Below are positions 1 to 64,000 of a stretch of 64,000 nt of DNA, one piece after another. Position 1 is the first letter of the stretch. Every line of letters starts with the position of its first letter. The stretch is from an uncultured Actinomycetes bacterium. Lineage in GTDB: Bacteria > Actinomycetota > Actinomycetes > Streptosporangiales > Streptosporangiaceae. The notes beneath the pieces were generated by a model. It made no database searches, was not told where the DNA came from, and saw only the letters and a list, made by a program, of their open reading frames with translations. Location of the stretch: assembly GCA_963837335.1 (NCBI GenBank), contig CAWINS010000086.1:24114-88113 (forward strand). Reading direction: 5' to 3'. The position numbers and the translations under genes were made by a program.

Positions 1-184
1 ACTGCCCCTGCTGCGCTACCCTCCCGGTACCGGCATGAATGCGGGCGGTGCGATGCTCTAGCGTTCGGTCCCGCTGGTACTGGCCAGCATCCCCGTCACC
101 GTGGCGCTGGCCGCGCTGATCGCCGCCTGGCCGGCCCGGGCTGCCGCACGGGTCAGGGCCGCCACCGTGCTGCGGGCGGAGTAG
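1..184 (+). CDS. FtsX-family ABC transporter permease, C-terminal end (partial, runs off the window start)
   Basis: The + frame is open from the window edge to TAG 182-184. The tail ...IAAWPARAAARVRAATVLRAE matches the C-terminal tails of the full-length FtsX paralogues downstream. Confidence 0.6.
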
Positions 185-187
185 CGG

Positions 188-2665
188 ATGGCCCGCGACA
201 TGAGAAGCATCGCGTTCCTTTTCCGCTCCTGGCTGAGGCAGCGCTGGCGGGCGGCGCTCGGGCTGGCGCTGCTCCTTGGCCTGATCGGCGGGGTAGCACT
301 GACCGCAGCGGATGGCGCCCGCCGCACCGCCACCGCGTACCCGCGGCTGCTGCGCTGGAGCAACGCCGCCAACGTTCAGGTCGTCCCCGGCTGCGTCGGT
401 CTGGGCAGTTTCTATACCGCACTGGCCCGGCTACCGCAGGTCGCGTCGATGTCCACCGAGGTCGTCTATGAGCTGGCCGTCCCAGGCGGTGGCGGTGCGC
501 CAGCTGGGCAGCTGGAAGCGGTCGCCAGCCCGGACGGCACGCTCGGGCGGACCACGGACCGGGTGCGAATCCTGGCCGGGCGGCGCCCGCCCTCGGCGGA
601 CCCGGCCGCTGTCATGATCGACCAGCAGCTGGCCGTGAGTAGACGGCTGCGGCCGGGCAGCACGCTGCACCTGCTCGGTGTGCCAAGCACGGCGAAGGTA
701 TGCCCGGCCGGACCGGCCGGCCGGCCCAGGGCCGCGCGGTCCCGTTGTCCTTCCGGGTAGCGGCGGTCGTCGCCTTCGATGACCAGGTGGTGCCCGCGCC
801 TGGCCTAGGGGGCGCGCCGCGGGTGCTGCTGAGTCCCGGATTCTGGCGGACTGGTGCGGGTCGCCAGTTTGGCCCTGGTGATGCGGCAAACGTGCGGCTG
901 CGGCCGGGCGTGAGCCTCGTCTCGTTCACCGCCGCGGCCCGCGCGCTGGCCAGACATTACCCGTCCGCCGGGTCGCTCAGCTTCACGAACCTGGCCGGGC
1001 AGAGGGGCGCGACGGAGCAGGCGATCCGCCCGGAGGCGATCAGCCTGGCCGTGTTCGCTGCGCTGGCCGCGATTCTCGCGCTCGTGGTACTCGGCCAGCT
1101 CATTGGCCGCCAGCTCATCCTGGATTCGGCGGAGTTTCCCGTTCTGGGCGCCCTGGGGATGACCAGGGCCAGGCTGGCTGCGCTGTTTCTGGCCCGGGCC
1201 GGCGCGGTGACGGGTGGCGGTGCCGGCTTCGCCGTGGCCATCGCAGTCGCGGCGTCGCCGCTGATGCCCATCGGGACGGCCCGGCTGGCCGAGCCGAGCC
1301 CCGGCGTCGAGGTCAACCTGGCCATCCTGGGCACCGGTCTGGCGGTCATCACGATCGCGCCGCTGGTGTTGCTGTCCCCGGTGGCCTGGCGCGTGGCCGG
1401 GCGCACGCCCGGCTCGCTGGGCGTGGCCGGGCCGGGCCGCCGGGCTCCGCGGTTCCCGGCTGGCCCAGACCCTGGCCGTGGCCGGGTCGGTGACCGGCGG
1501 CATCGGGGTACGGATGGCGTTCGAGCCCGGCCGCGGCCGGGGTGCCGTCCCGGTGCGCAGTTCGCTGGCGGTGACGGCAGTGACTCTGGCGTCGCTGCTG
1601 GCGGCCCTGGTCTTCGGGGCGAGCCTGATCACCCTGGTCAGGACCCCCCACCGGTACGGGCAAAACTGGAACCAGGAGCTCGACCTGCAGTTCGCTGGCG
1701 CGCCCGCTGCGATGATCAGCAGGGTCATGGCGGCCCAGCCCGCCGTCCGCGGATATGCGGGCGGCGACTACGGGCAGCTGGATATCGGGGGCCAGGACGT
1801 CCCGGCGATCGGCATCGATCCGCTGCACGGACGCGGTTTCCTCACCCTGCTGGCCGGTCACCCGCCGTCCGGTCCCGGCCAGGTCGTCCTCGGTGAGCGG
1901 ACTCTGCGCGCCCTGCACCGGCACGTCGGCCAGACGGTTCCGGTCAGTATCAACGGAAGCAGCCGGAGGATGCTGATCACGGGCGCGGCCACGTTCGCGC
2001 AGTTCAGCCAGGCCACTTCCGCCGCCACTGACCTTGGCACCGGGGCGGCCGTCAGCGCGCGGGTGCTCTCGGAGCCGAGCCCTCCCGTCTGCGCCCCCGG
2101 CCGCACCTGCTACAACTTCGTCCTCATCCGCTATCGGCCCGGTACCGGCCTGGGCGCGGCCGCGGCGCGGCTGCAGGCCATCGTCACCCGGAACGGGTGC
2201 CCGCCGGGAATCTGCTTGGTGAACGCCGATCAGCGGCCGGGCGACATCCGCGACTACACAGCCGTCCGGGACACGCCGCTGGCCCTCTGTGCCGTGCTGG
2301 CCCTGCTCGCCGTCGGCACGTTCACCCATTTGCTGGTCACCAGCGTCCGCCGGCGGCGCCGCGAGCTGGCCATCCTCAAGACGCTCGGGCTGCGCCGGGC
2401 CCAGTTGCTCTGGGTGGTGGGCTGGCAGGCGACTGCGCTGGCCGCCGCGGCCATGCTGGCCGGGCTGCCGCTCGGCCTGCTGGCCGGCCGCTGGTCCTGG
2501 GCACTGTTCGCTGGTGCGCTGGGCGTGGCCGGGGGCGCCGATGTCCCGGTGCTCCTGGTGCTGCTGACCGTCCCGGTCACCTGGCTGCTGGCTATCCTGA
2601 TCGCCGCCTGGCCGGCCCGGGCGGCGGCCAGGGTGAGGCCAGCAGCGGTCCTGAGGACGGAATGA
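188..2665 (+). pseudogene. FtsX/MacB-type permease paralogue (~820 aa) with the reading frame broken twice
   Basis: ORFs 188-760, 700-1896 and 1478-2665 are collinear with the intact paralogues at 2706-5168 and 5401-7797. Shared features are the N-terminal RxRWRAAL TM1, the central FtsX bundle and the C-terminal ...WPARAAARVRPAAVLRTE. The frame changes at ~700-735 (a CCGG-repeat run) and ~1400-1450. Confidence 0.7.
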
Positions 2666-2705
2666 TGAGCGTGGGACGTGGCGGCCGGTGACCGCGATCT
2701 GGCTG

Positions 2706-5168
2706 TTACTCCGTGCGCAGCGCGCGCGCCGGGCTGACCCGGGCCGCCGACCGGCCGGGCCACAGCGCCACCGCGTTGGCGATGACCAGGACGGCGGGCA
2801 CCATGATCAGCAGCAGCGGGACCGGCAGGCTGGCGTCGGCGGGGACGCCCAGCCCGGCGGCGAACAGCTGCCAGCTCCACCGGCCCGCGGCGACCCCCAG
2901 CGGCAGCCCGATCAGCAACGCCAGCCCGGCTAGCGTGCTCACCTGCCACGCGGCCACCTGGCTGACCTGACGGCGGAGCAGGCCCAGTGCCTTCAGCACG
3001 GCAAAGTCATGCCGTCTGCGCCGGCCCGACACCACGGACAGCTGGGCGAGCACGGCCACGCCGAGCCCGGCGAGCAGCCCGGCCAGCACCTCGGGAGTGC
3101 CGTCGATGCGCGCGTAGTCGGTCACGCCGTTGGGCCGCTGCGCGAGCTCCACGCAGGTCGACTGCTGGACGTTGGCGCAGAACCCGGCCATGGAGCGCCG
3201 GAACCGGCTGAGGGCCGCACTCCGGCCGGGGCCGCGGGCAAAGCGCAGCAGCACCACCTGGAACCCGGAGCGTCCCCCGTACAGTGCGGCCTGCGGGCTG
3301 AGCACCGCGGCGGTGGTCTCAGCACCCTCGCCGAGGTCGGTCGGGGTGAAGCTGCCCTGGCCGAAGTTCGGGAACACGGCCTGGCCGACGATCCGGTCCT
3401 GGATCTGCCGCCCGTTGACGGTGACCGGCACCTCTTGCCCGACGTGCAGCCCCAGGTCGTGCAGGGTGGATGAACCCAGCACGATCTCGCGGCTGGTGCG
3501 TGGCGGGCGTCCGGCCACCAAGGTGGGCGAGATCAGCGGCCCGCGGCCGGGAGTGAGGCCGATCGCCGGGACCAGGTGGCCGTTGATCCCGATGATGCCG
3601 TGATCACCGTAGGTCCAGCCGGTGATGCCCGGGACGGTGCCGAACAGGTTCTGGGCCTGGCCCGGCTGGATAGGCGAGAACTGCAGATCGATCGCGGCGT
3701 CCCAGCTCTGGCCGTACAGGCGCGGGGAGTGGACCAGGTGCAGCAGGTTCGCGCCGAACGTGAAGGCCGCGGTCACCGCCAGCACCGACAGTGCGGTGCC
3801 CGCCAGCGCGGCCCGCACCGGCACGGCCGCGGCGCCCCGCCCCGGCTCCGTGGCCAGCCTGGCTCCCGCCGTCATGGTTACCGGCGCGCCCGCCCCGGCC
3901 AGCCAGCCGGCCAGCCAGGATCGCCGTCCCGGACCCATAACCGCCTCGCGCGCGGCGGCCTCGCGCACCGAGGCGAGCCGCCAGGCCGGCCAGAGCGTGC
4001 GGGCGGCCAGCAGGACCACGATGATCACTGCGCCTGCGGACAGCACGAGCCAGTCCGCGCTGACCCCCGGATCGGGCTCGGCGAGCCGGGCCGCCCCGAT
4101 CGGCATCAGCGGCGACGCCGCGACCGCCACCCCGGCCGCGAGGATGGCCCCGGCGGTGCCCGCCACCACGATCTCGATGAGGGCCGCCGCCACCATCTGG
4201 CCCCGGGTCAGGCCCAGGGCGGCGAGCACCGGATTGCCCGCGCCCGCGGCCAGCAGCAGCCGGGTGGCGGCCTGGCCGACGATGAGCAGCGCGGTGCAGG
4301 CCAGCGCCAGTGCGAAGATGGCCAGCGCGATGGTCTCGGGCCGGATTCCGCGCTCGATGGTGGCCACCTGCGCGCTCTCGTCGTCCACGTAGGCCTGTCC
4401 CAGCGTGGCCGGGAACCGGCGGGCCAGGGCCTGGGCCTCGCGGCTCACGAGGCTGGCGGTGGCTCCCGGTTCCAGCTTTACGAAGGCCCCGTCGAACGCC
4501 CGGTACCCGGGGCCCAGTTGCTGGGTCAGCGCCGGGCTGGCCTGGATGAAGGCCACCTTGTCGTTGTCGGTGACGGGGTCGACCGACGACCGTGTGACGA
4601 CGATGCCCACCACCCGCTCGCGCAGCCTGCGCGGCGGGACGGCCGGCCCGGATCCGGTACCCGAGCCGGGCTGCCCCTGGTTTGACAGTGCTTCCATGGC
4701 GAGCGTGCTGCCGACGCGAAGATGCAGGGCCGCCGCGGCGGTCTGGTCCACTGCGATCTCGCCGGCCCGGTCCAGCCGGGGCAGCCGCCCGGCCAGCACC
4801 CGGGGGGCGTCCAGGCCATGCCCCAAGAGCCGGCCCGCCGGGGCCTCGGTGGTGGCCGCCCAGTCCAGCCGCCCAGCCCGGTCTGCGGGCTGCACGTTCA
4901 GGCCGATGCCCCGGGCGAGCAGCGCCACGCCCGGCTGCCGGGCCAGCGCGCCATAGAAGCCGGTCGTCCCGATTCCGGCCACCGAGACCAGCAGGTCGGA
5001 GGCGTGCGATGCGCGCAGGAAACGCGGGTAGGCACTGCTGGTCCGCCGCGCCCCCGCGGCGGCGGTCATGACCGTGCCGCCCGCCAGCCCGACCAGCAGG
5101 ACCAGCACCGCCCAGGCCCGCCAGCGGATTCTGAGCTCGTGCGCCACGAGGAGCAGCACCGCGCGCAC
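2706..5168 (-). CDS. FtsX/MacB-type ABC transporter permease (two FtsX 4-TM bundles, large extracytoplasmic domains)
   Basis: Intact 820-aa ORF. It has the N-terminal TM (RIRWRAWAVLVLLVGLAGG), two FtsX-like TM bundles and the tail WPGRSAARVSPARALRTE. It is a paralogue of its neighbours. Confidence 0.85.
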   Translation of the reverse strand: MRAVLLLVAHELRIRWRAWAVLVLLVGLAGGTVMTAAAGARRTSSAYPRFLRASHASDLLVSVAGIGTTGFYGALARQPGVALLARGIGLNVQPADRAGRLDWAATTEAPAGRLLGHGLDAPRVLAGRLPRLDRAGEIAVDQTAAAALHLRVGSTLAMEALSNQGQPGSGTGSGPAVPPRRLRERVVGIVVTRSSVDPVTDNDKVAFIQASPALTQQLGPGYRAFDGAFVKLEPGATASLVSREAQALARRFPATLGQAYVDDESAQVATIERGIRPETIALAIFALALACTALLIVGQAATRLLLAAGAGNPVLAALGLTRGQMVAAALIEIVVAGTAGAILAAGVAVAASPLMPIGAARLAEPDPGVSADWLVLSAGAVIIVVLLAARTLWPAWRLASVREAAAREAVMGPGRRSWLAGWLAGAGAPVTMTAGARLATEPGRGAAAVPVRAALAGTALSVLAVTAAFTFGANLLHLVHSPRLYGQSWDAAIDLQFSPIQPGQAQNLFGTVPGITGWTYGDHGIIGINGHLVPAIGLTPGRGPLISPTLVAGRPPRTSREIVLGSSTLHDLGLHVGQEVPVTVNGRQIQDRIVGQAVFPNFGQGSFTPTDLGEGAETTAAVLSPQAALYGGRSGFQVVLLRFARGPGRSAALSRFRRSMAGFCANVQQSTCVELAQRPNGVTDYARIDGTPEVLAGLLAGLGVAVLAQLSVVSGRRRRHDFAVLKALGLLRRQVSQVAAWQVSTLAGLALLIGLPLGVAAGRWSWQLFAAGLGVPADASLPVPLLLIMVPAVLVIANAVALWPGRSAARVSPARALRTE

Positions 5169-5185
5169 CAGACCTCACCCCCCTC

Positions 5186-5255
5186 GGGCTCCGCCCGCCA
5201 TGTGCAGATCGGCGGGCTGCGCCGCCGTGCCGAGCGGGCTGCGCCCGCCATGTGC
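5186..5255. promoter_or_regulatory. 20-nt direct repeat (19/20 identical) in a divergent intergenic region, candidate operator
   Basis: gggctccgcccgccatgtgc (5186-5205) and gggctgcgcccgccatgtgc (5236-5255) lie 50 bp apart, between the divergent FtsX genes that start at 5168 (-) and 5401 (+). Confidence 0.3.
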
Positions 5256-5400
5256 TAGAGCGTAGGCATTCCGGCGCTGACTCTCCAGGGTGCTTGCGCG
5301 GGCGGGTGGGTGCGGCAGGTACCACCACGCCCGTGGTGCTCACCCCCTTTGCGGCGGGGCGGAAACCGTGGCCCAATGGACGGCAACTCGTGGTGGGGGG

Positions 5401-7797
5401 ATGGCGTTGGCCGCTGGATGGATGTTCTTCCGCGCTGAGCTGCGCCGCCGATGGCGCGCGTGGCTGGCGCTGGCCCTGATCGTGGGGGCGTTCGCCGGAG
5501 TGGTCGAGGCGGCGGCCGCGGGGGCCCGCCGCACCGATGCCGCCTACCCGAGCCTGCAGGCCTGGAGCGATGCACCTGACCTGCTGCTGTTCTCATTCCC
5601 GGGCACGTCCCGGACGTTCGCCCAGTTCTCTCCGCGGGAAGTGGCAGCCGTTCCGCAGGCGCGGCAGGCCGCGATCCTGGCCGGCTATCCGGTGGCCTCA
5701 CCGGCCGCGGCGCAGGTCATCGCGCCGGAGAGCACGCTGGTGCCTAGCCGGTTCTGGCGCCGCCGGATCCTGTCCGGCCGCCTGCCTGACCCAGCCCGGC
5801 CCGATGAGGTGGACATCTCCTTCACCCTGGCCCAGACCGCTCACCTGGGCACCGGGGACGTCCTGCACGCCACGCTGCTGACTCCGGCCGGCCGGCCGGT
5901 GCCGTTCGCGTTCCGGATCGTCGGTATCGACGCGGCCCCCTCGGAGTTCCCGCCGCAGACCGGGACGGGCACCGACACGGTCTGGGCGACCCCGGCCTTC
6001 TACCGGGCGCACCGTTCCGATCTCGACAACTACACGGGGGTAGCCCTCCGGCTCCGGCGCGGGAGTGCCGACCTGCCCGCCGTCCGGCGCGAGATGAGCC
6101 GGCTCACCGGGGGCAAGTACGTGCAGAGCTACCCGCTGGCCACTCAGGCGGCGAACACGGAGCGCTCCATCCACCTGCAGGCCGTCGCGTTGTGGCTGGT
6201 GGCTGCGCTACTCGCCGTGATCAGCGTGCTGGTGCTGGGGCAGTTGCTGGCCCGGATGAGCTTCCTGGACTCGGTGGAGTACGCCGCGCTGCGGGCGCTC
6301 GGCCTCAGCCGCCGGACGTTGCTGGCCGTCGGCCTCTTTCGCGCCGCCGTCATCGGCGCGGTCGGCGCGCTGGTAGGGACCCTGACCGCGCTGGCCATCT
6401 CCCCGCTGCTGCCCGTCGGCCTGGCGGCCGTGGCCGAGCCCTACCCGGGAGTCCGTGCCGATGGCCTCGTCTTCGGCGTGGGGGTGGCCGCCGCGGTGCT
6501 GATCACGATCGCCGCGACCGCCTGGCCGACCTGGCGGGCGGCGAGCGCCGGCCCGGCGACGGACGGCCTGGGGCGCCCGGCCCCGGCCAGCCCGGGGGGT
6601 CGCCGGAGGCCACACTTCCTGGCCACGCTGACCTCGGGCATCAGCTCGGTCACCGCCTTGCTCGGCATCCGGCTGGCGTTGCAGCCCGGCGGGGGCCGGA
6701 CCGCGGTGCCGGTGCGCAGCACCGTGGCCAGCGCGGTGGTGGGCGTGGCCGCGCTCACCGGGGCGCTGGTCTTCTCGGCCAGCCTGGGGCATCTGCTGGC
6801 CACGCCCCGGCTGTACGGCGTGACCTGGGACGCGTACGTCAGTAACACCCAGCAGCACGGGGTCGAAGCGGCGATCCGCGGCCTGACCGGGCGGCCCGGG
6901 GTCACCGCGTGGTCGGCCGGCTATTCGGGGGTGCCGCTGACCGTCCAGGGCGTGCCGACCGACGCGATCGCCATGCTGCCCAGTCACCACGGTGACTTGC
7001 AGCCCGTGCCCGTGCGGGGGCAGCTGCCCAGCGGCCCGGACGAGATCACGGTGGGGGAGAAGACCCTGGCCGCCATGCACGCCCGCATCGGCCAGACCGT
7101 CGCCGTCTCACTGGATGGGTTCCGGCCCGGCCGGTACCGGATCGTCGGCACCGCCGTCTTCCCCAACATCAGTGACTCGCTCAGCCTGGGCCGGGGGGCC
7201 ACGCTATCCGTGGCGGGACTGCGCCGCCTGCTACCGCCGTCACTGAGCGCTCCGCCGCTCGACACCCTGCTGGTGCGGTTCCGCCCGGGCACGGGCGGGG
7301 CAGCCGGGCTGAACGCCCTCGCGGCGCAGGCCGCGCGGTTGGGCCCGTTCGTGGTCCAGGGGCCCACCACCCCGGCCGACGTGGTGAATTTCGGCCGGGT
7401 CCAGGATCTGCCCCTGCTGCTCGGGATCGCGCTCAGCCTGCTGGCCCTGGTCACGATCGTGCACCTGCTGCTCACCTCGGTCCGGCGGCGGCGCCGGGAC
7501 TTCGCGGTGCTCCGCTCGATCGGCCTCACCCGGCGCCAGGTCCGCGCCACGATCAGCTGGCAGGCCAGCACGCTCACCGCAGTCGCGCTAGGCCTGGGGA
7601 TCCCGCTCGGCATCGTGTGCGGCCGGGTGGCCTGGCGGCTGTTCGCCGGCCAGCTCGGGATCATGCCCGTCGTGGTGCTGCCGGTGATCCTGGTGCTGGT
7701 GGTGCCGGCCGCCCTGGCGCTGGCCGTGGCCGTCGCGGCCGTGCCGGGAGAGTCGGCGGCCCGGGCCCGGCCCGCCGAGATCTTGCGCAGCGAGTAG
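5401..7797 (+). CDS. FtsX/MacB-type ABC transporter permease
   Basis: The track ORF is 5290-7797. I place the start at ATG 5401 (MALAAGWMFFRAELRRRWRAWLALALIVG), which aligns with the paralogue N-termini. It has two FtsX bundles and the tail VPGESAARARPAEILRSE. Confidence 0.85.
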   Translation: MALAAGWMFFRAELRRRWRAWLALALIVGAFAGVVEAAAAGARRTDAAYPSLQAWSDAPDLLLFSFPGTSRTFAQFSPREVAAVPQARQAAILAGYPVASPAAAQVIAPESTLVPSRFWRRRILSGRLPDPARPDEVDISFTLAQTAHLGTGDVLHATLLTPAGRPVPFAFRIVGIDAAPSEFPPQTGTGTDTVWATPAFYRAHRSDLDNYTGVALRLRRGSADLPAVRREMSRLTGGKYVQSYPLATQAANTERSIHLQAVALWLVAALLAVISVLVLGQLLARMSFLDSVEYAALRALGLSRRTLLAVGLFRAAVIGAVGALVGTLTALAISPLLPVGLAAVAEPYPGVRADGLVFGVGVAAAVLITIAATAWPTWRAASAGPATDGLGRPAPASPGGRRRPHFLATLTSGISSVTALLGIRLALQPGGGRTAVPVRSTVASAVVGVAALTGALVFSASLGHLLATPRLYGVTWDAYVSNTQQHGVEAAIRGLTGRPGVTAWSAGYSGVPLTVQGVPTDAIAMLPSHHGDLQPVPVRGQLPSGPDEITVGEKTLAAMHARIGQTVAVSLDGFRPGRYRIVGTAVFPNISDSLSLGRGATLSVAGLRRLLPPSLSAPPLDTLLVRFRPGTGGAAGLNALAAQAARLGPFVVQGPTTPADVVNFGRVQDLPLLLGIALSLLALVTIVHLLLTSVRRRRRDFAVLRSIGLTRRQVRATISWQASTLTAVALGLGIPLGIVCGRVAWRLFAGQLGIMPVVVLPVILVLVVPAALALAVAVAAVPGESAARARPAEILRSE

Positions 7798-7916
7798 CCG
7801 CGTGCGCTGTCCCCGGGGGCCGCAGGCTGGCCGGCCGCGCTGTCTCTAGGCCGAGGGTGTGCCTACTACCACCGCCGACCTGCATGGCTGCCCACTGGCG
7901 GTGAGCGGCCCAGTGT

Positions 7917-9341
7917 GTGAACGTTTGTTACGTGGATCACAGTGACGCGGCTCCGGCCGGCCCGATCGCGGTCTTTCTCGCGGACGACAATCTGATCGTC
8001 CGCGAGGGCGTGCGCGCCCTCATCGAGCGGAACGCCGACCTGACCGTGGTGGGCGTGGCCGCCGACTATGACGGAGTGGTGGACGGCGCGACCGCCGCCA
8101 AGCCGCAGGTGCTCGTGACCGACATCCGGATGCCACCCTCGTTCCAGCGGGAGGGCATCGACGCGGCGAAGGAACTGCGCAAGCGGCACCCGGGCACCGG
8201 AGTCGTGATCCTGTCCCAGTACGAGGACCCTGAGTACGCCGTGTCGCTGCTGGCCGAGGGATCGGCCGGCTACGGCTACCTGCTCAAGGACCACGTGGCC
8301 GAGGGAAACCAGCTGGTGGATGCGATCCGCGCGGTAGCCACCGGCGGCACCGCGCTGGATCCCACGATCGTCGAGGCGCTGGTGGCGCCGGTGGTTCCGC
8401 CGGGCGGCCTGACCCGCGCCGAGGAAGAGCTGCTCAGCATGGTCGCCGAGGGCAAGCCGATCAAGGCCATCGCCGTGGCGCGCCGGACCGCCCCGGAAGC
8501 CATCGACGCGGAAGTCGAAGCGGTCTTCGTCAAGCTGGCCGAGGGGGTGTCGGCGGGCAACTCCGGCGCCCTGCAGCGCCTCCGCCTGCTGCACCAGGCC
8601 ATCGTGGACCGGGAGGAGCAGGGCGAGACGCTGTCCCGCCTGCTGCCCGGCGGGCTGGCCGACAAGCTGCGCCAGGAGCACCGGGAGATCGGTGAGACCG
8701 AGCGCGTCATCGTGACCGTGCTGATGAGCGACATCCGGTCCTACTCGACCATCGCCGAGCACGCTGACCCGAGCCAGCTCGCCGCCCAGCTGAATACCCA
8801 CCGGGCCGCCATGAATCACGCCATCCTGGGGGAGGGGGGAACGGTGATGCAGTTCGTGGGCGATGCGGTCATGGCGGTGTTCGGCGCGCCGTTCCCGCAG
8901 GCGGATCACGCCGACCGGGCGGTGGCCGCGGCGTCGGTCATGCACTCCCTGCAGGCCGGGATCAACGACCGCTGGAGTTCCGACGGCCTGCCTCCCTTCG
9001 GCCTCGGCCTGGGGCTGTCCAGTGGCGAGGCCGCTGCCGCGCTGCTCGGCTCGGCCGAGCGGCTGGAATACACCCTGGTCGGTGACACGGTGAACCTGTC
9101 GCAGCGGCTGCAGCAGTTCGCCGCGGCCGGGGAGACCGTGCTGTCTGAGGCCACCCTTCAGGCGCTGAGCAGCCCGGTGCAGACCGTGGCGCTGGGGGCC
9201 CAGATGGTCAAGGGACGCGACACCCCGGTCACCGCATACAAGATCATTAACCTGGCTCCCCCGGCCGGTGCCGTCGCGGACGCGGCGGCCCGGGCCGGGG
9301 CCGCTAGCACTACCGAGATGACGACCTGGACGGGGGCCTGA
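7917..9341 (+). CDS. Response-regulator receiver + degenerate LuxR-type HTH + class III adenylate/guanylate cyclase fusion
   Basis: The REC domain (VLVTDIRMPP..VVILSQY..GYLLKD) is a close paralogue of the regulator at 12838-13512. The HTH-like segment is LTRAEEELLSMVAEGKPIKAIA. The cyclase domain has VLMSDIRSYS, FVGDAVMAVFGAP and LVGDTVNLSQRLQ. Confidence 0.8.
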   Translation: MNVCYVDHSDAAPAGPIAVFLADDNLIVREGVRALIERNADLTVVGVAADYDGVVDGATAAKPQVLVTDIRMPPSFQREGIDAAKELRKRHPGTGVVILSQYEDPEYAVSLLAEGSAGYGYLLKDHVAEGNQLVDAIRAVATGGTALDPTIVEALVAPVVPPGGLTRAEEELLSMVAEGKPIKAIAVARRTAPEAIDAEVEAVFVKLAEGVSAGNSGALQRLRLLHQAIVDREEQGETLSRLLPGGLADKLRQEHREIGETERVIVTVLMSDIRSYSTIAEHADPSQLAAQLNTHRAAMNHAILGEGGTVMQFVGDAVMAVFGAPFPQADHADRAVAAASVMHSLQAGINDRWSSDGLPPFGLGLGLSSGEAAAALLGSAERLEYTLVGDTVNLSQRLQQFAAAGETVLSEATLQALSSPVQTVALGAQMVKGRDTPVTAYKIINLAPPAGAVADAAARAGAASTTEMTTWTGA

Positions 9342-10072
9342 TGAACGACAGCCCGGCCGCGCTAGCCATGCGCGGCGTGCGCAAGACATTCGAAGCCGAG
9401 AACGCGCCGGTCCGCGCGCTACGGGGGGTGGACCTGACCGTGGCCAGCGGCGAGTTCGTGGCGCTGATGGGTCCCTCCGGATGCGGCAAGTCCACCCTGC
9501 TGAACCTGGTGGCCGGGCTGGACACCCCGGACGAGGGGGAGATCAGCGTGGCCGGGGAGCAGGTGTCCGGGCGCAGTGAGGACGACCTGGCCCGGCTCCG
9601 CCGCCGGCACATCGGCCTGGTCTTCCAGTTCTTCAACCTGCTGGAAGGGATGACGGTGCTGGAGAACGTGGCGCTGCCTGCCGTCATCGCCGGCCGCCGC
9701 CGGAAGATGGCCGAGACCCGCGCCCGTGACCTGCTTGACCTGCTCGGCATCGGCGACAAGGCCAGCGCGGTGCCCGGCGTGCTGTCCGGCGGCCAGCGGC
9801 AGCGGCTGGCCATCGCCCGGGCCCTGGCCAACGAGCCCACCCTGCTGCTGGCCGACGAGCCCACCGGGGCCCTCGACTCCGAGGGCGGCGACGAGGTCAT
9901 CGAGTTGCTGCGCCGCCTGCACGACGGCGGCCAGACCATCGTCCTGGTCACCCACGACTCCAGCGTGGCCGCGGCGGCCGGCCGGGTGGTGCGGATGCGC
10001 GACGGCCGGATAGAAGACCCCGAGCCCGCACCCGACGGCAGCGCCGCCGCCGTGGTCATTGAGGCACGCTGA
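9341..10072 (+). CDS. ABC transporter ATP-binding protein (MacB/LolD-like)
   Basis: Walker A GPSGCGKST, signature LSGGQRQRLAIARAL and Walker B LLLADEPTGALD are present. The ATG overlaps the upstream stop (ATGA at 9338-9341). Confidence 0.9.
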   Translation: MNDSPAALAMRGVRKTFEAENAPVRALRGVDLTVASGEFVALMGPSGCGKSTLLNLVAGLDTPDEGEISVAGEQVSGRSEDDLARLRRRHIGLVFQFFNLLEGMTVLENVALPAVIAGRRRKMAETRARDLLDLLGIGDKASAVPGVLSGGQRQRLAIARALANEPTLLLADEPTGALDSEGGDEVIELLRRLHDGGQTIVLVTHDSSVAAAAGRVVRMRDGRIEDPEPAPDGSAAAVVIEAR

Positions 10073-10077
10073 CCACA

Positions 10078-12318
10078 GTGAGCGAGACCATGCCCTCCGC
10101 CACCAGGCCGTCCACCACGGGGCCGTCCACCACGGGGCCGTCCACCACCGGGCCGTCCGCCACCGGCCCATCCACCACGGGGCTGGATGCCGCTGACGTC
10201 CTCACGGCTGCCGCGGCCGGGGGCGGCCGCCCGCGCGGCCGGACCGCCGCGCGGCTGGTCACCGGGGTACTGGCCCCGGTGGCCACGGTGGTCGTGGTGG
10301 TGGCCGGGCTGCGGACGCAGGTCCCCGGCGGCCTGCCCGCGGTGGTCACGGTGGCCTTCGTGCTCACCCTGGCCTGGGCCGTGGTGGCCGCCGTCTGCGC
10401 CAGGCGGCAGGCGGCCGGCCAGCCCGCGCCGTGGCCGGTGGCCGGAGGCGCGCTGGCCGGGGCGATCGCCCTGACCGCGGCCCGGCTGGCCAGCCAGCCA
10501 CCGGCAGGACAGCACCACCTGGCCCGGGCGGTGGCGACCGTGGCCGGCCCGCTGGTCATCGCGGCCTCCGTGCACTTCGCGCTGGCCGCGCCCAACGGCC
10601 GGCTCGGCAGCCGGGCCCGGCAGGGTGCCGCCGCGCTCGGGTACCTGGCCGCGCTGGGCGCCGGGATCACGCTGGCGCTGGCCGGCCACCCCTTCCCGGC
10701 CGTGGCCGCCGCGGTGATCTGGCCGCTGGCGCTGCTCGCCACGGTCCCGGCGGCCCGGCTCCGCTACGCCCGGCTGGGCGGGCACGACCGCGAGCGGATG
10801 CAGTGGCTCGCCATCGGCACGGTGCTGGCCGCGGACGCGGCCCTGGTCTGCGGGGTGCTGCACCTCCTGGTCGACTGGCCCGGCCCGGTCGCCGCGGTCA
10901 GCCTGGCCTTCACCCTGGCGGTGCCGGCCGGCCTGATCGCCGGCACCAGCAGCCGGCTGGGCCCGCTGGCCGGCCGCCTGCTGGTGCACGTGCTGTCGCT
11001 GGCCGGGTTCAGCCTCGTGGTCGCGGCCATCTACGTGGTGATCGTGCTCGGCCTCGGGCAGCGGCCCGGCGATCACGGGGACCGGGAAATCCTGGGCCTG
11101 TCCATGCTCGCCGCCGCGGTCACCGCGGTGGGCTACCTGCCCGCCCGGGACCGCCTGATGGCCTCCGCCACCCGGTTCGTGTACGGCGCCCGGGAGGCGC
11201 CCGACGAGGCGCTGCGCACCTTCGGCAGCCGGATGACCCGGGCCGTGGCCATGGACGAACTGCTCCTCCAGCTGGCCGAATCGCTGCGCAAGACGATGCT
11301 CCTGACCAGCGCCGAGGCGTATTCAGGAAGCGGTGAAGTGCTGGAGCGCACGGTGTCGGTCCCGGACGCGGGGCGCAGGTCCATCATCATCGGCGACCGC
11401 GAGCGCCCGGTCGTGACCCGGGCCGGGGTGTCCGGCAGCGCCTGGGCGTCCATCTGGCTCCCGGCGCTGCTCGACGGGCGGCCGCGGGCCCAGCTGCGGG
11501 TCGCCCCGATCAGCCACGCGGGGGAACTGCTCGGCCTGCTGGTCGTCGAGCGCCCCGAGGACGCGGACGCGTTCACCGAGGAAGATGACCGGGTGCTGAC
11601 CGAGCTGGCCCGCCAGGCCGGCCTGGCCTTCTACAACGTCCGGCTGGACGCTGCGCTGCAGACCACCCTGGACGAGCTCCGGCACCAGGCCGACGAGCTG
11701 CGCGAATCACGCGCCCGCGTGGTGGCCAGCGGCGACGCGGAGCGGCGCCGGGTCGAGCGGGACCTGCACGACGGCGCCCAGCAGCACCTGGTGGCGCTGG
11801 CCGTCAACCTGCGGCTGGCCCGGGACATCATCACCGACGACCCGGAGGCCGGCGTGGAGATGCTGGCCCAGATGGCCGAGGACGTCCAGACCACCATCCG
11901 GGAACTGCGCGAGCTGGCCCACGGCATCTACCCGCCGCTGCTGGCCGACAACGGGCTGGGTGAGGCGCTCCGCGCCGCGGCCAACCGTTCCCCGCTCCCG
12001 GTCACCGTGAGCACCGACGGCATCGGCCGGTACTCCCAGGGCGTGGAGACGGCCATCTACTTCTGCGTCCTGGAAGCGCTGCAGAACGCGGCCAAGCACG
12101 CCGCCGGGGCCACCGTCGAGGTGCGGCTGTGGGAGGAGGCCGGCGGGCTGCTCTTCTCGATCAGCGACGATGGCCCGGGGTTCGACGCGGCCCGGGCCCG
12201 TGGCGGTCACGGGTTCGTGAACATGTCCGACCGGCTGGGCGCGATCGGCGGGACGGTCCGGTGGGAATCGCGGCCCGGCCACGGATCCACGATCAGCGGT
12301 TCGGTGCCGATCATCTGA
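10078..12318 (+). CDS. Membrane sensor histidine kinase, HisKA_3/NarX-type, with an N-terminal PSTTG repeat
   Basis: 746-aa ORF with several TM helices, a GAF-like middle, the H-box DLHDGAQQHLVAL and a HATPase_c domain (DDGPGF..GHGFVNMSDR). Confidence 0.85.
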   Translation: MSETMPSATRPSTTGPSTTGPSTTGPSATGPSTTGLDAADVLTAAAAGGGRPRGRTAARLVTGVLAPVATVVVVVAGLRTQVPGGLPAVVTVAFVLTLAWAVVAAVCARRQAAGQPAPWPVAGGALAGAIALTAARLASQPPAGQHHLARAVATVAGPLVIAASVHFALAAPNGRLGSRARQGAAALGYLAALGAGITLALAGHPFPAVAAAVIWPLALLATVPAARLRYARLGGHDRERMQWLAIGTVLAADAALVCGVLHLLVDWPGPVAAVSLAFTLAVPAGLIAGTSSRLGPLAGRLLVHVLSLAGFSLVVAAIYVVIVLGLGQRPGDHGDREILGLSMLAAAVTAVGYLPARDRLMASATRFVYGAREAPDEALRTFGSRMTRAVAMDELLLQLAESLRKTMLLTSAEAYSGSGEVLERTVSVPDAGRRSIIIGDRERPVVTRAGVSGSAWASIWLPALLDGRPRAQLRVAPISHAGELLGLLVVERPEDADAFTEEDDRVLTELARQAGLAFYNVRLDAALQTTLDELRHQADELRESRARVVASGDAERRRVERDLHDGAQQHLVALAVNLRLARDIITDDPEAGVEMLAQMAEDVQTTIRELRELAHGIYPPLLADNGLGEALRAAANRSPLPVTVSTDGIGRYSQGVETAIYFCVLEALQNAAKHAAGATVEVRLWEEAGGLLFSISDDGPGFDAARARGGHGFVNMSDRLGAIGGTVRWESRPGHGSTISGSVPII
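10108..10182 (+). repeat. 15-bp in-frame tandem repeat x5 encoding (PSTTG)n
   Basis: The unit ccgtccaccacgggg is repeated at 10108, 10123, 10138, 10153 and 10168. The last three copies carry 1-3 substitutions. Confidence 0.9.
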
Positions 12319-12381
12319 CAATCAAGATCCACTGCCCGCAACGAAAACCGTCCCGGCCGGCGGCCGCACCGCGGATAGCGG

Positions 12382-12774
12382 TCAGCTGGCCGCGAAGGAC
12401 CCCGAGCTGCGCTCCGCCCACAACCGGCGGAGCAGGTCGGCGCCGAACTGTTCCTTGTTCACGTAGGCGGCCGCGCCGCTGTCCGCGGCCGCGGGCGGCA
12501 GGTCGGCCACGTCATAGGTGGAACAGAGGAACACCACCACGTCGGGATGGGCGGCCAGGATGCGCCGGGTCGCCTCGATCCCGTTCATTTCGGGCATGTT
12601 GATGTCCATCAGCACCAGCTCGGGGTGCAGCGCGTCGACGAGCTGGATCGCCTCCGGGCCGCTGGACGCCTCCCCCGCTAGCTCAAAACAGTCGATTCTG
12701 CGCAGCACGGCCCGGGCGGCCATCCGGAACGGTGCTTGGTCGTCTACCACGACCACTGCGTGCGGGGTGGTCAT
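12382..12774 (-). CDS. Stand-alone receiver-domain response regulator (CheY-like)
   Basis: 130 aa with VVVVDDQ, LVLMDINMPEMNG and no output domain. Confidence 0.85.
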   Translation of the reverse strand: MTTPHAVVVVDDQAPFRMAARAVLRRIDCFELAGEASSGPEAIQLVDALHPELVLMDINMPEMNGIEATRRILAAHPDVVVFLCSTYDVADLPPAAADSGAAAYVNKEQFGADLLRRLWAERSSGSFAAS

Positions 12775-12837
12775 GGTTCAAGCTTGTCACGAGGCGCCCG
12801 GCGGGCCGAGGGTGCTGCCACCCCTGAGGCCGGTGGG

Positions 12838-13512
12838 TCAGCTTCCCTGGGTGTCGGCCAGGTAGAGCAGCACCGCCTTGACCCGCCGGTTCAGGTCCTT
12901 CTCCTCGCTCAGCCCGAGCTTGGCGAAGATCGAGTTGGTGTGCTTTTCCACCGCCCGCTCGGACACCGTCAGGGTGAGCGCGATCGCGGCGTTGCTCTTG
13001 CCCTGGGCCATCTCGGCCAGGATCTCGGTCTCCCGGGGGGTGAGCTGGGCCAGGCTGGACTGCTGGTGCGCCGAGCGGGACCGGACCAGCTCGTCCACCA
13101 CCATCGGGTCGATCACCGACCCGCCGCCGGCCACCGCGCGGATGGCCCGGGCCAGCTCGTCCACGCTGGCCACCCGCTCCTTGAGCAGGTAGGCCCGGCC
13201 GGCCGAGCCGTGCTCGAGCAGGGCCATGGCGTAGCCGGGCGCGGTGTACTGGCTCAGCACGACCACGCCCACGTCCGGGTGGTTCTCCCGGAGCCAGGCG
13301 GCGGCCTGGATGCCTTCATTGGTCCCGGTGGGCGGCATCCGGATGTCCGTGATGACCACGTCCGGGCCCTCGGCGCCGACCAGGGCCAGCAGCTGGGGCA
13401 GGTCGGAGGCCGTGCCGACCAGCTCGAAATCGTCGTTCGCCGCGACCAGCCGGGAGACACCCTCCCGGAGCAGCACGTTGTCTTCCGCCAGCGCGACGCG
13501 AATCCTGTCCAT
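12838..13512 (-). CDS. NarL/LuxR-family DNA-binding response regulator
   Basis: The true start is MDRIRVALAEDN at 13512. The track ORF 12838-15189 reads on into the antisense of the MFS gene. REC is followed by the HTH LTPRETEILAEMAQGKSNAAIALTLTVSERAVEKHTNSIFAKL. Confidence 0.9.
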   Translation of the reverse strand: MDRIRVALAEDNVLLREGVSRLVAANDDFELVGTASDLPQLLALVGAEGPDVVITDIRMPPTGTNEGIQAAAWLRENHPDVGVVVLSQYTAPGYAMALLEHGSAGRAYLLKERVASVDELARAIRAVAGGGSVIDPMVVDELVRSRSAHQQSSLAQLTPRETEILAEMAQGKSNAAIALTLTVSERAVEKHTNSIFAKLGLSEEKDLNRRVKAVLLYLADTQGS

Positions 13513-13583
13513 CAGGCCGTGATCGTAGCGTGTCCAGGCCTTTCCGCACAGGTATCCGGGGCCGCAGCTCAGCTCTGAGTGGG

Positions 13584-15143
13584 TCAGTGCGGGCCGTGGG
13601 CCCGGGCGCCGGGTGCGGGCCGGACCGCGGGCCCGGCCACCAGGGTGAGGACGGCCAGCACGGCGGCGACCCCGGCGGCGACGGTGAACGCCTGGTGATA
13701 CCCGGCCGCGAACCCGGCGCCGGTCATCAAGGCCCCCGCGCCCCCCGGGCTGGCGGGCGTGGTGCCGGCGGGCCCGGAGGTGATGGGCGCCGCGGCGATG
13801 GGCGCGGTGCTGATGGCCGCCGCGGCGATCGCGGTGAAGACCGCCACCCCCAGCGCCGCGCCGAGTTCGTGCGCGGTGGCCAGGAAGCCGGACGCGAGCC
13901 CGGCGTCCCCCGGGCCGGTGTCGGCCAGGGCGGTCACCGAGGCGGCCGGCAGGACCAGTCCGGTGCCGAAGCCGAGGACCAGGAAACCGGGCAGCAGGCC
14001 GGGGTAGCCCGCCGCGGCGCTGGCCTGGGCCAGCAGCAGCGCCCCGCCGGCCATCAAGGCCAGGCCGGCCGCGGCCAGCACCCGGGAGCCGGCCCGGGCC
14101 AGCAGCCGGGACGCCAGGTGCGCGCCCGCCCCGATCACCAGGACCAGGGGCAGGAAGCCCAGCCCGGCCCGGACGGGGGAGTCGCCCAGCACGTTCTGCA
14201 GGTAGAGCGAGCCGAGGAAGAACGCGGCGACCAGGACGCCGGTCGCCCCCAGCATGACCAGGGCGCCGCTGGCCAGCCGCCGGTTGCGCCAGGCCCGCGG
14301 CGGGAACAGCGGATCCCGGGCCGTGCGCTCGGCCAGCGCGAACGCGGCGAGCAGTACCGCCGCCCCGAGCAGCAGGCCGATGGTCCAGGACGAGGCCCAG
14401 CCGTGACCGGGAGCGCCGGTGATGGCGTAGATAGCCGTGCCGAGCCCGGTCACGCCGAGCAGTGCGCCCGTCAGGTCGAGCCGGGCCAGGCCGTGGCCCG
14501 CCGCGGCCGGCCGCGGGATCAGGCGCCCGGCCAGGACCCAGGCCGCCGCGCCGACCGGCACGTTGATCAGGAACACCGACCGCCAGCCGAGCCAGGTGGT
14601 CAGCACGCCGCCCAGCAGCACGCCGGCCGCGGCGCCGGCGGCACCCAGCGCCCCCCAGACGCTGAGCGCGGCGGCGCGCTGTGCGCCCGCGTACGTCGCG
14701 GTGATGACCGACAGGGCCGCCGGGGTGAGCAGCGCGGCGCCGAGTCCCTGCGCGGCCCGGGCGCCGATCAGCGCGCCGGCCGCGGGAGCCAGGCCGCTGG
14801 CCAGGGATGCGGCCGTGAACAGCGCCAGCCCGGCCAGGAACACCCGCTTGCGGCCCAGGAGGTCGGCGGCCCGGCCGCCGAGCAGGGTCAGGCCGCCGGT
14901 CATCAGCACATAGGCGGTGACGACCCAGGGCAGCCCGGCCGCGCTCAGGCCCAGCGCCCGGCCGATGGACGGGAGCGCCACGTTCACCACGGTGATGTCC
15001 AGGATCACCATGAATTCGGCCACGCAGAGCAGGACCAGGACCGCCCAGGGCTGGCGGGCGGGTACCCCGTGCTGCCCCGGGACGGGGGCCGGGACCGGGG
15101 TCCGGGAGTGGGCGGAAGGGTGTGGGAGTGAGCCGTGAGCCAT
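13584..15143 (-). CDS. MFS transporter, DHA2 (EmrB/QacA-like, 14-TMS) family
   Basis: 519 aa with the motifs LDITVVNVALPSI and GGRAADLLGRKRVFLAGL, and many TM helices. Confidence 0.85.
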   Translation of the reverse strand: MAHGSLPHPSAHSRTPVPAPVPGQHGVPARQPWAVLVLLCVAEFMVILDITVVNVALPSIGRALGLSAAGLPWVVTAYVLMTGGLTLLGGRAADLLGRKRVFLAGLALFTAASLASGLAPAAGALIGARAAQGLGAALLTPAALSVITATYAGAQRAAALSVWGALGAAGAAAGVLLGGVLTTWLGWRSVFLINVPVGAAAWVLAGRLIPRPAAAGHGLARLDLTGALLGVTGLGTAIYAITGAPGHGWASSWTIGLLLGAAVLLAAFALAERTARDPLFPPRAWRNRRLASGALVMLGATGVLVAAFFLGSLYLQNVLGDSPVRAGLGFLPLVLVIGAGAHLASRLLARAGSRVLAAAGLALMAGGALLLAQASAAAGYPGLLPGFLVLGFGTGLVLPAASVTALADTGPGDAGLASGFLATAHELGAALGVAVFTAIAAAAISTAPIAAAPITSGPAGTTPASPGGAGALMTGAGFAAGYHQAFTVAAGVAAVLAVLTLVAGPAVRPAPGARAHGPH

Positions 15144-15306
15144 GCTGGCCTCCGCGCGCTTCTGGGTTGACGATAGTGTTAACCGTCATCCTGCGCGTCG
15201 GCTTACAGGTCTGTCAACCCAGAATCGGCACCCGGCGCTGGCGTCTTAGGGCCCGGCACCCAGCACCGGCACACCCGCACCCCGGCACCCCGGGACCGGG
15301 CGGAGC

Positions 15307-16263
15307 CTAGGACGGGAAGACGTGCTCCTGGTACCACTCCCAGGTCTGGGTAATGCCCTCTTCCCGGCTGATACCGGGCGTATAGCCGAGCACCTGCTTG
15401 GCCAGGTCGTAGGTGGCGAAGTTGCGGTCCACCTCGCCGACCCGCCGGGGCTGGTACTCCACCGGGTGATCAGGCTGGCCCGCCGCGTTCCGGCAGAGGT
15501 CGGCGAGTTCGGTGATGGTGGTCTCCACCCCGGAGGCGATGTGCAGGACCGTGCCGCCTGGCACGTCGCCTTCCAGGGCCAGCTGCAGCGCGTGGGCGAT
15601 GTCATCCACATGCGTGTAGTCCCGCGACGACGTCCCGTCGCCGTAGATCACGATGGGCTGGCCGGTATGCAGGGCCCGGAAGAACACCGTCATCGCGCCC
15701 TTCTTGTGACCACTCCACGGGCCGTAGATGTTGGCGAACCGCAGCGCCACCGTGCGCATCCCGAAGGACTTGGCGAAGGCGTGCGCGTACCCCTCCCCGG
15801 CGAGCTTGCTCGCACCGTACGGCGAGATCGGCTTGGGCAGGGAGAACTCGTTGACGGGGGGCTGGGCGTCACCGATGAGCGCACCCCCGGTGGAGGCCAG
15901 GACCACCCGCTCCACGCCGGCCCGGCGGGCCGCGTCCAGCACCCGGAACGTGCCCAGCACGTTGGCCTCGAAGTTCATCACCGGGTCGGCCACGGACATC
16001 ACGACCGAGCCGGCCGCGGCCAGGTGGATGATCGACTCGATCCCGGCCAGCGCGCCGGCCAGGGCACCGCCGTCGCGGATGTCGCCTTCCACCAGTTCGG
16101 CGTCCACGCCGTCCAGGTAGGCCGGGTTGCCGGTGGAGTAGTTGTCGAACACGCGGACTGAATGCCCGCTGCCCGCCAGCCGCCGGACCAGCGTCGCGCC
16201 CACGAAGCCGGCTCCGCCGGTGACCAGCACACGCTGAGGAGCATTCACGACAGGTTCAGTCAT
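15307..16263 (-). CDS. NAD-dependent epimerase/dehydratase (UDP-glucose 4-epimerase-like)
   Basis: 318 aa with the Rossmann motif VTGGAGFVG and the catalytic YGASK. Confidence 0.9.
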   Translation of the reverse strand: MTEPVVNAPQRVLVTGGAGFVGATLVRRLAGSGHSVRVFDNYSTGNPAYLDGVDAELVEGDIRDGGALAGALAGIESIIHLAAAGSVVMSVADPVMNFEANVLGTFRVLDAARRAGVERVVLASTGGALIGDAQPPVNEFSLPKPISPYGASKLAGEGYAHAFAKSFGMRTVALRFANIYGPWSGHKKGAMTVFFRALHTGQPIVIYGDGTSSRDYTHVDDIAHALQLALEGDVPGGTVLHIASGVETTITELADLCRNAAGQPDHPVEYQPRRVGEVDRNFATYDLAKQVLGYTPGISREEGITQTWEWYQEHVFPS

Positions 16264-16456
16264 GACCGGTAAAGCTAGCAGCGCTTCAGCGTGGCCGGGA
16301 CGTCCGCTGCGGCCATGGGTGTGGCGTCCAGCGGACCAGGGGCGGGGACCGTGGGCCGGGCCCGGTTTATTCGCGGAACCGGCGTACAGTCGTCATTACC
16401 GTGGCGGTTGTCGACCCAGCTGCTCCCGGGCCCTCGCTTCATGCTGCGGAGGTGGA

Positions 16457-16858
16457 GTGAACAGCTGGGTTTTCGGCGCGGTCTGCGGTGATCTTCCAGC
16501 GGTCCGCGTGCCGGAGCAAGCCGACTCCAGCCGGCTCCACGCCGTCTTCACCAGCCCTCCGGCGACCCTTCATCTGGCCGGGGACATCGACGAGTGCACC
16601 TTTCCTGACCTCACGAAAATCCTCGCCCGCGCGGCGGCCGCCGGAGCGCCCCGGATTCACATCGACCTGGCCGACGTCCAGTACTGCGATGTGGCCGGCC
16701 TGCGGGCTATCATTTCCCTGGCCGGCGGCCAGGAGAAAGACGGGGTCGCCGTCGATGAAATCGTGTTCACCCATCTGCCGGGACCGTTGCAGCGGGTCCT
16801 GCGTATTCTCGGCTGGGACGCTGCCCCCGGGGTGATCCTGGACGGCTCCACCTGCTGA
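16457..16858 (+). CDS. STAS-domain protein (anti-sigma-factor antagonist-like)
   Basis: GTG at 16457 sits behind GGAGG (16448-16452). The STAS-like core is LHLAGDIDECTFPDL..IHIDLADVQYCDVAGLRAIISL. The upstream part of track ORF 16262-16858 is non-coding-like. Confidence 0.7.
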   Translation: MNSWVFGAVCGDLPAVRVPEQADSSRLHAVFTSPPATLHLAGDIDECTFPDLTKILARAAAAGAPRIHIDLADVQYCDVAGLRAIISLAGGQEKDGVAVDEIVFTHLPGPLQRVLRILGWDAAPGVILDGSTC

Positions 16859-16964
16859 CCGGCCCGGTCTGCAGGCCGAGCCGATGAGATGACCGGGCGC
16901 GTGGACCGGCAGTGCGGGAGGCGATACCACGACCGCTCACCCGGCAGCCCTTCCTCCCGCCACC

Positions 16965-17548
16965 GTGGTCGCCGTCGCCGCGTCGGCCGGCGGGGTCACC
17001 GCGCTGCGAACATTCGTGTCCAGGCTGCCGGAGGATTTCCCGGCGGCTGTCCTCGTCGTCCTGCATATCCCGGCCCGCGGCCCTACGGTGCTGCCGGAGA
17101 TCTTGTCCCGGGCCCGCTGCCGGCCCGCCACCCCGCCGATGGTGAGCCTCTGGCCGGCGGGGTCATCCTGGTCGCGCCGCCGGACCGGCACCTGGCTGCG
17201 TCCGGCGGCTGCGCCCGCCTGCTGGCCAGCCCGCCGGAACGGGGGCACCGGCCGTCCGCGGATGTCCTGCTGCGCAGCACAGCCAGCGAATTCGGGGCCG
17301 CGTGCTGCGGCGTCATCCTCTCCGGCACCATGAACGACGGGGCGGCCGGCCTGGCCGCGGTCCGCGAGGCCGGGGGCCTCGCCCTGGTCCAGGATCCGGC
17401 GGAGGCTGACTTTCCCGGCATGCCCCGGGCGGCCATCGAGGCGGCGGATCCGCAGTTCGTCGGGCCACTGTGCGTGCTGGCGGATCACCTCCGCGTGTGG
17501 ATCAGCGGCCAGGACACCCAACCGGGCCGCCACAGCCGCGGAGCGTGA
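16965..17548 (+). pseudogene. CheB-type protein-glutamate methylesterase catalytic domain, one frameshift
   Basis: [36 protein letters not shown]...EILSRA is in one frame. [28 protein letters not shown]...[10 protein letters not shown]...[13 protein letters not shown] continues in another. The shift is near 17108. Confidence 0.65.
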
Positions 17549-17614
17549 CCAGGCTAAGCTCCTGCAGGGAGGCGCTGGCGACCTGGCCGCGTCGCCGCGC
17601 CCGATGGAGACCCG

Positions 17615-19457
17615 ATGGCCACCCCAGCTGAGGACGGCGAGCTGGAAGCACTGCTCGACTACGTCCACGAGCGGCGGAACTTCGACTTCCGCGGCTACAA
17701 ACGGGCCAGCCTCACCAGGCGCATCGTCAAGCGGATGCAGGCCATCGGCGTCGATGGCTACCGGCACTACATAGAGGTCCTCGAGGCCAACCCGGGCGAG
17801 TTCGCGGAGCTGTTCAACACCATCCTGATCAACGTCACCGGGCTGCTGCGCGACCGGGACGCCTGGGCCGTCCTCGCGGGCACGGTGATCCCGCGGCTCG
17901 CCGAGGCCAGAACCCCCGGCGAGCCGGTGCGCGTGTGGTCGGCAGGCTGCGCGTCCGGTGAGGAGGCGTACTCCCTCGCGGTACTGCTGGCCGAGGCGTT
18001 CGGTGAGGAACGGTTCCGCGAGTCCGTGAAGATCTACGCGACCGACGCCGACAACGAAGCTCTCGCGGAAGCCCGTCGTGGCCGTTACCGGCTACCAGAA
18101 CCTGCTGGAGGCGTTCGGGGAGGAGCGGACACCGCGCTTCTTCGACACCGACGGTGACTACGGGATCTTCCGCGGCGACCTGCGCCGGGCCCTGATCTTC
18201 GGGCGGCACGATCTCGTGCAAGATCCGCCCATTTCCCGGATCGACCTGCTGACCTGCCGGAACACGCTGATGTACTTCACCGCCGAGGTCCAGGCCAAGG
18301 TCCTGGCCAGCTTCCAGTTCGCCCTCAGCCCGGGCGGGTACCTGTTCCTGGGTAAATCCGAGGCCCTGGTGACCAGGACCCAGATGTTCGAGGTTGTCAA
18401 CCTGGCCCAGCACATCCTCCGCAAGGAAGGCGCGGCCGCCGACGTCATGACCGTGACGCCGGCCGACACGGTGCGGCCCGTCGCCGCCCCGCGCGCTGAC
18501 GGCCACCGGCCCCTGGAGGCGCTGTTCGAGCAGAACGTGGTGCCCCAGGTGATGCTGGACGCCAGCGGGAACCTGGTGCACGCCAACCGCGCCGCCCGCC
18601 GGATGTTCTCGATCGGCTCCGCGCAACTGGGGCGTCATCTGCGCGAGGCCGAGCTGTACCACCACCCGGCCGACCTGCGCACCCCCGTCGAGCAGGTGCA
18701 GCGTGTCCGCCAGCCGGCCGCCGTCTACGACGTGCCCTTCCACGGCCATGACGGGGTGCGGTCCCTGGACATCATCATCGCGCCGCTCGATGGCCCTTCT
18801 GGGCTGGTCATCTCATTCCTGGATGCCAGCCGGTACCAGGATCTCCGCGCCGAACTGGAGAACTCCCGCCACGAGCTGAAGACCGCCTACGAGGAACTTC
18901 AGTCCACGGTGGAAGAGCTGGAGACCACCAACGAGGAGTTCCAGTCCACCAACGAGGAACTCGAGACCACCAACGAAGAGCTGCATTCCACCAACGAGGA
19001 ACTCGAGACCATGAACGAGGAACTCCAGTCCACCAACGAGGAGCTGGAGACCATCAACAACGAGCTCAGGGATCGCAGCGCCGAGGTCACCGAGCTCAAC
19101 CAGTTCCTCGGGTCGATCCTGGGCAGCTTCCAGTCCGCGGTGGTGGTGGTGGGCACCGAGATGGAGATCCGGGCCTGGAACCGGCAGGCCGAGGACCTCT
19201 GGGGGCTGCGCAGCGACGAGGTGCTGAACCAGCACTTCCTGAACCTGGACATCGGGTTCCCGGTGGAGAAGCTGCGCGGTCCCATCCGCAGCCTGCTGGC
19301 CGGCCGTACCGGCCACGACCAGGTGACCTCCGCGGCGGTGAACCGCCGCGGACGGCCCATCGAATGCACGGTCAGCCTCACCCAGCTCGCGGGGGCGGGT
19401 GCGACCCGCGGGGTGATCCTGGTCATGGACGCCGCCGCCCGCGAGCCGGTGGCCTAA
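17615..19457 (+). pseudogene. CheR-type methyltransferase + PAS + coiled coil + PAS protein, one frameshift
   Basis: The CheR N-terminus and SAM domain (VWSAGCASGEEAYSLAVLL) in ORF 17615-18157 continue in ORF 18078-19457 (DLLTCRNTLMYF..GGYLFLGKSE). The shift is near 18075-18090. There is no CheA, CheW or MCP in the window. Confidence 0.7.
18890..19070 (+). repeat. ~21-bp imperfect tandem repeat encoding heptads (STNEELET)n
   Basis: The encoded peptide is ELQSTVEELETTNEEFQSTNEELETTNEELHSTNEELETMNEELQSTNEELETINNEL, a coiled-coil linker between the PAS regions. Confidence 0.8.
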
Positions 19458-19900
19458 CCAGGCCGCCCGGCTCCGCGGGCCTGGCCCGGCGGGTCCTGCC
19501 CGCGCTCCGGACCCGGCCGCCCCTTGGTCACGGCCCGCTCCACGATGCCGGCCGCCAGCTCGCTGACCCGGACATTGCTCCGCTGGGACGCCCGGCGGAG
19601 CATGTCGAAGGCTTCTTCGGGAGTGCAGCCCGTCTGGGCGATGAGGATGCCCTTGGCCTGCTCGATCACCGGCATGGTCTCGAGCTTGGCCTGGAGCCGG
19701 GCGTAGGCCGAGTCGTGCAGCTGCTCCCGCTGGCTGCGCCCGTTCGCGAGCGAGTACCGGGTGACTCTCAGCCGCTCGGCCGCAGCGGCCAGCCGCTCCG
19801 AGTTCTCCGCCAGCGCAGCCCGCGCCGCGGCCACCCGCTCGGTAAGGGTGAGATAGGCATCCGTCTCAGGGGCGGTGCCCGCCACTTCCTGTCGCATCAA
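19454..19900 (-). CDS. ANTAR-domain RNA-binding regulator (coiled-coil N-terminus)
   Basis: 148 aa. The ANTAR core is VIEQAKGILIAQTGCTPEEAFDMLRRASQRSNVRVSELAAGIV. Confidence 0.8.
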   Translation of the reverse strand: MMRQEVAGTAPETDAYLTLTERVAAARAALAENSERLAAAAERLRVTRYSLANGRSQREQLHDSAYARLQAKLETMPVIEQAKGILIAQTGCTPEEAFDMLRRASQRSNVRVSELAAGIVERAVTKGRPGPERGQDPPGQARGAGRPG

Positions 19901-19961
19901 GTGCCTCCCGGCCGGAGCTCACGACGCGCGAATCTTAACTCTACCGGGCGCTCGCGGCGGG

Positions 19962-21080
19962 TCAGGTGACGGCTTCCCGGGGCAGGCGCAGCACCGCGCC
20001 GACGCCGTCCTGCGGGGCTCCGGAGCTGGTGGCCAGGTCTCCGGGCAGGATGTACAGCTGGGCATCGCTGGCCGACAGGCCGCGGGCCAGCGCGGCGTCG
20101 GCGCGATCCTGTACCGGGTCCTGGACGCCCCGCCCGGTCAGTTCGCCCGCGGTGGCGGCCAGCTCCATTCCCCCGGGCCCGATCCACGCGGTCAGGGCCG
20201 ACTCGGGGTGATCGACGAGCACCAGCTCGGCGGCGCCGCCGTCGCGCAGCGCGGTCATGGCCGCGGCCAGCCCCTGGACACCGTGATCATGAGCTAGCTG
20301 AGTGCGCCAGTGCTCGAAGCGCTCCTGGCTGCGCTGGGCTACGTGCTGGGCTACCGCCTCATCGGCGGCGCGGGCCACCTCGCCGCTGTCCGCGCTGACC
20401 TCCCGGTCGATGATCACCGTGATGGCGGCGAGGTCGGTGCCGAGCTCGCGCACCAGAAGCGTCCGGGCCACCGGATCGCCGGCGACCACGATGAGCTCGG
20501 CGCCCACCTCGCGGGCCTCGGCGGTCACCCGCCCGGCGAGTTCCTTGGCGTTGGTCTTCCAGGCGTCCTCGGTGTGGCGGGCGTACCTCAGCTGGGAAGA
20601 GCCGCCGCCCTTGATCTTATGGACCGGGCGGCCCGTTCCGGTGACCTCCTCGTCGTCCTGCGCGCCGGCGGCGGTGACCGATGCGATCTCCCCGCCGTCG
20701 TGCCGGGCCATCACCCGCAGGTGCGGCACGTGCGGCCTGCGCTGCGCGAGCAGCGGCATGACATGGGGCAGCGGGGCCAGCCGGGCGATCTCGCGGCGCG
20801 GCGGGTGCGGCAGGGCCTCGGTGAGCACGACCTGGCCGCCGTGGCCGAACGCCGCCCGCCCGGGTGCGCGCCGGCTGGCGTCGGTCATCACGGTGGCCAG
20901 TGCGTCCAGCGTGGGGTGGTCGGCCCCGGCGCTGGCCAGCCGCTCACGCGCGGAACGCCAGCGCAGGTCGACGGCGCCGGTGGCGTCCTCGGAATCCCGC
21001 GAGGTATCCAGGTACACCGACACGTAGCCGCCGAAGTGCTCATACAGCGGCCGCAGGAACTGCAGGTCCATCACGATCAC
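19962..21080 (-). CDS. eRF1-like / Vms1-Ankzf1-family putative peptidyl-tRNA hydrolase (Rv2629-like)
   Basis: 372 aa. The loop HKIKGGGSSQLRYARHTED parallels the eRF1 loop GRGGQSALRFARLR, but has GxxQ (GSSQ) where eRF1 has GGQ. Confidence 0.7.
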   Translation of the reverse strand: MIVMDLQFLRPLYEHFGGYVSVYLDTSRDSEDATGAVDLRWRSARERLASAGADHPTLDALATVMTDASRRAPGRAAFGHGGQVVLTEALPHPPRREIARLAPLPHVMPLLAQRRPHVPHLRVMARHDGGEIASVTAAGAQDDEEVTGTGRPVHKIKGGGSSQLRYARHTEDAWKTNAKELAGRVTAEAREVGAELIVVAGDPVARTLLVRELGTDLAAITVIIDREVSADSGEVARAADEAVAQHVAQRSQERFEHWRTQLAHDHGVQGLAAAMTALRDGGAAELVLVDHPESALTAWIGPGGMELAATAGELTGRGVQDPVQDRADAALARGLSASDAQLYILPGDLATSSGAPQDGVGAVLRLPREAVT

Positions 21081-21122
21081 CCCGGTATCTAGGCGTCTTC
21101 TGCCTAGAGGTACTTCCCCCGG

Positions 21123-21181
21123 AACCGCTCCTTTCCCCCTGAATCACTCTTCCCCCTTGAACCGCTTTCCCTGAACCGCTG
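21123..21181. promoter_or_regulatory. Three copies of GAACCGCT in the divergent intergenic region
   Basis: gaaccgct occurs at 21123-21130, 21160-21167 and 21174-21181 in a pyrimidine-rich stretch between the divergent genes at 19962-21080 (-) and 21216-23117 (+). A ctaggc-N7-gcctag palindrome lies at 21090-21108. Confidence 0.2.
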
Positions 21182-21215
21182 CTCCCTGAGCCGTGGGCCG
21201 CCCGGAGGCGGTTGA

Positions 21216-23117
21216 ATGATCTCTGTCCGGGTCCGGACGTTTGCATCTGGTGCCGCCGGACCGGGTTTGATATACCAAGGCGTCTGTAGCTCGTCGCCTG
21301 CCGGGGCGGAAAGGCGGTGCGGGCTGTTGCCCGAGGAGCGGAGCCGTGTCACCGGCGCTGACGTGGGGCACCCTGATCCCGAGAACGGCACGGGTCCCGC
21401 GCAGCGTCCAGGGGTGTTGCCTGGCTGGGCGGAGAAGCTGCGTGACATCCAGTCGATCACTGACGCCGCGCTGTCCGCGCTCGATCCCCAGGCTCTGCTG
21501 GAGGCGCTCGTCGCCCGGGTGAAAGACGCCCTGCAAGCCGATACCGCCGCGGTGCTGCTGCTGGACGCGCCCTCCGGGCAGCTGGTCGCGACGGCCGCGA
21601 GCGGGCTCGAAGAAGAAGTGCGGCAAGGGGTCCGGATCCCGCTCGGCCGGGGTTTCGCCGGGCGGATCGCGGCCGAAGACCATCCGGTGATCCTGGCTGA
21701 GGTTGATCACACCAAGGTGGTCAACCCCATCCTGCTCGACAAGGGCATCCGGTCCCTCATGGGTGCTCCGCTGCGGGCCGGGGGAGTCGTCATCGGTGTC
21801 CTGCACGTGGGGACGCTCAGTCCCCGCGCCTTCACCCAAGATGACTCGGACCTGCTGCAGGTAGCGGCGGATCGGGCCGCACTGGCGGTTCAGACCCTGA
21901 ACGCCCAGATGGACCGGGCCGCCGCCGCGGCGCTGCAGCACAGCCTGCTGCCCACGGCCCTCCCCGCGGTCCCAGGGCTGGAAATGGCGGCGCGTTACGT
22001 CCCTGGCAGCGGCCACGTCGGCGGCGACTGGTATGACGTATTCCTTCTTCCTTCGGGCGAGGTGTGCGTCGTGATCGGGGACGTGGCCGGCACCGGGCTG
22101 AAAGCGGCGGTGATCATGGGACGCATGCGCAGCGCGCTGCGGGCCTACGCGCTGCAGACCAGCGACCCGGCCGAGGTCCTGGACCGCCTCGACCACAAGA
22201 TGCGGCATTTCGAGCCGCAGGCGATGGCCACCGTGCTGTACGCGGTGTTCACTCCCGCCCTGGACCAGGTGAACATCTCCTGTTCCGGCCATCTGCCCCC
22301 GCTGATTACCGTCCCGGGCCAGCCCACCATCCCGGTCGAGGTCTTCCCCGATCTGCTCATCGGCGTGCCGGGCACGGCCCCCCGGCGAGCGAAGACGGTG
22401 ACGGTGCCTGCAGGCGGGCTCCTGTGCTTTTACACCGATGGGCTCGTCGAGCGCCGGGACCGGCCCATCGACGATGGAATCGCCCGGCTGTCCGCTGCCC
22501 TCACCGCCACCGAGCCCGAAATGGGCTGCGCCCTGGTCATGGGGGGGATGGCTGATTACGTCTCGCACGAGGACGATGTGGCCCTGCTCCTGCTCCGCCG
22601 CACGCCGCTCCCAGGCGGCGACCGCGCTGCCAGTGACCACGGGGCCAGTGACCACGGGGCCAGTGACCACGGGGCCAGTGACCACGGGGCCAGTGACCAC
22701 GGGGCCAGCTACCACAGGGATAGCGGCCCGGCTTTGGCCGGCGGCGGGGACCCGCGCATCCGGTGGGCCGGGCGGCACGCCGTCGTGACCATGCCGGGGG
22801 AGACCGACGTGATCAACGCTCCTGACGTGGCTGAGCTCATCTCGGCCGCGGTGGCCGGATCGCCCGAGGTGATCACCGCTGACCTGACCGCCACGGTGTT
22901 CTGCGATTCGGCGGGAGTTGAGGTGCTGGCCCGCGCCCGCGATATGGCCGCCGCGCGCGGCGCGGAGTTCCGCCTGGCCCTCGGCGGATCCCCGGTGGCC
23001 CGGATCCTCCAGCTCACCGGGCTGGATGAGGTCATGCCGCTCTATCGTGATGTGCCGGATTCGCTGGCCACGCCTCCGGGCCGGACGGGCCACGCGCCCG
23101 GTCCCTGGCGGGGCTGA
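21216..23117 (+). CDS. GAF + PP2C (SpoIIE/RsbU-type) phosphatase + (ASDHG)n linker + STAS domain fusion
   Basis: 633-aa ORF. The start is uncertain and GTG ~21362 is also possible. GAF has RGFAGRIAAE. PP2C has HVGGDWYDV, IGDVAGTGLKAAV and FYTDGLVE. The C-terminal STAS has VITADLTATVFCDSAGVEVL. Confidence 0.85.
   Translation: MISVRVRTFASGAAGPGLIYQGVCSSSPAGAERRCGLLPEERSRVTGADVGHPDPENGTGPAQRPGVLPGWAEKLRDIQSITDAALSALDPQALLEALVARVKDALQADTAAVLLLDAPSGQLVATAASGLEEEVRQGVRIPLGRGFAGRIAAEDHPVILAEVDHTKVVNPILLDKGIRSLMGAPLRAGGVVIGVLHVGTLSPRAFTQDDSDLLQVAADRAALAVQTLNAQMDRAAAAALQHSLLPTALPAVPGLEMAARYVPGSGHVGGDWYDVFLLPSGEVCVVIGDVAGTGLKAAVIMGRMRSALRAYALQTSDPAEVLDRLDHKMRHFEPQAMATVLYAVFTPALDQVNISCSGHLPPLITVPGQPTIPVEVFPDLLIGVPGTAPRRAKTVTVPAGGLLCFYTDGLVERRDRPIDDGIARLSAALTATEPEMGCALVMGGMADYVSHEDDVALLLLRRTPLPGGDRAASDHGASDHGASDHGASDHGASDHGASYHRDSGPALAGGGDPRIRWAGRHAVVTMPGETDVINAPDVAELISAAVAGSPEVITADLTATVFCDSAGVEVLARARDMAAARGAEFRLALGGSPVARILQLTGLDEVMPLYRDVPDSLATPPGRTGHAPGPWRG
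22629..22718 (+). repeat. 15-bp in-frame tandem repeat, 5 perfect + 1 degenerate copy, encoding (ASDHG)5-ASYHR
   Basis: The unit gccagtgaccacggg is repeated at 22629, 22644, 22659, 22674 and 22689, with a degenerate copy at 22704. Confidence 0.9.
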
Positions 23118-23211
23118 CCCGCCGGAAAGACGCCGGGAAACACCGACATAGGGCTGTCGCGGTGATCTAGCAGGCTGGCGCTAGAAGTTCGCCACCCTGA
23201 CGGCGGAAACC

Positions 23212-23350
23212 ATGCCTGCACCCGCAGCCAGCAGCGTCCCCTGGTTCGAGATCGGTGCCCCGGACGTCAACGCGGCCAAGGCCTTTTACCGCCTCCTGTT
23301 CGGCTGGTCGTTCATGCCTGACGGCGCCTACACCCTCATCACCGCCCCCG
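23212..23350 (+). pseudogene. N-terminal fragment of a VOC/glyoxalase-family protein
   Basis: VPWFEIGAPDVNAAKAFYRLLFGWSF..DGAYTLITAPG is a typical VOC N-terminus. The rest of the ORF is the antisense of the convergent GT9 gene, so only ~45 residues are credible. Confidence 0.45.
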
Positions 23351-24370
23351 GGGCGGACCCGCCCGTCCGGCGGCGCGGGTGGCGCTCCGATTCGGCCGCG
23401 CGGCCGCCAGGGCCCGCCCCGTGGCGTTGAGCACGTCGCTGACCGGGATGGCGGCCAGGGCCGGGTCGGTGCGGCAGCCGTGCGGGTCGCCCCGGTAACC
23501 GTCGCCGCCGGCCCACAGCACCTGGTGGCGCGGGTGCTGGGGCGGCCCCCATTCCGCCGGCGGCACCGGGCCGAACAGGACGACCGAGGGCCGTGCATAG
23601 GCGGTAGCCAGGTGGGCCAGGCCGGTGTCGCCGGAAATGACCAGGCGCGCCGCGGCCGTGAGCGTGGCCAGGGTGGCCAGCGAGGTCCGGCCAGCCAGGA
23701 CCGACCGGGCGGGCAGACCTGCCCGCCGGGCCACGTCCAGGGCCAGCGGGCGCTCGGCCGTCGATCCGGTGATCACGACCTGATGGCCGAGGAGGACGAG
23801 CTCCGCGGCCACGGCCGCGAATCGCCCTGGGGGCCAGCGCCGGCTAGGTGCGGCCGCCCCGGGATGAACGAGCGTGAGCCCGGCCCCGCCCGGCCCCGGC
23901 GGCAGCAGCGCGGCCGCGGCAGGAAGCGCCGTGCCCGGCACCGCCGTGAGCCGGAGGTCGGCGGGAGGGGCGGGGATGCCGGATTCCGAGCAGAGTCGGC
24001 ACCAGCGGGCCACCTCGTGCTCACCGGCACGCCACATCGGCCCCTCGAAACCGCCCCCGTGAGGGCCCCCGAAGGTGATCAGCCAGTTTGGCTGGAGCGT
24101 CGCGAGCAGCCGGTGGCTGGCTGGGCCGCGACCGTGCAGGTCGATGGCGACGTCCGGAGCCGGGCCGGTCCACCCGACCGGCTCGAGTTCCCTGGCGGGA
24201 AGCAGTTCGTCGATGGCGCCGGTCAGCGGGACCAGGTCAGCCAGCGCACCCGGCGCGGCTAGCACGATCCGGTGCCGGGGGAAGGCACGCCGGACCGCCC
24301 GGTAGGCGGGCACCCCGGTCAGGAAGTCACCCAGACCCAAGGCGCGCAGCAGGAGCACCCGGCTAGTCAC
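23339..24370 (-). CDS. Glycosyltransferase family 9 (heptosyltransferase-like)
   Basis: 343 aa with LLLRALGLGDFLTGVPAYRAV and ISGDTGLAHLATAYARPSVVLFGP. The GTG start overlaps the hldE stop (GTGA at 24367-24370). Confidence 0.85.
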   Translation of the reverse strand: MTSRVLLLRALGLGDFLTGVPAYRAVRRAFPRHRIVLAAPGALADLVPLTGAIDELLPARELEPVGWTGPAPDVAIDLHGRGPASHRLLATLQPNWLITFGGPHGGGFEGPMWRAGEHEVARWCRLCSESGIPAPPADLRLTAVPGTALPAAAALLPPGPGGAGLTLVHPGAAAPSRRWPPGRFAAVAAELVLLGHQVVITGSTAERPLALDVARRAGLPARSVLAGRTSLATLATLTAAARLVISGDTGLAHLATAYARPSVVLFGPVPPAEWGPPQHPRHQVLWAGGDGYRGDPHGCRTDPALAAIPVSDVLNATGRALAAARPNRSATRAAGRAGPPRGR

Positions 24371-25848
24371 AGCTGGTCGGCTCCCAGGGCAGCCGCCCCC
24401 GCGGCCTGCAGCCCCGTGGTGGACCGCCCAGCCAGGTAGGGAACGGTGACCGCCTGGCCTCCCCAGGTGCTCAGCAGGTCCGTCTCCGGCAGCACCTGGC
24501 CGTCGTAGTCGCCGCCTTTCACCCAGAGGTTGGGCCGCAGCCGTTGCAGTGCCGCATGGGGGGTGTCCTCCCCGAAGACCAGCACGGCATCCACGCAGCG
24601 CAACGCGGACAGCAGTGCGACCCGGTCCGCGGCCGGGTTCAGCGGGCGCCCGTCACCCTTCAGGCGGCGGACTGACTCGTCGGAGTTCAGGCACACGATC
24701 AGGCAGTCCCCCAGCGAGCGGGCCGCCTGGAGCAGGCTGACGTGCCCGGCGTGCAGGACGTCGAAGCACCCGCCGGCGGCCACCACGGTGCCGCCACCGG
24801 CATGCACCCGGGCGGCCAGCGCCACTGGGTCCGGGAGTTCCCTGCCTGTAGCGGCGGCGAGGGCGGCTCCGGGAGGGGCGGCGTGCGCCGCGGGCCCGAA
24901 CCGGAGTCGGCTCACCCCGCCTGCGGCCAGGAAGTCGGTGGCGGTCCCGGTCGCGGCCACCACTGCCTCCGACGGGAGGGCACCGTGCGCCAGCGCCACC
25001 GCGGCCGCGGCCGCGAAGCGGTCCCCGGCCCCGCAGGTGTCCCTGACCTGAACGGGCCGGGCTGGCACGATCAGCGGTACCGGGCCGCCGTGGGCGAGCA
25101 GGGTGCCGTGCGGGCCCAGGGTCACGGCCACACCGTCGGCCGCCCACTGGCGGAGCAGCCGGGCGGCGGCCTCGGCCGCCGAGTGCAGCACCGGGGCGGC
25201 CGGTGCCGGGCGGCCCGCAGGGGCTGAAGCTGCCCCGCCTGCAGGCGGGGCGTCGGGCGCAGCGCCCACACCGGCGGCCGCCAAGGCCTCGTGGTAGTTC
25301 GGGGTGGCCAGCCGGGTACCGGCTACCGGGACCGCCCCGCGCGGATGCGGGTCCCACACCAGCGGCACCCGGGCCGCGCGTCCGGCCAGCTCGGCGCGGA
25401 TGCGGTCATCGGCGGTCACGCCCCGTCCGTAGTCGGACACCAGCAGCGTGCCTGCGGAGGCGATAGCCTCGGCCGCCTCCCGGGAAGCGGGACCGGGCCG
25501 TCCCGCGGGGCCGTCCGCGCGCAGCAGCGTCTGGCCCCCCGCCCGGAACCGGGCTTTGTCCGGCAGCGGTCCCTCGAGCGGCACTGGCACCACCGTCACG
25601 TGCGGTGCCAGCAGGGCTCGCACCGTGGCGCTGGCCGGGTCGTCGCCGAACGGGGCGATCAGCACCACCGGGCCCCCGTGGCCGGCCGCGAGCAGCGCGG
25701 CGAGGGCGGCGCCGCCTGGCCGGCAGGTTTCGGTGAGACTCTCTAGCACGGGTGCGGGCGCGTCGGGGCAAAGCCGGCTCGCGGTGCCATCCACATCCCG
25801 GTCCAGCAGCGCGTCGCCGAGTACGACGAGCGGGCCTGCTTGTGTCAC
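24367..25848 (-). CDS. hldE: Bifunctional D-beta-D-heptose 7-phosphate kinase / heptose 1-phosphate adenylyltransferase
   Basis: PfkB kinase N-terminus (VVLGDALLDRDV..DTCGAGD) plus a cytidylyltransferase C-terminus (GGCFDVLHAGHVSLL). I prefer GTG 25848, which overlaps the gmhA stop (GTGA). The track start at 25881 is the alternative. Confidence 0.85.
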   Translation of the reverse strand: MTQAGPLVVLGDALLDRDVDGTASRLCPDAPAPVLESLTETCRPGGAALAALLAAGHGGPVVLIAPFGDDPASATVRALLAPHVTVVPVPLEGPLPDKARFRAGGQTLLRADGPAGRPGPASREAAEAIASAGTLLVSDYGRGVTADDRIRAELAGRAARVPLVWDPHPRGAVPVAGTRLATPNYHEALAAAGVGAAPDAPPAGGAASAPAGRPAPAAPVLHSAAEAAARLLRQWAADGVAVTLGPHGTLLAHGGPVPLIVPARPVQVRDTCGAGDRFAAAAAVALAHGALPSEAVVAATGTATDFLAAGGVSRLRFGPAAHAAPPGAALAAATGRELPDPVALAARVHAGGGTVVAAGGCFDVLHAGHVSLLQAARSLGDCLIVCLNSDESVRRLKGDGRPLNPAADRVALLSALRCVDAVLVFGEDTPHAALQRLRPNLWVKGGDYDGQVLPETDLLSTWGGQAVTVPYLAGRSTTGLQAAGAAALGADQL

Positions 25849-26534
25849 GGCGAGGTCACCTCCGCGTCGAGGGCGTCGCACAGGGCGTGGATGGCTACCA
25901 GGTGGACTTCCTGGACCGTGGCGGTGTCCGGCGCGGCCACGCAGATCACATCGTCCGCCATGGTGGCCAGGGGATTGGGTGGCGGTCCGGTCATGGCCCA
26001 GACCCGGATGCCGAGGGACCGGGCCCGGTCCGCGGCGGCCAGCACGTTCTCGCTGTGCCCGCTGGCGGACAGCACCAGGAGCGTGTCCCCGGGCCGGCCG
26101 TGCGCCGCCACCTGCCGGGCGAACGCCTCAGCCGGGCCGAAGTCATTGCCGATCGCGGTGAGGCTGGACGTCTCGGCGTGCAGCGCGATGGCGGATAGCG
26201 GGGGCCGGTCAGCCACATACCGGCCGACCAGCTCGGCGGTCAGGTGCTGGGCCTCGGCGGCGCTGCCGCCGTTCCCGGCCACCAGGAGCCGGTGCCCGGC
26301 GGTCAGCGGTGCGGCGAGCAGCCGCCCCCAGCGCCGTGCCGTCCACAAACCGGTCTCCGGGCTGCGCAGCGCCTCGATCAGCTGGTCCAGGTGCGAGGCC
26401 AGCTCGGGTTCCGCCAGCCCGGAGTCTGCGAGCTGGCCTTCAGCCAGCGCCGGCTCGGCCACCACAGAGTCGGCCACCACGGAGTCGGCCACCACGGAGT
26501 CGGCCAGACGGAGGGGCACATCGCCGGGGGTCAT
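25845..26534 (-). CDS. gmhA: Phosphoheptose isomerase (SIS domain) with an N-terminal ADSVV repeat
   Basis: Start is MTPGDVPL at 26534, with an ATGA overlap on the upstream GT4 stop. The SIS core is LLVAGNGGSAAEAQHLTAELVGRY...LLVLSASGHSENV. Confidence 0.85.
   Translation of the reverse strand: MTPGDVPLRLADSVVADSVVADSVVAEPALAEGQLADSGLAEPELASHLDQLIEALRSPETGLWTARRWGRLLAAPLTAGHRLLVAGNGGSAAEAQHLTAELVGRYVADRPPLSAIALHAETSSLTAIGNDFGPAEAFARQVAAHGRPGDTLLVLSASGHSENVLAAADRARSLGIRVWAMTGPPPNPLATMADDVICVAAPDTATVQEVHLVAIHALCDALDAEVTSP
26461..26505 (-). repeat. 15-bp in-frame tandem repeat x3 encoding (ADSVV)3
   Basis: The + strand units are accacagagtcggcc, accacggagtcggcc and accacggagtcggcc. Confidence 0.85.
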
Positions 26535-27769
26535 GGCGCACCTACCACCAGCGACCGGCAGGAACCGGTATCCCGGCCCGGTGGCACATCGGCGCCGAGT
26601 CTGTAGTAGACGCTTTCGGTCTGGGCCGCGACCCGGGGCCAGGAGTACCAGCGGCGGGCCCGGCGGGCGCCGGCGTCGCCGAACGCCGAGCGCATCGCCG
26701 GATCTGCGAGCAGCGTCCGGGCGGCCGCCGCGAGCGCGGCCGGATCGCGGGCGGGGATAAGCAGGCCGGTGGTCCCGTGCACCACGCTGTCGGTCAGGCC
26801 GCCGACCGCGCTGGCCACCACCGGCACGCCGCAGGCCATCGCCTCCAGCGGGGTGATGCCGAACGGCTCGTACCAGGGTGTGCACACCACCACGTCGGCG
26901 GACCGGATCAGGGCGGGAACCTGCGCCCGGGGGACCGCCCCGGTGAACAGCACCCGCTCAGATACCCCGTGGTCCCGCGCGATGTCCCGGAGCCGGCGGT
27001 ACTCGGGGTCCCCGCCCAGCCGGTCCCGTCCCGGGCCGCCCGCGACCACGAGTTCGGCGCCGGGCAGCTGGGGCAGCGCGTCGATGACGGTGTCGATGCC
27101 CTTGCGTTCCACCAGCCGGCCCAGCGTCAGCAGCCGGGCGGGAGAATTCCGCGGCGCCACGGCGCCGGACGGCCAGAAGGCGCCGGTGTCCACGCCGCAG
27201 GGCACCACCGAGATCTTCTCGGCGGGGATACCGAGCCGAGCCAGTTCGCGCACCTCGTCGTGGCAGGTCGCGATGACCTGCTCGCAACTCAGGCCGATAC
27301 GTCGTTCCGCGTCGATCCGGCCCGGGGGGCTGGTGTCCTTGGACCCCTGATAGCGGGCCTTCACGGCGCCGAGGGCGTGGAAGGTCTGGGCGACCGGGAT
27401 GGGCAGGCCCGCTGCGCCCTGCAGGCTGGCCAGGCCGGACATCCAGAAATGCGCATGCACCAGGTCCGGGGGCCGTCTGGCCCACTCCCGGCCCAGGCCA
27501 GCACTGAATTCCGCCATATGCGGCAGCAACTCGTCCTTGGGCAGCGATGCGGCCGGGCCGGCAGGCAGCCGGTGCACCTCAACACCGGGAGCGAGGGTCA
27601 CGACCGGCTCCGTGCCGAGGCTGGCTAGCCGGGTGTAGACGGTGATCGTATGGTCCCGTGCCGCGAGAGCCCTGGCCAGCGCGGCGACATGGACGTTCTG
27701 GCCGCCGGCGTCTTCCCCGCCGGGAGCAGCGGTGGGATCGGCATGCTCCGAGACCATGGCGATTCTCAT
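26531..27769 (-). CDS. Glycosyltransferase family 4 (GT-B, MshA-like)
   Basis: 412 aa with MRIAMVSEHADP..GGQNVHVAALARAL and FGITPLEAMACGVPVVA. It has 4-nt overlaps at both ends. Confidence 0.85.
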   Translation of the reverse strand: MRIAMVSEHADPTAAPGGEDAGGQNVHVAALARALAARDHTITVYTRLASLGTEPVVTLAPGVEVHRLPAGPAASLPKDELLPHMAEFSAGLGREWARRPPDLVHAHFWMSGLASLQGAAGLPIPVAQTFHALGAVKARYQGSKDTSPPGRIDAERRIGLSCEQVIATCHDEVRELARLGIPAEKISVVPCGVDTGAFWPSGAVAPRNSPARLLTLGRLVERKGIDTVIDALPQLPGAELVVAGGPGRDRLGGDPEYRRLRDIARDHGVSERVLFTGAVPRAQVPALIRSADVVVCTPWYEPFGITPLEAMACGVPVVASAVGGLTDSVVHGTTGLLIPARDPAALAAAARTLLADPAMRSAFGDAGARRARRWYSWPRVAAQTESVYYRLGADVPPGRDTGSCRSLVVGAP

Positions 27770-28731
27770 GCGCGCACCTCCTGCAATATCTCGTCCCAGT
27801 CGGCCAGGAACCGTTTGAGGCCGTACCGGGCACAGGCCGCTTCGCGGGCGGCCAGTCCGGCCTCCCGGGCGGCGGCCGGGTCCCGGATGAACCGGCGGGC
27901 CGCCGCGTGCAGCTCGGCCGGGTCGGTCGAGATCGCCCCGGCGGCCGGGGGAACCGCGCGGGTCGCTTCGGTGGCGGCCAGCGCCACCACCGGCATGGCC
28001 AGCTGCATGGCCTCGATGAGCGACAGCCCGAGCGAGGTCCAGCGCAGCGGGTGCACGTACACGCGGCGGCGGGCCAGCTCACCGTGCATCCGGTTCTGGG
28101 GCAGGTCCTCGAACTCGCGGCATTGCTCCTGATCCAGCTGCAGCGCGGCGGCCAGGCCGGACACCCGCATGCCGAAGACGTCGAGCGGCGCGGCCGTGGC
28201 AAAACCGGGCAGCAGGTCGGTGCCGGTCGTCCGGCCCCGGCGCACCGGATCGTTGACCACCACCGCGGCGCGGGGGATATCGCCCGTCCAGCGGGCGCCG
28301 GGATCCGGGATGCCGTGTTCCACCACGCGCACCGGCGACCGCCCGCAGTCCCAGTACACGGCGTTGAACCTGGTCACGTGGACGATGGGTATCCCCGGGG
28401 CGTCTGCCATCGGGTGCCTGGTGCTCACCGCGGGGCCAGGTGGCGCGTCGTGCTCCAGGTACACAGCCGGCAGGTCCTGGCCGGGTGTCCGCCCCAGCCA
28501 GGCGGCCGCCAGGGCCAGCTCGTCGGGACGCTGGGCCACCAGCACGTTAACCTGCTCCCCGCGGAGCTGCTCCGGTGTGATCTCAATAACGCTGGTCGGC
28601 CAGTCCCATGTCCGGGCGCGGCCGAGACCGAACGGCCCGCGATCCGGGAGCACCGGGATCAGGTATTCGTGACTGCCCTGGACGAACGACGTCGTCCAGG
28701 AACCGTGCAGATGCCAGATGAGGATTCTCAT
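27766..28731 (-). CDS. Glycosyltransferase (GT-B fold, GT4-like)
   Basis: 321 aa. The C-terminal motif is LGLSLIEAMQLAMPVVALAATE. It has ATGA overlaps at 27766-27769 and 28728-28731. Confidence 0.75.
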   Translation of the reverse strand: MRILIWHLHGSWTTSFVQGSHEYLIPVLPDRGPFGLGRARTWDWPTSVIEITPEQLRGEQVNVLVAQRPDELALAAAWLGRTPGQDLPAVYLEHDAPPGPAVSTRHPMADAPGIPIVHVTRFNAVYWDCGRSPVRVVEHGIPDPGARWTGDIPRAAVVVNDPVRRGRTTGTDLLPGFATAAPLDVFGMRVSGLAAALQLDQEQCREFEDLPQNRMHGELARRRVYVHPLRWTSLGLSLIEAMQLAMPVVALAATEATRAVPPAAGAISTDPAELHAAARRFIRDPAAAREAGLAAREAACARYGLKRFLADWDEILQEVRA

Positions 28732-29844
28732 CCGGCCGCCCCGGCCGCACTCGGCTGACCATAGGCGGCGCCGCTCGACGCCCCCCGGGTCAGTGCGGCC
28801 ACCGCGGCAACCACGGCGGCCGGTTCAATCCCGTCTAGGCACGGGTGCCCCGGCACGGGGCAGGCCCGGGCCCGGCTGCCCGCGCACGGCGCGCTCTGAT
28901 CGCCCAGGAGGACGGTCGGCACTCCGCAGGGGGCCCAGCGGGCGGCGGGCACGACCGGGGCGAACAGGCTCACGACCGGCGTACCCACCGCGGTGGCCAG
29001 GTGCGCGGCCCCGGTGTTCGGCGCGACGGCCACGTCCGCGCCCGCCAGCACCGAGGCCAGCCGGGGCAGATCGGTCCGCCCGCACAGGTTCACCACCCGG
29101 TCGGGGCGGTGCGCGCACCCGGCCGGATCCCGCCCGGCCAGTTGGCGTTCGCCCGCCGAGCCGGTCACCAGGACCCGGTACCCGGCGTCCGCCAGGGCCG
29201 TGATCAGCACCGCCGTCCGGGTCGCGGAGGGGCGCCGGGCAGGCACGGACGCGCCCGGGTGCAGGACGATATACCGCCCGCCGCCGGTCAGGGACTGGGT
29301 GTCCGGCAGCGGCCCGGTGAGGGCGAGCGTGCCCGGGTCGCCCGGGGGCAACCGGAACCCGGCCGCCTGGGCCAGGGACAGGTTGCGGCGCGCCTCCGGG
29401 ATGTCCGCGGTGAGCTGATGCCGGACATCAAGCAGCGACCCGGGGTAGTCCTCGCTGATCGCGCTGATCCGGCGCACTCCGGCCATCCGGAGCACCAGCG
29501 CGGTGGGCAGCGGTGACTGATGGAACGACGTGAAGATCACGGCTTCGGCTGGGCGGACCCGGCGCACGGCCCGGACCAGCCGGCGGATCTGATCCCGTGC
29601 CACGGCGGCAGGCTCAGGATCGATCCAGGGCAGGGGGGGGGGGGGGGGAGGGGGGGGGTGCCTCGGCCAGGACCCTGGTCACTCCGGGGAGCAGCGCGGC
29701 AGCCTCCGTGCCGGCCGGCCCGGCCAGGAAATTCACCTCCCGGCCGCCGGCGGCCAGGGCCCGGACAGCGGGGCCGGTCAGCAGGACGTCACCCAGGCCG
29801 TCTGGCCGGACCGCGAGGATGCTGTCGTGGCGGCGGTGCCTCAT
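28728..29844 (-). pseudogene. Glycosyltransferase family 9 (heptosyltransferase-like) split by a poly-C(G) tract; -1 or +2 nt would restore ~371 aa
   Basis: The N-terminal part starts at ATG 29844 (MRHRRHDSILAVRPDGLGDVLLTGPAVRAL), reads through the tract as PPPSPPPPP and stops at 29614-29616. The C-terminal part (LPWIDPEPAAVARDQ...NTGAAHLATAVGTPVVSLF) is open through the same tract in the +1 frame. Confidence 0.75.
29633..29658. repeat. Homopolymer tract G16-A-G9 (poly-C on the coding strand)
   Basis: Read directly: ...atccagggca g(16) a g(9) tgcctcgg... There is no comparable run anywhere else in the window. Confidence 0.95.
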
Positions 29845-31553
29845 GCCTGCGGCCCCGCCGTCGCCGAGCCAGGTGCCGGACTTACCGCTGGTGACGAGCT
29901 GGGCGCTGGCGAACCCGGGGCTGAGGTGCCCGGCAGGCGGATCAGGAACGGCCCGAGGGCCAGGACGTCCACTGGGGCGGAGCCGAAGCATTCCAGTGCG
30001 TCCCGCGGGTCGTCCACCATGGGCCGTCCCGCGGTGTTCAGGCTGGTATTCACGATCACCGGCAGTCCGGTGCGGGCGGCGAAACCGTCCAGCACCCCGG
30101 CGACCAGCGGCTGATGCTCGCGGTCCACGGTCTGGACCCGGGCCGTCCCGTCCACGTGCACGACCGCGGGGATCCGGTCCCGCCACTCCGGCGCCACCTG
30201 GTGCACGAACAGCATGTACGGGCTGGGCAGCGGCCCGCGGAAGATGCCGGCGGCCCGCTCGGCCAGCACCATCGGCGCTACCGGCCGGAACTCCTCGCGG
30301 CCCTTCACGGCGTTCAGCCGGTCCAGGTTGATCCGGCGGCCGGGGTGGGCGAGCAGCGAGCGGCTGCCCAGGGCCCGCGGCCCGAACTCGCTGCGGCCCT
30401 GGAACCAGGCGACGATGCGGTCGGCGGCGAGTTCGGCGGCGATCGCGTCGGCGATGCTGGCCGGCTGCTCGTAAGGCCAGGCCGCGGTGTCCAGCCAGGC
30501 GGCCAGTTCTGCCGCGGACCAGCCGCGGCCCAGGAACGCGTCCGGCATCGGCGTCACTGCCTCACCGGCCTCGCGGGCCACACACAGTGCGCCGCCGAGG
30601 GCGGTGCCCGCGTCGCCGGCCGCGGGCTGCACCCAGACCCGGTCGAACGGGCTCTCACTGGCCAGCCGGGAGTTTGCCACGCAGTTGAGCGCCACCCCGC
30701 CCGCCATGGCGAGGCCGCGGTCCCCGGTGCGGCCGTGCAGCCAGCGGGCCAGGTCGAGCAGGACATTCTCGGTCACCTGCTGGACGCTGGCGGCCAGGTC
30801 CGCGTGATCCCGGGTCAGCTGCTCAGCTCTGGCCCGGCGCTTGACCATGCTGTCCCAGGGCACGGGGTCGGTGCGGAAGCCGCCGTCCCCGTCCGCGTAG
30901 ACCAGCCGGGACAGTTCCGCGGCGAACCGGGGCGTGCCGTAGGAGGCCAGCGCCATCACCTTGTATTCGTCGCTGGAGTGCAGGAAGCCGAGATGGCTGG
31001 TGGCCTGCTCATAGAACAGCCCCAGGGAGTGCGGGAGCGGCTGGCTGGCCAGGACGTCGAGCCGGCCGCCGGCGTACCGGCCAGCCAGGTGCGAGGCCGC
31101 CTCGCCCCGCCCGTCGCAGACCAGCACGCTGGCGTCACCGAGCGGGCCGGCCAGCCCGGCCGACGCCGCGTGCGCGGCATGGTGACGCACGTAACGGACC
31201 GACGCGGGATCCACGCCTGGCAGCGCCTCGGCGATGAAGCCGGGCGCCTGCTCCGCATAGCTGATCCGCAGATGATCCCAGGGGTCGTCTAGCCCCATCG
31301 CGACGGCTGGACGGCACTCCGCGGGGTCGTAGGAGTAGGCCACCGCGTCGAGCTCGGCCGGTTCCAGCCCGGCCTCGCGCAGGCACCAGGCGGCCGCCAG
31401 TTCGGGCAGTTCCCACGCCGAGAACGGAACGGGACGCTTGCCGTGCTTACGCCGGCTGAAGCGTTCCTCTTCCGCCGCCGCGACCACCCGCCCGTCGATC
31501 ACGAGCGCAGCCGCCGGGTCATGGAAAACGGCGTTGATCCCGAGAACTCGCAT
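29841..31553 (-). CDS. Carbamoyltransferase (NodU/CmcH family)
   Basis: 570 aa starting MRVLGINAVFHDPAAALVIDGRVVAAAEEERFSRRKH. Its stop overlaps the GT9 start (ATGA at 29841-29844). Confidence 0.9.
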   Translation of the reverse strand: MRVLGINAVFHDPAAALVIDGRVVAAAEEERFSRRKHGKRPVPFSAWELPELAAAWCLREAGLEPAELDAVAYSYDPAECRPAVAMGLDDPWDHLRISYAEQAPGFIAEALPGVDPASVRYVRHHAAHAASAGLAGPLGDASVLVCDGRGEAASHLAGRYAGGRLDVLASQPLPHSLGLFYEQATSHLGFLHSSDEYKVMALASYGTPRFAAELSRLVYADGDGGFRTDPVPWDSMVKRRARAEQLTRDHADLAASVQQVTENVLLDLARWLHGRTGDRGLAMAGGVALNCVANSRLASESPFDRVWVQPAAGDAGTALGGALCVAREAGEAVTPMPDAFLGRGWSAAELAAWLDTAAWPYEQPASIADAIAAELAADRIVAWFQGRSEFGPRALGSRSLLAHPGRRINLDRLNAVKGREEFRPVAPMVLAERAAGIFRGPLPSPYMLFVHQVAPEWRDRIPAVVHVDGTARVQTVDREHQPLVAGVLDGFAARTGLPVIVNTSLNTAGRPMVDDPRDALECFGSAPVDVLALGPFLIRLPGTSAPGSPAPSSSPAVSPAPGSATAGPQA

Positions 31554-31864
31554 GCCTCCCCGCCCCTCACCCCGTCAGTCAGTCAATTACGGGCCGCGGC
31601 GCTACCCGTGCGCCCACCACTCAAACGGACGTCGGAAAAACCCGTCCGAAGTGGGCAATGCACAGCGGCTCGATCCACTGTGCCGCAGTGCCGTCCCACC
31701 TGTGTCAATTACGGAAAGTGAGCACTACGTGCCTGGTGCTGCGCCGGGAGAGCCGCTGGGCGGGGGTCAGCGGGATGATCGGGCTGGCCTATTACAGCGG
31801 CGAGCGCCCGCTGGTCAAATCCGGCCCAGTCGCCGGCCAGGCTAGGTCAGGTGAAGCGCGCCAG

Positions 31865-33421
31865 CTAGGTCCAGCTTGCCGGCCACGGCCCATCGAGCAC
31901 GGCGTCGACCGCCGCAGGCAGGCTCGGTGCGACCGGCACACCCGCCGTCTCCGCCGGGAGGGTCTGCGGCGTCGGCACCAGGATGGCCCGCGCCCCGGCC
32001 ACGTAGGCCGCCTCGGCGTCGGCCCCGATGTCACCGATCACCACACAGTCGGCCGGGTCCACGCCCAGCCCGGCGGCGGCCTGCTGGATCAGCAACGGGG
32101 CCGGTTTTCGGCAGGCGCAGCCATCATCGGGCCCGTGCGGGCACACGGCCCAGGTGCCGAACGGGCCGAGCAGGCCGTCGATCCGGTCGTTCACTGCGTC
32201 CGCCTGGGCGGCGGTAATCATCCCCCGGCCGATCCCCGACTGGTTCGTGACCACGCCGGCCGGCACCCCCGCCCGGCGCAGCCGGATCATGGCCGCGGCC
32301 GCGCCGGGCATCGGCTCAACCAGTTCCGGGCGGCCGTTGTAGGGCACGTCGCGGACCAGGGTCCCGTCCCGGTCGAACAGCACGGCCGCGGGCGCCGGGG
32401 GCCAGGGTCCCGCCCGCCGGGCGCGCCACCAGCCTCGGACCCAGTGCCCGGCCGCCAGTGGCGGGATCAGCACGCTGGTGATGGCCATCTCGGTCAGCTC
32501 GGCGCGGGTGCGCGGCCCGGGACGGATCCGGGCCGCGGCGAACTCCCCGGTCGATGCCAGCCAGCCGACCGCGGCCGCGGCCGCCGTCCAGCGCAGCGCG
32601 CGGCGCCCGGTGCCCGCCACGCCCGCCAGAGCGGCGGCCGAGACGGCCGCCAGTCCTGCCGTCATCCAGTGCGCAGCCCGGCGGCCGGGGGCCGCATCCG
32701 CCCGGCGGTACCAGTCCAGGCCATGCCGCCGGGTCATCAGGGCGTCGTCAGCGTTGCCGGCCTGGGCCCGCAGGCTGGCCCAGCGCCGGGGCGGGCGCAC
32801 CGGGTGGGTGGTGTGCCGGCCCCCCTGGGCCAGCAGCCATCCCTGGTCCATCACCCGCAGCGCGATGTCCGCGTCTTCCCGGAAGGCCCGCGGGAAGCGC
32901 TCGTCGAAGCCGCCCACGTCGATCAGCGCGCGGCGCCGGTAGGCCATGTCTGCGGTGATCCACCGGGCGCTGGCCAGGGCCGCCGTCCCGCGCTCCCAGT
33001 CGGTGGGGCGCCGGCCGTGTGGTAGCGGGACGGTGATGGTTCCCTGGATACCCGCCACCTGGTCCGGAGAGCCGGCCAGGTCGACCACCAGATCGGTCCG
33101 CCAGGTCGGACCGACGATCACGTCGTCATCCAGGAACGCGACCCAGTCGGTGGGCTGCGCGGCGCGCCAGCCCGCGTTACGCGCGGCTGCGGGCCCCCGC
33201 CCCTCCAGGGTCACGATGATGGTCCGCCGGGTCAGTTCCGGGGGCAGCCGGACCGGCAGCGGGCATGGGGTGTCCCGCCGGTCATCGGCCAGCACGACCT
33301 GCCGTGGCAGCGGCCCGGCCGCCGCGGCCAGCGCGTCCAGGCAGTCCTGCAGGCTCGGCCGTCCCAGGGTCGGGATCACTACCGCATAGCTGGGGGAATC
33401 CCCGGCGGGACTGGAGTGCAC
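31865..33421 (-). CDS. Fusion: GT2 glycosyltransferase + TM segments + D,D-heptose 1,7-bisphosphate phosphatase (GmhB-like HAD)
   Basis: GT2 N-terminus (YAVVIPTLGRP..FLDDDVIV), hydrophobic middle, and a C-terminus with VLFDRDGTLV, VVTNQSG and the zinc motif CPHGPDDGCACRKP. Confidence 0.8.
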   Translation of the reverse strand: MHSSPAGDSPSYAVVIPTLGRPSLQDCLDALAAAAGPLPRQVVLADDRRDTPCPLPVRLPPELTRRTIIVTLEGRGPAAARNAGWRAAQPTDWVAFLDDDVIVGPTWRTDLVVDLAGSPDQVAGIQGTITVPLPHGRRPTDWERGTAALASARWITADMAYRRRALIDVGGFDERFPRAFREDADIALRVMDQGWLLAQGGRHTTHPVRPPRRWASLRAQAGNADDALMTRRHGLDWYRRADAAPGRRAAHWMTAGLAAVSAAALAGVAGTGRRALRWTAAAAAVGWLASTGEFAAARIRPGPRTRAELTEMAITSVLIPPLAAGHWVRGWWRARRAGPWPPAPAAVLFDRDGTLVRDVPYNGRPELVEPMPGAAAAMIRLRRAGVPAGVVTNQSGIGRGMITAAQADAVNDRIDGLLGPFGTWAVCPHGPDDGCACRKPAPLLIQQAAAGLGVDPADCVVIGDIGADAEAAYVAGARAILVPTPQTLPAETAGVPVAPSLPAAVDAVLDGPWPASWT

Positions 33422-33495
33422 CGTGCCTCACGGAGTTCTCGCTCGATGATGATGATCGGACGCGCTCGCTACCCGGCGGCGGGCGGGTCAAACGA

Positions 33496-34443
33496 GTGTT
33501 TGAGGAGGCCGGCCAGGGGGACGAGGGGCGGGTGCAACAGACACGATCAGCCGTCCAGGGCGCCCCGGCGTCCCCTCGAGGATCACCGGCCACGGTCGTC
33601 ATCGCGACCCGTAACCGGGGCCCGGAGCTGGGCCGCACCCTCGAACGCCTCGCCAGCCTGCCGGAACGGCCACCGGTCGTGGTGGTGGACAACGGCTCCG
33701 AGGACGGCACCCCGGCGATGGTCCGCCACCTTTTTCCCGGTACCGAGCTGATCGCCCTTCGGCGCAACCGCGGCGCCTGGGCCCGCAACCTCGGCGTGCT
33801 CCGGGCCCGGACCCCGTTCATCGCGCTGGCTGATGACGACTCCTGGTGGGCGCCGGGCTCGCTGGCCGCCGCGGCCGACCTGCTGGCGGCCAGCCCCGGG
33901 GTAGGCCTGCTCGCGGCGCGCATCCTGGTCGGCGCGGACCAGGTCCCCGACGCCGTCAATGCGGTCATGGCGGCCAGCCCGCTGCCGTCCGACGGCCTCC
34001 CCGGCCCCCGGGTGATGGGCTTCCTCGGCTGCGGCGCCGTGATCAGGCGGGAAGCGTTCCTGGCCGTGGGCGGGTTCTCCCGGCTGCTGTTCATCGGCGG
34101 GGAGGAGCAGCTCATGGCCTACGACCTCGCGGCAGCCGGCTGGGCCGCGTGCTACCGGCCGGACATCATCGCCTACCACCATCCGTCCGCCTCCCGGCAG
34201 CCCGCCACCCGGCGCTACCAGGAGGAACGGAACCGGGCGCTGGTGGCCTGGCTGCGCCGCCCGCTCCGGTGCGCGCTGGCCGAGACTTGCCGCCTGACCC
34301 GGCAGGCGGTTCACGACCCCATCGCCGGCCGGGCCCTGGGCGGCCTGGCTGTCCGGCTGCCGCGGGCCCTGCTGGGCCGCCGGCCGCTGCCGGCGGACGT
34401 GGAGACGGCTATCCGCGCCCTGGGAGCCGACCATGCCGGATGA
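33496..34443 (+). CDS. Glycosyltransferase family 2
   Basis: VVIATRNRGPEL..VVVVDNGSEDGT..ALADDDSWW. The start is uncertain: GTG 33496 is the first start codon after the divergent gene, and the track ORF begins at 33265. Confidence 0.75.
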   Translation: MFEEAGQGDEGRVQQTRSAVQGAPASPRGSPATVVIATRNRGPELGRTLERLASLPERPPVVVVDNGSEDGTPAMVRHLFPGTELIALRRNRGAWARNLGVLRARTPFIALADDDSWWAPGSLAAAADLLAASPGVGLLAARILVGADQVPDAVNAVMAASPLPSDGLPGPRVMGFLGCGAVIRREAFLAVGGFSRLLFIGGEEQLMAYDLAAAGWAACYRPDIIAYHHPSASRQPATRRYQEERNRALVAWLRRPLRCALAETCRLTRQAVHDPIAGRALGGLAVRLPRALLGRRPLPADVETAIRALGADHAG

Positions 34444-35377
34444 GGAGCCAGGCCGACCGCGGACGGTCCCGGATCCCTTGCTGCCCGACCCCCGGCTCAC
34501 GGTGGTAGTGATCACGCGGAACCGGCGTGAGGAGTTGCTGCGCACGCTGGGCCTGCTGGCCGCGCTGCCGGAACGGCCGCCGGTGATCGTGGTGGACAAC
34601 GGCTCGGCCGACGGCACGGCGGCCGCGGTCCGCCAGGCTCACCCGCAGGTGCACGTGATCGCGGCGCGGCGGAACCTCGGCGCGGTCGGGCGGAACCTCG
34701 CCGTGCGCCGGGTGACCACCCCGTACGTGGCCTTCTGTGACGATGACACCTGGTGGGAGCCGGGGTCGCTGGCGCTGGCCGCCGACGCGCTCGACCGGCA
34801 TCCCGATCTGGCCTCGGTGACGGCCAGGATCGTGGTGGAGCCGGCGGGCACCGACGATCCGATCGTGCCCGAGCTGGCGCAGTCCCCGGTCCCCGCGCGG
34901 CCGGGCCTGCCTGGCCCGGCGCTGATGAGCATCCTGGCCGGCGCGTCCATGCTGCGCTGTGATGCGTTCCGGGAGGTGGGAGGCTTCTCGCCGCGGCTGG
35001 TCCTCGGCGGGGAGGAAGAACTGCTGGCCGCCGACCTGGCTGCCCGCGGCTGGGTTCTGTGTTACCTGCCGGGCGCCACGCTGCACCACCAGGCCTCTGC
35101 CCTGCGCGACCCGGCCCGGCGCCGCTGGCTCGGGATCCGGAACACGCTGTGGTTCACCTGGCTGCGGCGTCCACCGGCGGCGGCGCTGCGCCGGACCGCG
35201 GAGCTCGCGGCCTCCGTGCCGCGGGACACCGTGTCGGCCAGTGCCTTCTGGGCCGCAGCTGGCGGCCTGCCCTGGGTCCTTCGTGAACGCCAGCCACTGC
35301 CGCCGTCCGTGGAAGCCTCGATCCGGCTGCTCGACGAGCCGCGCCGCCGCTCCGCGGCCCGGCAGTACGTCGGCTGA
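34433..35377 (+). CDS. Glycosyltransferase family 2 (paralogue of 33496-34443)
   Basis: 314 aa with VVVITRNRREEL..VIVVDNGSADGT..FCDDDTWW. It overlaps the previous gene by 11 nt. Confidence 0.8.
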   Translation: MPDEEPGRPRTVPDPLLPDPRLTVVVITRNRREELLRTLGLLAALPERPPVIVVDNGSADGTAAAVRQAHPQVHVIAARRNLGAVGRNLAVRRVTTPYVAFCDDDTWWEPGSLALAADALDRHPDLASVTARIVVEPAGTDDPIVPELAQSPVPARPGLPGPALMSILAGASMLRCDAFREVGGFSPRLVLGGEEELLAADLAARGWVLCYLPGATLHHQASALRDPARRRWLGIRNTLWFTWLRRPPAAALRRTAELAASVPRDTVSASAFWAAAGGLPWVLRERQPLPPSVEASIRLLDEPRRRSAARQYVG

Positions 35378-35390
35378 GGCTGCCGCCAGG

Positions 35391-35990
35391 TCAGGCGGCC
35401 AGGGCTTCGCGGGCTTTGACCAGGTCGGCTACCAGGCCGGCGAAAGCTTCCTCGCGGGCCTCGTCGTCGCGGGCCCGGAGGATCGAGGAGGGGTGGACGG
35501 TGCTGAGCACCGGGCCCTGCCACTGCCCGACCGTGATCTCCTCCAGGCGGCCGCGATGATCGCGGACCTTGAACCCGCGGCCGAAGAGCGCCTCCCCGGC
35601 CACCGCGCCCAGAGCCACGGTGACCCGCGGCCCGACCACCGCCAGCTCCGCTTCCAGCCAGCCGCGGCAGGCCATGATCTCGGTTCCGTTGGGGCGCTGG
35701 TGAATGCGGCGCTTGCCGCGGGCCTCCCATTTGAAGTGCTTGACCGCGTTGGTGATGTAGGCGTCGGCACGCTCGATGCCGCTCTCGCACAGGGCGCGAT
35801 CCAGGAGGTGGCCGGCCGGGCCGACGAACGGGTGGCCCTGCTTGTCCTCCTGGTCCCCGGGCTGCTCGCCGACCAGGGCCAGGAGCGAGTGCGGGCGGCC
35901 CTCGCCGAACACGGTCGCGGTCGCCCGCTGGTACAGGTCACAGCGTGTGCAGGATGCGGCTTCCTTGGCCAGTTTCTCAAGCGTGGTCAC
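35391..35990 (-). CDS. udgX: UdgX-type family-4-like uracil-DNA glycosylase
   Basis: 199 aa. N-terminal Fe-S cysteines (CTRCDL), motif A GEQPG, the insertion KRRIH (FKWEARGKRRIHQRP) and motif B HPSSILR together match the published UdgX signature. Confidence 0.75.
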   Translation of the reverse strand: MTTLEKLAKEAASCTRCDLYQRATATVFGEGRPHSLLALVGEQPGDQEDKQGHPFVGPAGHLLDRALCESGIERADAYITNAVKHFKWEARGKRRIHQRPNGTEIMACRGWLEAELAVVGPRVTVALGAVAGEALFGRGFKVRDHRGRLEEITVGQWQGPVLSTVHPSSILRARDDEAREEAFAGLVADLVKAREALAA

Positions 35991-36020
35991 GTCTGCCGCT
36001 AATACCCGGCCCGCGCAGCC

Positions 36021-36968
36021 CTATCCATGGTCCGCGCTCAGGCTCGCGTCAGCCAGGGCACTGAGCAGGTCCACGGTGAGCGGCGGCGTGTTCTGCGTGC
36101 CGGGCGCGGAGCCGGCCCGCGCCCGGCCCTGCGCGGACCGGCACCAGGCCCACAGCCGGTCAAGTTCTCCCCGGTCGAGCACCGGGGGCGCGGACCGGGG
36201 GAGCAGCACCGGCCATCCCCAGGCCGCGGCCTGTGCGGCCACCTTGGCGCCGTCTGACACCGGGTCGATGGCCAGGGCGGGTACCCCGTTCTTGAGCGCC
36301 AGCACCAGCCCGTGCAGGCGGGTGGTCACCACCACGTCGGCCCGGGCGATCACCGCCTCGACCTGGGCGGCCGTGGCCGGGCTGCGCCACTCCCCGTGCG
36401 CTAGCCGGGTGTCAACGACCACCCGCGCACAGTCGAGCGTGGCCAGCCACTCACCGAGCTCCTGCGTGAGCGGGACGTGCTGGCCGCGGGCTGCGTACTC
36501 GGGCTGGGCGCTGGCCAGGATCACCGCCGCCACCGGGACGGCGGGCACCGGCACCGCGGCGGCCAGGTCCAGACGGCCGGCCGTACCGGGCGCGTCGCGG
36601 GGAAGCACCTGGTGGAACCCGGTCACGGCGGGGTCGGCGGGGTCGATGACGGACACGCCGACCGCGACCCGGTAGCACTGCCGGTAGCGCTCATGCAGCT
36701 GCTCCACCTGCCAGCCGTGCGCCGGGCCGCAGATGAACACCAGGTGCGTGTACTCCTCCGGCGGCGAGTCCTCCAGCGTCCGGCCTCCGGGCCGGAAGAC
36801 CGGGCTCCAGGCCAGGTCGCACAGGAAGTCCGCCGCGTCCAGCGCCGCGCGGGCCGCTTCCATGGCCAGCACGTCCCCGGCGGTCGCCTCACCGTGCAGG
36901 AAGCTGGGCCAGCCCACGATGAGCACCCGGCCGCAGGCCGGCCTGGACGCCTGGCGGCTGGCCGTCAT
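36021..36968 (-). CDS. Polysaccharide pyruvyl transferase-family protein (putative)
   Basis: Start is MTASRQ at 36968; the track ORF extends to 37520 in the same frame. The C-terminal motif VVTTRLHGLVLALKNGVPALAI is typical of the PS_pyruv_trans family. Confidence 0.55.
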   Translation of the reverse strand: MTASRQASRPACGRVLIVGWPSFLHGEATAGDVLAMEAARAALDAADFLCDLAWSPVFRPGGRTLEDSPPEEYTHLVFICGPAHGWQVEQLHERYRQCYRVAVGVSVIDPADPAVTGFHQVLPRDAPGTAGRLDLAAAVPVPAVPVAAVILASAQPEYAARGQHVPLTQELGEWLATLDCARVVVDTRLAHGEWRSPATAAQVEAVIARADVVVTTRLHGLVLALKNGVPALAIDPVSDGAKVAAQAAAWGWPVLLPRSAPPVLDRGELDRLWAWCRSAQGRARAGSAPGTQNTPPLTVDLLSALADASLSADHG

Positions 36969-37053
36969 GGCAGGACGGCGGGCGGGCCACCCAGTCCGGC
37001 CGGGTGGGTCAGGGCGCCCGGCGCGCGGCCGGTGCCGCCCGCCGATACCGCGG

Positions 37054-40000
37054 TCATCGCCGGGCCGCCCGGACGGCAGCGACGGCTGCCGCGGCCGCGG
37101 CGGCCAGGATCCCGGCGGTGACGGCGATGGCCGCAGCCCGGCTGGGGGCAGCGGGCCGGGGGGCCGCCGCCGCTTCGGGCCGTTCCGCGGGCAGGTCGCC
37201 CGCGGCGGCCAGCAGCTCGGCCAGGTGCATGGCTTCCCGGCCGCCGCTGTCCAGCTCGTGGATCTGGGTCCGGCAGCTGAAGCCGTCGGCCAGGACCACG
37301 GCGCCCGGGCGGGCGCCGCGTAGCCGGGGCAGCAGCACCTGCTCGGCGAGGCTTTCGCTGACCTCGGCGTGGCCGGTCTGGAAGCCGAAGTTGCCCGCCA
37401 GCCCGCAGCAACCCGAGTCCAGGTGCTCGGCTTTAGCGCCCGCCGACTCGAGCAGGCCGGCCTCGGCGTCCCAGCCGAGCACCGCATGCTGGTGGCAGTG
37501 CACCTGGGCCAGCACCTCACGGCCGGTGAGCCGCGGTGGCTCCCAGCCCGGGGTGTGCTCAGTGAGCAGCTCGGCCAGGGTCACCGTGTGGTCGCGCAGC
37601 CGCATCACGTCCTGGTCGTCGGGGAAGAGCTCGGCCGCGTCGGACCGGAATACCGCGGTGCAGCTGGGCTCCAGCCCGACCACGTAGCCGCCGGCCCGCA
37701 CATGCTCCGCCAGCTGGTTCACGGTGCGCTGCAGGACCCGCTTCGCGGCGCCGAGCTGTCCGGTGGAAATCCAGGTCAGGCCGCAGCACAGCGGCTCAGC
37801 CGGGATCTCCACCCGCCACCCGGCGTCTTCCAGGACCGCCACCGCGGCCTGCCCAGCGTGCGGGTGGAAATGGTTGGTGAAGGTGTCCGGCCAGAGCAGG
37901 ACCGTGCCGCGCTGGCCTGTCCTGCCCGGGCCGCGGCGGGCGTGCCAGCGCTGCAGGCTCTCGCCCGCGAACAGCGGTACCTCCCGCGGCTCCACCCCGG
38001 CGGCCCGGGCGCTGGCCCGATGCAGCCCGGGAGCGTGGCTGAGCGTGTTGACCACGGGTGCCAGCCGCAGCCGGCTGACCACCGCGGCCAGCAGCGGAAG
38101 CCAGCCGAGGGTGAAATCGGAGCGGGGCCGCCGCCAGGGGCGTCCGGCCCAGTGGTGGGCCAGGAATTCGGCCTTGTACGTGGCCATGTCCACGTTGGCC
38201 GGGCAGTCGGTCTTGCAGCCTTTGCAGGCCAAGCAGAGATCCAGTGCATCGCGGACCGCGGTGGAGCGCCAGCCGTCGCCGATGGGTGAGTCGTCGTGCC
38301 CGTGCATCATCTCGAACAGCAGCCGGGCCCGGCCCCGGGTGGAATGTTCCTCCTCCTGGGTGACCTGATAGGAGGGGCACATCACCGCGCCCGCCGGGTG
38401 GGAGTGCTGGCGGCACTTGCCTATGCCCACGCACCGGTTGGCGGCCTGGGCGAACGACCCGCCGTCATCCGGGTACCGGAAGAACAGGTCCTGCGGGGTG
38501 TGCGGCGCCCAGTCGGGGCCGAGGCGCAGGTGCTCGTCGAGCCGGGCCGGGCGGACCACTTTGCCCGGGTTCATCTTGTCGCCGGGGTCGAAAATGTCCT
38601 TGAGCTCACCGAACACCCGGACCAGCTCTGGGCCGAACATGCGGTCCAGCAGCTCACCACGGGACTGGCCGTCGCCGTGCTCGCCGGACAGTGACCCGCC
38701 GTGCTTCACGACTAGGTCCGCGGCGCGTTCCATGAACCGGCGGTAGGCAGCCACACCCTCGGCCGTGTACAGGTCGAACGGGATCCGGGTGTGCACGCAG
38801 CCCTGGCCGAAATGGCCGTACAGCGCGGGCATGGCCTCGTCGCTGTAGCCGAACTCATCGTACAGCCGGTTCAGGTCGCGCAGATAGTCGCCCAGCCGCT
38901 CCGGCGCGACCGCCGAGTCTTCCCAGCCTTCCCAGGTGTCCCGCTGGTGCGGGACGTGCGCGGTGGCACCCAGCCCGGCCTCGCGGACCTGCCACAGCTC
39001 GTTCTCCCGGGCTGCGTCGTCGAGGAACTCCACCGAAGGATCGTGCTCGGTGTCGTGCAGGGCGTCCAGCATCCGGTGCGCGGCCTGGTCCACCTCGTCC
39101 TGGCTGTTCCCGCCGAACTGGACCATCAGGAAGGCTGACCCGTCCGGCAGCTCTCGCAGCGCCTGCGGGTTCAGGTGCTTGGCCTGTTCGTCGTGGATCA
39201 GCCGGCTGTCCAGGCCTTCCAGCGCGATGGGGTCGTGCGGCAGGATCGCCGGAACCGCGTCCGCCGCCTTTTCCACGCTGGGATAGCCCAGCACGACCAG
39301 GCTCCGCTCAGGCAGCACCGGGATCAGCTTCAGCTTGGCCCGCAGCACGGTGACCAGCGTGGACTCGCTGCCGATCAGCAGTCCGGCGACATCGAAACCG
39401 TGCTCAGGGAGCAGCGAGTCCAGGTTGTAGCCGGACACCCGGCGCGGGATGTCCGGGTATCGCTCCCGGATCAGGTCGGCGTACTCCTCGCGGAGCCGCC
39501 GCAGCCGCCGGTAGATCTCCGCCCGGCGGTCCCCGCGCCGCTCGATCCGCGCGTACTCATCATCGCCGGTGGGCCCGCACCAGAACCGGGTGCCGTCATA
39601 CAGCAGCACCTCCAGCGCGGCGACGTTGTCCACCACCTTGCCGGTGCGCTGGGCCGTCGCACCGCAGGAGTTGTTGCCGATCATCCCGCCGAGGGTGCAG
39701 TTCATGTGGGTCGCCGGCTCGGGGCCGAAGCGGAGGCTGCGCCCCGACAGGTTCTCGTTCAGGACATCCAGGACAATGCCCGGCTCGACGATGCAGGTGC
39801 GCTGCTGCTCATCCACGGACTCGATCCGGTGGCAGTACTTCGACCAGTCGAGCACGACCGCGGCGTTGGTGGCTTGCCCGGCCAGGCTGGTGCCGCCGCC
39901 CCGGGACAGCACCGGCACGCTATGCGCCCGGCACACCGCCACTGCCTCCACCGCCGCGTCAGGGGTGCGGGGCAGGACGACGCCGACCGGTACCTGCCGG

Positions 40001-40137
40001 AAGTTGGACGCGTCGGTCGAGTACGCGCCGCGGGTGCCCGCGTCGAACCGGACCTCACCGTCCACCCGGTCGCACAGGTCGCCTTCCAGGCCCTCCGACT
40101 GCCCCTGGCCCACTCCGTCCCGTAGCTCACTGACCAT
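37054..40137 (-). CDS. FAD-binding oxidase + (Fe-S)-binding GlcF-like fusion oxidoreductase (YdiJ-like), hydrophobic C-terminal tail
   Basis: Intact 1027-aa ORF. It has a FAD-PCMH domain (SRGGGTSLAGQ), cysteine clusters (CxxCxxCxxxCP-like) and CCG domains. Confidence 0.9.
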   Translation of the reverse strand: MVSELRDGVGQGQSEGLEGDLCDRVDGEVRFDAGTRGAYSTDASNFRQVPVGVVLPRTPDAAVEAVAVCRAHSVPVLSRGGGTSLAGQATNAAVVLDWSKYCHRIESVDEQQRTCIVEPGIVLDVLNENLSGRSLRFGPEPATHMNCTLGGMIGNNSCGATAQRTGKVVDNVAALEVLLYDGTRFWCGPTGDDEYARIERRGDRRAEIYRRLRRLREEYADLIRERYPDIPRRVSGYNLDSLLPEHGFDVAGLLIGSESTLVTVLRAKLKLIPVLPERSLVVLGYPSVEKAADAVPAILPHDPIALEGLDSRLIHDEQAKHLNPQALRELPDGSAFLMVQFGGNSQDEVDQAAHRMLDALHDTEHDPSVEFLDDAARENELWQVREAGLGATAHVPHQRDTWEGWEDSAVAPERLGDYLRDLNRLYDEFGYSDEAMPALYGHFGQGCVHTRIPFDLYTAEGVAAYRRFMERAADLVVKHGGSLSGEHGDGQSRGELLDRMFGPELVRVFGELKDIFDPGDKMNPGKVVRPARLDEHLRLGPDWAPHTPQDLFFRYPDDGGSFAQAANRCVGIGKCRQHSHPAGAVMCPSYQVTQEEEHSTRGRARLLFEMMHGHDDSPIGDGWRSTAVRDALDLCLACKGCKTDCPANVDMATYKAEFLAHHWAGRPWRRPRSDFTLGWLPLLAAVVSRLRLAPVVNTLSHAPGLHRASARAAGVEPREVPLFAGESLQRWHARRGPGRTGQRGTVLLWPDTFTNHFHPHAGQAAVAVLEDAGWRVEIPAEPLCCGLTWISTGQLGAAKRVLQRTVNQLAEHVRAGGYVVGLEPSCTAVFRSDAAELFPDDQDVMRLRDHTVTLAELLTEHTPGWEPPRLTGREVLAQVHCHQHAVLGWDAEAGLLESAGAKAEHLDSGCCGLAGNFGFQTGHAEVSESLAEQVLLPRLRGARPGAVVLADGFSCRTQIHELDSGGREAMHLAELLAAAGDLPAERPEAAAAPRPAAPSRAAAIAVTAGILAAAAAAAVAAVRAARR

Positions 40138-40160
40138 CCAGGTCCTCCCTTACGGCCCGA

Positions 40161-41033
40161 CTAGCCGGGCATGGTTTCGCCGCCGACGGGGGCCAGTACC
40201 TCGCCGGAGTAGTAACTCGACATCCGGCCTGCGGCGAAGAACACGTACGACGGGGCGATCTCGTCGGGGTGCGCGGCGCGGCCCATCGGTACCTGGGCGC
40301 CGAAGTTGGCGACCTTGTCCTCGTCGAAGGTGGCCGGGATCAGCGGTGTCCACACCGGGCCCGGTGCGACGCTGTTGACCCGGATGCCCTTTTCTTGGAA
40401 GGCCTGGGCCAGGGAGTAGGTGAGCGCCAGGATCGCTCCCTTGGTGGCCGAGTAGTCGATCAGGGTCTTGTTGCCGCGCAGGCCGTTGATGGATGCGGTG
40501 TTGATGACGGTGCCCCCGTCGGGCAGGTGCGGGTAGGCCGCCTTGGTGGTCCAGAAGTAGCTGTAGATGTTCACCTTGAATGTGCGGTCCCACTGCTGCG
40601 TGGTCAGCTCGGCGAAGTCCTGCACCGGCTGCTGGGTCGCGACGTTGTTGACCAGGATGTCCAGGCCGCCGAGCTCGTGCACGGTCTGGTCGACGGCGCG
40701 CTGGCAGTTGGCCTCCTCGGCCAGGTCGCCGCGGATGGTCACGCAGCGATGCCCCGCTTCCTTGACCAGGTCCGCGGTGTGCTGCGCGTCCTGGTCTTCC
40801 TGCCCGGACAGGTAGGCGATGGCCACGTCGGCGCCTTCCTTGGCGAACGCCACGGCGACCGCCCGGCCGATGCCGGAGTCTCCGCCGGTGACCAGCGTGC
40901 GCTTCCCGGCCAGCAGGCCGCGGCCCTCGTAGCCACGCATCTCGTCACGCGGCTGCGGGTCCATCTCGCTGGTCCGGCCGGGGTACTCCTGGGTCTGCCC
41001 CGGTGGCGGGTTTTCCTGCGAGGGCGTGCTCAT
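40161..41033 (-). CDS. SDR-family oxidoreductase (general-stress-protein YdaD/YhxC-like)
   Basis: 290 aa with TGGDSGIGRAVAVAF, the NNV motif and the catalytic YSATK. Confidence 0.9.
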   Translation of the reverse strand: MSTPSQENPPPGQTQEYPGRTSEMDPQPRDEMRGYEGRGLLAGKRTLVTGGDSGIGRAVAVAFAKEGADVAIAYLSGQEDQDAQHTADLVKEAGHRCVTIRGDLAEEANCQRAVDQTVHELGGLDILVNNVATQQPVQDFAELTTQQWDRTFKVNIYSYFWTTKAAYPHLPDGGTVINTASINGLRGNKTLIDYSATKGAILALTYSLAQAFQEKGIRVNSVAPGPVWTPLIPATFDEDKVANFGAQVPMGRAAHPDEIAPSYVFFAAGRMSSYYSGEVLAPVGGETMPG

Positions 41034-41078
41034 CTCGTTGTTCTCCTCCCGTAAACGGCAGGCCGGTCCGGCCCGCGG

Positions 41079-41103
41079 CTACCCGGAGGCCAGGCAGCGA
41101 AAC
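41079..41103 (-). promoter_or_regulatory. Candidate sigma-B/sigma-F-type promoter GTTT-N15-GGGTAG upstream of the SDR gene
   Basis: On the minus strand, GTTT is at 41103-41100, the spacer is 15 nt and GGGTAG is at 41084-41079. It lies ~45 nt upstream of ATG 41033, which has the RBS GGGAGGAGAA. Confidence 0.5.
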
Positions 41104-41464
41104 GGGCAGACGGCCCGGCGAATCTCCAGGGCCACACGCTGGCTGCCGCGCTGCGGATCCTGGCGCTGGAAGATGACCTGGCCGCCGCGCGCGCCCTGAC
41201 CGCCCACCTGCACGACCGGCTCGCCGGCCAGGACCGGCAGGACGAGAGCTAATCTCGGCGGGCCCGCGGTCTCCCGGTAGGCGGTGGGGGAGCCGCGTGC
41301 TCGCCAGCCAGGGCCCGCAGGCGGGCCAGCTCGGCCGCCACCGAGATGCTGAACAGGCCACGGTCCAGGTCCGCCCACCCCGGGCTCACCACGGCCAGTC
41401 CCGGTCTCGGGCGAGAAGCCGCAGGGCCAGTCCGGCCAGCACGGCGGCCCTTAGCGCAGCATCG

Positions 41465-41497
41465 CGGCATGGGCCGCCGGCCCCAGGCGGCCCATGC
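41465..41497. terminator. Perfect 13-bp-stem hairpin at the left edge of copy A
   Basis: ggcatgggccgcc (41465-41477), a 7-nt loop, then ggcggcccatgcc (41485-41497). There is no U-tract. The homologous hairpin in copy B follows the hsp20 stop. Confidence 0.4.
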
Positions 41498-41791
41498 CGT
41501 CCGGATCCCGGGACACGATCCGGGCAACTCAATAGGCCCAGGTGGCCCGCCATCTGCAAATGACCCTGTCAAGTGCGTATTGCACGATGCGAGTCCAGGG
41601 ACGGGCTCTGCACCTCTTTCTCTGCCAGCAGGAGTCAGCCGTGGATTTTGCCCGCAAGTCATAGCCACACCTGGGGCAAAAGGAACTTGGGGGGCGGCAC
41701 GACCACGAGCGTGAGGCGGCGGGACGGCACTCGGCCAGGTAGGAGACACACTGCCGAGGGCAAACCGGTGCCCGCTGAGCGGGTGCAATTC

Positions 41792-41816
41792 GTTTCTGAT
41801 CGCATCCGGCGGGTAG
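41792..41816 (+). promoter_or_regulatory. Candidate sigma-B/sigma-F-type promoter GTTT-N15-GGGTAG
   Basis: GTTT at 41792-41795, a 15-nt spacer and GGGTAG at 41811-41816, ~34 nt upstream of ATG 41850. It is conserved in copy B. Confidence 0.5.
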
Positions 41817-41849
41817 CGGCGGCGCCACGGCAAGCCACGGAGGAAAATC

Positions 41850-42264
41850 ATGTCAGAGCAGACAACTCCTGAGCACGGCGCTCCAGAGCAGGGCACCCCG
41901 AACGAGCCCACCACCGGCAATGAGCAGGGATTCGGCGTCGGCGAGGACAATCATGGGTGGGCTCCGGATGTGCAGTCGTCCGGAAAAACGACCGAGCGCC
42001 GGCCATAAGGCCTGGGAAGCCAACGAAACGCAAGGTGCCGCCCATGGCGACGGCGACTCCTCACCTGACCCCGGCGACCCGCGGTTGCCGTCGGAGAACG
42101 TCGGGCAGAGTACGGCGGCGCGTGGCGAGGACATCGGAGACCGTGACGGCAAAGAGGCTGGACGCCAGGACACTGGTACTCAAGGGGCGAGCGAGAGGCC
42201 GACAGGAACGTCCACGGCTAGGGACGTCACAAGCGTCAATCCGCAGGATCCCATTGAACCCTGA
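41850..42264 (+). CDS. Small acidic hydrophilic protein(s), read in two frames (copy A)
   Basis: ATG 41850 follows the RBS GGAGGA and gives MSEQTTPEHGAPEQGTPNEPTTGNEQGFGVGEDNHGWAPDVQSSGKT, stopping at 42006-42008. The conserved ...KAWEANETQGAAHGDGDSSPDP...ARDVTSVNPQDPIEP (to 42264) is in the +1 frame. Confidence 0.35.
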
Positions 42265-42568
42265 ATTGCCGAACCAGGGCTAAGCCAGGCTAAATCTCGG
42301 TCCGCCACCGGCCAGGAGACAGGTGGTACCGCCGGCAACGACGCGGTCCCGGCCGACAGCCGCACCCACAGGGCAACACCGCCAGTCGCTGGAAGGCACC
42401 ACTGCGGCCTCCACCTTGTCTCGGAGACGATGCATCCCGACGACGCGGGGTAGGGCGGGGCAAACCGGCAAACGGCGGGCGGGATACCACTGCGCTGCGG
42501 CCTGACGTCAGGCAGGCGAGTGCGGCGCAGAATCCATGTGCCTTTCCCCAGGCTGGCCGTAGAAGAAG

Positions 42569-42905
42569 TCACCCAGGGAGATCGTCGCGCAGCGACCACA
42601 AGATCAGAACAGGGCACTGCAGGCGGACGCCAGCGGCCCGGTCGGTCTCCTCATGGCGCCGGTCGATGGTGAGACCGGCTCGGTAGTCTCCAGCGTGGCC
42701 CAGACCGTGGCGGATTCCTGGTTGCCTTCCGCCACTCGTCGTAATTTTCCTGGTCGATCTGCGCGGGTCGCCGTGATACCAGCTGTCCGGATCGCTGTTG
42801 ATGACACGTTCCGGGCTGCCGGCTGAGCGAAGAAGAACCAGTGCCGCGGTGCCGAGTGGTAAGGGCGCAGGGGTGGCCGGCTGCCGGGTAACTGGGGCGG
42901 CATCC
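42569..42905 (-). pseudogene. C-terminal fragment of an alpha/beta hydrolase (haloacetate-dehalogenase/epoxide-hydrolase-like), multiple frameshifts
   Basis: The pieces HWFFFAQPA, PERVINSDPDSWY, YDEWRKA and GDYRAGLTIDRRHEETDRAAGVRLQCPVLILWSLRDDL are spread over three minus-strand frames. This fragment is absent from copy B. Confidence 0.5.
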
Positions 42906-42985
42906 CGGACAAGACGCCCGCGTGAGGGAGCAGCGCGATGCATCAGGCGGCTCGCACTCCGCCGTAACTGTTGCTGAGGCTGTGC

Positions 42986-43010
42986 GGTTGGCCGCGGGGG
43001 TGGCGGGTAG
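42986..43010 (+). promoter_or_regulatory. Partial sigma-B/F-like promoter (GGTT-N15-GGGTAG) abutting the HAD start
   Basis: GGGTAG at 43005-43010 ends 9 nt before ATG 43020, so the transcript could be leaderless. The -35 element is GGTTg rather than GTTT. Confidence 0.3.
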
Positions 43011-43019
43011 CGGCTGAAC

Positions 43020-43685
43020 ATGACTGACTCCACCATTGCCGTCCTCGACATTGACGGGACGCTCATCGATTCCAACTACCAGCATGCGCTCGCCTGGTAC
43101 CGGGCATTGCGCTTGGTGGGCGAGACCTATCCGGTGTGGCGGCTGCACCGGCTGATCGGCATGGGCGGGGACCAGGTGCTCACGGCTGTTGGAGGTGAGG
43201 ACCTGGAGCGCCGGGTGGGCGATCAGGCCCGGGAGGAGCAGGGCAAGGAGGTCGACGCGCTGCTCGAGGAGATGGCGCCGTTGCCCGGTGCCCGCGACCT
43301 GCTCGTAGCCATCAAGGAACGTGGTCACCGGCTCGTGCTGGCCAGCTCCGGTCAGCAGCGCCACGTGGACGTGTTCCTGGACAAGCTGGACGCCCGCGGC
43401 ATCGCCGACGACTGGACTAGCAGCGCCGACGTCGAGGCGTCCAAGCCGGCACCGGACCTGCTGCAGGTGGCGCTGAAGAAGCTGGGCGCGCCGCCTGACG
43501 TATCGAGCGTGATGGTCGGCGACTCGGTGTGGGACGTCGAGGCGGCGAAAAAAGCCGGGATGCCGGCGATCGTCGTCCGCTCCGGCGGCTTTGGGGACGA
43601 CGAGCTCCAGAAGGCCGGCGCCATCGCCATCTACGACACCCCCGGCGACCTCGCGAAGGCACTGGACGACACCCCTCTCGCCTGA
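43020..43685 (+). CDS. HAD-superfamily hydrolase, subfamily IA (phosphatase/beta-PGM-like)
   Basis: 221 aa with LDIDGTLIDS, LASSG and GDSVWDVEAAKKAGMP. Confidence 0.85.
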   Translation: MTDSTIAVLDIDGTLIDSNYQHALAWYRALRLVGETYPVWRLHRLIGMGGDQVLTAVGGEDLERRVGDQAREEQGKEVDALLEEMAPLPGARDLLVAIKERGHRLVLASSGQQRHVDVFLDKLDARGIADDWTSSADVEASKPAPDLLQVALKKLGAPPDVSSVMVGDSVWDVEAAKKAGMPAIVVRSGGFGDDELQKAGAIAIYDTPGDLAKALDDTPLA

Positions 43686-44174
43686 CGCCACTGCCACCGC
43701 CGGCCCTCGGTCGGATCCGCCACCGGATCCGACCGTGTGTCTGTAGTGTCCACGGTCATACCCACGCGAGCACCGCAACCGATGACCGCCGACGAGACAG
43801 ACGCGGCTACGAGCACGAGGAGCACTCTGGCCGATGACGGCCCTGGAAACGAGGACCGCGCGGAGCTGACTGGCCAAGGTGGTGGTGGCCGGCGCATGGC
43901 GAGGGTCAGCGCACTGCTGGCGCTGGCGGGCGACGGCTTCCGCCGCCGGATCCCGGTCGGGCCGAATGCGGCCGGGGCGGTGCGGTAGAGGTTCAGCGCC
44001 CCCGGTGTGCTGACGCACTCATTCCCGCTGCATCCCCGGCTGCCCGACGTGACCGCGGCCGCCTGGTCGCCCTGCTGCGTTCGTCACTCAGCACGAGAAC
44101 TGGCTCGGCGATCGACACGTGCGAGACGTTCAACCGGCGCGAGGAAGGCACGGTCAGTCACCGTGCTGCCAGGT

Positions 44175-44690
44175 TCATCTGAGCTGGGCTGGCTGGTCCC
44201 GCCCGCGCTCAGCCTGCAGGTCTGGTGGTTGCGGATCGTCGGCCGCCGCCGGAGTGCTGCCCCAGTCGACGGTGTCGTCCATGATGCCGATCATCTTCCC
44301 GGCCGGAACGGCGAGTACCACGATGGCGATGCACGCCCACAGCAGCCACCAGGCGTGCGCGATGATCGATAGTCCGCCCGCGAGGGAGGCGACCATGACC
44401 ACGCTGACAAGTGCCCAGGATGCGGGCTTGCCATGGGTATGGCCCCCCTCGGGGACGTGCCGGTCTTCCAGCTGTTCCCAGGGCCGCTGACCCTGCCCGG
44501 CAGAGATCTCCCCGTCCCGGCTGCCGCGCCGTAGCTTTGCGCGCACGGCGGGGGGGAGGCCGTCGGCCAGGAAGACCATGCCGAGCAACACGGCAAGACC
44601 CAGGATCGCGACGACCGCCGTCAGTATCATCCCGGTCGTCGTACCCAGGAGCTCGACTTGCGATGTCCTGAGTTCTGGTGGTGGATACAC
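44175..44690 (-). CDS. Small membrane protein with an HGxxPAxW motif (HGxxPAAW-family-like)
   Basis: 171 aa, 3 TM helices, motif HTHGKPASW. The paralogue is at 55180-55707. Confidence 0.7.
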   Translation of the reverse strand: MYPPPELRTSQVELLGTTTGMILTAVVAILGLAVLLGMVFLADGLPPAVRAKLRRGSRDGEISAGQGQRPWEQLEDRHVPEGGHTHGKPASWALVSVVMVASLAGGLSIIAHAWWLLWACIAIVVLAVPAGKMIGIMDDTVDWGSTPAAADDPQPPDLQAERGRDQPAQLR

Positions 44691-44859
44691 CTTGCTGTCT
44701 CCCGTTCAGCTCTCTCTTGTTGGCGGCTCGCCCGCCCGCAGCCAGCGGCCTATGATCTGTGGGGTTCCGCGCTGCCAGATCTCGGCGGGCGGCCACCAGG
44801 CTGTGGCTGAAAGAGGCGGTGCGGGGCCGCCCCGGGCGGGGGCGGCCCCGTCTGGCGGG

Positions 44860-45759
44860 CTAGCTGAGGACGTCCTTGATCTTTCCGGCGATGCCGGTTT
44901 CGGTGCCCATGGCAGGGCCGCTGGGCTCGCCCATCGCGCCGTCATAGGTGGCATACAGCAACGGGTCGGGGGCCGGGACCGAGGCCACATCACCCAGGGG
45001 CTGGGGGTCGGCCAGGTACCCGAACTCGTGCCGGCCATCAGGCTGGGGGCCGGCCGCCCAGCCGCCGTTCTGGCCCGAGGTGCCGTCAGACAGGTGCCAG
45101 GTGGCGCTGGCGTGCTCGGCATATTCCTCGTCGAACAAGGCATTCGGTGCCACGGTCGTCTCCAGCCCGTCCGCCTGCAGTTCCTCGATTGCCTTCAGCC
45201 ACAGGTTCTGGTGCAGGGTGTCACGGGCCAGGTTGAACCGCAGCATGTTGCGGACGCCGTTGTCATCGGTCATCTGATACAGCCGCGCAGTCTGCAGCCG
45301 CCCTTGCGCCTCGGCGGCGGCGTTGGCTCGGAAGTCGGCCAGCAGGTTCCCGCTGGCCACGATGTACCGGCCGTTCCACGGGTAGCCGTTGCTGTCGGCG
45401 GGCAGGGGGCCACCGCCGGCGACGATGGCCTGCTGCGGGTCCATCCCGCCCAGCACCGCGCCGACCACCGGGTCGGCCAGGGCAGCTTTCGTGGTGGCGG
45501 TAGCCGGGGCGCCCTCCAGAAGACGGGCCACCATGGTGGCGATCATCTCCACGTGGCCCATCTCTTCGGTGGCGACATCCATGATCAGGTCTTTGTACTT
45601 GCCGGGCATCCGGCAGTTCCAGCCCTGAAACAGGTACTGCATGGTCACGGTCATCTCGCCGTAGGCGCCACCGATCAGCTCCTGCAGCTTGTGCGCGTAC
45701 ACCGGGTCGGGCTGGTCTGGCTTGGACTCGAACTGCAGACGGGAGGTGTGCCTGAACAT
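44860..45759 (-). CDS. Manganese catalase (copy A, intact)
   Basis: MFRHTSRLQFESKPDQPDPVYAHKLQELIGGAYGEMTVTMQYLFQGW..EEMGHVEMIATM. I prefer the start at 45759; the track ORF starts at 45810. Confidence 0.9.
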   Translation of the reverse strand: MFRHTSRLQFESKPDQPDPVYAHKLQELIGGAYGEMTVTMQYLFQGWNCRMPGKYKDLIMDVATEEMGHVEMIATMVARLLEGAPATATTKAALADPVVGAVLGGMDPQQAIVAGGGPLPADSNGYPWNGRYIVASGNLLADFRANAAAEAQGRLQTARLYQMTDDNGVRNMLRFNLARDTLHQNLWLKAIEELQADGLETTVAPNALFDEEYAEHASATWHLSDGTSGQNGGWAAGPQPDGRHEFGYLADPQPLGDVASVPAPDPLLYATYDGAMGEPSGPAMGTETGIAGKIKDVLS

Positions 45760-45952
45760 CAGCAGCGGCCTCACTTCCGTGATGGTGCCCGCAGTCATCG
45801 TCCGGCTCATCCGGGACCTTGCGGGCTGTGCTCTGAGGCCGCGTTTTGACCTGGGCCACGCTGCTGCCCGCAGATGAGCCCGGCATGCACGCCTGGCCTA
45901 AGATTCCAGTCGGCCGGGGTCAGAGCGCCAGTCAGGGGGAAGGAGGACCCAA

Positions 45953-46679
45953 GTGAGTTCCACAGAAAGAGATGAGATCAAGGAGGTCATCGGCCAGACG
46001 TTCGTGGCCGTTGGCACTCTCGCCCGTGCGCTGCACGTCGAAGACGCCCGCCTCGAGCCAACGCTCCATGCCATCACCGCCAACGCGGCAGCCGCTCACC
46101 CCGCCGCCAAGGACGCAGGGCTCATTCTCCTGATCGGCGGAAAGCTCATTCCCCAGGCCACGACGGGGCCGGGCGCCCCAGCTCCTGGACATGAAGCAGC
46201 AGGACACGGGACGGGGTCCCTGCATCGAGGCCGCGCGTGAACAAACGCTGCTCTGCATCAACGACCTACAGCGTGATCCTCGCTGGCCTGACTTCTCGGC
46301 AGAGGCCCGAGCGTGCGGTGTGAGAAGCATGCTCTGCGCGCCCCTGTGGATCAACGAGCGGACACTGGGGACACTCAGCCTGTACGCGCCGCAGTCAGCA
46401 GCGTTCAGCGACCACGACAAACGGATCATTGAGCTGTTCGCCACCCTGGCCGCGCTGGCCCTCGCTGAAGCCCAGCGAACAGAACATCTCAGGACCGCCC
46501 TGCTCAACCGCGACGTGATCGGCCAAGCCAAAGGCATCATCATGGCGCGCTACAACATCGACGCCGACGCCGCCTTTGCCACCCTCAAACGCCTCTCGCA
46601 AGACCAGAACAAGAAGCTGCACGAGATCGCCCGCCAAGTCACAGAAGACCGGGAAGTCCCCGACACAACCGAGCAATAA
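45953..46679 (+). pseudogene. GAF-ANTAR regulator (copy A), one frameshift
   Basis: ORFs 45953-46240 and 46191-46679 together equal the intact copy at 56983-57708. There is one extra nt at ~46169-46173 (ggggccgggcg versus ggggcaggcg in copy B). Confidence 0.8.
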
Positions 46680-46692
46680 CCTTCGCCGGCAG

Positions 46693-47677
46693 CTAGGGCG
46701 CTTCGGCGGTCCCGCCTGGTGTCAGGGCGCGGAGGGGGCCGGCGAGCTCGCGGGCGAAGAAGTCCATGAACCCGTCCGGGTCGGGTCCGGCGTTCATGGC
46801 GACCAGGTGATCGAAGCCGGCGTCGGCGAACTGCCGGGCCACCTCCAGGTGCCGGCCGGCGTCGGGACCGCAGGCGAACTGGGACTTGACCTGGTCAATG
46901 GTGATGCTCGCGGTCGCGGCCTCGAAGTTGACCGGGTTAGGCAACTCGGCCATGACCTTCCAGCCGGTCAGCGCGAACCGGCTCTTCTCCAGGACTGCCT
47001 GCGCGGCCTTGTCCTCGTCTGCCGCCCAGGCCAGGGGCATCTCGGCGTAGGCAGGCCCGCTGCCGCCCAGGTTCTGCCAGCTGGCTGACCAGGTCGCCGT
47101 CCGGCTCGGTGGCGAACAGCCCGTCGCCCAGTTCCGCGGCGATCCGCGCCGATACCGGCCCGCTGGCCGCCACGGCGATGACCGGGAGCTTGCCGGGCAG
47201 ATCGAACACGCGGGCGTCCTCGAGCTGCAGGTACTTGCCCTGGTAAGACTGGTAGCCGCCGCGCCACAGCAGCCGGATGATCTCCAGCGCCTCACGGAAC
47301 CGCTCATGGCGCACCCGCTGGGCGGGGAAGCCGAGGCCGACGACGTGCTCGTTGAGCCGCTCGCCCGCCCCGGCGCCCAGCGTGAACCGGCCATCGCAGA
47401 CCAGGGCCATGGTGGCCGCCGCCTGGGCGATGATCGCGGGGTGGTAGCGCACCGACGGGCAGGTCACTCCGGTCGCCAGGCCGATCCGCGTGGTCTTCGC
47501 GGCGATCACGGGCAGGACGCTCCAGGTGAACGCGCTGTGGCCCTGCGCCTCCAGCCACGGGTGGTAGTGGTCGCTCATCTCCACGAAGTCAAACCCGGCC
47601 TCCTCGGCCAGCACGGCCTGCCGGATGAGCTCAGCGGGACCGAACGCTTCGGTGGCGAGCTTGTAGCCGATCCTCAT
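46693..47677 (-). pseudogene. LLM-class F420-dependent oxidoreductase, G6PDH family (copy A), one frameshift
   Basis: MRIGYKLATEAFGP..SDHYHPW in ORF 46937-47878 continues in ORF 46693-47394. There is an extra T at ~47086 (ctggcTgacc versus ctggcgacc in copy B). Confidence 0.8.
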
Positions 47678-47895
47678 GTCCTGCTCCTCTCCCGGGAAAC
47701 CGCCGGTGCCGCTACCCGCCTGCCGATGCCCGACACCAGCCCATGGCACCGCGCGAGCGGCACTGACCAGGACGGCCCAGCGGATCTGGCCGGGACGGTT
47801 GGCCCCGGTCCTGCCGGGAAGCGGCGGTACCCCGGAACGCGAAGGCCAATCCCGGAACGGGGACAACCACCGCGACAAGCGGCAAAGGAGGAATC

Positions 47896-48471
47896 ATGCC
47901 GAGTGTGTTCGACGTACTGGGTCAGGATCATCAAGAGGTCAAGCGGATGCTGTCCGAGCTTGAGAAGGGCCCGACCGCCGCGACCGGCGCCAGCGACAAT
48001 CACCTGATGCTCCGCAAGAAGATGGTGGAGCAGCTGATCATCGAGGAATCCAAGCACGAGGCGCTGGAGGAGATGTACTTCTGGCCCGTCGTGCGGGACC
48101 GGCTCCCCGGCGGGAACCACCTCGCGGACACCGCCACCGGCCAGGAGCAGGAAGGCAAGCAAGTCCTGGATCAGCTGGACAAGCTGAACGCGGACCAGCC
48201 CGAATTCGAGCACCTGGTAGTCACGTTCATCGGCGCGGGCCGGGAGCACATCGCTTATGAGGAGGTCGAGGTCTGGCCGCTGCTCCGCGGAACGCTCACC
48301 GAGGAGGAGGCCGTCAGCATCGGCGACAAGATCGCTGCGGGCAAGAAGACCGCCCCGACCCGCCCGCACCCGAACACGCCGCCGTCACCGAGCGTGCTCA
48401 AGGGGGCCGGTCCCGCGGTAGCCGCGGCCGACCGGGTCCGCGACACGGCCACCGGCCGCGGCCGTGACTGA
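47896..48471 (+). CDS. Hemerythrin (HHE cation-binding) domain protein
   Basis: 191 aa with DVLGQDHQEVKRML, ESKHEALEEMYFWP and REHIAYEEVEVWP. The RBS AAAGGAGGA is upstream. It is deleted from copy B. Confidence 0.85.
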   Translation: MPSVFDVLGQDHQEVKRMLSELEKGPTAATGASDNHLMLRKKMVEQLIIEESKHEALEEMYFWPVVRDRLPGGNHLADTATGQEQEGKQVLDQLDKLNADQPEFEHLVVTFIGAGREHIAYEEVEVWPLLRGTLTEEEAVSIGDKIAAGKKTAPTRPHPNTPPSPSVLKGAGPAVAAADRVRDTATGRGRD

Positions 48472-48522
48472 CGGGGAACCAGCGAGAGGTCAGGCTGGCC
48501 GGAGCGGGCCTGCAGCGGACAG

Positions 48523-48915
48523 ATGGACGGAGCACTGATGAGAGCAGTTACCTGGCAAGGCAAGCGTGACGTCCGGATCGAGCAAGTTCCCGATCCGGTG
48601 ATCAAGGAACCTAACGACGCGATCGTGCGGATCACCAGCACCAACATCTGCGGTTCGGACCTGCACCTGTACGAGGTACTGGCGGCGTTCATGGAGCCCG
48701 GGGACATCCTGGGTCATGAGCCCATGGGTGGTCCAGGAGGTCGGCCCGGAAGCCGCCGGGCACATCTCGCCCGGTGACCGGGTGGGTGATCCCGTTCAAC
48801 ATTTCCTGCGGGCACTGCTGGATGTGCGAAACGGCAGCTGTTCGCCCAGTGCAAGACCACGCAGAACACGGAGCAGGGCAAGGGCGCCTCCCTGTTCGGC
48901 TACACCAAGCTGTTC
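48523..48915 (+). pseudogene. Zn-dependent alcohol/formaldehyde dehydrogenase, 5' third only, at least 2 frameshifts, truncated by an IS remnant
   Basis: [34 protein letters not shown], then [33 protein letters not shown] and FAQCKTTQNTEQGKGASLFGYTKLF fall in different frames. ADH similarity ends at ~48915. Confidence 0.7.
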
Positions 48916-49150
48916 AACGACAAGCTCGCCGAATGGGAAACCTTCTACAACTACCATCGCCCCCACGGCGCCCTCGGCGGCCAGATCCCCTACGAACGCC
49001 TACGGCAGAAGACCACCCGCAACCACGACCCCCGAGTAAACGATCTACGTCAGCTGCACACCGACACTGGACTTGTGGGCGTGAAGCTGAACTTCCTGAT
49101 CGTCTCGCGTGCGGTGTCACTGCTGAGGCTGTCGTGCCGGGAGTCGTGGT
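48916..49150 (+). mobile_element. IS transposase remnants (rve/DDE C-terminal tail, then an N-terminal-like fragment)
   Basis: NDKLAEWETFYNYHRPHGALGGQIPYERLRQKT is a typical integrase-core C-terminus. It is followed by LNFLIVSRAVSLLRLSCRESWWKDA, which resembles actinobacterial transposase N-termini. No intact transposase and no inverted repeats were identified. Confidence 0.55.
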
Positions 49151-49477
49151 GGAAAGATGCCCATCGACCGCCTCACCGTGATGCGGCCAGGTCTGCTGTA
49201 CAGGCGGCCCTTCGGGGAATGCCCGAACCGGGGATGCTCTAGGCAGGGCCTGACTGGCAGCGGTATCGGCGCCGCCATCAGCTGCAATCTGCTGCACGTC
49301 GCCGGGGTCCCGGGCGGCTGCTTGCGCCAACGCACGCGCTGCGACCTACGATGCAAATCTCATCGGCACCGCCTCACGTGCCACCAGCAGGCGTGGCCTG
49401 ACCAGCCGGGGCCCTGGTCGCAGACTCCCCGGTGGCACGAGCCAGCCGGCGAACCGCCAGCCAGCATTCCTGGCCCG

Positions 49478-49502
49478 GTTTGGGCGCAGTAGCGAGGGGT
49501 AG
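49478..49502 (+). promoter_or_regulatory. Candidate sigma-B/sigma-F-type promoter GTTT-N15-GGGTAG upstream of the OBAP gene
   Basis: GTTT at 49478-49481, a 15-nt spacer and GGGTAG at 49497-49502, 55 nt upstream of ATG 49557. Confidence 0.5.
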
Positions 49503-49556
49503 CGCGGGGTGTTCTTGATCGAGCTGAAGGACTCACCGCCCACCGAAGGAGTGACC

Positions 49557-50345
49557 ATGCCGCGCTACACCACTTCGAGCCGGAAGAAACAGCCCGCACA
49601 GCAACTGGCCGGGGGCATGGGCATCGCTTTCGCAGCCGGGGCAGTGACGGCAGCCAGCCTGATCCTGGGCCGCAAGGCGGTGACGGCAGCGAAGGTCGGC
49701 AAAGGCCATCCCCTGAAGCACCGCATGCTCGACGCAGCCTCGGGCGCCATGCAAACGAAGTACCCGCTGGCCGCGATGAGCACCTATCTGAACGGCTTCC
49801 ACATGTACGCCGACGACATGGGCCGGCAGGTGGAGGCGTCGCATTTCTGCATCCACCTGCGTCCCGATCTGCATGAGTGCGTAATCTTCGATTGCAATGA
49901 GCCTGACGCCCGCCTGATCGGGATCGAGTACATCACCAGTGAGGAGCGGTTCCGGAGCCTGCCCGACGACGAGAAGCGCTTGTGGCACAGCCACCACTAT
50001 GAGGTCAAGTCCGGCATCCTGGTCGCCCCGGGGGTTCCTGACCTGGCCGAACACACCTACTTTGACGATCTGGTGTCGACCTACGGGAAGACGTTCCACA
50101 CCTGGCAGTATGACCGCGATGATTTCCCTTACGGAGTCCCGCAGCTGATGATGGGCCTGACCGGGGACGGCCAGGCCAATGAGACCCTGATCAACGAGCG
50201 GGACCGCAGGCTCGGCATCTCTACCCCGCACAAGCGCCAGAACCGAGCGGACATCCCGTGGCCGGAGGTGGTGCCGGGCGCCAACTCCTGGGAGAGCGGG
50301 CGGACCGTGCAGACGTGCCTGCAGGAGAGGGACTTCAAGCAGTAG
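49557..50345 (+). CDS. OBAP-family (oil-body-associated protein-like, DUF1264) protein
   Basis: ATG 49557 follows the RBS GAAGGAG. Motifs are YLNGFHMYADD..ASHFCIH..LIGIEYITSEERF..EKRLWHSHHYEVKSG. Confidence 0.8.
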   Translation: MPRYTTSSRKKQPAQQLAGGMGIAFAAGAVTAASLILGRKAVTAAKVGKGHPLKHRMLDAASGAMQTKYPLAAMSTYLNGFHMYADDMGRQVEASHFCIHLRPDLHECVIFDCNEPDARLIGIEYITSEERFRSLPDDEKRLWHSHHYEVKSGILVAPGVPDLAEHTYFDDLVSTYGKTFHTWQYDRDDFPYGVPQLMMGLTGDGQANETLINERDRRLGISTPHKRQNRADIPWPEVVPGANSWESGRTVQTCLQERDFKQ

Positions 50346-50640
50346 TCACGCCGGCTTGCACCCCTGGCACCAGCTCATCGGATAAGCCACTCCCGGACCC
50401 GGAACCAGCCTATGGCGCGATCGGGCCGACAGCCTGTCCGCCCCCTGTACACCTCCGGTCCGCGAGGCACCAAAACTTCTGCCTGGCCCTGGCGTGCAAG
50501 GGCTCAGTCTCCGAAGCCGTATGCGCGGGCGCAGCAAGCAGGGTGCGGCCGCGTCTTTGCGACCTCGGAGGCTGCTCTATTCTCCTGGCTGGATTAGGCC
50601 GCTGCCACGGCTACAGCCGTTAGCTAATGCGGCCAGCGCG

Positions 50641-51026
50641 GTGACGAGCTTTCAGCCACACCGCGCCATCGTTACCGCCTCGGACTCCGGCATCGGCCGT
50701 GCGACGGCCGTCGCCCTCGCCGCGTCGGGGATGGACATCGGCGTCACCTGGCACTCCGATGAGGTAGGGGCGCAGACACCGCCGCTGAGGTCCGTGCCAC
50801 CGGGGTCAACGCCGAGGTGGCCCGGCTGGACACGGCCGACCTGCCTAGCTGCGGGGACGTCATCGACGAACTGGTCGGCCGCCTGGACGGCGTGGACGTG
50901 TTCGTGAGCAACGCTGGCACCGGGACGAGCACGCTGGCTCTGGACATGACGTTTGAGGAATGGCGCCACGTGATGACACGCCGATACGCCGGGCTGGCCG
51001 ACTGCCGCCGGCGGCTCTTGCTGTAG
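50641..51026 (+). pseudogene. SDR-family oxidoreductase fragment (N-terminal ~110 aa, frameshifted, truncated)
   Basis: AIVTASDSGIGRATAVALAASGMDIGVTWHSDE in one frame and ARLDTADLPSCGDVIDELVGRLDGVDVFVSNAG..FEEWRHV in another. The catalytic YxxxK region is missing. Confidence 0.55.
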
Positions 51027-51109
51027 TGCTTCAGCGAGCGGCTGGCTGAGCCGTGCGGGGCGGCGGGGCGGCAACTGCGGCTTCGGGCGGTCCAGGCCAG
51101 CCTGCCGTG

Positions 51110-51279
51110 ATGAACAGGTGCTGCTGGCCGGTCCGGGTGGAGCACGCCGACTGGGGTCGTGGCAGGGTGCTGACCAGCGAGGACGAGCGGATGACCGTGC
51201 TGTCCGACGAGGTCGGCTACCAGGAACTGGCCACCGGGGGGTGCCCGGGGAACAGTTGCTCAGCCTGGTCGGCCGCTGA
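51110..51279 (+). pseudogene. DUF3553-like small protein, frameshift in a G6 run
   Basis: VRVEHADWGRGRVLTSEDERMTVLSDEVGYQEL, then after the G-run at 51236-51241 the tail VPGEQLLSLVGR* is in another frame. Confidence 0.4.
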
Positions 51280-51320
51280 GCCGGCGCTCCGCCCGGCCGG
51301 TCCGGGCCGGGAGCCTGGCC

Positions 51321-53274
51321 TGTGTAGTGTTTCGAGGGGGGGTATGGGGGGGAAGGAGGTGACGGTGGTGCGGTGCTGCGGTAGGATGAGGTGGTAACAA
51401 TAGTGAGGAGGTTGGGGAGATGGGCGAGGGGAGAGCGTTGGTGTTGCAGTCAGATCAAGGCAGCGAGAGCAGCTCGGTGAGGTTCGCTCACCTCAGCAGC
51501 TCGGAGAGGGTCAAGTGTGGTTGCGCAGCGTAGTAGGTATGATAGTGGGGAAGAGCTTGAGCGTCGGAAGGAATACGCGGTGCAGCTCGGCTCCAGCCCG
51601 ACGTAGCTGCAGGAAGGCAGATGAGAGGACAGCTGGTTCAAGGTGAGACGCAAGGTGTGAGAGCGCTGCAGGCTCTCGCAGCGAATAGAGGCACTTAGAG
51701 GGCTTCTACGATGCGGAGGCGCAAGGCGAGGTGCAGGACAGGGGAGTGGCTGAGAGTGTTGGAATGCAGGATAACGCATCGACTGAAGCGAGGAGAGCAA
51801 GGGCAGAGAGCGAGGGTGAAACGGAGAGGGGGAGCGATAGGGCGCTAGGCCAGTGGTGGGATAGGAACTCAGCTTGTACGTAGATATGTCACGTTGGCGG
51901 GCTGGTTTGCGCTTTGCAGGACAGGCAGAGGTACAGCGGAGAGCTGGAGGCACTTGCTAAGAAAAAGAAGAGATAGGAAGATGAGAGAAAGAAAAGAGTA
52001 AAAGAGATGAAGGAAGAAAAGGTAATGGGGGGTGTAAGAAGATAAGTAAGGGAAGAGAGAGAAGGTGATAGTAGAGAAGAGAAGAGAGAAAAAATAGAAG
52101 AGAGATAGAAGATAAATAAGTTCGAAGAAAGAGTGAAAGAGTTAAGAGAAGGAAATGAGATAAAGTAGATAGAAGAAGGAATGGAAGTAGATATGATAAA
52201 AGGAAAGAGAAAAGAAGTGATAAAAGAAAAGTAAGAGAAGAGTTAAATAAAAAGAAGATAGGAAATGGATAGAAGAGAAAGAAAAGAAGAGAGCTAATAA
52301 GGGAGGGGAGAGGACTAGGTAAAGAGGGAGGAGAGAGGGAGGGAATGAGGTGTATAGGTAAGAGGTGAGAGAGAGGAGAGGTAAAAGGAGAGTGAGAGCA
52401 GATGGGATAGCTAAGATTGCAACTGGAGGGTTACTCTTGCAATTGCAGGAAAAGGTAGATATAGGTTAAGTTAAGGAAGTCAGCGGTAAGAGAGCAAATC
52501 TGCTATAACTGGTAGATATAAAGGTGGGAGTAAAGGTGGGTGCAATGCGCTGAGAGCGGGTAGAGCAGTTTTCTGTTCGTAGATCGCAGAGTCTGGGATG
52601 CAGCTAGGAGAGCTAGGTGGACACTGAGATACTGAAAAGGAGATGATACAGGTAAGAAAAAGAGGAGTTAGATAAGGAGAGTAAGAGTAATAGGTGAGAT
52701 AGAGAAAGGATAATATAGAGAGCGAGGAGAGATGATCTACTATTAGTAAAAAAAGAAAGGAAAAGGAGATAGGTGAGGAATATATAAGAGGAATGGTAAA
52801 GCTAACAGAGGAGGAGGAGAGGGTATAAGAGATAAAGGAGTAAAGAAGGGAGGAAAAGGAGAAAAGGAAGAGGAGGGAGGGGGTTGATAGAGGGAGAGAG
52901 ATAGGTAATAGAAGGAGAGGAGAGAAGGGTAAAAGAGAAAGAGAGAGGAAAGGACAGGGAGAGGAAAAGGAAAGATGAGGAGGTATAGATAGGTAGGGAA
53001 TAGGGATGCTAGGAGAGAGCTAGGCGATGATAAGATTGCGAGATGTGTTATAGAGAGGCAAGAGAGACAAAAAGAAACTGGTAAAGATAAGGGAAAGGAA
53101 AGATGAGATATAAAGAGAAAATGAAAGAAAAAATAAAAATAAATGAATAAAGAAGAAGATATAGAAAAGAGTAAGAAGAAAGAAAAAATATAAGTAGAGA
53201 TATGTAAGATAAATATAGGAAATGATATATAGATGAAGTGAGAGAGAAATGAAAAAGAGAAAAAGAAAAGGAGG
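51321..53274 (+). other. Cytosine-depleted polypurine tract (~1.95 kb), a progressively degraded partial copy of 37.5-39.2 kb
   Basis: By eye there are 3 C in 51961-52380 and ~13 C in 52641-53274. Collinear matches to the + strand of the FAD/Fe-S gene region include 51577-51602 vs 37655-37680 (25/26) and 51662-51679 = 37947-37964 (18/18). No credible ORF on either strand. Confidence 0.9.
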
Positions 53275-53282
53275 CTCCGATC

Positions 53283-53699
53283 ATGCTCATGCGCACCGAC
53301 TCATTCCGCGACCTGGACCGGCTCACTCAGCAGGTGTTCGGCACGCCGCTCGTACTGCCGCGATGCCGATGGACGCCTACCGGCAGGGCGACAGTTTCTA
53401 CATCCACCTCGACCTGCCTGGCGTCAACCTGAGTTCATCGACCTCACTGTCGAGCAGAACGTGCTGACCATCCGCGCCGAACGCGCCCGGTGAAAGCTGA
53501 CGGCGCCGAGATGATCGTCGCCGAGCGGCCCTACGGCACCTTCACTCGGCAGGTCTTCCTCGGCGAGACCTCGACGCCGACAAGATCGCCGCCGACTACG
53601 CGGCCGCGTGCTGACCTGACCATCCCAGTCCACGAGGTGGCCAAGCCCCGCAGCATCCAGGTCAGCAGCAGCGACCAGAAACAGGCCGTCACCGCGTAA
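53283..53699 (+). pseudogene. Hsp20/alpha-crystallin small heat-shock protein with at least 4 frameshifts
   Basis: The RBS AAGGAGG is 7 nt upstream of ATG 53283. MLMRTDSFRDLDRLTQQVFGT / ARTAAMPMDAYRQGDSFYIHLDLPGVN / IDLTVEQNVLTIRAERA / ADGAEMIVAERPYGTFTRQVFLGE / LDADKIAADYAA / LTIPVHEVAKPRSIQV are scattered over all three + frames. Confidence 0.8.
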
Positions 53700-53719
53700 T
53701 GCTCTGACCGCAGCATCCC

Positions 53720-53753
53720 GGCATGGGCCGTCGTCCGCTAGGCGGCCCATGCC
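53720..53753. terminator. Hairpin following the hsp20 stop (homologue of 41465-41497)
   Basis: ggcatgggccg (53720-53730) pairs with cggcccatgcc (53743-53753), 21 nt after TAA 53697-53699. There is no U-tract. Confidence 0.4.
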
Positions 53754-54039
53754 GCCGAATCCGGGGCACGATCCGGGCAACGCAATAGGCACAGGTGGGC
53801 CGCCATCTGCAAATGACCCACTCAAGTGCGTGTTGCGATACGAGTACAGGGACGGGGCTCCTCTTTCTCTGCCAGCAGGAGTCAGCTGTGGATATTTCCC
53901 GCAAGTCATAGCCACACACCTGGGGCAAAAGGACTTGGGGGGCGGCCGGACCACGAGCGTGAGGCGGCGGGACGGCCCTCGGCCAGGTAGGAGACACACT
54001 GCCGAGGGCAAGCCGGTGCGCGCTGAGCAGGTGCAATTC

Positions 54040-54064
54040 GTTTCTGAGCGCATCCGGCGGGTAG
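54040..54064 (+). promoter_or_regulatory. Candidate sigma-B/sigma-F-type promoter GTTT-N15-GGGTAG (copy B)
   Basis: GTTT at 54040-54043, a 15-nt spacer and GGGTAG at 54059-54064, upstream of ATG 54097. Confidence 0.5.
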
Positions 54065-54096
54065 CGGCGGCACCACGGCAAGCTACGGAGGAAATC

Positions 54097-54521
54097 ATGT
54101 CAGAGCAGACAACTCCTGAGCACGGTGCCCCAGAGCAGGGCACCCCGAACGAGCCCACCACCGGCAACGAGCAGGGATTCGGCGTTGGCGAGGACAATCA
54201 TGGGTGGGCTCCGGATGTGCAGTCGTCCGGGAAAACGAGCGGAGCAGGCATAAGGCCTGGGAAGCCAACGACACGCAAGATGCCGCCCATGGCGACGGCG
54301 ATTCCTCACCTGACCCCGACGACCCGCGGTTGCCGCCGGAGAACGTCGGGCAGAGTACGGCGGCGAGTGGCGAGGACATCGGAGACCGTGACGGCAAAGA
54401 GGCTGGACGCCAGGACACTGGTACTCAAGGGGCGAGCGAGAGGCCGACAGGAACGTCCACGGCTAGGGATGTCACAAGCGTGAATCCGCAGGATCCCATT
54501 GAACCTGAATCGCCGAACTAG
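54097..54521 (+). CDS. Small acidic hydrophilic protein(s), read in two frames (copy B)
   Basis: The MSEQTTPEHGAPEQGTPNEPTTGNEQGFGVGEDNHGWAPDVQSSGKT frame starts at 54097. The conserved KAWEANDTQDAAHGDGDSSPDP...VNPQDPIEPESPN frame (track ORF 54204-54521) is -1 relative to it. Confidence 0.35.
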
Positions 54522-54810
54522 GGCTAAGCCGGGCTAAATCTCGGTCCACCACCGGCGAGGAGACAGGTGGTACCGTCGGCAACGACGCGGTCCCGGCCGA
54601 CAGCCGCACCCACAGTGCAACACCGCCAGCGGGCGGAAGGCGCCACTGCGGCCTGCGCGCTGTCTCGGAGACGATGCACCCCGACGATGCGGGTTAGGGC
54701 GGAGCAACCCGCAAACGGCGGACGGGATACCACTGCGCTGCGGCCTGACGTCATGCAGGTGAGTGCGGCGCAGAATCCATGTGCCTTGCGGGCAGGTGCT
54801 CGCTGATGGC

Positions 54811-54961
54811 AGGCCCGGGAGCAGCAGGGCAAGGAGGTCGTCGCGCTGCTCGGGGAGATGGCGCCGTTGCCCGGTGCCCGAGATCTGTGGCGCTGAAGAA
54901 GCTGGGCGCGCCGCGCGACGCATCGAGCGTGATGATCGGGGACTCGGTCTGGGACGTCGAG
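54811..54961 (+). pseudogene. Deletion remnant of the HAD hydrolase gene (copy B)
   Basis: Two patches match copy A at 43213-43300 and 43468-43540. The rest of the 666-nt gene is missing. Confidence 0.6.
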
Positions 54962-55179
54962 AGCGTCCACGGTCATACCCCACGCGAGCACCGCAACCGA
55001 TGACCGCCGACGAGACAGACGCGGCTACGAGCACGAGGAGCACTCTGGCCGATGGCGGCCCTGGAAACGAGGACCGCGCGGAGTTGACTAACCAGGGACG
55101 AGAACTGGCTCGGCGACCGACACGTGCGAGACGTTCAACCCGCGCGAGGAAGGCACGGTCAGTCACCGTGCTTCCGGAC

Positions 55180-55707
55180 TCATCTGATCTGCGGTGACTG
55201 GTCCCGCCCATGATCAGCCTCTAGGTCTGGAGGTTGCGGGTCGGAGGTCGCTGCAGGCGTACTGCCCCAGTTGACGGTGTCGTCCATGATGCCGATCATC
55301 TTCCCGGCCGGGATGGCGAGTACCGCAATGGCGATGCACGCCCATAGCAGCCACCAGGCGTGCGCGATGATCGATATCCCGCCTGCGAGGGCGGCGACCA
55401 TGACCACGGTGACGAGTATCCAGGATGCGGGCTTGCCGTGGGTATGGCCCCCCTCGGGGACGTGCCGGTCTTCCAGCTGTTCCCAGGGCCGCTGACCCTG
55501 CCCGGCAGAGATCTCCCCGCTCCGGCCGCCGCGGGCAGCGCCGCGCCGTAGCTTTGCGCGCACGGCTGGGGGGAGGCCGTCGGCCAGGAAGACCATGCCG
55601 AGCAGCACGGCGAGACCCAGGATCGCGACGACAGCGGTCACTATCATCCCGGTCGTCGTACCGAGAAGTTCTGCCTGCGATGTTCTGAGTTCTGGTGGTG
55701 GTGACAC
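55180..55707 (-). CDS. Small membrane protein with an HGxxPAxW motif (copy B)
   Basis: 175 aa, a near-identical paralogue of 44175-44690 (HTHGKPASW). Confidence 0.7.
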   Translation of the reverse strand: MSPPPELRTSQAELLGTTTGMIVTAVVAILGLAVLLGMVFLADGLPPAVRAKLRRGAARGGRSGEISAGQGQRPWEQLEDRHVPEGGHTHGKPASWILVTVVMVAALAGGISIIAHAWWLLWACIAIAVLAIPAGKMIGIMDDTVNWGSTPAATSDPQPPDLEADHGRDQSPQIR

Positions 55708-55890
55708 TTGATATATCTCCCGTTCAGCTTGGTGCGCTTATGCGCGGCAAGCCCGCCCGCAGACAAACCGTCGATGAGTTGCCGGGCTCCGCGCTGCTGA
55801 TCTAAAGCCCGGCGCCCGGCTGAGAGACACAGGCCGTAAGCGGCGGTGACGGGGCCGCCCGCCTGGCGGGGTGGCCCCCGTCCGGCCGGG

Positions 55891-56789
55891 CTAGCTGAGA
55901 ACGTCCTTGATCTTTCCGGCGATGCCGGTTTCGGTGCCCATGGCTGGGCCGCCAGGCTCGCCCATGGCGCCGTCATAGGTGGCATACAGCAACGGGTCGG
56001 GCGCCGGGACCGAGGCCACATCACCCAGGGGCTGGGGGTCGGCCAGGTACCCGAACTCGTGCTGGCCATCAGGCTGGGGCCGGCCGCCCAGCCGCCGTTC
56101 TGGCCCGAGGTGCCGTCAGACAGGTGCCAGGTGGCGCTGGCGTGCTCGGCATATTCCTCGTCGAACAAGGCATTCGGTGCCACGGTCGTCTCCAGCCCGT
56201 CGGCTTGCAGTTCCTCGATTGCCTTCAGCCACAGGTTCTGGTGCAGGGTGTCACGGGCCAGGTTGAACCGCAGCATGTTGCGGACGCCGTTGTCATCGGT
56301 CATCTGATACAGCCGCGCGGTCTGCAGCCGCCCTTGCGCCTCGGCGGCGGCGTTGGCTCGGAAGTCGGCCAGCAGGTTCCCGCTGGCCACGATGTACCGG
56401 CCGTTCCACGGGTAGCCGTTGCTGTCGGCGGGCAGGGGTCCACCCCCGGCGACGATGGCCTGCTGCGGGTCCATCCCGCCCAGCACCGCGCCGACCACCG
56501 GGTCGGCCAGGGCGGCTTTCGTGGTGGCGGTAGCCGGGGCGCCTTCCAGAAGACGGGCCACCATGGTGGCGATCATCTCCACATGGCCCATCTCTTCGGT
56601 GGCGACATCCATGATCAGGTCTTTGTACTTGCCAGGCATCCGGCAGTTCCAGCCCTGAAACAGGTACTGCATGGTCACGGTCATCTCGCCGTAGGCGCCA
56701 CCGATCAGCTCTTGCAGCTTGTGCGCGTACACCGGGTCGGGCTGGTCTGGCTTGGACTCGAACTGCAGACGAGAGGTGTGCCTGAACAT
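55891..56789 (-). pseudogene. Manganese catalase (copy B), C-terminal frameshift
   Basis: Identical to copy A up to ...GGWAAGP. Then a G4 run (56076-79) replaces the G5 run of copy A (45045-49), shifting the last ~60 codons. The shifted frame runs on to 55644. Confidence 0.75.
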
Positions 56790-56982
56790 CAGCGGCGGCC
56801 TCACTTCCGTGATGGTGCCCGCAGTCATCGTCCGGCTCATCCGGGGTCTTGCGGGCTGTGCTCTGAGGCCGCGTTTTGACCTGGGCAACACCGCTGCCCA
56901 CAGACGAGCCCGGCATGCGCGCCTGGCCTAAGATTCCAGTCGGCCTTGGTCTGAGCGCCAGTCAGGGGGAAGGAGGACCCAG

Positions 56983-57708
56983 GTGAGCTCCACAGAAAGA
57001 GATGAGATCAAGGAGGTCATCGGCCAGACGTTCGTGGCCGTTGGCGCTCTCGCCCGGGCGCTGCACGTCGAAGACGCCCGCCTGGAGCCAACGCTCCATG
57101 CCATCACCGCCCACGCCGCCGCCGCTCACCCCGCCGCCAAGGACGCAGGGCTCATTCTGCTGATCGGCGGAAAGTTTATTCCCCAGGCCACGACGGGGCA
57201 GGCGCCCCAGCTCCTGGACCTGAAACAGCAGGAAACGGGACGGGGTCCCTGCATCGAGGCCGCGCGTGAGCAAACGCTGCTCTGCATCAACGACCTCCAG
57301 CGTGATCCTCGCTGGCCTGACTTCTCGGCAGAGGCCCGAGCGTGCGGCGTGAGCAGCATGCTCTGCGCGCCCCTGTGGATCAACGAGCGGACCCTGGGGA
57401 CACTCAGCCTGTACGCGGCACAGTCAGCAGCGTTCAGCGACCACGACAAACGGATTATCGAGCTGTTCGCCACCCTGGCCGCGCTGGCCCTCGCTGAAGC
57501 CCAGCGAACAGACCATCTCAGGACCGCCCTGCTCAACCGCGACGTGATCGGCCAGGCCAAAGGCATCATCATGGCGCGCTACAACATCGACGCCGACGCC
57601 GCCTTCAGCACCCTCAAACGCCTCTCGCAAGACCAGAACAAGAAGCTGCACGAGATCGCCCGCCAGGTCACCGAACGCCGGGAACTCCCCGAGACAACTG
57701 AGCAATAA
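56983..57708 (+). CDS. GAF-ANTAR RNA-binding regulator (copy B, intact)
   Basis: 241 aa. The GTG start follows the RBS GAAGGAGGA. GAF (GRGPCIEAAREQ..LCAPLW) is followed by ANTAR (VIGQAKGIIMARYNIDADAAFSTLKRLSQDQNKKLHEIA). Confidence 0.85.
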   Translation: MSSTERDEIKEVIGQTFVAVGALARALHVEDARLEPTLHAITAHAAAAHPAAKDAGLILLIGGKFIPQATTGQAPQLLDLKQQETGRGPCIEAAREQTLLCINDLQRDPRWPDFSAEARACGVSSMLCAPLWINERTLGTLSLYAAQSAAFSDHDKRIIELFATLAALALAEAQRTDHLRTALLNRDVIGQAKGIIMARYNIDADAAFSTLKRLSQDQNKKLHEIARQVTERRELPETTEQ

Positions 57709-57721
57709 CCTTCGCCAGCAG

Positions 57722-58705
57722 CTAGGGCGCTTCGGCCGTTCCCCCAGGTTTAAGGGCGCGGAGCGGACCGGCGAGCTCGCGGGCGAAGAAGTCGATGAAC
57801 CCGTCCGGGTCGGGTCCGGCGTTCATGGCGACCAGGTGATCGAAGCCGGCGCCGGCGAACTGCCGGGCCACCTCCAGGTGCCGGCAGGCGTCCGGGCCGC
57901 AGGCGAACTGGGACTTGACCTGGTCAATGGTGATGCTGGCGGTCGCGGCCTCGAAGTTGACCGGGTTGGGCAGCTCGGCCATGACCTTCCAGCCGGTCAG
58001 CGCGAACCGGCTCTTGTCCAGCACTGCCTGCGCGGCCTGGTCCTCGTCTGCCGCCCAGGCCAGGGGCATCTCGGCGTAGGCAGGCCCGCTGCCGCCCAGG
58101 TTCTGCCAGCTGGCGACCAGGTCGCCGTCCGGCTCGGTGGCGAACAGCCCGTCGCCCAGCTCCGCGGCGATCCGCGCCGATACCGGCCCGCTGGCCGCCA
58201 CGGCGATGACCGGGAGCGTGCCGGGCAGATCGAACACGCGGGCGTCCTCGAGCTGCAGGTGCTTGCCCTGGTAGGACTGGTAGCCCCCTTGCCACAGCAG
58301 CCGGATGATCTCCAGCGCCTCACGGAACCGCTCATGGCGCACCCGCTGGGCGGGGAAGCCGAGGCCGACGACGTGCTCGTTGAGCCGCTCGCCCGCCCCG
58401 GCGCCCAGCGTGAACCGGCCATCGCAGACCAGGGCCATGGTGGCCGCCGCCTGGGCGATGATCGCCGGGTGATACCGCACCGACGGGCAGGTCACCCCGG
58501 TCGCCAGGCCGATCCGCGTGGTCTTCGCGGCGATCACGGGCAGGACGCTCCAGGTGAACGCGCTGTGCCCCTGCGCCTCCAGCCACGGATGGTAATGGTC
58601 GCTCATCTCCACGAAATCAAACCCGGCCTCCTCAGCCAGCACGGCCTGCCGGATGAGCTCGGCAGGACCGAACGCTTCGGTGGCGAGCTTGTAGCCGATC
58701 CTCAT
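57722..58705 (-). CDS. LLM-class F420-dependent oxidoreductase, G6PDH family (copy B, intact)
   Basis: Start is MRIGYKLATEAFGP at 58705; the track ORF extends to 58801. 327 aa with the luciferase-like TIM-barrel motif SDHYHPW. Confidence 0.85.
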   Translation of the reverse strand: MRIGYKLATEAFGPAELIRQAVLAEEAGFDFVEMSDHYHPWLEAQGHSAFTWSVLPVIAAKTTRIGLATGVTCPSVRYHPAIIAQAAATMALVCDGRFTLGAGAGERLNEHVVGLGFPAQRVRHERFREALEIIRLLWQGGYQSYQGKHLQLEDARVFDLPGTLPVIAVAASGPVSARIAAELGDGLFATEPDGDLVASWQNLGGSGPAYAEMPLAWAADEDQAAQAVLDKSRFALTGWKVMAELPNPVNFEAATASITIDQVKSQFACGPDACRHLEVARQFAGAGFDHLVAMNAGPDPDGFIDFFARELAGPLRALKPGGTAEAP

Positions 58706-58849
58706 GTCCTGCTTCCTCTCCCGGGAAACCGCCGGTACCGCTACCCGCCCGCCGATGCCCGACACGGGCCGTGGCACCGCGCGGGCGGCACTGGCCTGCA
58801 CCTGTACGAGGTGCTGGCCGCGTTCATGGAGCCCGGGCGGCCGGGGCGT

Positions 58850-58877
58850 GATCCGCTGACGGCCCGGTCAGCGGATC
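58850..58877. terminator. Perfect 11-bp-stem hairpin spanning the mrpD stop codon
   Basis: gatccgctgac (58850-58860), the loop ggcccg, then gtcagcggatc (58867-58877). It sits at the junction between duplication copy B and the mrp operon. Confidence 0.45.
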
Positions 58878-60718
58878 GAGAAGGCCAGGGCGCCACCCAG
58901 GCAGGCCACCCCGATCACGATCCAGGTGACGTAGTCGTTGACCACACCGCTCTGGAACCGCCGCAGCGGCCGCACCAGCCCGGTGCCCGGCTCGAACCCC
59001 CGGCGCAGTAGCGGCAGCCGCCGCCAGTACAGGGCCAGGAAGGCGAGGAAGACCGCGCCGGCGGCCGTGCCCAGCCCGATGACCAGGTCGGCCACGGTCA
59101 CCCCGGCGGGCCCGGCAGGGTACGGCGCGGCCACATGAGTGACGCGCGCCCCGTGCAGCACGATCGCGTTGTAGGCGTGCTGATCCTGGAACCGCACCGC
59201 GGCCGCCTGCACCACGGAACCCAGCCCGGGCAGCAGGCCGATCACCGCGGCGGCGGCGACCAGAACCGCCGGCGGCACGATCATGCTGAGCGGCGTGCGC
59301 TGCTTATCCTCATCCGTCTCGCTCGTCTCTTCTGAGGACTCCTCCGCCATCTGGAGGGTCTCGCTCGGCGGGTCGCCGAGCCCGTAGAAGACGCCCCCGG
59401 CCACCCGCAGCACCGCCGCGCCGACCAGGACCGAAGCGAACACGAGCAGCACGGTGACCCAGGCCATCCCGCGCGCGCCGGCGCTGCCGGTGAGCCAGCC
59501 CAGGCCCAGGTAGGTGGCGAACGGTGGCAGGTCAGCCAGGCCGAGGGCGGCCAGCGTGAAGATCACGCCGGTCACCCGCAATCGGCGCCCCCGGCCATGC
59601 AGCCAGGTCTCGTTGACCGACCGAAGACGGTGCAGCACGATCCCGGTGCAGAGGAACAGGGCGGCCGTCACCATCGCGTGCCCGGCCACGAAAATGGCCG
59701 TGCCCGCCAGCCCGGCGGGGGTGAGCAGGGCGATGCCCACCAGGAACATGCCCGCATGACTGATGGTGGAGAACGCGAGCAGCCGCTTGATGTGCCGTTC
59801 CTGGAGGCAGAACAGGGCGCCGACGATCGCGGTGAGCAGGCCGAGGGCCAGGAACGCGTCAGTGATCGCGGCGCGGTTCCCCTGTGTTTGCCCGGTCAGG
59901 GCCTGGCCGAACATCGACCAGTAGACCCGGGCGATGCCGAACAGCCCGAGTTCCACCATGACCCCGGAGAACAGGACGCAGACCGGGGTAGGGGCGACCG
60001 CGTGCGCGTCGGCCAGCCAGAAGTGGAACGGGACGATGGCGGCCTTGATCAGCCATCCGGTAACAATGAGCACGAACGCCACGACGACCAGGCCGTCCGG
60101 CCGGTGCCGGGCGAGGTCCTGGCCGATCTGGGCCATGTTCAGGGCCCCGGTCCGTCCGTAGATGACGGCGATTCCGGACAGGGTCAGGTAGGCGCCGATG
60201 CTGTTGGTGATCGCGAAGTTCAGCGCGCCCTGGATCGAGCCGCGTTCCTCCGGGCGGTAGGCGGTCAGCGCGTAGGCCGCGACGCTCATCAGCTCGAACC
60301 ACACGAACATGTCGAAGATGTCGCCGGTCAGGCAGAACCCCGTCAGACCCGCCAGGAACGCCAGCATCAGCACGTGATAGTAGGTGGCCACCCGCTCGAA
60401 GTACCGCCAGGAGAAGATCATTCCCGCGGTGACCAGGACGGCGGCCAGGCAGGCCAGGCCCGCGCTGAGCGGCCCGACCTCGAAGTCGATGCCGATCGCG
60501 ATCCCGTGCTGCGGCCGGAAGCCACCGAACCAGTAGGTCTCGTCGTGGCCCGCGACGCGGATCATGATGACCACCAGCAGGCCGGTCACCACGGCGCTGG
60601 TCACGATGGCCACCGAGTCCAGGATCCGGCGCCGGCGGCGCAGCAGGGGGTTCAGCGCGCCGATCGCCGCCGCCACGAGCAGCGGCAGGACGACGGCCAG
60701 GGGCAGCAGCTGGTCCAT
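58868..60718 (-). CDS. mrpD: Mrp/Mnh antiporter subunit D-like (NuoL/M/N-family proton-conducting membrane protein)
   Basis: 616 aa, polytopic. Motifs are [26 protein letters not shown] and ISHAGMF. Confidence 0.8.
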
Positions 60719-60730
60719 GGCGGCCCGGCC

Positions 60731-61078
60731 TCAGCCCTTGAGCTGGACGAGCTCTTGCGGATCGAGGGTCCCGAACCGCTTCTGGGCCTGGACGGCGATG
60801 GCCAGCAGCAAGGCGGTGACGGCGGCCTCGACTACCACGTCGGTCAGGGCCAGCGCCTGGACCACCGGATCGACGGCGGGGGTGTGCACCGGGATGTCGT
60901 AGAAGTACGGCGCTACCGCGCCGGTCTTGTACCCGATGCCGAGTAGCAAGACATAGGTCGAGGACTGCACCACGATCAGGCAGACGATCTGGTGGACCAG
61001 GTGACGGCTGGTCACGACCCCGTACAAGCCGACGACCAGGATGTAGACCACCACAACGAACGGGAAGATGTGCATCAC
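60731..61078 (-). CDS. mrpC: Mrp/Mnh antiporter subunit C (NuoK-like)
   Basis: 115 aa, 3 TM helices, with VDPVVQALALTDVVVEAAVTALLLA. Confidence 0.85.
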   Translation of the reverse strand: MMHIFPFVVVVYILVVGLYGVVTSRHLVHQIVCLIVVQSSTYVLLLGIGYKTGAVAPYFYDIPVHTPAVDPVVQALALTDVVVEAAVTALLLAIAVQAQKRFGTLDPQELVQLKG

Positions 61079-61836
61079 CGCTCCCCCTGCCGGACGAGGA
61101 GAGTCTGCTCGACCAGCTCACCGACGATCAGGACGAAGGCCGCCGCCACTTCCAGGCCGACGAAGAAGCTGATCAGCGGGATGGTCCCGCCCGAGCTCAC
61201 CGCACCGGGGACGGTTCCGCGCGGCAGGAAATTCTTCAGGTAGGGCAGTCCCAGGGCCACCGCGCTGATCCCGATGGCGGCGAAGCCGCCCGCGCCCACC
61301 GCCTCGACGGCGTCGGTGACGTCGGCCGGGCTGACTCGCCGGAACAGCAAGAATTCCCCCGACAAGTAGATGAGGATGAACGCGGTGGCCAGGACCACCC
61401 CGCCCTGGAACCCACCCGACGGGCTGGTCTGCGCGTGCGAGGCGAGAAACCAGCCCATCACCACGACCGGCCCGGTGAAGAACAGCGCCGCCAGGCGTAC
61501 CGCATCGCTGGCCGGCGGGATCGCCCAGTCGGCCGTCGGGTCAGCCTCGTCCTGCTGCCGCTCTTTGCGGAGATGGCGCAGCACCACGGCCACCCCGGTG
61601 GCCGCGACGAACAGAATGAACTCCTCGCCCACCGTGTCGAACCCGCGGTACTCAAAGTTGACCGCGGAGACCACGCCGGTCGCGTTGGTCTGGGCCACCG
61701 CCACGTGGTTGATGATGTCGCCGTACGGGCCGGGATAGTTGCCGAAGCCCGGCAGCCCGGTCAGCCCCCACAGGTAGAAGACAGCCAGGCCCGCAGCCCC
61801 GGCCAGGAAGATCCAGCGGCGCTGCCCAGGTGTCAT
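61075..61836 (-). CDS. mrpB: Mrp/Mnh antiporter subunit B
   Basis: 253 aa with the MnhB-domain motif VVSAVNFEYRGFDTVGEEFILF. It has 4-nt overlaps with both neighbours. Confidence 0.8.
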   Translation of the reverse strand: MTPGQRRWIFLAGAAGLAVFYLWGLTGLPGFGNYPGPYGDIINHVAVAQTNATGVVSAVNFEYRGFDTVGEEFILFVAATGVAVVLRHLRKERQQDEADPTADWAIPPASDAVRLAALFFTGPVVVMGWFLASHAQTSPSGGFQGGVVLATAFILIYLSGEFLLFRRVSPADVTDAVEAVGAGGFAAIGISAVALGLPYLKNFLPRGTVPGAVSSGGTIPLISFFVGLEVAAAFVLIVGELVEQTLLVRQGER

Positions 61837-62129
61837 TTCTCCCGCCTCTTCACCTTGGCCAGGGCCAGCAGCAGCAGCACGGGCAACGCGACGGCGCCCA
61901 CGGTCAGCTCGGACAGAGTCACGTCGGGGGCCTGGAAGGCCAGGAAGAGCACGGCCAGCAGCACACCGTAGATACTCAGCATGACCACCTGCCGGACCGG
62001 TTCGCGGATCAGCACCACTGCGGTGGCGCCCGCGGCCACCAGCACCAGGAGCGTCACTTGCAGGGCGTTCATCAGGGGTGCCGGGATCGTGTACGGCGTG
62101 ACCACTGCGGCGAGGTGGGCGTTACCCAT
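61833..62129 (-). CDS. DUF4040 membrane protein (MrpA C-terminal / MbhD-like)
   Basis: Start is MGNAHL at 62129; the track ORF runs to 62213. 98 aa, 3 TM helices, with FQAPDVTLSELTVGA. Confidence 0.65.
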   Translation of the reverse strand: MGNAHLAAVVTPYTIPAPLMNALQVTLLVLVAAGATAVVLIREPVRQVVMLSIYGVLLAVLFLAFQAPDVTLSELTVGAVALPVLLLLALAKVKRREK

Positions 62130-62517
62130 CGCGGTCTCCGCCGGCCTGGTCAGGCCGCCGATCCGGCGGCTGGCCCCGCGGTCCGCCCCGCCCCGCCTCC
62201 GGCTGGCCGGCACCCGGACGCCAGTCGCCGGTTTCCCTGATCCGGGCGGCCCTGATCGTGGCGTGGGCCAGGAATGGACCGCCGACCAGCATGAATAGCA
62301 GCGCCAGCCAGGTCTCTCCGCTGTTCTCGGTCCAGCCGGACTGGACCAGGACGGCCAGGGCGACGATCACCGGCGCCACTACCGCGATGGGGGCCACGTA
62401 ATGCAGCCTCTGATAGGCGTCCCGCATGACCAGGACGCCTGCCGACGAGACCAGCACCACGGCGGCGGCCAGGCCCAGCAGCACATCGGCGACGGTCCCG
62501 TGGATGCTCACAGCCAC
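62122..62517 (-). CDS. mrpG: Mrp/Mnh antiporter subunit G
   Basis: 131 aa with GVLVMRDAYQRLHYVAPIA, typical of MnhG. The start is GTG. Confidence 0.8.
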   Translation of the reverse strand: MAVSIHGTVADVLLGLAAAVVLVSSAGVLVMRDAYQRLHYVAPIAVVAPVIVALAVLVQSGWTENSGETWLALLFMLVGGPFLAHATIRAARIRETGDWRPGAGQPEAGRGGPRGQPPDRRPDQAGGDRDG

Positions 62518-62759
62518 CGCTCCAGGAACCGCACGAAGACCAGCCCGCTGCCGAATAGCAGCACGGCGAGGTGCACCGGAAGCTCGAACTCACCCGACCG
62601 GCGGAACCCTTCGGCCAGCAGTACCAGCACCATGAAAACAATGGAGCTGATCGCCTCGTAGGCCACGACGGCGTCCATAGTCGTGCCCCGGACCGCAACG
62701 ATCCCGCAGGGGATCGCAGCCAGCAGCATCACGATGGCCGCGATCACGAAACTGTTCAC
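62508..62759 (-). CDS. mrpF: Mrp/Mnh antiporter subunit F
   Basis: GTG 62759 follows GGAGG and overlaps the mrpE stop (GTGA). 83 aa, 3 TM helices (VNSFVIAAIVMLLAAIP...). Confidence 0.75.
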   Translation of the reverse strand: MNSFVIAAIVMLLAAIPCGIVAVRGTTMDAVVAYEAISSIVFMVLVLLAEGFRRSGEFELPVHLAVLLFGSGLVFVRFLERWL

Positions 62760-63280
62760 TCCGCCTCCCCGTCGTTCACCACAAGCTGGTGGATCACCAT
62801 CATGTCCGTGTCTTTGTCGATGCCTGCCGCGATGGAGTTTGGGGCGATGGACTTGCCGCCGATCAGCAGTGCCCGGCGGGTTCGCCCTTCGGCCGTATCG
62901 TCGCCGTAGCGGACCGGCAGCCGGCGGAACCCGCTGGGCGGCTCCTCGCCGTGAGCCAGCCTCCGCCACAGGGCGGCGAACACGATCACGGTGTCCCCGG
63001 CGACCTGGCCGGGCAGCTCGATGACCCGGGCCAGCCACCGGGCCCTGATCCGCACCCGGGCAGCGGCCTGGTGGGTGACTAGCTCGGCGAGGAACGCGGC
63101 CAGGGCCGCCGCGCCCGCCCCGGCCAGGAGCTCATCGGTGGCGATCGAATCGTCCAGGATCACCCAGAACGACATCAGCAGGACCCACCAGGCCAGCCAG
63201 GCGCCGGCCCGGCCGGCCAGCGGGGCCTTCTCCGGCGGCTGGCGGCGGGTCACGCGGCTGTTCCGGCTGGGCACGGGCAC
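62756..63280 (-). CDS. mrpE: Mrp/Mnh antiporter subunit E
   Basis: 174 aa with WWVLLMSFWVILDDS and the C-terminal SIAPNSIAAGIDKD..MVIHQL, typical of MnhE. The exact start is uncertain. Confidence 0.8.
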   Translation of the reverse strand: MPVPSRNSRVTRRQPPEKAPLAGRAGAWLAWWVLLMSFWVILDDSIATDELLAGAGAAALAAFLAELVTHQAAARVRIRARWLARVIELPGQVAGDTVIVFAALWRRLAHGEEPPSGFRRLPVRYGDDTAEGRTRRALLIGGKSIAPNSIAAGIDKDTDMMVIHQLVVNDGEAE

Positions 63281-63310
63281 GTACCGGTCGGCTCGGGCAC
63301 CCGGGTCAAG

Positions 63311-63334
63311 TTACCCGCGACGCGCCGGGCAAAC
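63311..63334 (-). promoter_or_regulatory. Candidate sigma-B/sigma-F-type promoter GTTT-N14-GGGTAA upstream of the mrp operon
   Basis: On the minus strand, GTTT is at 63334-63331, the spacer is 14 nt and GGGTAA is at 63316-63311, ~31 nt upstream of GTG 63280. Confidence 0.45.
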
Positions 63335-63456
63335 CTGGCCTGAGCAGCCTGCGGGCGTTTTCGCGGGCGCGCAGCCGGGTAGGGCCATCGTCCCCGAGCC
63401 AGTGACGGAACGCCTGTGGCGAAAAGCCTGTGACGGAAACGGGGAGGTGCAGGCTG

Positions 63457-64000
63457 GTGCCGAAACGCGCGGTGATCCTCTCCGGCTCACTGGGCCTGGG
63501 CCATGACGTCGTCGCCGAGGTGATCTCCGCCAGCCTGGCCGGTCTCGGCTGGGAAAGCCGGACCCTGGACTGCATGAGGCTGCTGGGCCCGCGCGCGGGC
63601 CCGGCAGGCGACTGGGTCTTCCGCCGGCTGATGGCCATGCCCGGGGTCTTCGACGGGCTGCACTTCGCCCATCTGCGTGCGGGCAGCCGGGTGGCCACGG
63701 CCATGGACCGCGCCGCCACGCCGCGGCTGGTCTCCGCCCTCCACGGCGAGCTCCGCCGCGAACCTGCCGACCTGGTCATCAGCGTGTTCGCGGCGGGTGT
63801 CCCGGCCGCGGCGGAACTCGGCGGGTCCCGGCCGTGGCCGCGTACCGTCGTGCTCTGCCCCGACGCCCTGCCGCACGCTACCTGGGTCCGGCCGGGCATC
63901 GACTTGTTCCTGGTGACCTCTCCGGCCGGGGCGGCCGGAGTGCGCCGCTACCTGCCCCGGGCCCGGGTTGCCGTGGTTCCGCCGCCGGTGCGGCCCGCCT
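63457..64000 (+). CDS. Glycosyltransferase, MGDG-synthase/GT28-like N-terminal domain (partial, runs off the window end)
   Basis: GTG 63457 follows GGGGAGG. VPKRAVILSGSLGLGHDVVAEVISASL... stays open to the window edge. It is not in the ORF track because no stop is reached. Confidence 0.55.
   Translation, partial: MPKRAVILSGSLGLGHDVVAEVISASLAGLGWESRTLDCMRLLGPRAGPAGDWVFRRLMAMPGVFDGLHFAHLRAGSRVATAMDRAATPRLVSALHGELRREPADLVISVFAAGVPAAAELGGSRPWPRTVVLCPDALPHATWVRPGIDLFLVTSPAGAAGVRRYLPRARVAVVPPPVRPA

Follow-up and report, generated by a model that had tools for sequence, protein, structure and literature searches.

An actinobacterial sequence from which one base all but disappears on one strand for almost 2 kb, directly upstream of a heat-shock gene, may represent either an unusual biological element or an error, and the stretch at 51321–53274 of the window analysed here (the whole 64 000-nucleotide stretch, to which all coordinates refer) raises that question. 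The initial annotation had favoured an artefact, i.e. corrupted sequence in a chimeric assembly of the long-read type, and all the evidence gathered here agrees. The tract is very likely a poorly supported, corrupted stretch of a chimeric, probably long-read metagenome contig and not a feature of the organism's DNA. The apparent polypurine block or 'hypermutated repeat' is almost certainly a set of ordinary genes with one base erased rather than a new biological element. The features discussed are collected in Table 1.

Table 1. Location of the C-poor tract, its component sequences and neighbouring features in the window.
Feature	Coordinates	Strand	Basis or remark
Intact counterpart ('template') in the 1027-aa FAD/Fe-S oxidoreductase gene (37054–40137, minus strand)	37544..38740	+	Intact ORF
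Copy A of large direct duplication	41447..48702	+	Self-blast, Pfam
Onset of C-poor stretch, G/T-rich	51321..51469	+	Composition
Copy of 37544–37733 (antisense of FAD/Fe-S oxidoreductase gene)	51470..51652	+	blastn 74%, E=4e-25
Copy of 37939–38244, after 205-nt skip	51654..51936	+	blastn 69%, E=3.5e-28
Copy of 38401–~38740, after 156-nt skip, with ~35-nt internal skip	51938..52250	+	blastn and 50-mers
C-erased MerR/HspR-type regulator gene remnant	52251..52665	- (coding strand)	Collinear with L095 2212–2595, L016 9023–9409
C-erased DnaJ-domain gene remnant	52673..53130	- (coding strand)	Collinear with L095 2603–3064, L016 8562–9029
C-erased hsp20 promoter and 5′ UTR, corruption ending sharply at 53275/53276	53131..53275	+	Alignment to L047, L016, L095
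hsp20, normal composition, broken by 7–9 single-base deletions	53283..53700	+	Five reading-frame switches
Copy B of the duplication, 92–95% identical to A, continuous with the tract	53701..58837	+	Self-blast

Composition of the C-poor tract

Base counts gave 153 C among the 1954 nt of the tract (7.8%) vs 35% across the whole window, and when all 64 kb were scanned no other 200-nt window fell below 15% for C or G. Two blocks are almost devoid of C, in agreement with the near-total loss first reported (3 C in 51961–52380, and 14 rather than ~13 in 52641–53274). The return to normal composition just before the hsp20 ATG (53283) was also confirmed, at 53276. The monotonic 5′ to 3′ gradient that had been described is not seen. 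Instead the profile of C retention is stepwise and piecewise constant, without relation to function, being ~45% in 51470–51950, <5% in 51950–52350, 20–40% in 52350–52650 and <10% in 52650–53275, then 84% beyond 53276. The last step, from ~0 to 84%, spans a few bases at 53275/53276, within the hsp20 5′ UTR. For 50972–51469, which includes the onset of the tract, nothing above background was found as a template by C-tolerant local alignment against the whole window or by blastn and tblastx against 207 loci.

The 600 nt upstream of hsp20 contain 49.8% A, 2.8% C, 33.5% G and 13.8% T in the window, compared with means of 14.7% A, 38.4% C, 34.6% G and 12.2% T at 109 homologous loci in relatives, the lowest C content among these being 32.6%. 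The loss of C thus equals the gain of A, with the G and T fractions unmoved. No similar tract was present in these 109 loci or in 1.6 Mb of related loci, and a 30-mer from the tract was absent from JGI metagenome contigs.

'Polypurine' proved a loose label. The tract is purine-rich (76% overall, 84–87% in two cores), but even the cores are interrupted by 12–16% T, i.e. a T every 6–8 nt, and the longest unbroken purine run is 42 nt. The suggestion that the block could form H-DNA is therefore weak: it shares a purine-rich strand with H-DNA-forming homopurine/homopyrimidine mirror repeats, and lacks their long unbroken purine run.

Ordinary sequences beneath the tract

Three-letter BLAST (C merged with A, G or T) under lenient scoring was discarded, because the tract aligned to everything and the statistics were therefore invalid. 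In its place, 50-mers were scanned without gaps and alignments were scored with an asymmetric matrix, shuffled or unrelated sequences serving as controls; tblastx against relatives returned only noise in this high-GC DNA.

The stretch 51470–52250 is a copy, with three skips, of the antisense of an oxidoreductase gene whose product contains FAD_binding_4, FAD-oxidase_C, Fer4 and CCG domains (Pfam) and is 93% identical in amino acids to P0001. The collinearity of the tract with 37.5–39.2 kb, as initially proposed, holds for these ~780 nt (~40% of the tract) and fails beyond ~52250, where the sequence has another origin. The matches of 18/18 and 25/26 were exact as quoted, and the three internal deletions, estimated at ~200, ~140 and ~20 nt, measured 205, 156 and ~35 nt. 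An 8-mer (52573–52580 = 39184–39191) that had been counted as a further match is due to chance, the region there being homologous to the hspR-like gene. Within the third block, blastn aligned 51938–52076 to 38401–38541 (61%, E=1e-3), and collinear 50-mers carry the homology on to 52225, equivalent to ~38709 (offsets 13535 and 13516, z up to 6.6). Three-letter identity to the template is 80–92% up to ~52250 and at background thereafter.

Aligning these blocks and tabulating substitutions upheld the reported C-specific bias, with C kept at 82 of 193 positions vs 78 of 85 for A, 213 of 236 for G and 73 of 85 for T. The lost C comprised 73 C→A, 20 C→G and 18 C→T changes and 27 deletions; in a normally composed duplicate elsewhere in the window, by comparison, C→A was found at 12 of 1278 positions. 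About half of the C positions were lost in each of the first two blocks, in the second often by deletion, and A was read at >90% of them in the third.

The remainder, 52250–53275, carries in antisense one gene for a MerR/HspR-type regulator and one for a DnaJ-domain protein, and then the hsp20 promoter; it is collinear with the region upstream of hsp20 in the soil relatives L095, L016, L011 and L047. The L016 proteins match Pfam MerR_1 (2.7e-20) and DnaJ (9e-16), respectively. No ORF for the regulator is left in the window; among ORFs of at least 60 aa, none starts in the tract on the plus strand and one lies inside it on the minus strand (51450–51953), two others merely entering from the flanks (51053–51397, +; 53048–53326, -). 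Leftward extension of the L095 alignment to 50.9 kb was tried and rejected: left of ~52250 its three-letter identity does not rise above background, and the oxidoreductase template fits that part far better.

The same C→A rewriting thus recurs in two unrelated underlying sequences, one of them single-copy in the window, which counts in favour of an artefact. In the hsp20-upstream part, A was kept at 134 of 142 positions, G at 335 of 414, T at 99 of 126 and C at only 49 of 415; changes to A comprised 264 C→A, 68 G→A and 19 T→A. Partial retention (20–40%) at 52350–52650 falls within the regulator remnant, and <10% of C positions are retained in the DnaJ-domain remnant (4/75, 1/35 and 7/65 at codon positions 1, 2 and 3). 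In both genes C was lost across all three codon positions, and gene boundaries were ignored. Promoter columns at least 90% conserved among 93 unique relatives behaved likewise, with A kept at 21/21, G at 17/17, T at 12/15 and C at 1/15 (11 of these read as A), and C was kept at 20 of 21 conserved columns downstream of 53276. As C was lost at all codon positions and in conserved promoter columns, there was no selection filter. Non-C positions remain ~84% identical to a relative, close to the 87% of the hsp20 coding sequence, which leaves no time for ordinary divergence.

These observations bear on whether the tract arose in the living cell, by saturating, strand-coordinated hypermutation of a decaying duplicated segment that targeted C (or minus-strand G) in the host actinobacterium and left a purine-rich block upstream of hsp20. 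A pattern that is non-random, base-specific and strand-specific would suit such an event, as would the genuinely diverged duplication and gene fragments nearby, some of which could be pseudogenised DNA. We nevertheless consider it the least probable of the explanations weighed here. It would have destroyed an hspR-like gene, a DnaJ-domain gene and a conserved hsp20 promoter that are intact in all relatives examined, without time for ordinary divergence; the conversion extends beyond the repeats and ends in a step in mid-UTR; the tract is absent from the 109 homologous loci and JGI contigs; and the ORFs tested (40–59 kb) include neither a reverse transcriptase nor another candidate enzyme. We know of no process that converts >90% of one base on one strand. 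Most of 52250–53275 is single-copy in the window (at duplication copy A, 41184–41417 matches 52476–52700), so the conversion, which runs through ~1 kb of largely single-copy sequence, is not tied to duplication and the 'hypermutation of repeats' put forward initially is refuted. Were the tract real, which is highly improbable, one recent strand-specific event would have replaced nearly all C (or opposite-strand G) over ~2 kb, with A by default. Error-prone repair synthesis, in which one strand is rebuilt on a template with massive guanine damage, could be an example. Such an event would amount to a saturating bacterial counterpart of strand-coordinated clustered mutagenesis, and independent reproduction of the tract would point to an undescribed strand-specific mutational process.

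Deletions, truncated genes and a duplication around the tract

Corrupted sequence also agrees with the surroundings, since single-base deletions, truncated genes and skips surround the tract. The hsp20 gene is 86–89% identical in nucleotides to its relatives, and every gap in these alignments is on the window side. Single-base deletions reach ~2% in hsp20, 1.3% in 53701–54787 (14 deletions, 3 insertions) and 0.14% in 55923–58796, the extra ones in copy B becoming sparser rightwards. On the other side, the upstream SDR gene is frameshifted and truncated at 50971 and an ADH gene is truncated at 48918.

Copy A of the duplication encodes a HAD hydrolase, a Mn catalase, a GAF-ANTAR protein, a luciferase-like protein and a hemerythrin, without hsp20 and the DnaJ-domain gene. 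The duplication, 93% identical overall, is patchy, and copy B has many clean skips relative to A (679, 165, 203, 213 and 891 nt); its HAD gene, whole in copy A, is shredded and its Mn catalase gene is frameshifted at 56076. Conserved pieces of copy B (54810–55097) considered as tRNAs or other RNAs gave no hits with ARAGORN or Rfam and are fragments of the HAD hydrolase gene. Mismatches between A and B share one codon phase (e.g. 11/11 in 47293–47692), showing that B is a homologue that has genuinely diverged (strain or paralogue) and not a re-read of A, which fits a haplotype chimera. Compared with three relatives, the window has an additional 17.7 kb of patchwork sequence separating SDR-290 from the Mnh operon; in L087, hemerythrin, ADH, SDR and Mnh are contiguous. 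A DUF1264 search of genome contigs returned relatives only, at ≤84% identity, a plasmid collection yielded no match, and the closest relatives are contigs with Flye-style names from soil metagenomes.

We infer that a false duplication or a haplotype chimera accounts for the 41–59 kb region and that the tract has no read support. This region takes in the duplication, the truncated genes, hsp20 and the Mn catalase gene with their frameshifts, and the tract itself, and should be kept out of gene calling, promoter analysis and inferences on duplication. A simple screen for similar corruption follows: search for stretches in which a base has almost vanished from one strand and the remaining three still align to homologues.

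Probable loss of the C signal and comparison with known systems

On the favoured explanation of corrupted sequence, the plus-strand C signal would have been lost and mostly written as A. The sequence beneath is ordinary: it combines part of a second, ~93%-identical version (copy or haplotype) of the FAD/Fe-S oxidoreductase locus with the hspR-like regulator gene, DnaJ-domain gene and promoter that precede hsp20 in relatives. The cause may have been a failure of the instrument, the base-caller or the consensus step that affected one read or very few, e.g. lost discrimination of the C signal. Several points count against this explanation. Nanopore sequencing ordinarily errs by deletions and transitions rather than by C→A transversions (PMC8486125), and in the partial zone C was not lost in bursts (runs test P=0.19). 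Such non-bursty loss is unusual for k-mer-based nanopore base-calling, and a per-base channel (optical, enzymatic or in silico) fits better. Searching the literature for C→A failures in PacBio or nanopore base-calling turned up nothing specific, and we know of no published description of exactly such a C-erasing failure. Two-colour or two-amplitude confusion of C and A in PacBio Sequel data or signal compression in nanopore data could conceivably act in this way, although we claim neither.

Alternatively, the artefact might reside in the molecule and not in the instrument. The plus strand of one fragment could have been resynthesised in vitro on a heavily damaged minus strand, during library repair, nick translation, amplification or by the sequencing polymerase, with A inserted opposite oxidised or lost G (8-oxoG:A, the 'A rule'), lost A (T→A) or deaminated C (G→A). 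Every excess class indeed ends in A, A itself being kept, the substitutions preserve register and are strand-specific and roughly independent from base to base, and the sharp 3′ end could mark a repair patch meeting the original strand. We regard this as improbable, however, given that replacement of 90–100% of C over hundreds of bases needs nearly every template G to be damaged yet bypassed, that the onset is gradual rather than patch-like, and that the single-base deletions and skips of the flanks are left unexplained. As far as we know, reported damage artefacts touch <1% of sites, so this density is far beyond them. Slightly less probable again is an in silico change, in which a corrupted file, an error in polishing or correction software or a deliberate perturbation rewrote a position-dependent fraction of C. 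The clean relabelling with unchanged G and T fractions and preserved register, and a per-base-independent loss ending in a step, would be expected of it, and it would also fit that exact look-ups of five window proteins matched no public record; C→T, C→G, G→A and T→A changes and C deletions are not pure relabelling, and the wider zone of deletion errors and skips resembles an organic quality failure.

Among known systems, 8-oxoG artefacts and insertion by the polymerase 'A rule' at abasic sites share the C>A / G>T class, the strand asymmetry and the insertion of A. C→A accounts for 73 of 111 substituted C in the oxidoreductase part and 264 of 352 in the hsp20-upstream part, with the reciprocal G→T nearly nil (2/236 and 6/414). 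Their frequency is low and scattered through a library; the tract, by contrast, changes 55–100% of C, orders of magnitude more densely, in one contiguous ~2-kb block with steps, an abrupt end and accompanying deletions and skips, and neither the rest of the window nor the 1.6 Mb of related loci contains a second block of this kind. Diversity-generating retroelements likewise place a template and a copy differing at one base type in the same window. Here, however, the mutated base is C and not A (A kept 78/85, C 82/193), the copy is ~780 nt with skips instead of ~100–150 nt, conversion continues into non-repeated sequence, and the copy lies in no intact target ORF, let alone at its 3′ end; no reverse transcriptase domain was found among 28 ORFs in 37–59 kb (Pfam). 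RIP in fungi and APOBEC-type kataegis also produce clustered, C-targeted change, tied to duplication in RIP, but as C→T transitions at low to moderate density and, for RIP, on both strands, whereas the tract carries C→A transversions on one strand, near saturation, into single-copy sequence and in a bacterium.

A further likeness is to long-read assembly errors. An analysis of HiFi data documented for metaFlye and metaMDBG both false duplications and haplotype chimeras, as well as 'phantom' sequence, up to >5 kb long, that no reads support (Trigodet et al., bioRxiv 10.1101/2025.04.22.649783). Shared with such errors are a long, direct, imperfect repeat without counterpart in relatives (here 92–95% identical, with the 17.7 kb extra vs L081 and L087), a contig with parts of two divergent forms of the same locus, kilobase-scale sequence that resembles no natural homologue, and indel-broken genes nearby; the ADH and SDR genes truncated at 48918 and 50971, the shredded HAD gene of copy B and the deletion gradient around the tract also fit. 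The tract differs in that it is still collinear with real sequence, from which it departs by base-specific substitution.

Base composition and sources of the tract

The cytosine-poor + strand tract directly upstream of hsp20 contained 153 C in 1954 nt (7.8%, vs 35% in the whole window), with 3 C in 51961-52380 and 14 in 52641-53274, so that the compositional anomaly reported in the initial annotation is real. No other 200-nt window with C or G below 15% was found elsewhere in the 64 kb, nor was a comparable tract found in 1.6 Mb of related loci or a match to a tract 30-mer in JGI contigs. The label 'polypurine' goes too far for a tract with 76% purines (84-87% in two cores), in which a T falls every 6-8 nt and no pure purine run exceeds 42 nt. 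The 300-600 nt preceding hsp20 in 109 homologous loci averaged A 14.7, C 38.4, G 34.6 and T 12.2% (lowest C 32.6%), vs A 49.8, C 2.8, G 33.5 and T 13.8% in the window, the gain in A equalling the loss of C.

The tract combines two ordinary sequences of separate origin, both stripped of + strand C. Its left part is homologous to the FAD/Fe-S oxidoreductase region in three blocks (Table), as had been proposed, and the 18/18 and 25/26 matches cited in support are exact; a three-letter ungapped 50-mer scan extended the homology to 52225 (~38709). Derivation of the whole tract from this region did not hold, since collinearity fails past ~38.7 kb and the sequence from ~52250 onward aligns to the hsp20-upstream region of relatives; the 8-nt agreement at 52573-52580 is due to chance. 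Relative to the oxidoreductase template, the tract retained 78/85 A, 213/236 G, 73/85 T and 82/193 C (C read as A at 73, G at 20 and T at 18 positions, with 27 C deleted), in agreement with the C-specific substitution bias originally claimed. In the duplicate of normal composition found elsewhere in the window, C->A was 12/1278.

With the border near 52250, the remainder (~52250-53275) is collinear without large gaps to sequence upstream of hsp20 in soil relatives. In L016 and L095 this interval carries a MerR/HspR-type regulator, a DnaJ-domain gene and the divergent promoter, all on the opposite strand to hsp20 (Table). C->A-tolerant local alignment scores were 518-549 for three of these loci (L016, L011 and L047), vs shuffled-query nulls of 222-246 ± 10, and 1306 for the closest relative, the JGI soil contig L095. 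Against L095 the tract kept A at 134/142, G at 335/414 (68 to A) and T at 99/126 (19 to A) positions; 49 C were kept, 264 became A, 58 T and 30 G, and 14 were deleted. As most of this part occurs only once in the window, the conversion is not tied to repeats.

The stress-gene neighbourhood is conserved in soil Actinomycetota (L016 7053-12098, L095 1838-3431 and 109 JGI loci, L088 onward), with hsp20 divergent from the DnaJ-domain gene and the MerR/HspR-type regulator, and with DUF1264 and Mn catalase often adjoining. The hsp20 promoter blocks are strongly conserved across 93 unique sequences (AGTCGA..TTGTCA..TG.TATATA.A..GAGCGTGA).

Table. Coordinates of the tract, its sources, the zones of C retention and the flanking duplication.
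Feature	Window position	Counterpart or location	Observation
Oxidoreductase-derived block	51470-51652	37544-37733	74% identity, E=4e-25
Oxidoreductase-derived block	51654-51936	37939-38244	69% identity, E=3.5e-28
Oxidoreductase-derived block	51938-52076	38401-38541	61% identity, E=1e-3
MerR/HspR-type regulator		L016 and L095, opposite strand to hsp20	Pfam MerR_1, 2.7e-20
DnaJ-domain gene		L016 and L095, opposite strand to hsp20	9e-16
Divergent promoter		L016 and L095, upstream of hsp20	
C-retention zone	51470-51950		C kept ~45%, many C deletions
C-retention zone	51950-52350		C kept <5%
C-retention zone	52350-52650		C kept 20-40%
C-retention zone	52650-53275		C kept <10%
C-retention zone	from 53276		C kept 84%
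C-poor tract	51321-53274	upstream of hsp20	
hsp20	53283-53700		
Direct duplication, copies A and B	41447-48702 (A)	53701-58837 (B)	92-95% identity (self-comparison)

Shape and limits of the C loss

Retention of C along the tract was stepwise, and kept and lost C positions in the partial zone showed no clustering (runs test, P=0.19). Codon positions 1, 2 and 3 were all affected in the MerR/HspR-type and DnaJ-domain genes. Over the 160 nt preceding hsp20, where a column was conserved in 90% or more of the 93 unique relatives, the window retained 21/21 A, 17/17 G and 12/15 T but only 1/15 C, 11 being read as A; 3' of 53276, conserved C was kept at 20/21. On the left, no template for 50972-51469 was found, either within the window or among 207 loci. 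Over these ~500 nt, between the truncated SDR gene and the first oxidoreductase-derived block, G-over-C skew climbs from +0.15 to +0.5, and the onset of C loss may lie as early as the 50971 breakpoint.

Errors and duplication around the tract

Conserved genes around the tract are damaged by truncation or by single-base deletions. The SDR gene to the left (50650-50971) is frameshifted once and cut off at 50971, and hsp20, of normal composition, has lost 7-9 single bases and switches frame five times. Next to the tract deletions outnumber insertions ~5:1, and deletion errors fall rightward from 1.3% in 53701-54787 (14 deletions, 3 insertions) to 0.14% in 55923-58796, with a frameshift at 56076 in the copy B Mn catalase. 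Copy B also shows a mild net C loss vs copy A in 53701-54787 (34 lost, 16 gained; C accounts for 6/14 deletions), with C exchange balanced at 55.1-58.8 kb. No tRNA or Rfam element was found in 40-60 kb; an 88-nt ARAGORN 'tRNA-???' with a two-base anticodon (ct) at 35553-35640 (-) is probably spurious, or else a tRNA-like element that has been damaged.

Copy B shows many clean skips of sub-kilobase to kilobase scale, and those of 679, 165, 203, 213 and 891 nt break up a HAD hydrolase gene that is intact in copy A. In copy A, hsp20 and the DnaJ-domain gene are missing and the two MerR-type genes are present as fragments only. Tract and copy B together are collinear with 37.5-48.7 kb and are followed by the Mnh operon. 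In the relatives L081, L082 and L087 the oxidoreductase precedes SDR290 - hemerythrin - ADH - SDR - Mnh, an interval of ~3 kb, where the window has a 17.7-kb patchwork (41126-58865) in which hemerythrin is intact but the ADH gene breaks off at 48918, 127 aa into its product, and a 43-nt piece of it reappears at 58795-58837. The large, imperfect duplication is probably a haplotype/strain chimera or a false duplication, a real paralogous island being a possible alternative; mismatches between the copies fall mostly in one codon phase (e.g. 11/11 in 47293-47692), which marks them as genuinely diverged homologues, putatively paralogues or two strains, and not error copies of each other. The closest relatives are uncultured Streptosporangiaceae (oxidoreductase 91-93% aa identity) with Flye-style contig names. 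One of these, L087, has an oxidoreductase homologue (10001-13732) called at 1243 aa vs ~1027 aa, suggesting a lost stop codon or frameshift there too.

Origin of the erasure and comparison with known systems

The erasure is base-specific, strand-specific and register-preserving, and changes intensity stepwise. The tract lies where a wider zone of truncated genes, skips and deletion errors is at its worst, within a duplication that relatives lack. It thus looks like corrupted, poorly supported sequence and not like evolved DNA or a real biological feature, bearing out the artefact reading favoured in the initial annotation; a technical origin of some kind is very probable. Non-C identity to L095 (~84%, vs 87% for the adjoining hsp20 coding sequence) implies that any real event would be very recent and would have changed >90% of one base on one strand. 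We know of no process that does so, and an in vivo event is highly improbable, as the erasure ignores genes, codons and conserved regulatory positions and stops within the hsp20 5' UTR.

The likely cause is a failure at the sequencing, base-calling or consensus stage, in a contig that is chimeric. Long-read metagenome assemblers produce false direct duplications and contigs mixing sub-population variants, and read-unsupported sequence >5 kb is documented (10.1101/2025.04.22.649783); the usual nanopore error is a deletion or a transition (PMC8486125). That bases are lost independently of one another agrees better with a per-base channel (optical or enzymatic) or with software than with k-mer base-calling. 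The excess of G->A and T->A fits 'default to A' decoding, and would equally fit a polymerase placing A across from damaged bases of its template. In silico alteration is improbable, and in vitro copying of a damaged strand only marginally less so.

The biological interest of the tract is low, and its use is as a quality flag for 41-59 kb of the contig. Unlike in diversity-generating retroelements (DGR), the base changed is C, not A, and no + strand ORF of 60 aa or longer begins in the tract; a Pfam scan of 28 ORFs in 37-59 kb returned no RT. RIP and kataegis do not match one-strand transversions that approach saturation and continue into single-copy DNA, and a longest purine run of 42 nt sets the tract apart from H-DNA tracts. 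An 8-oxoG-type artefact shares the substitution class but not the density, while the structural features resemble those of a long-read assembly artefact.
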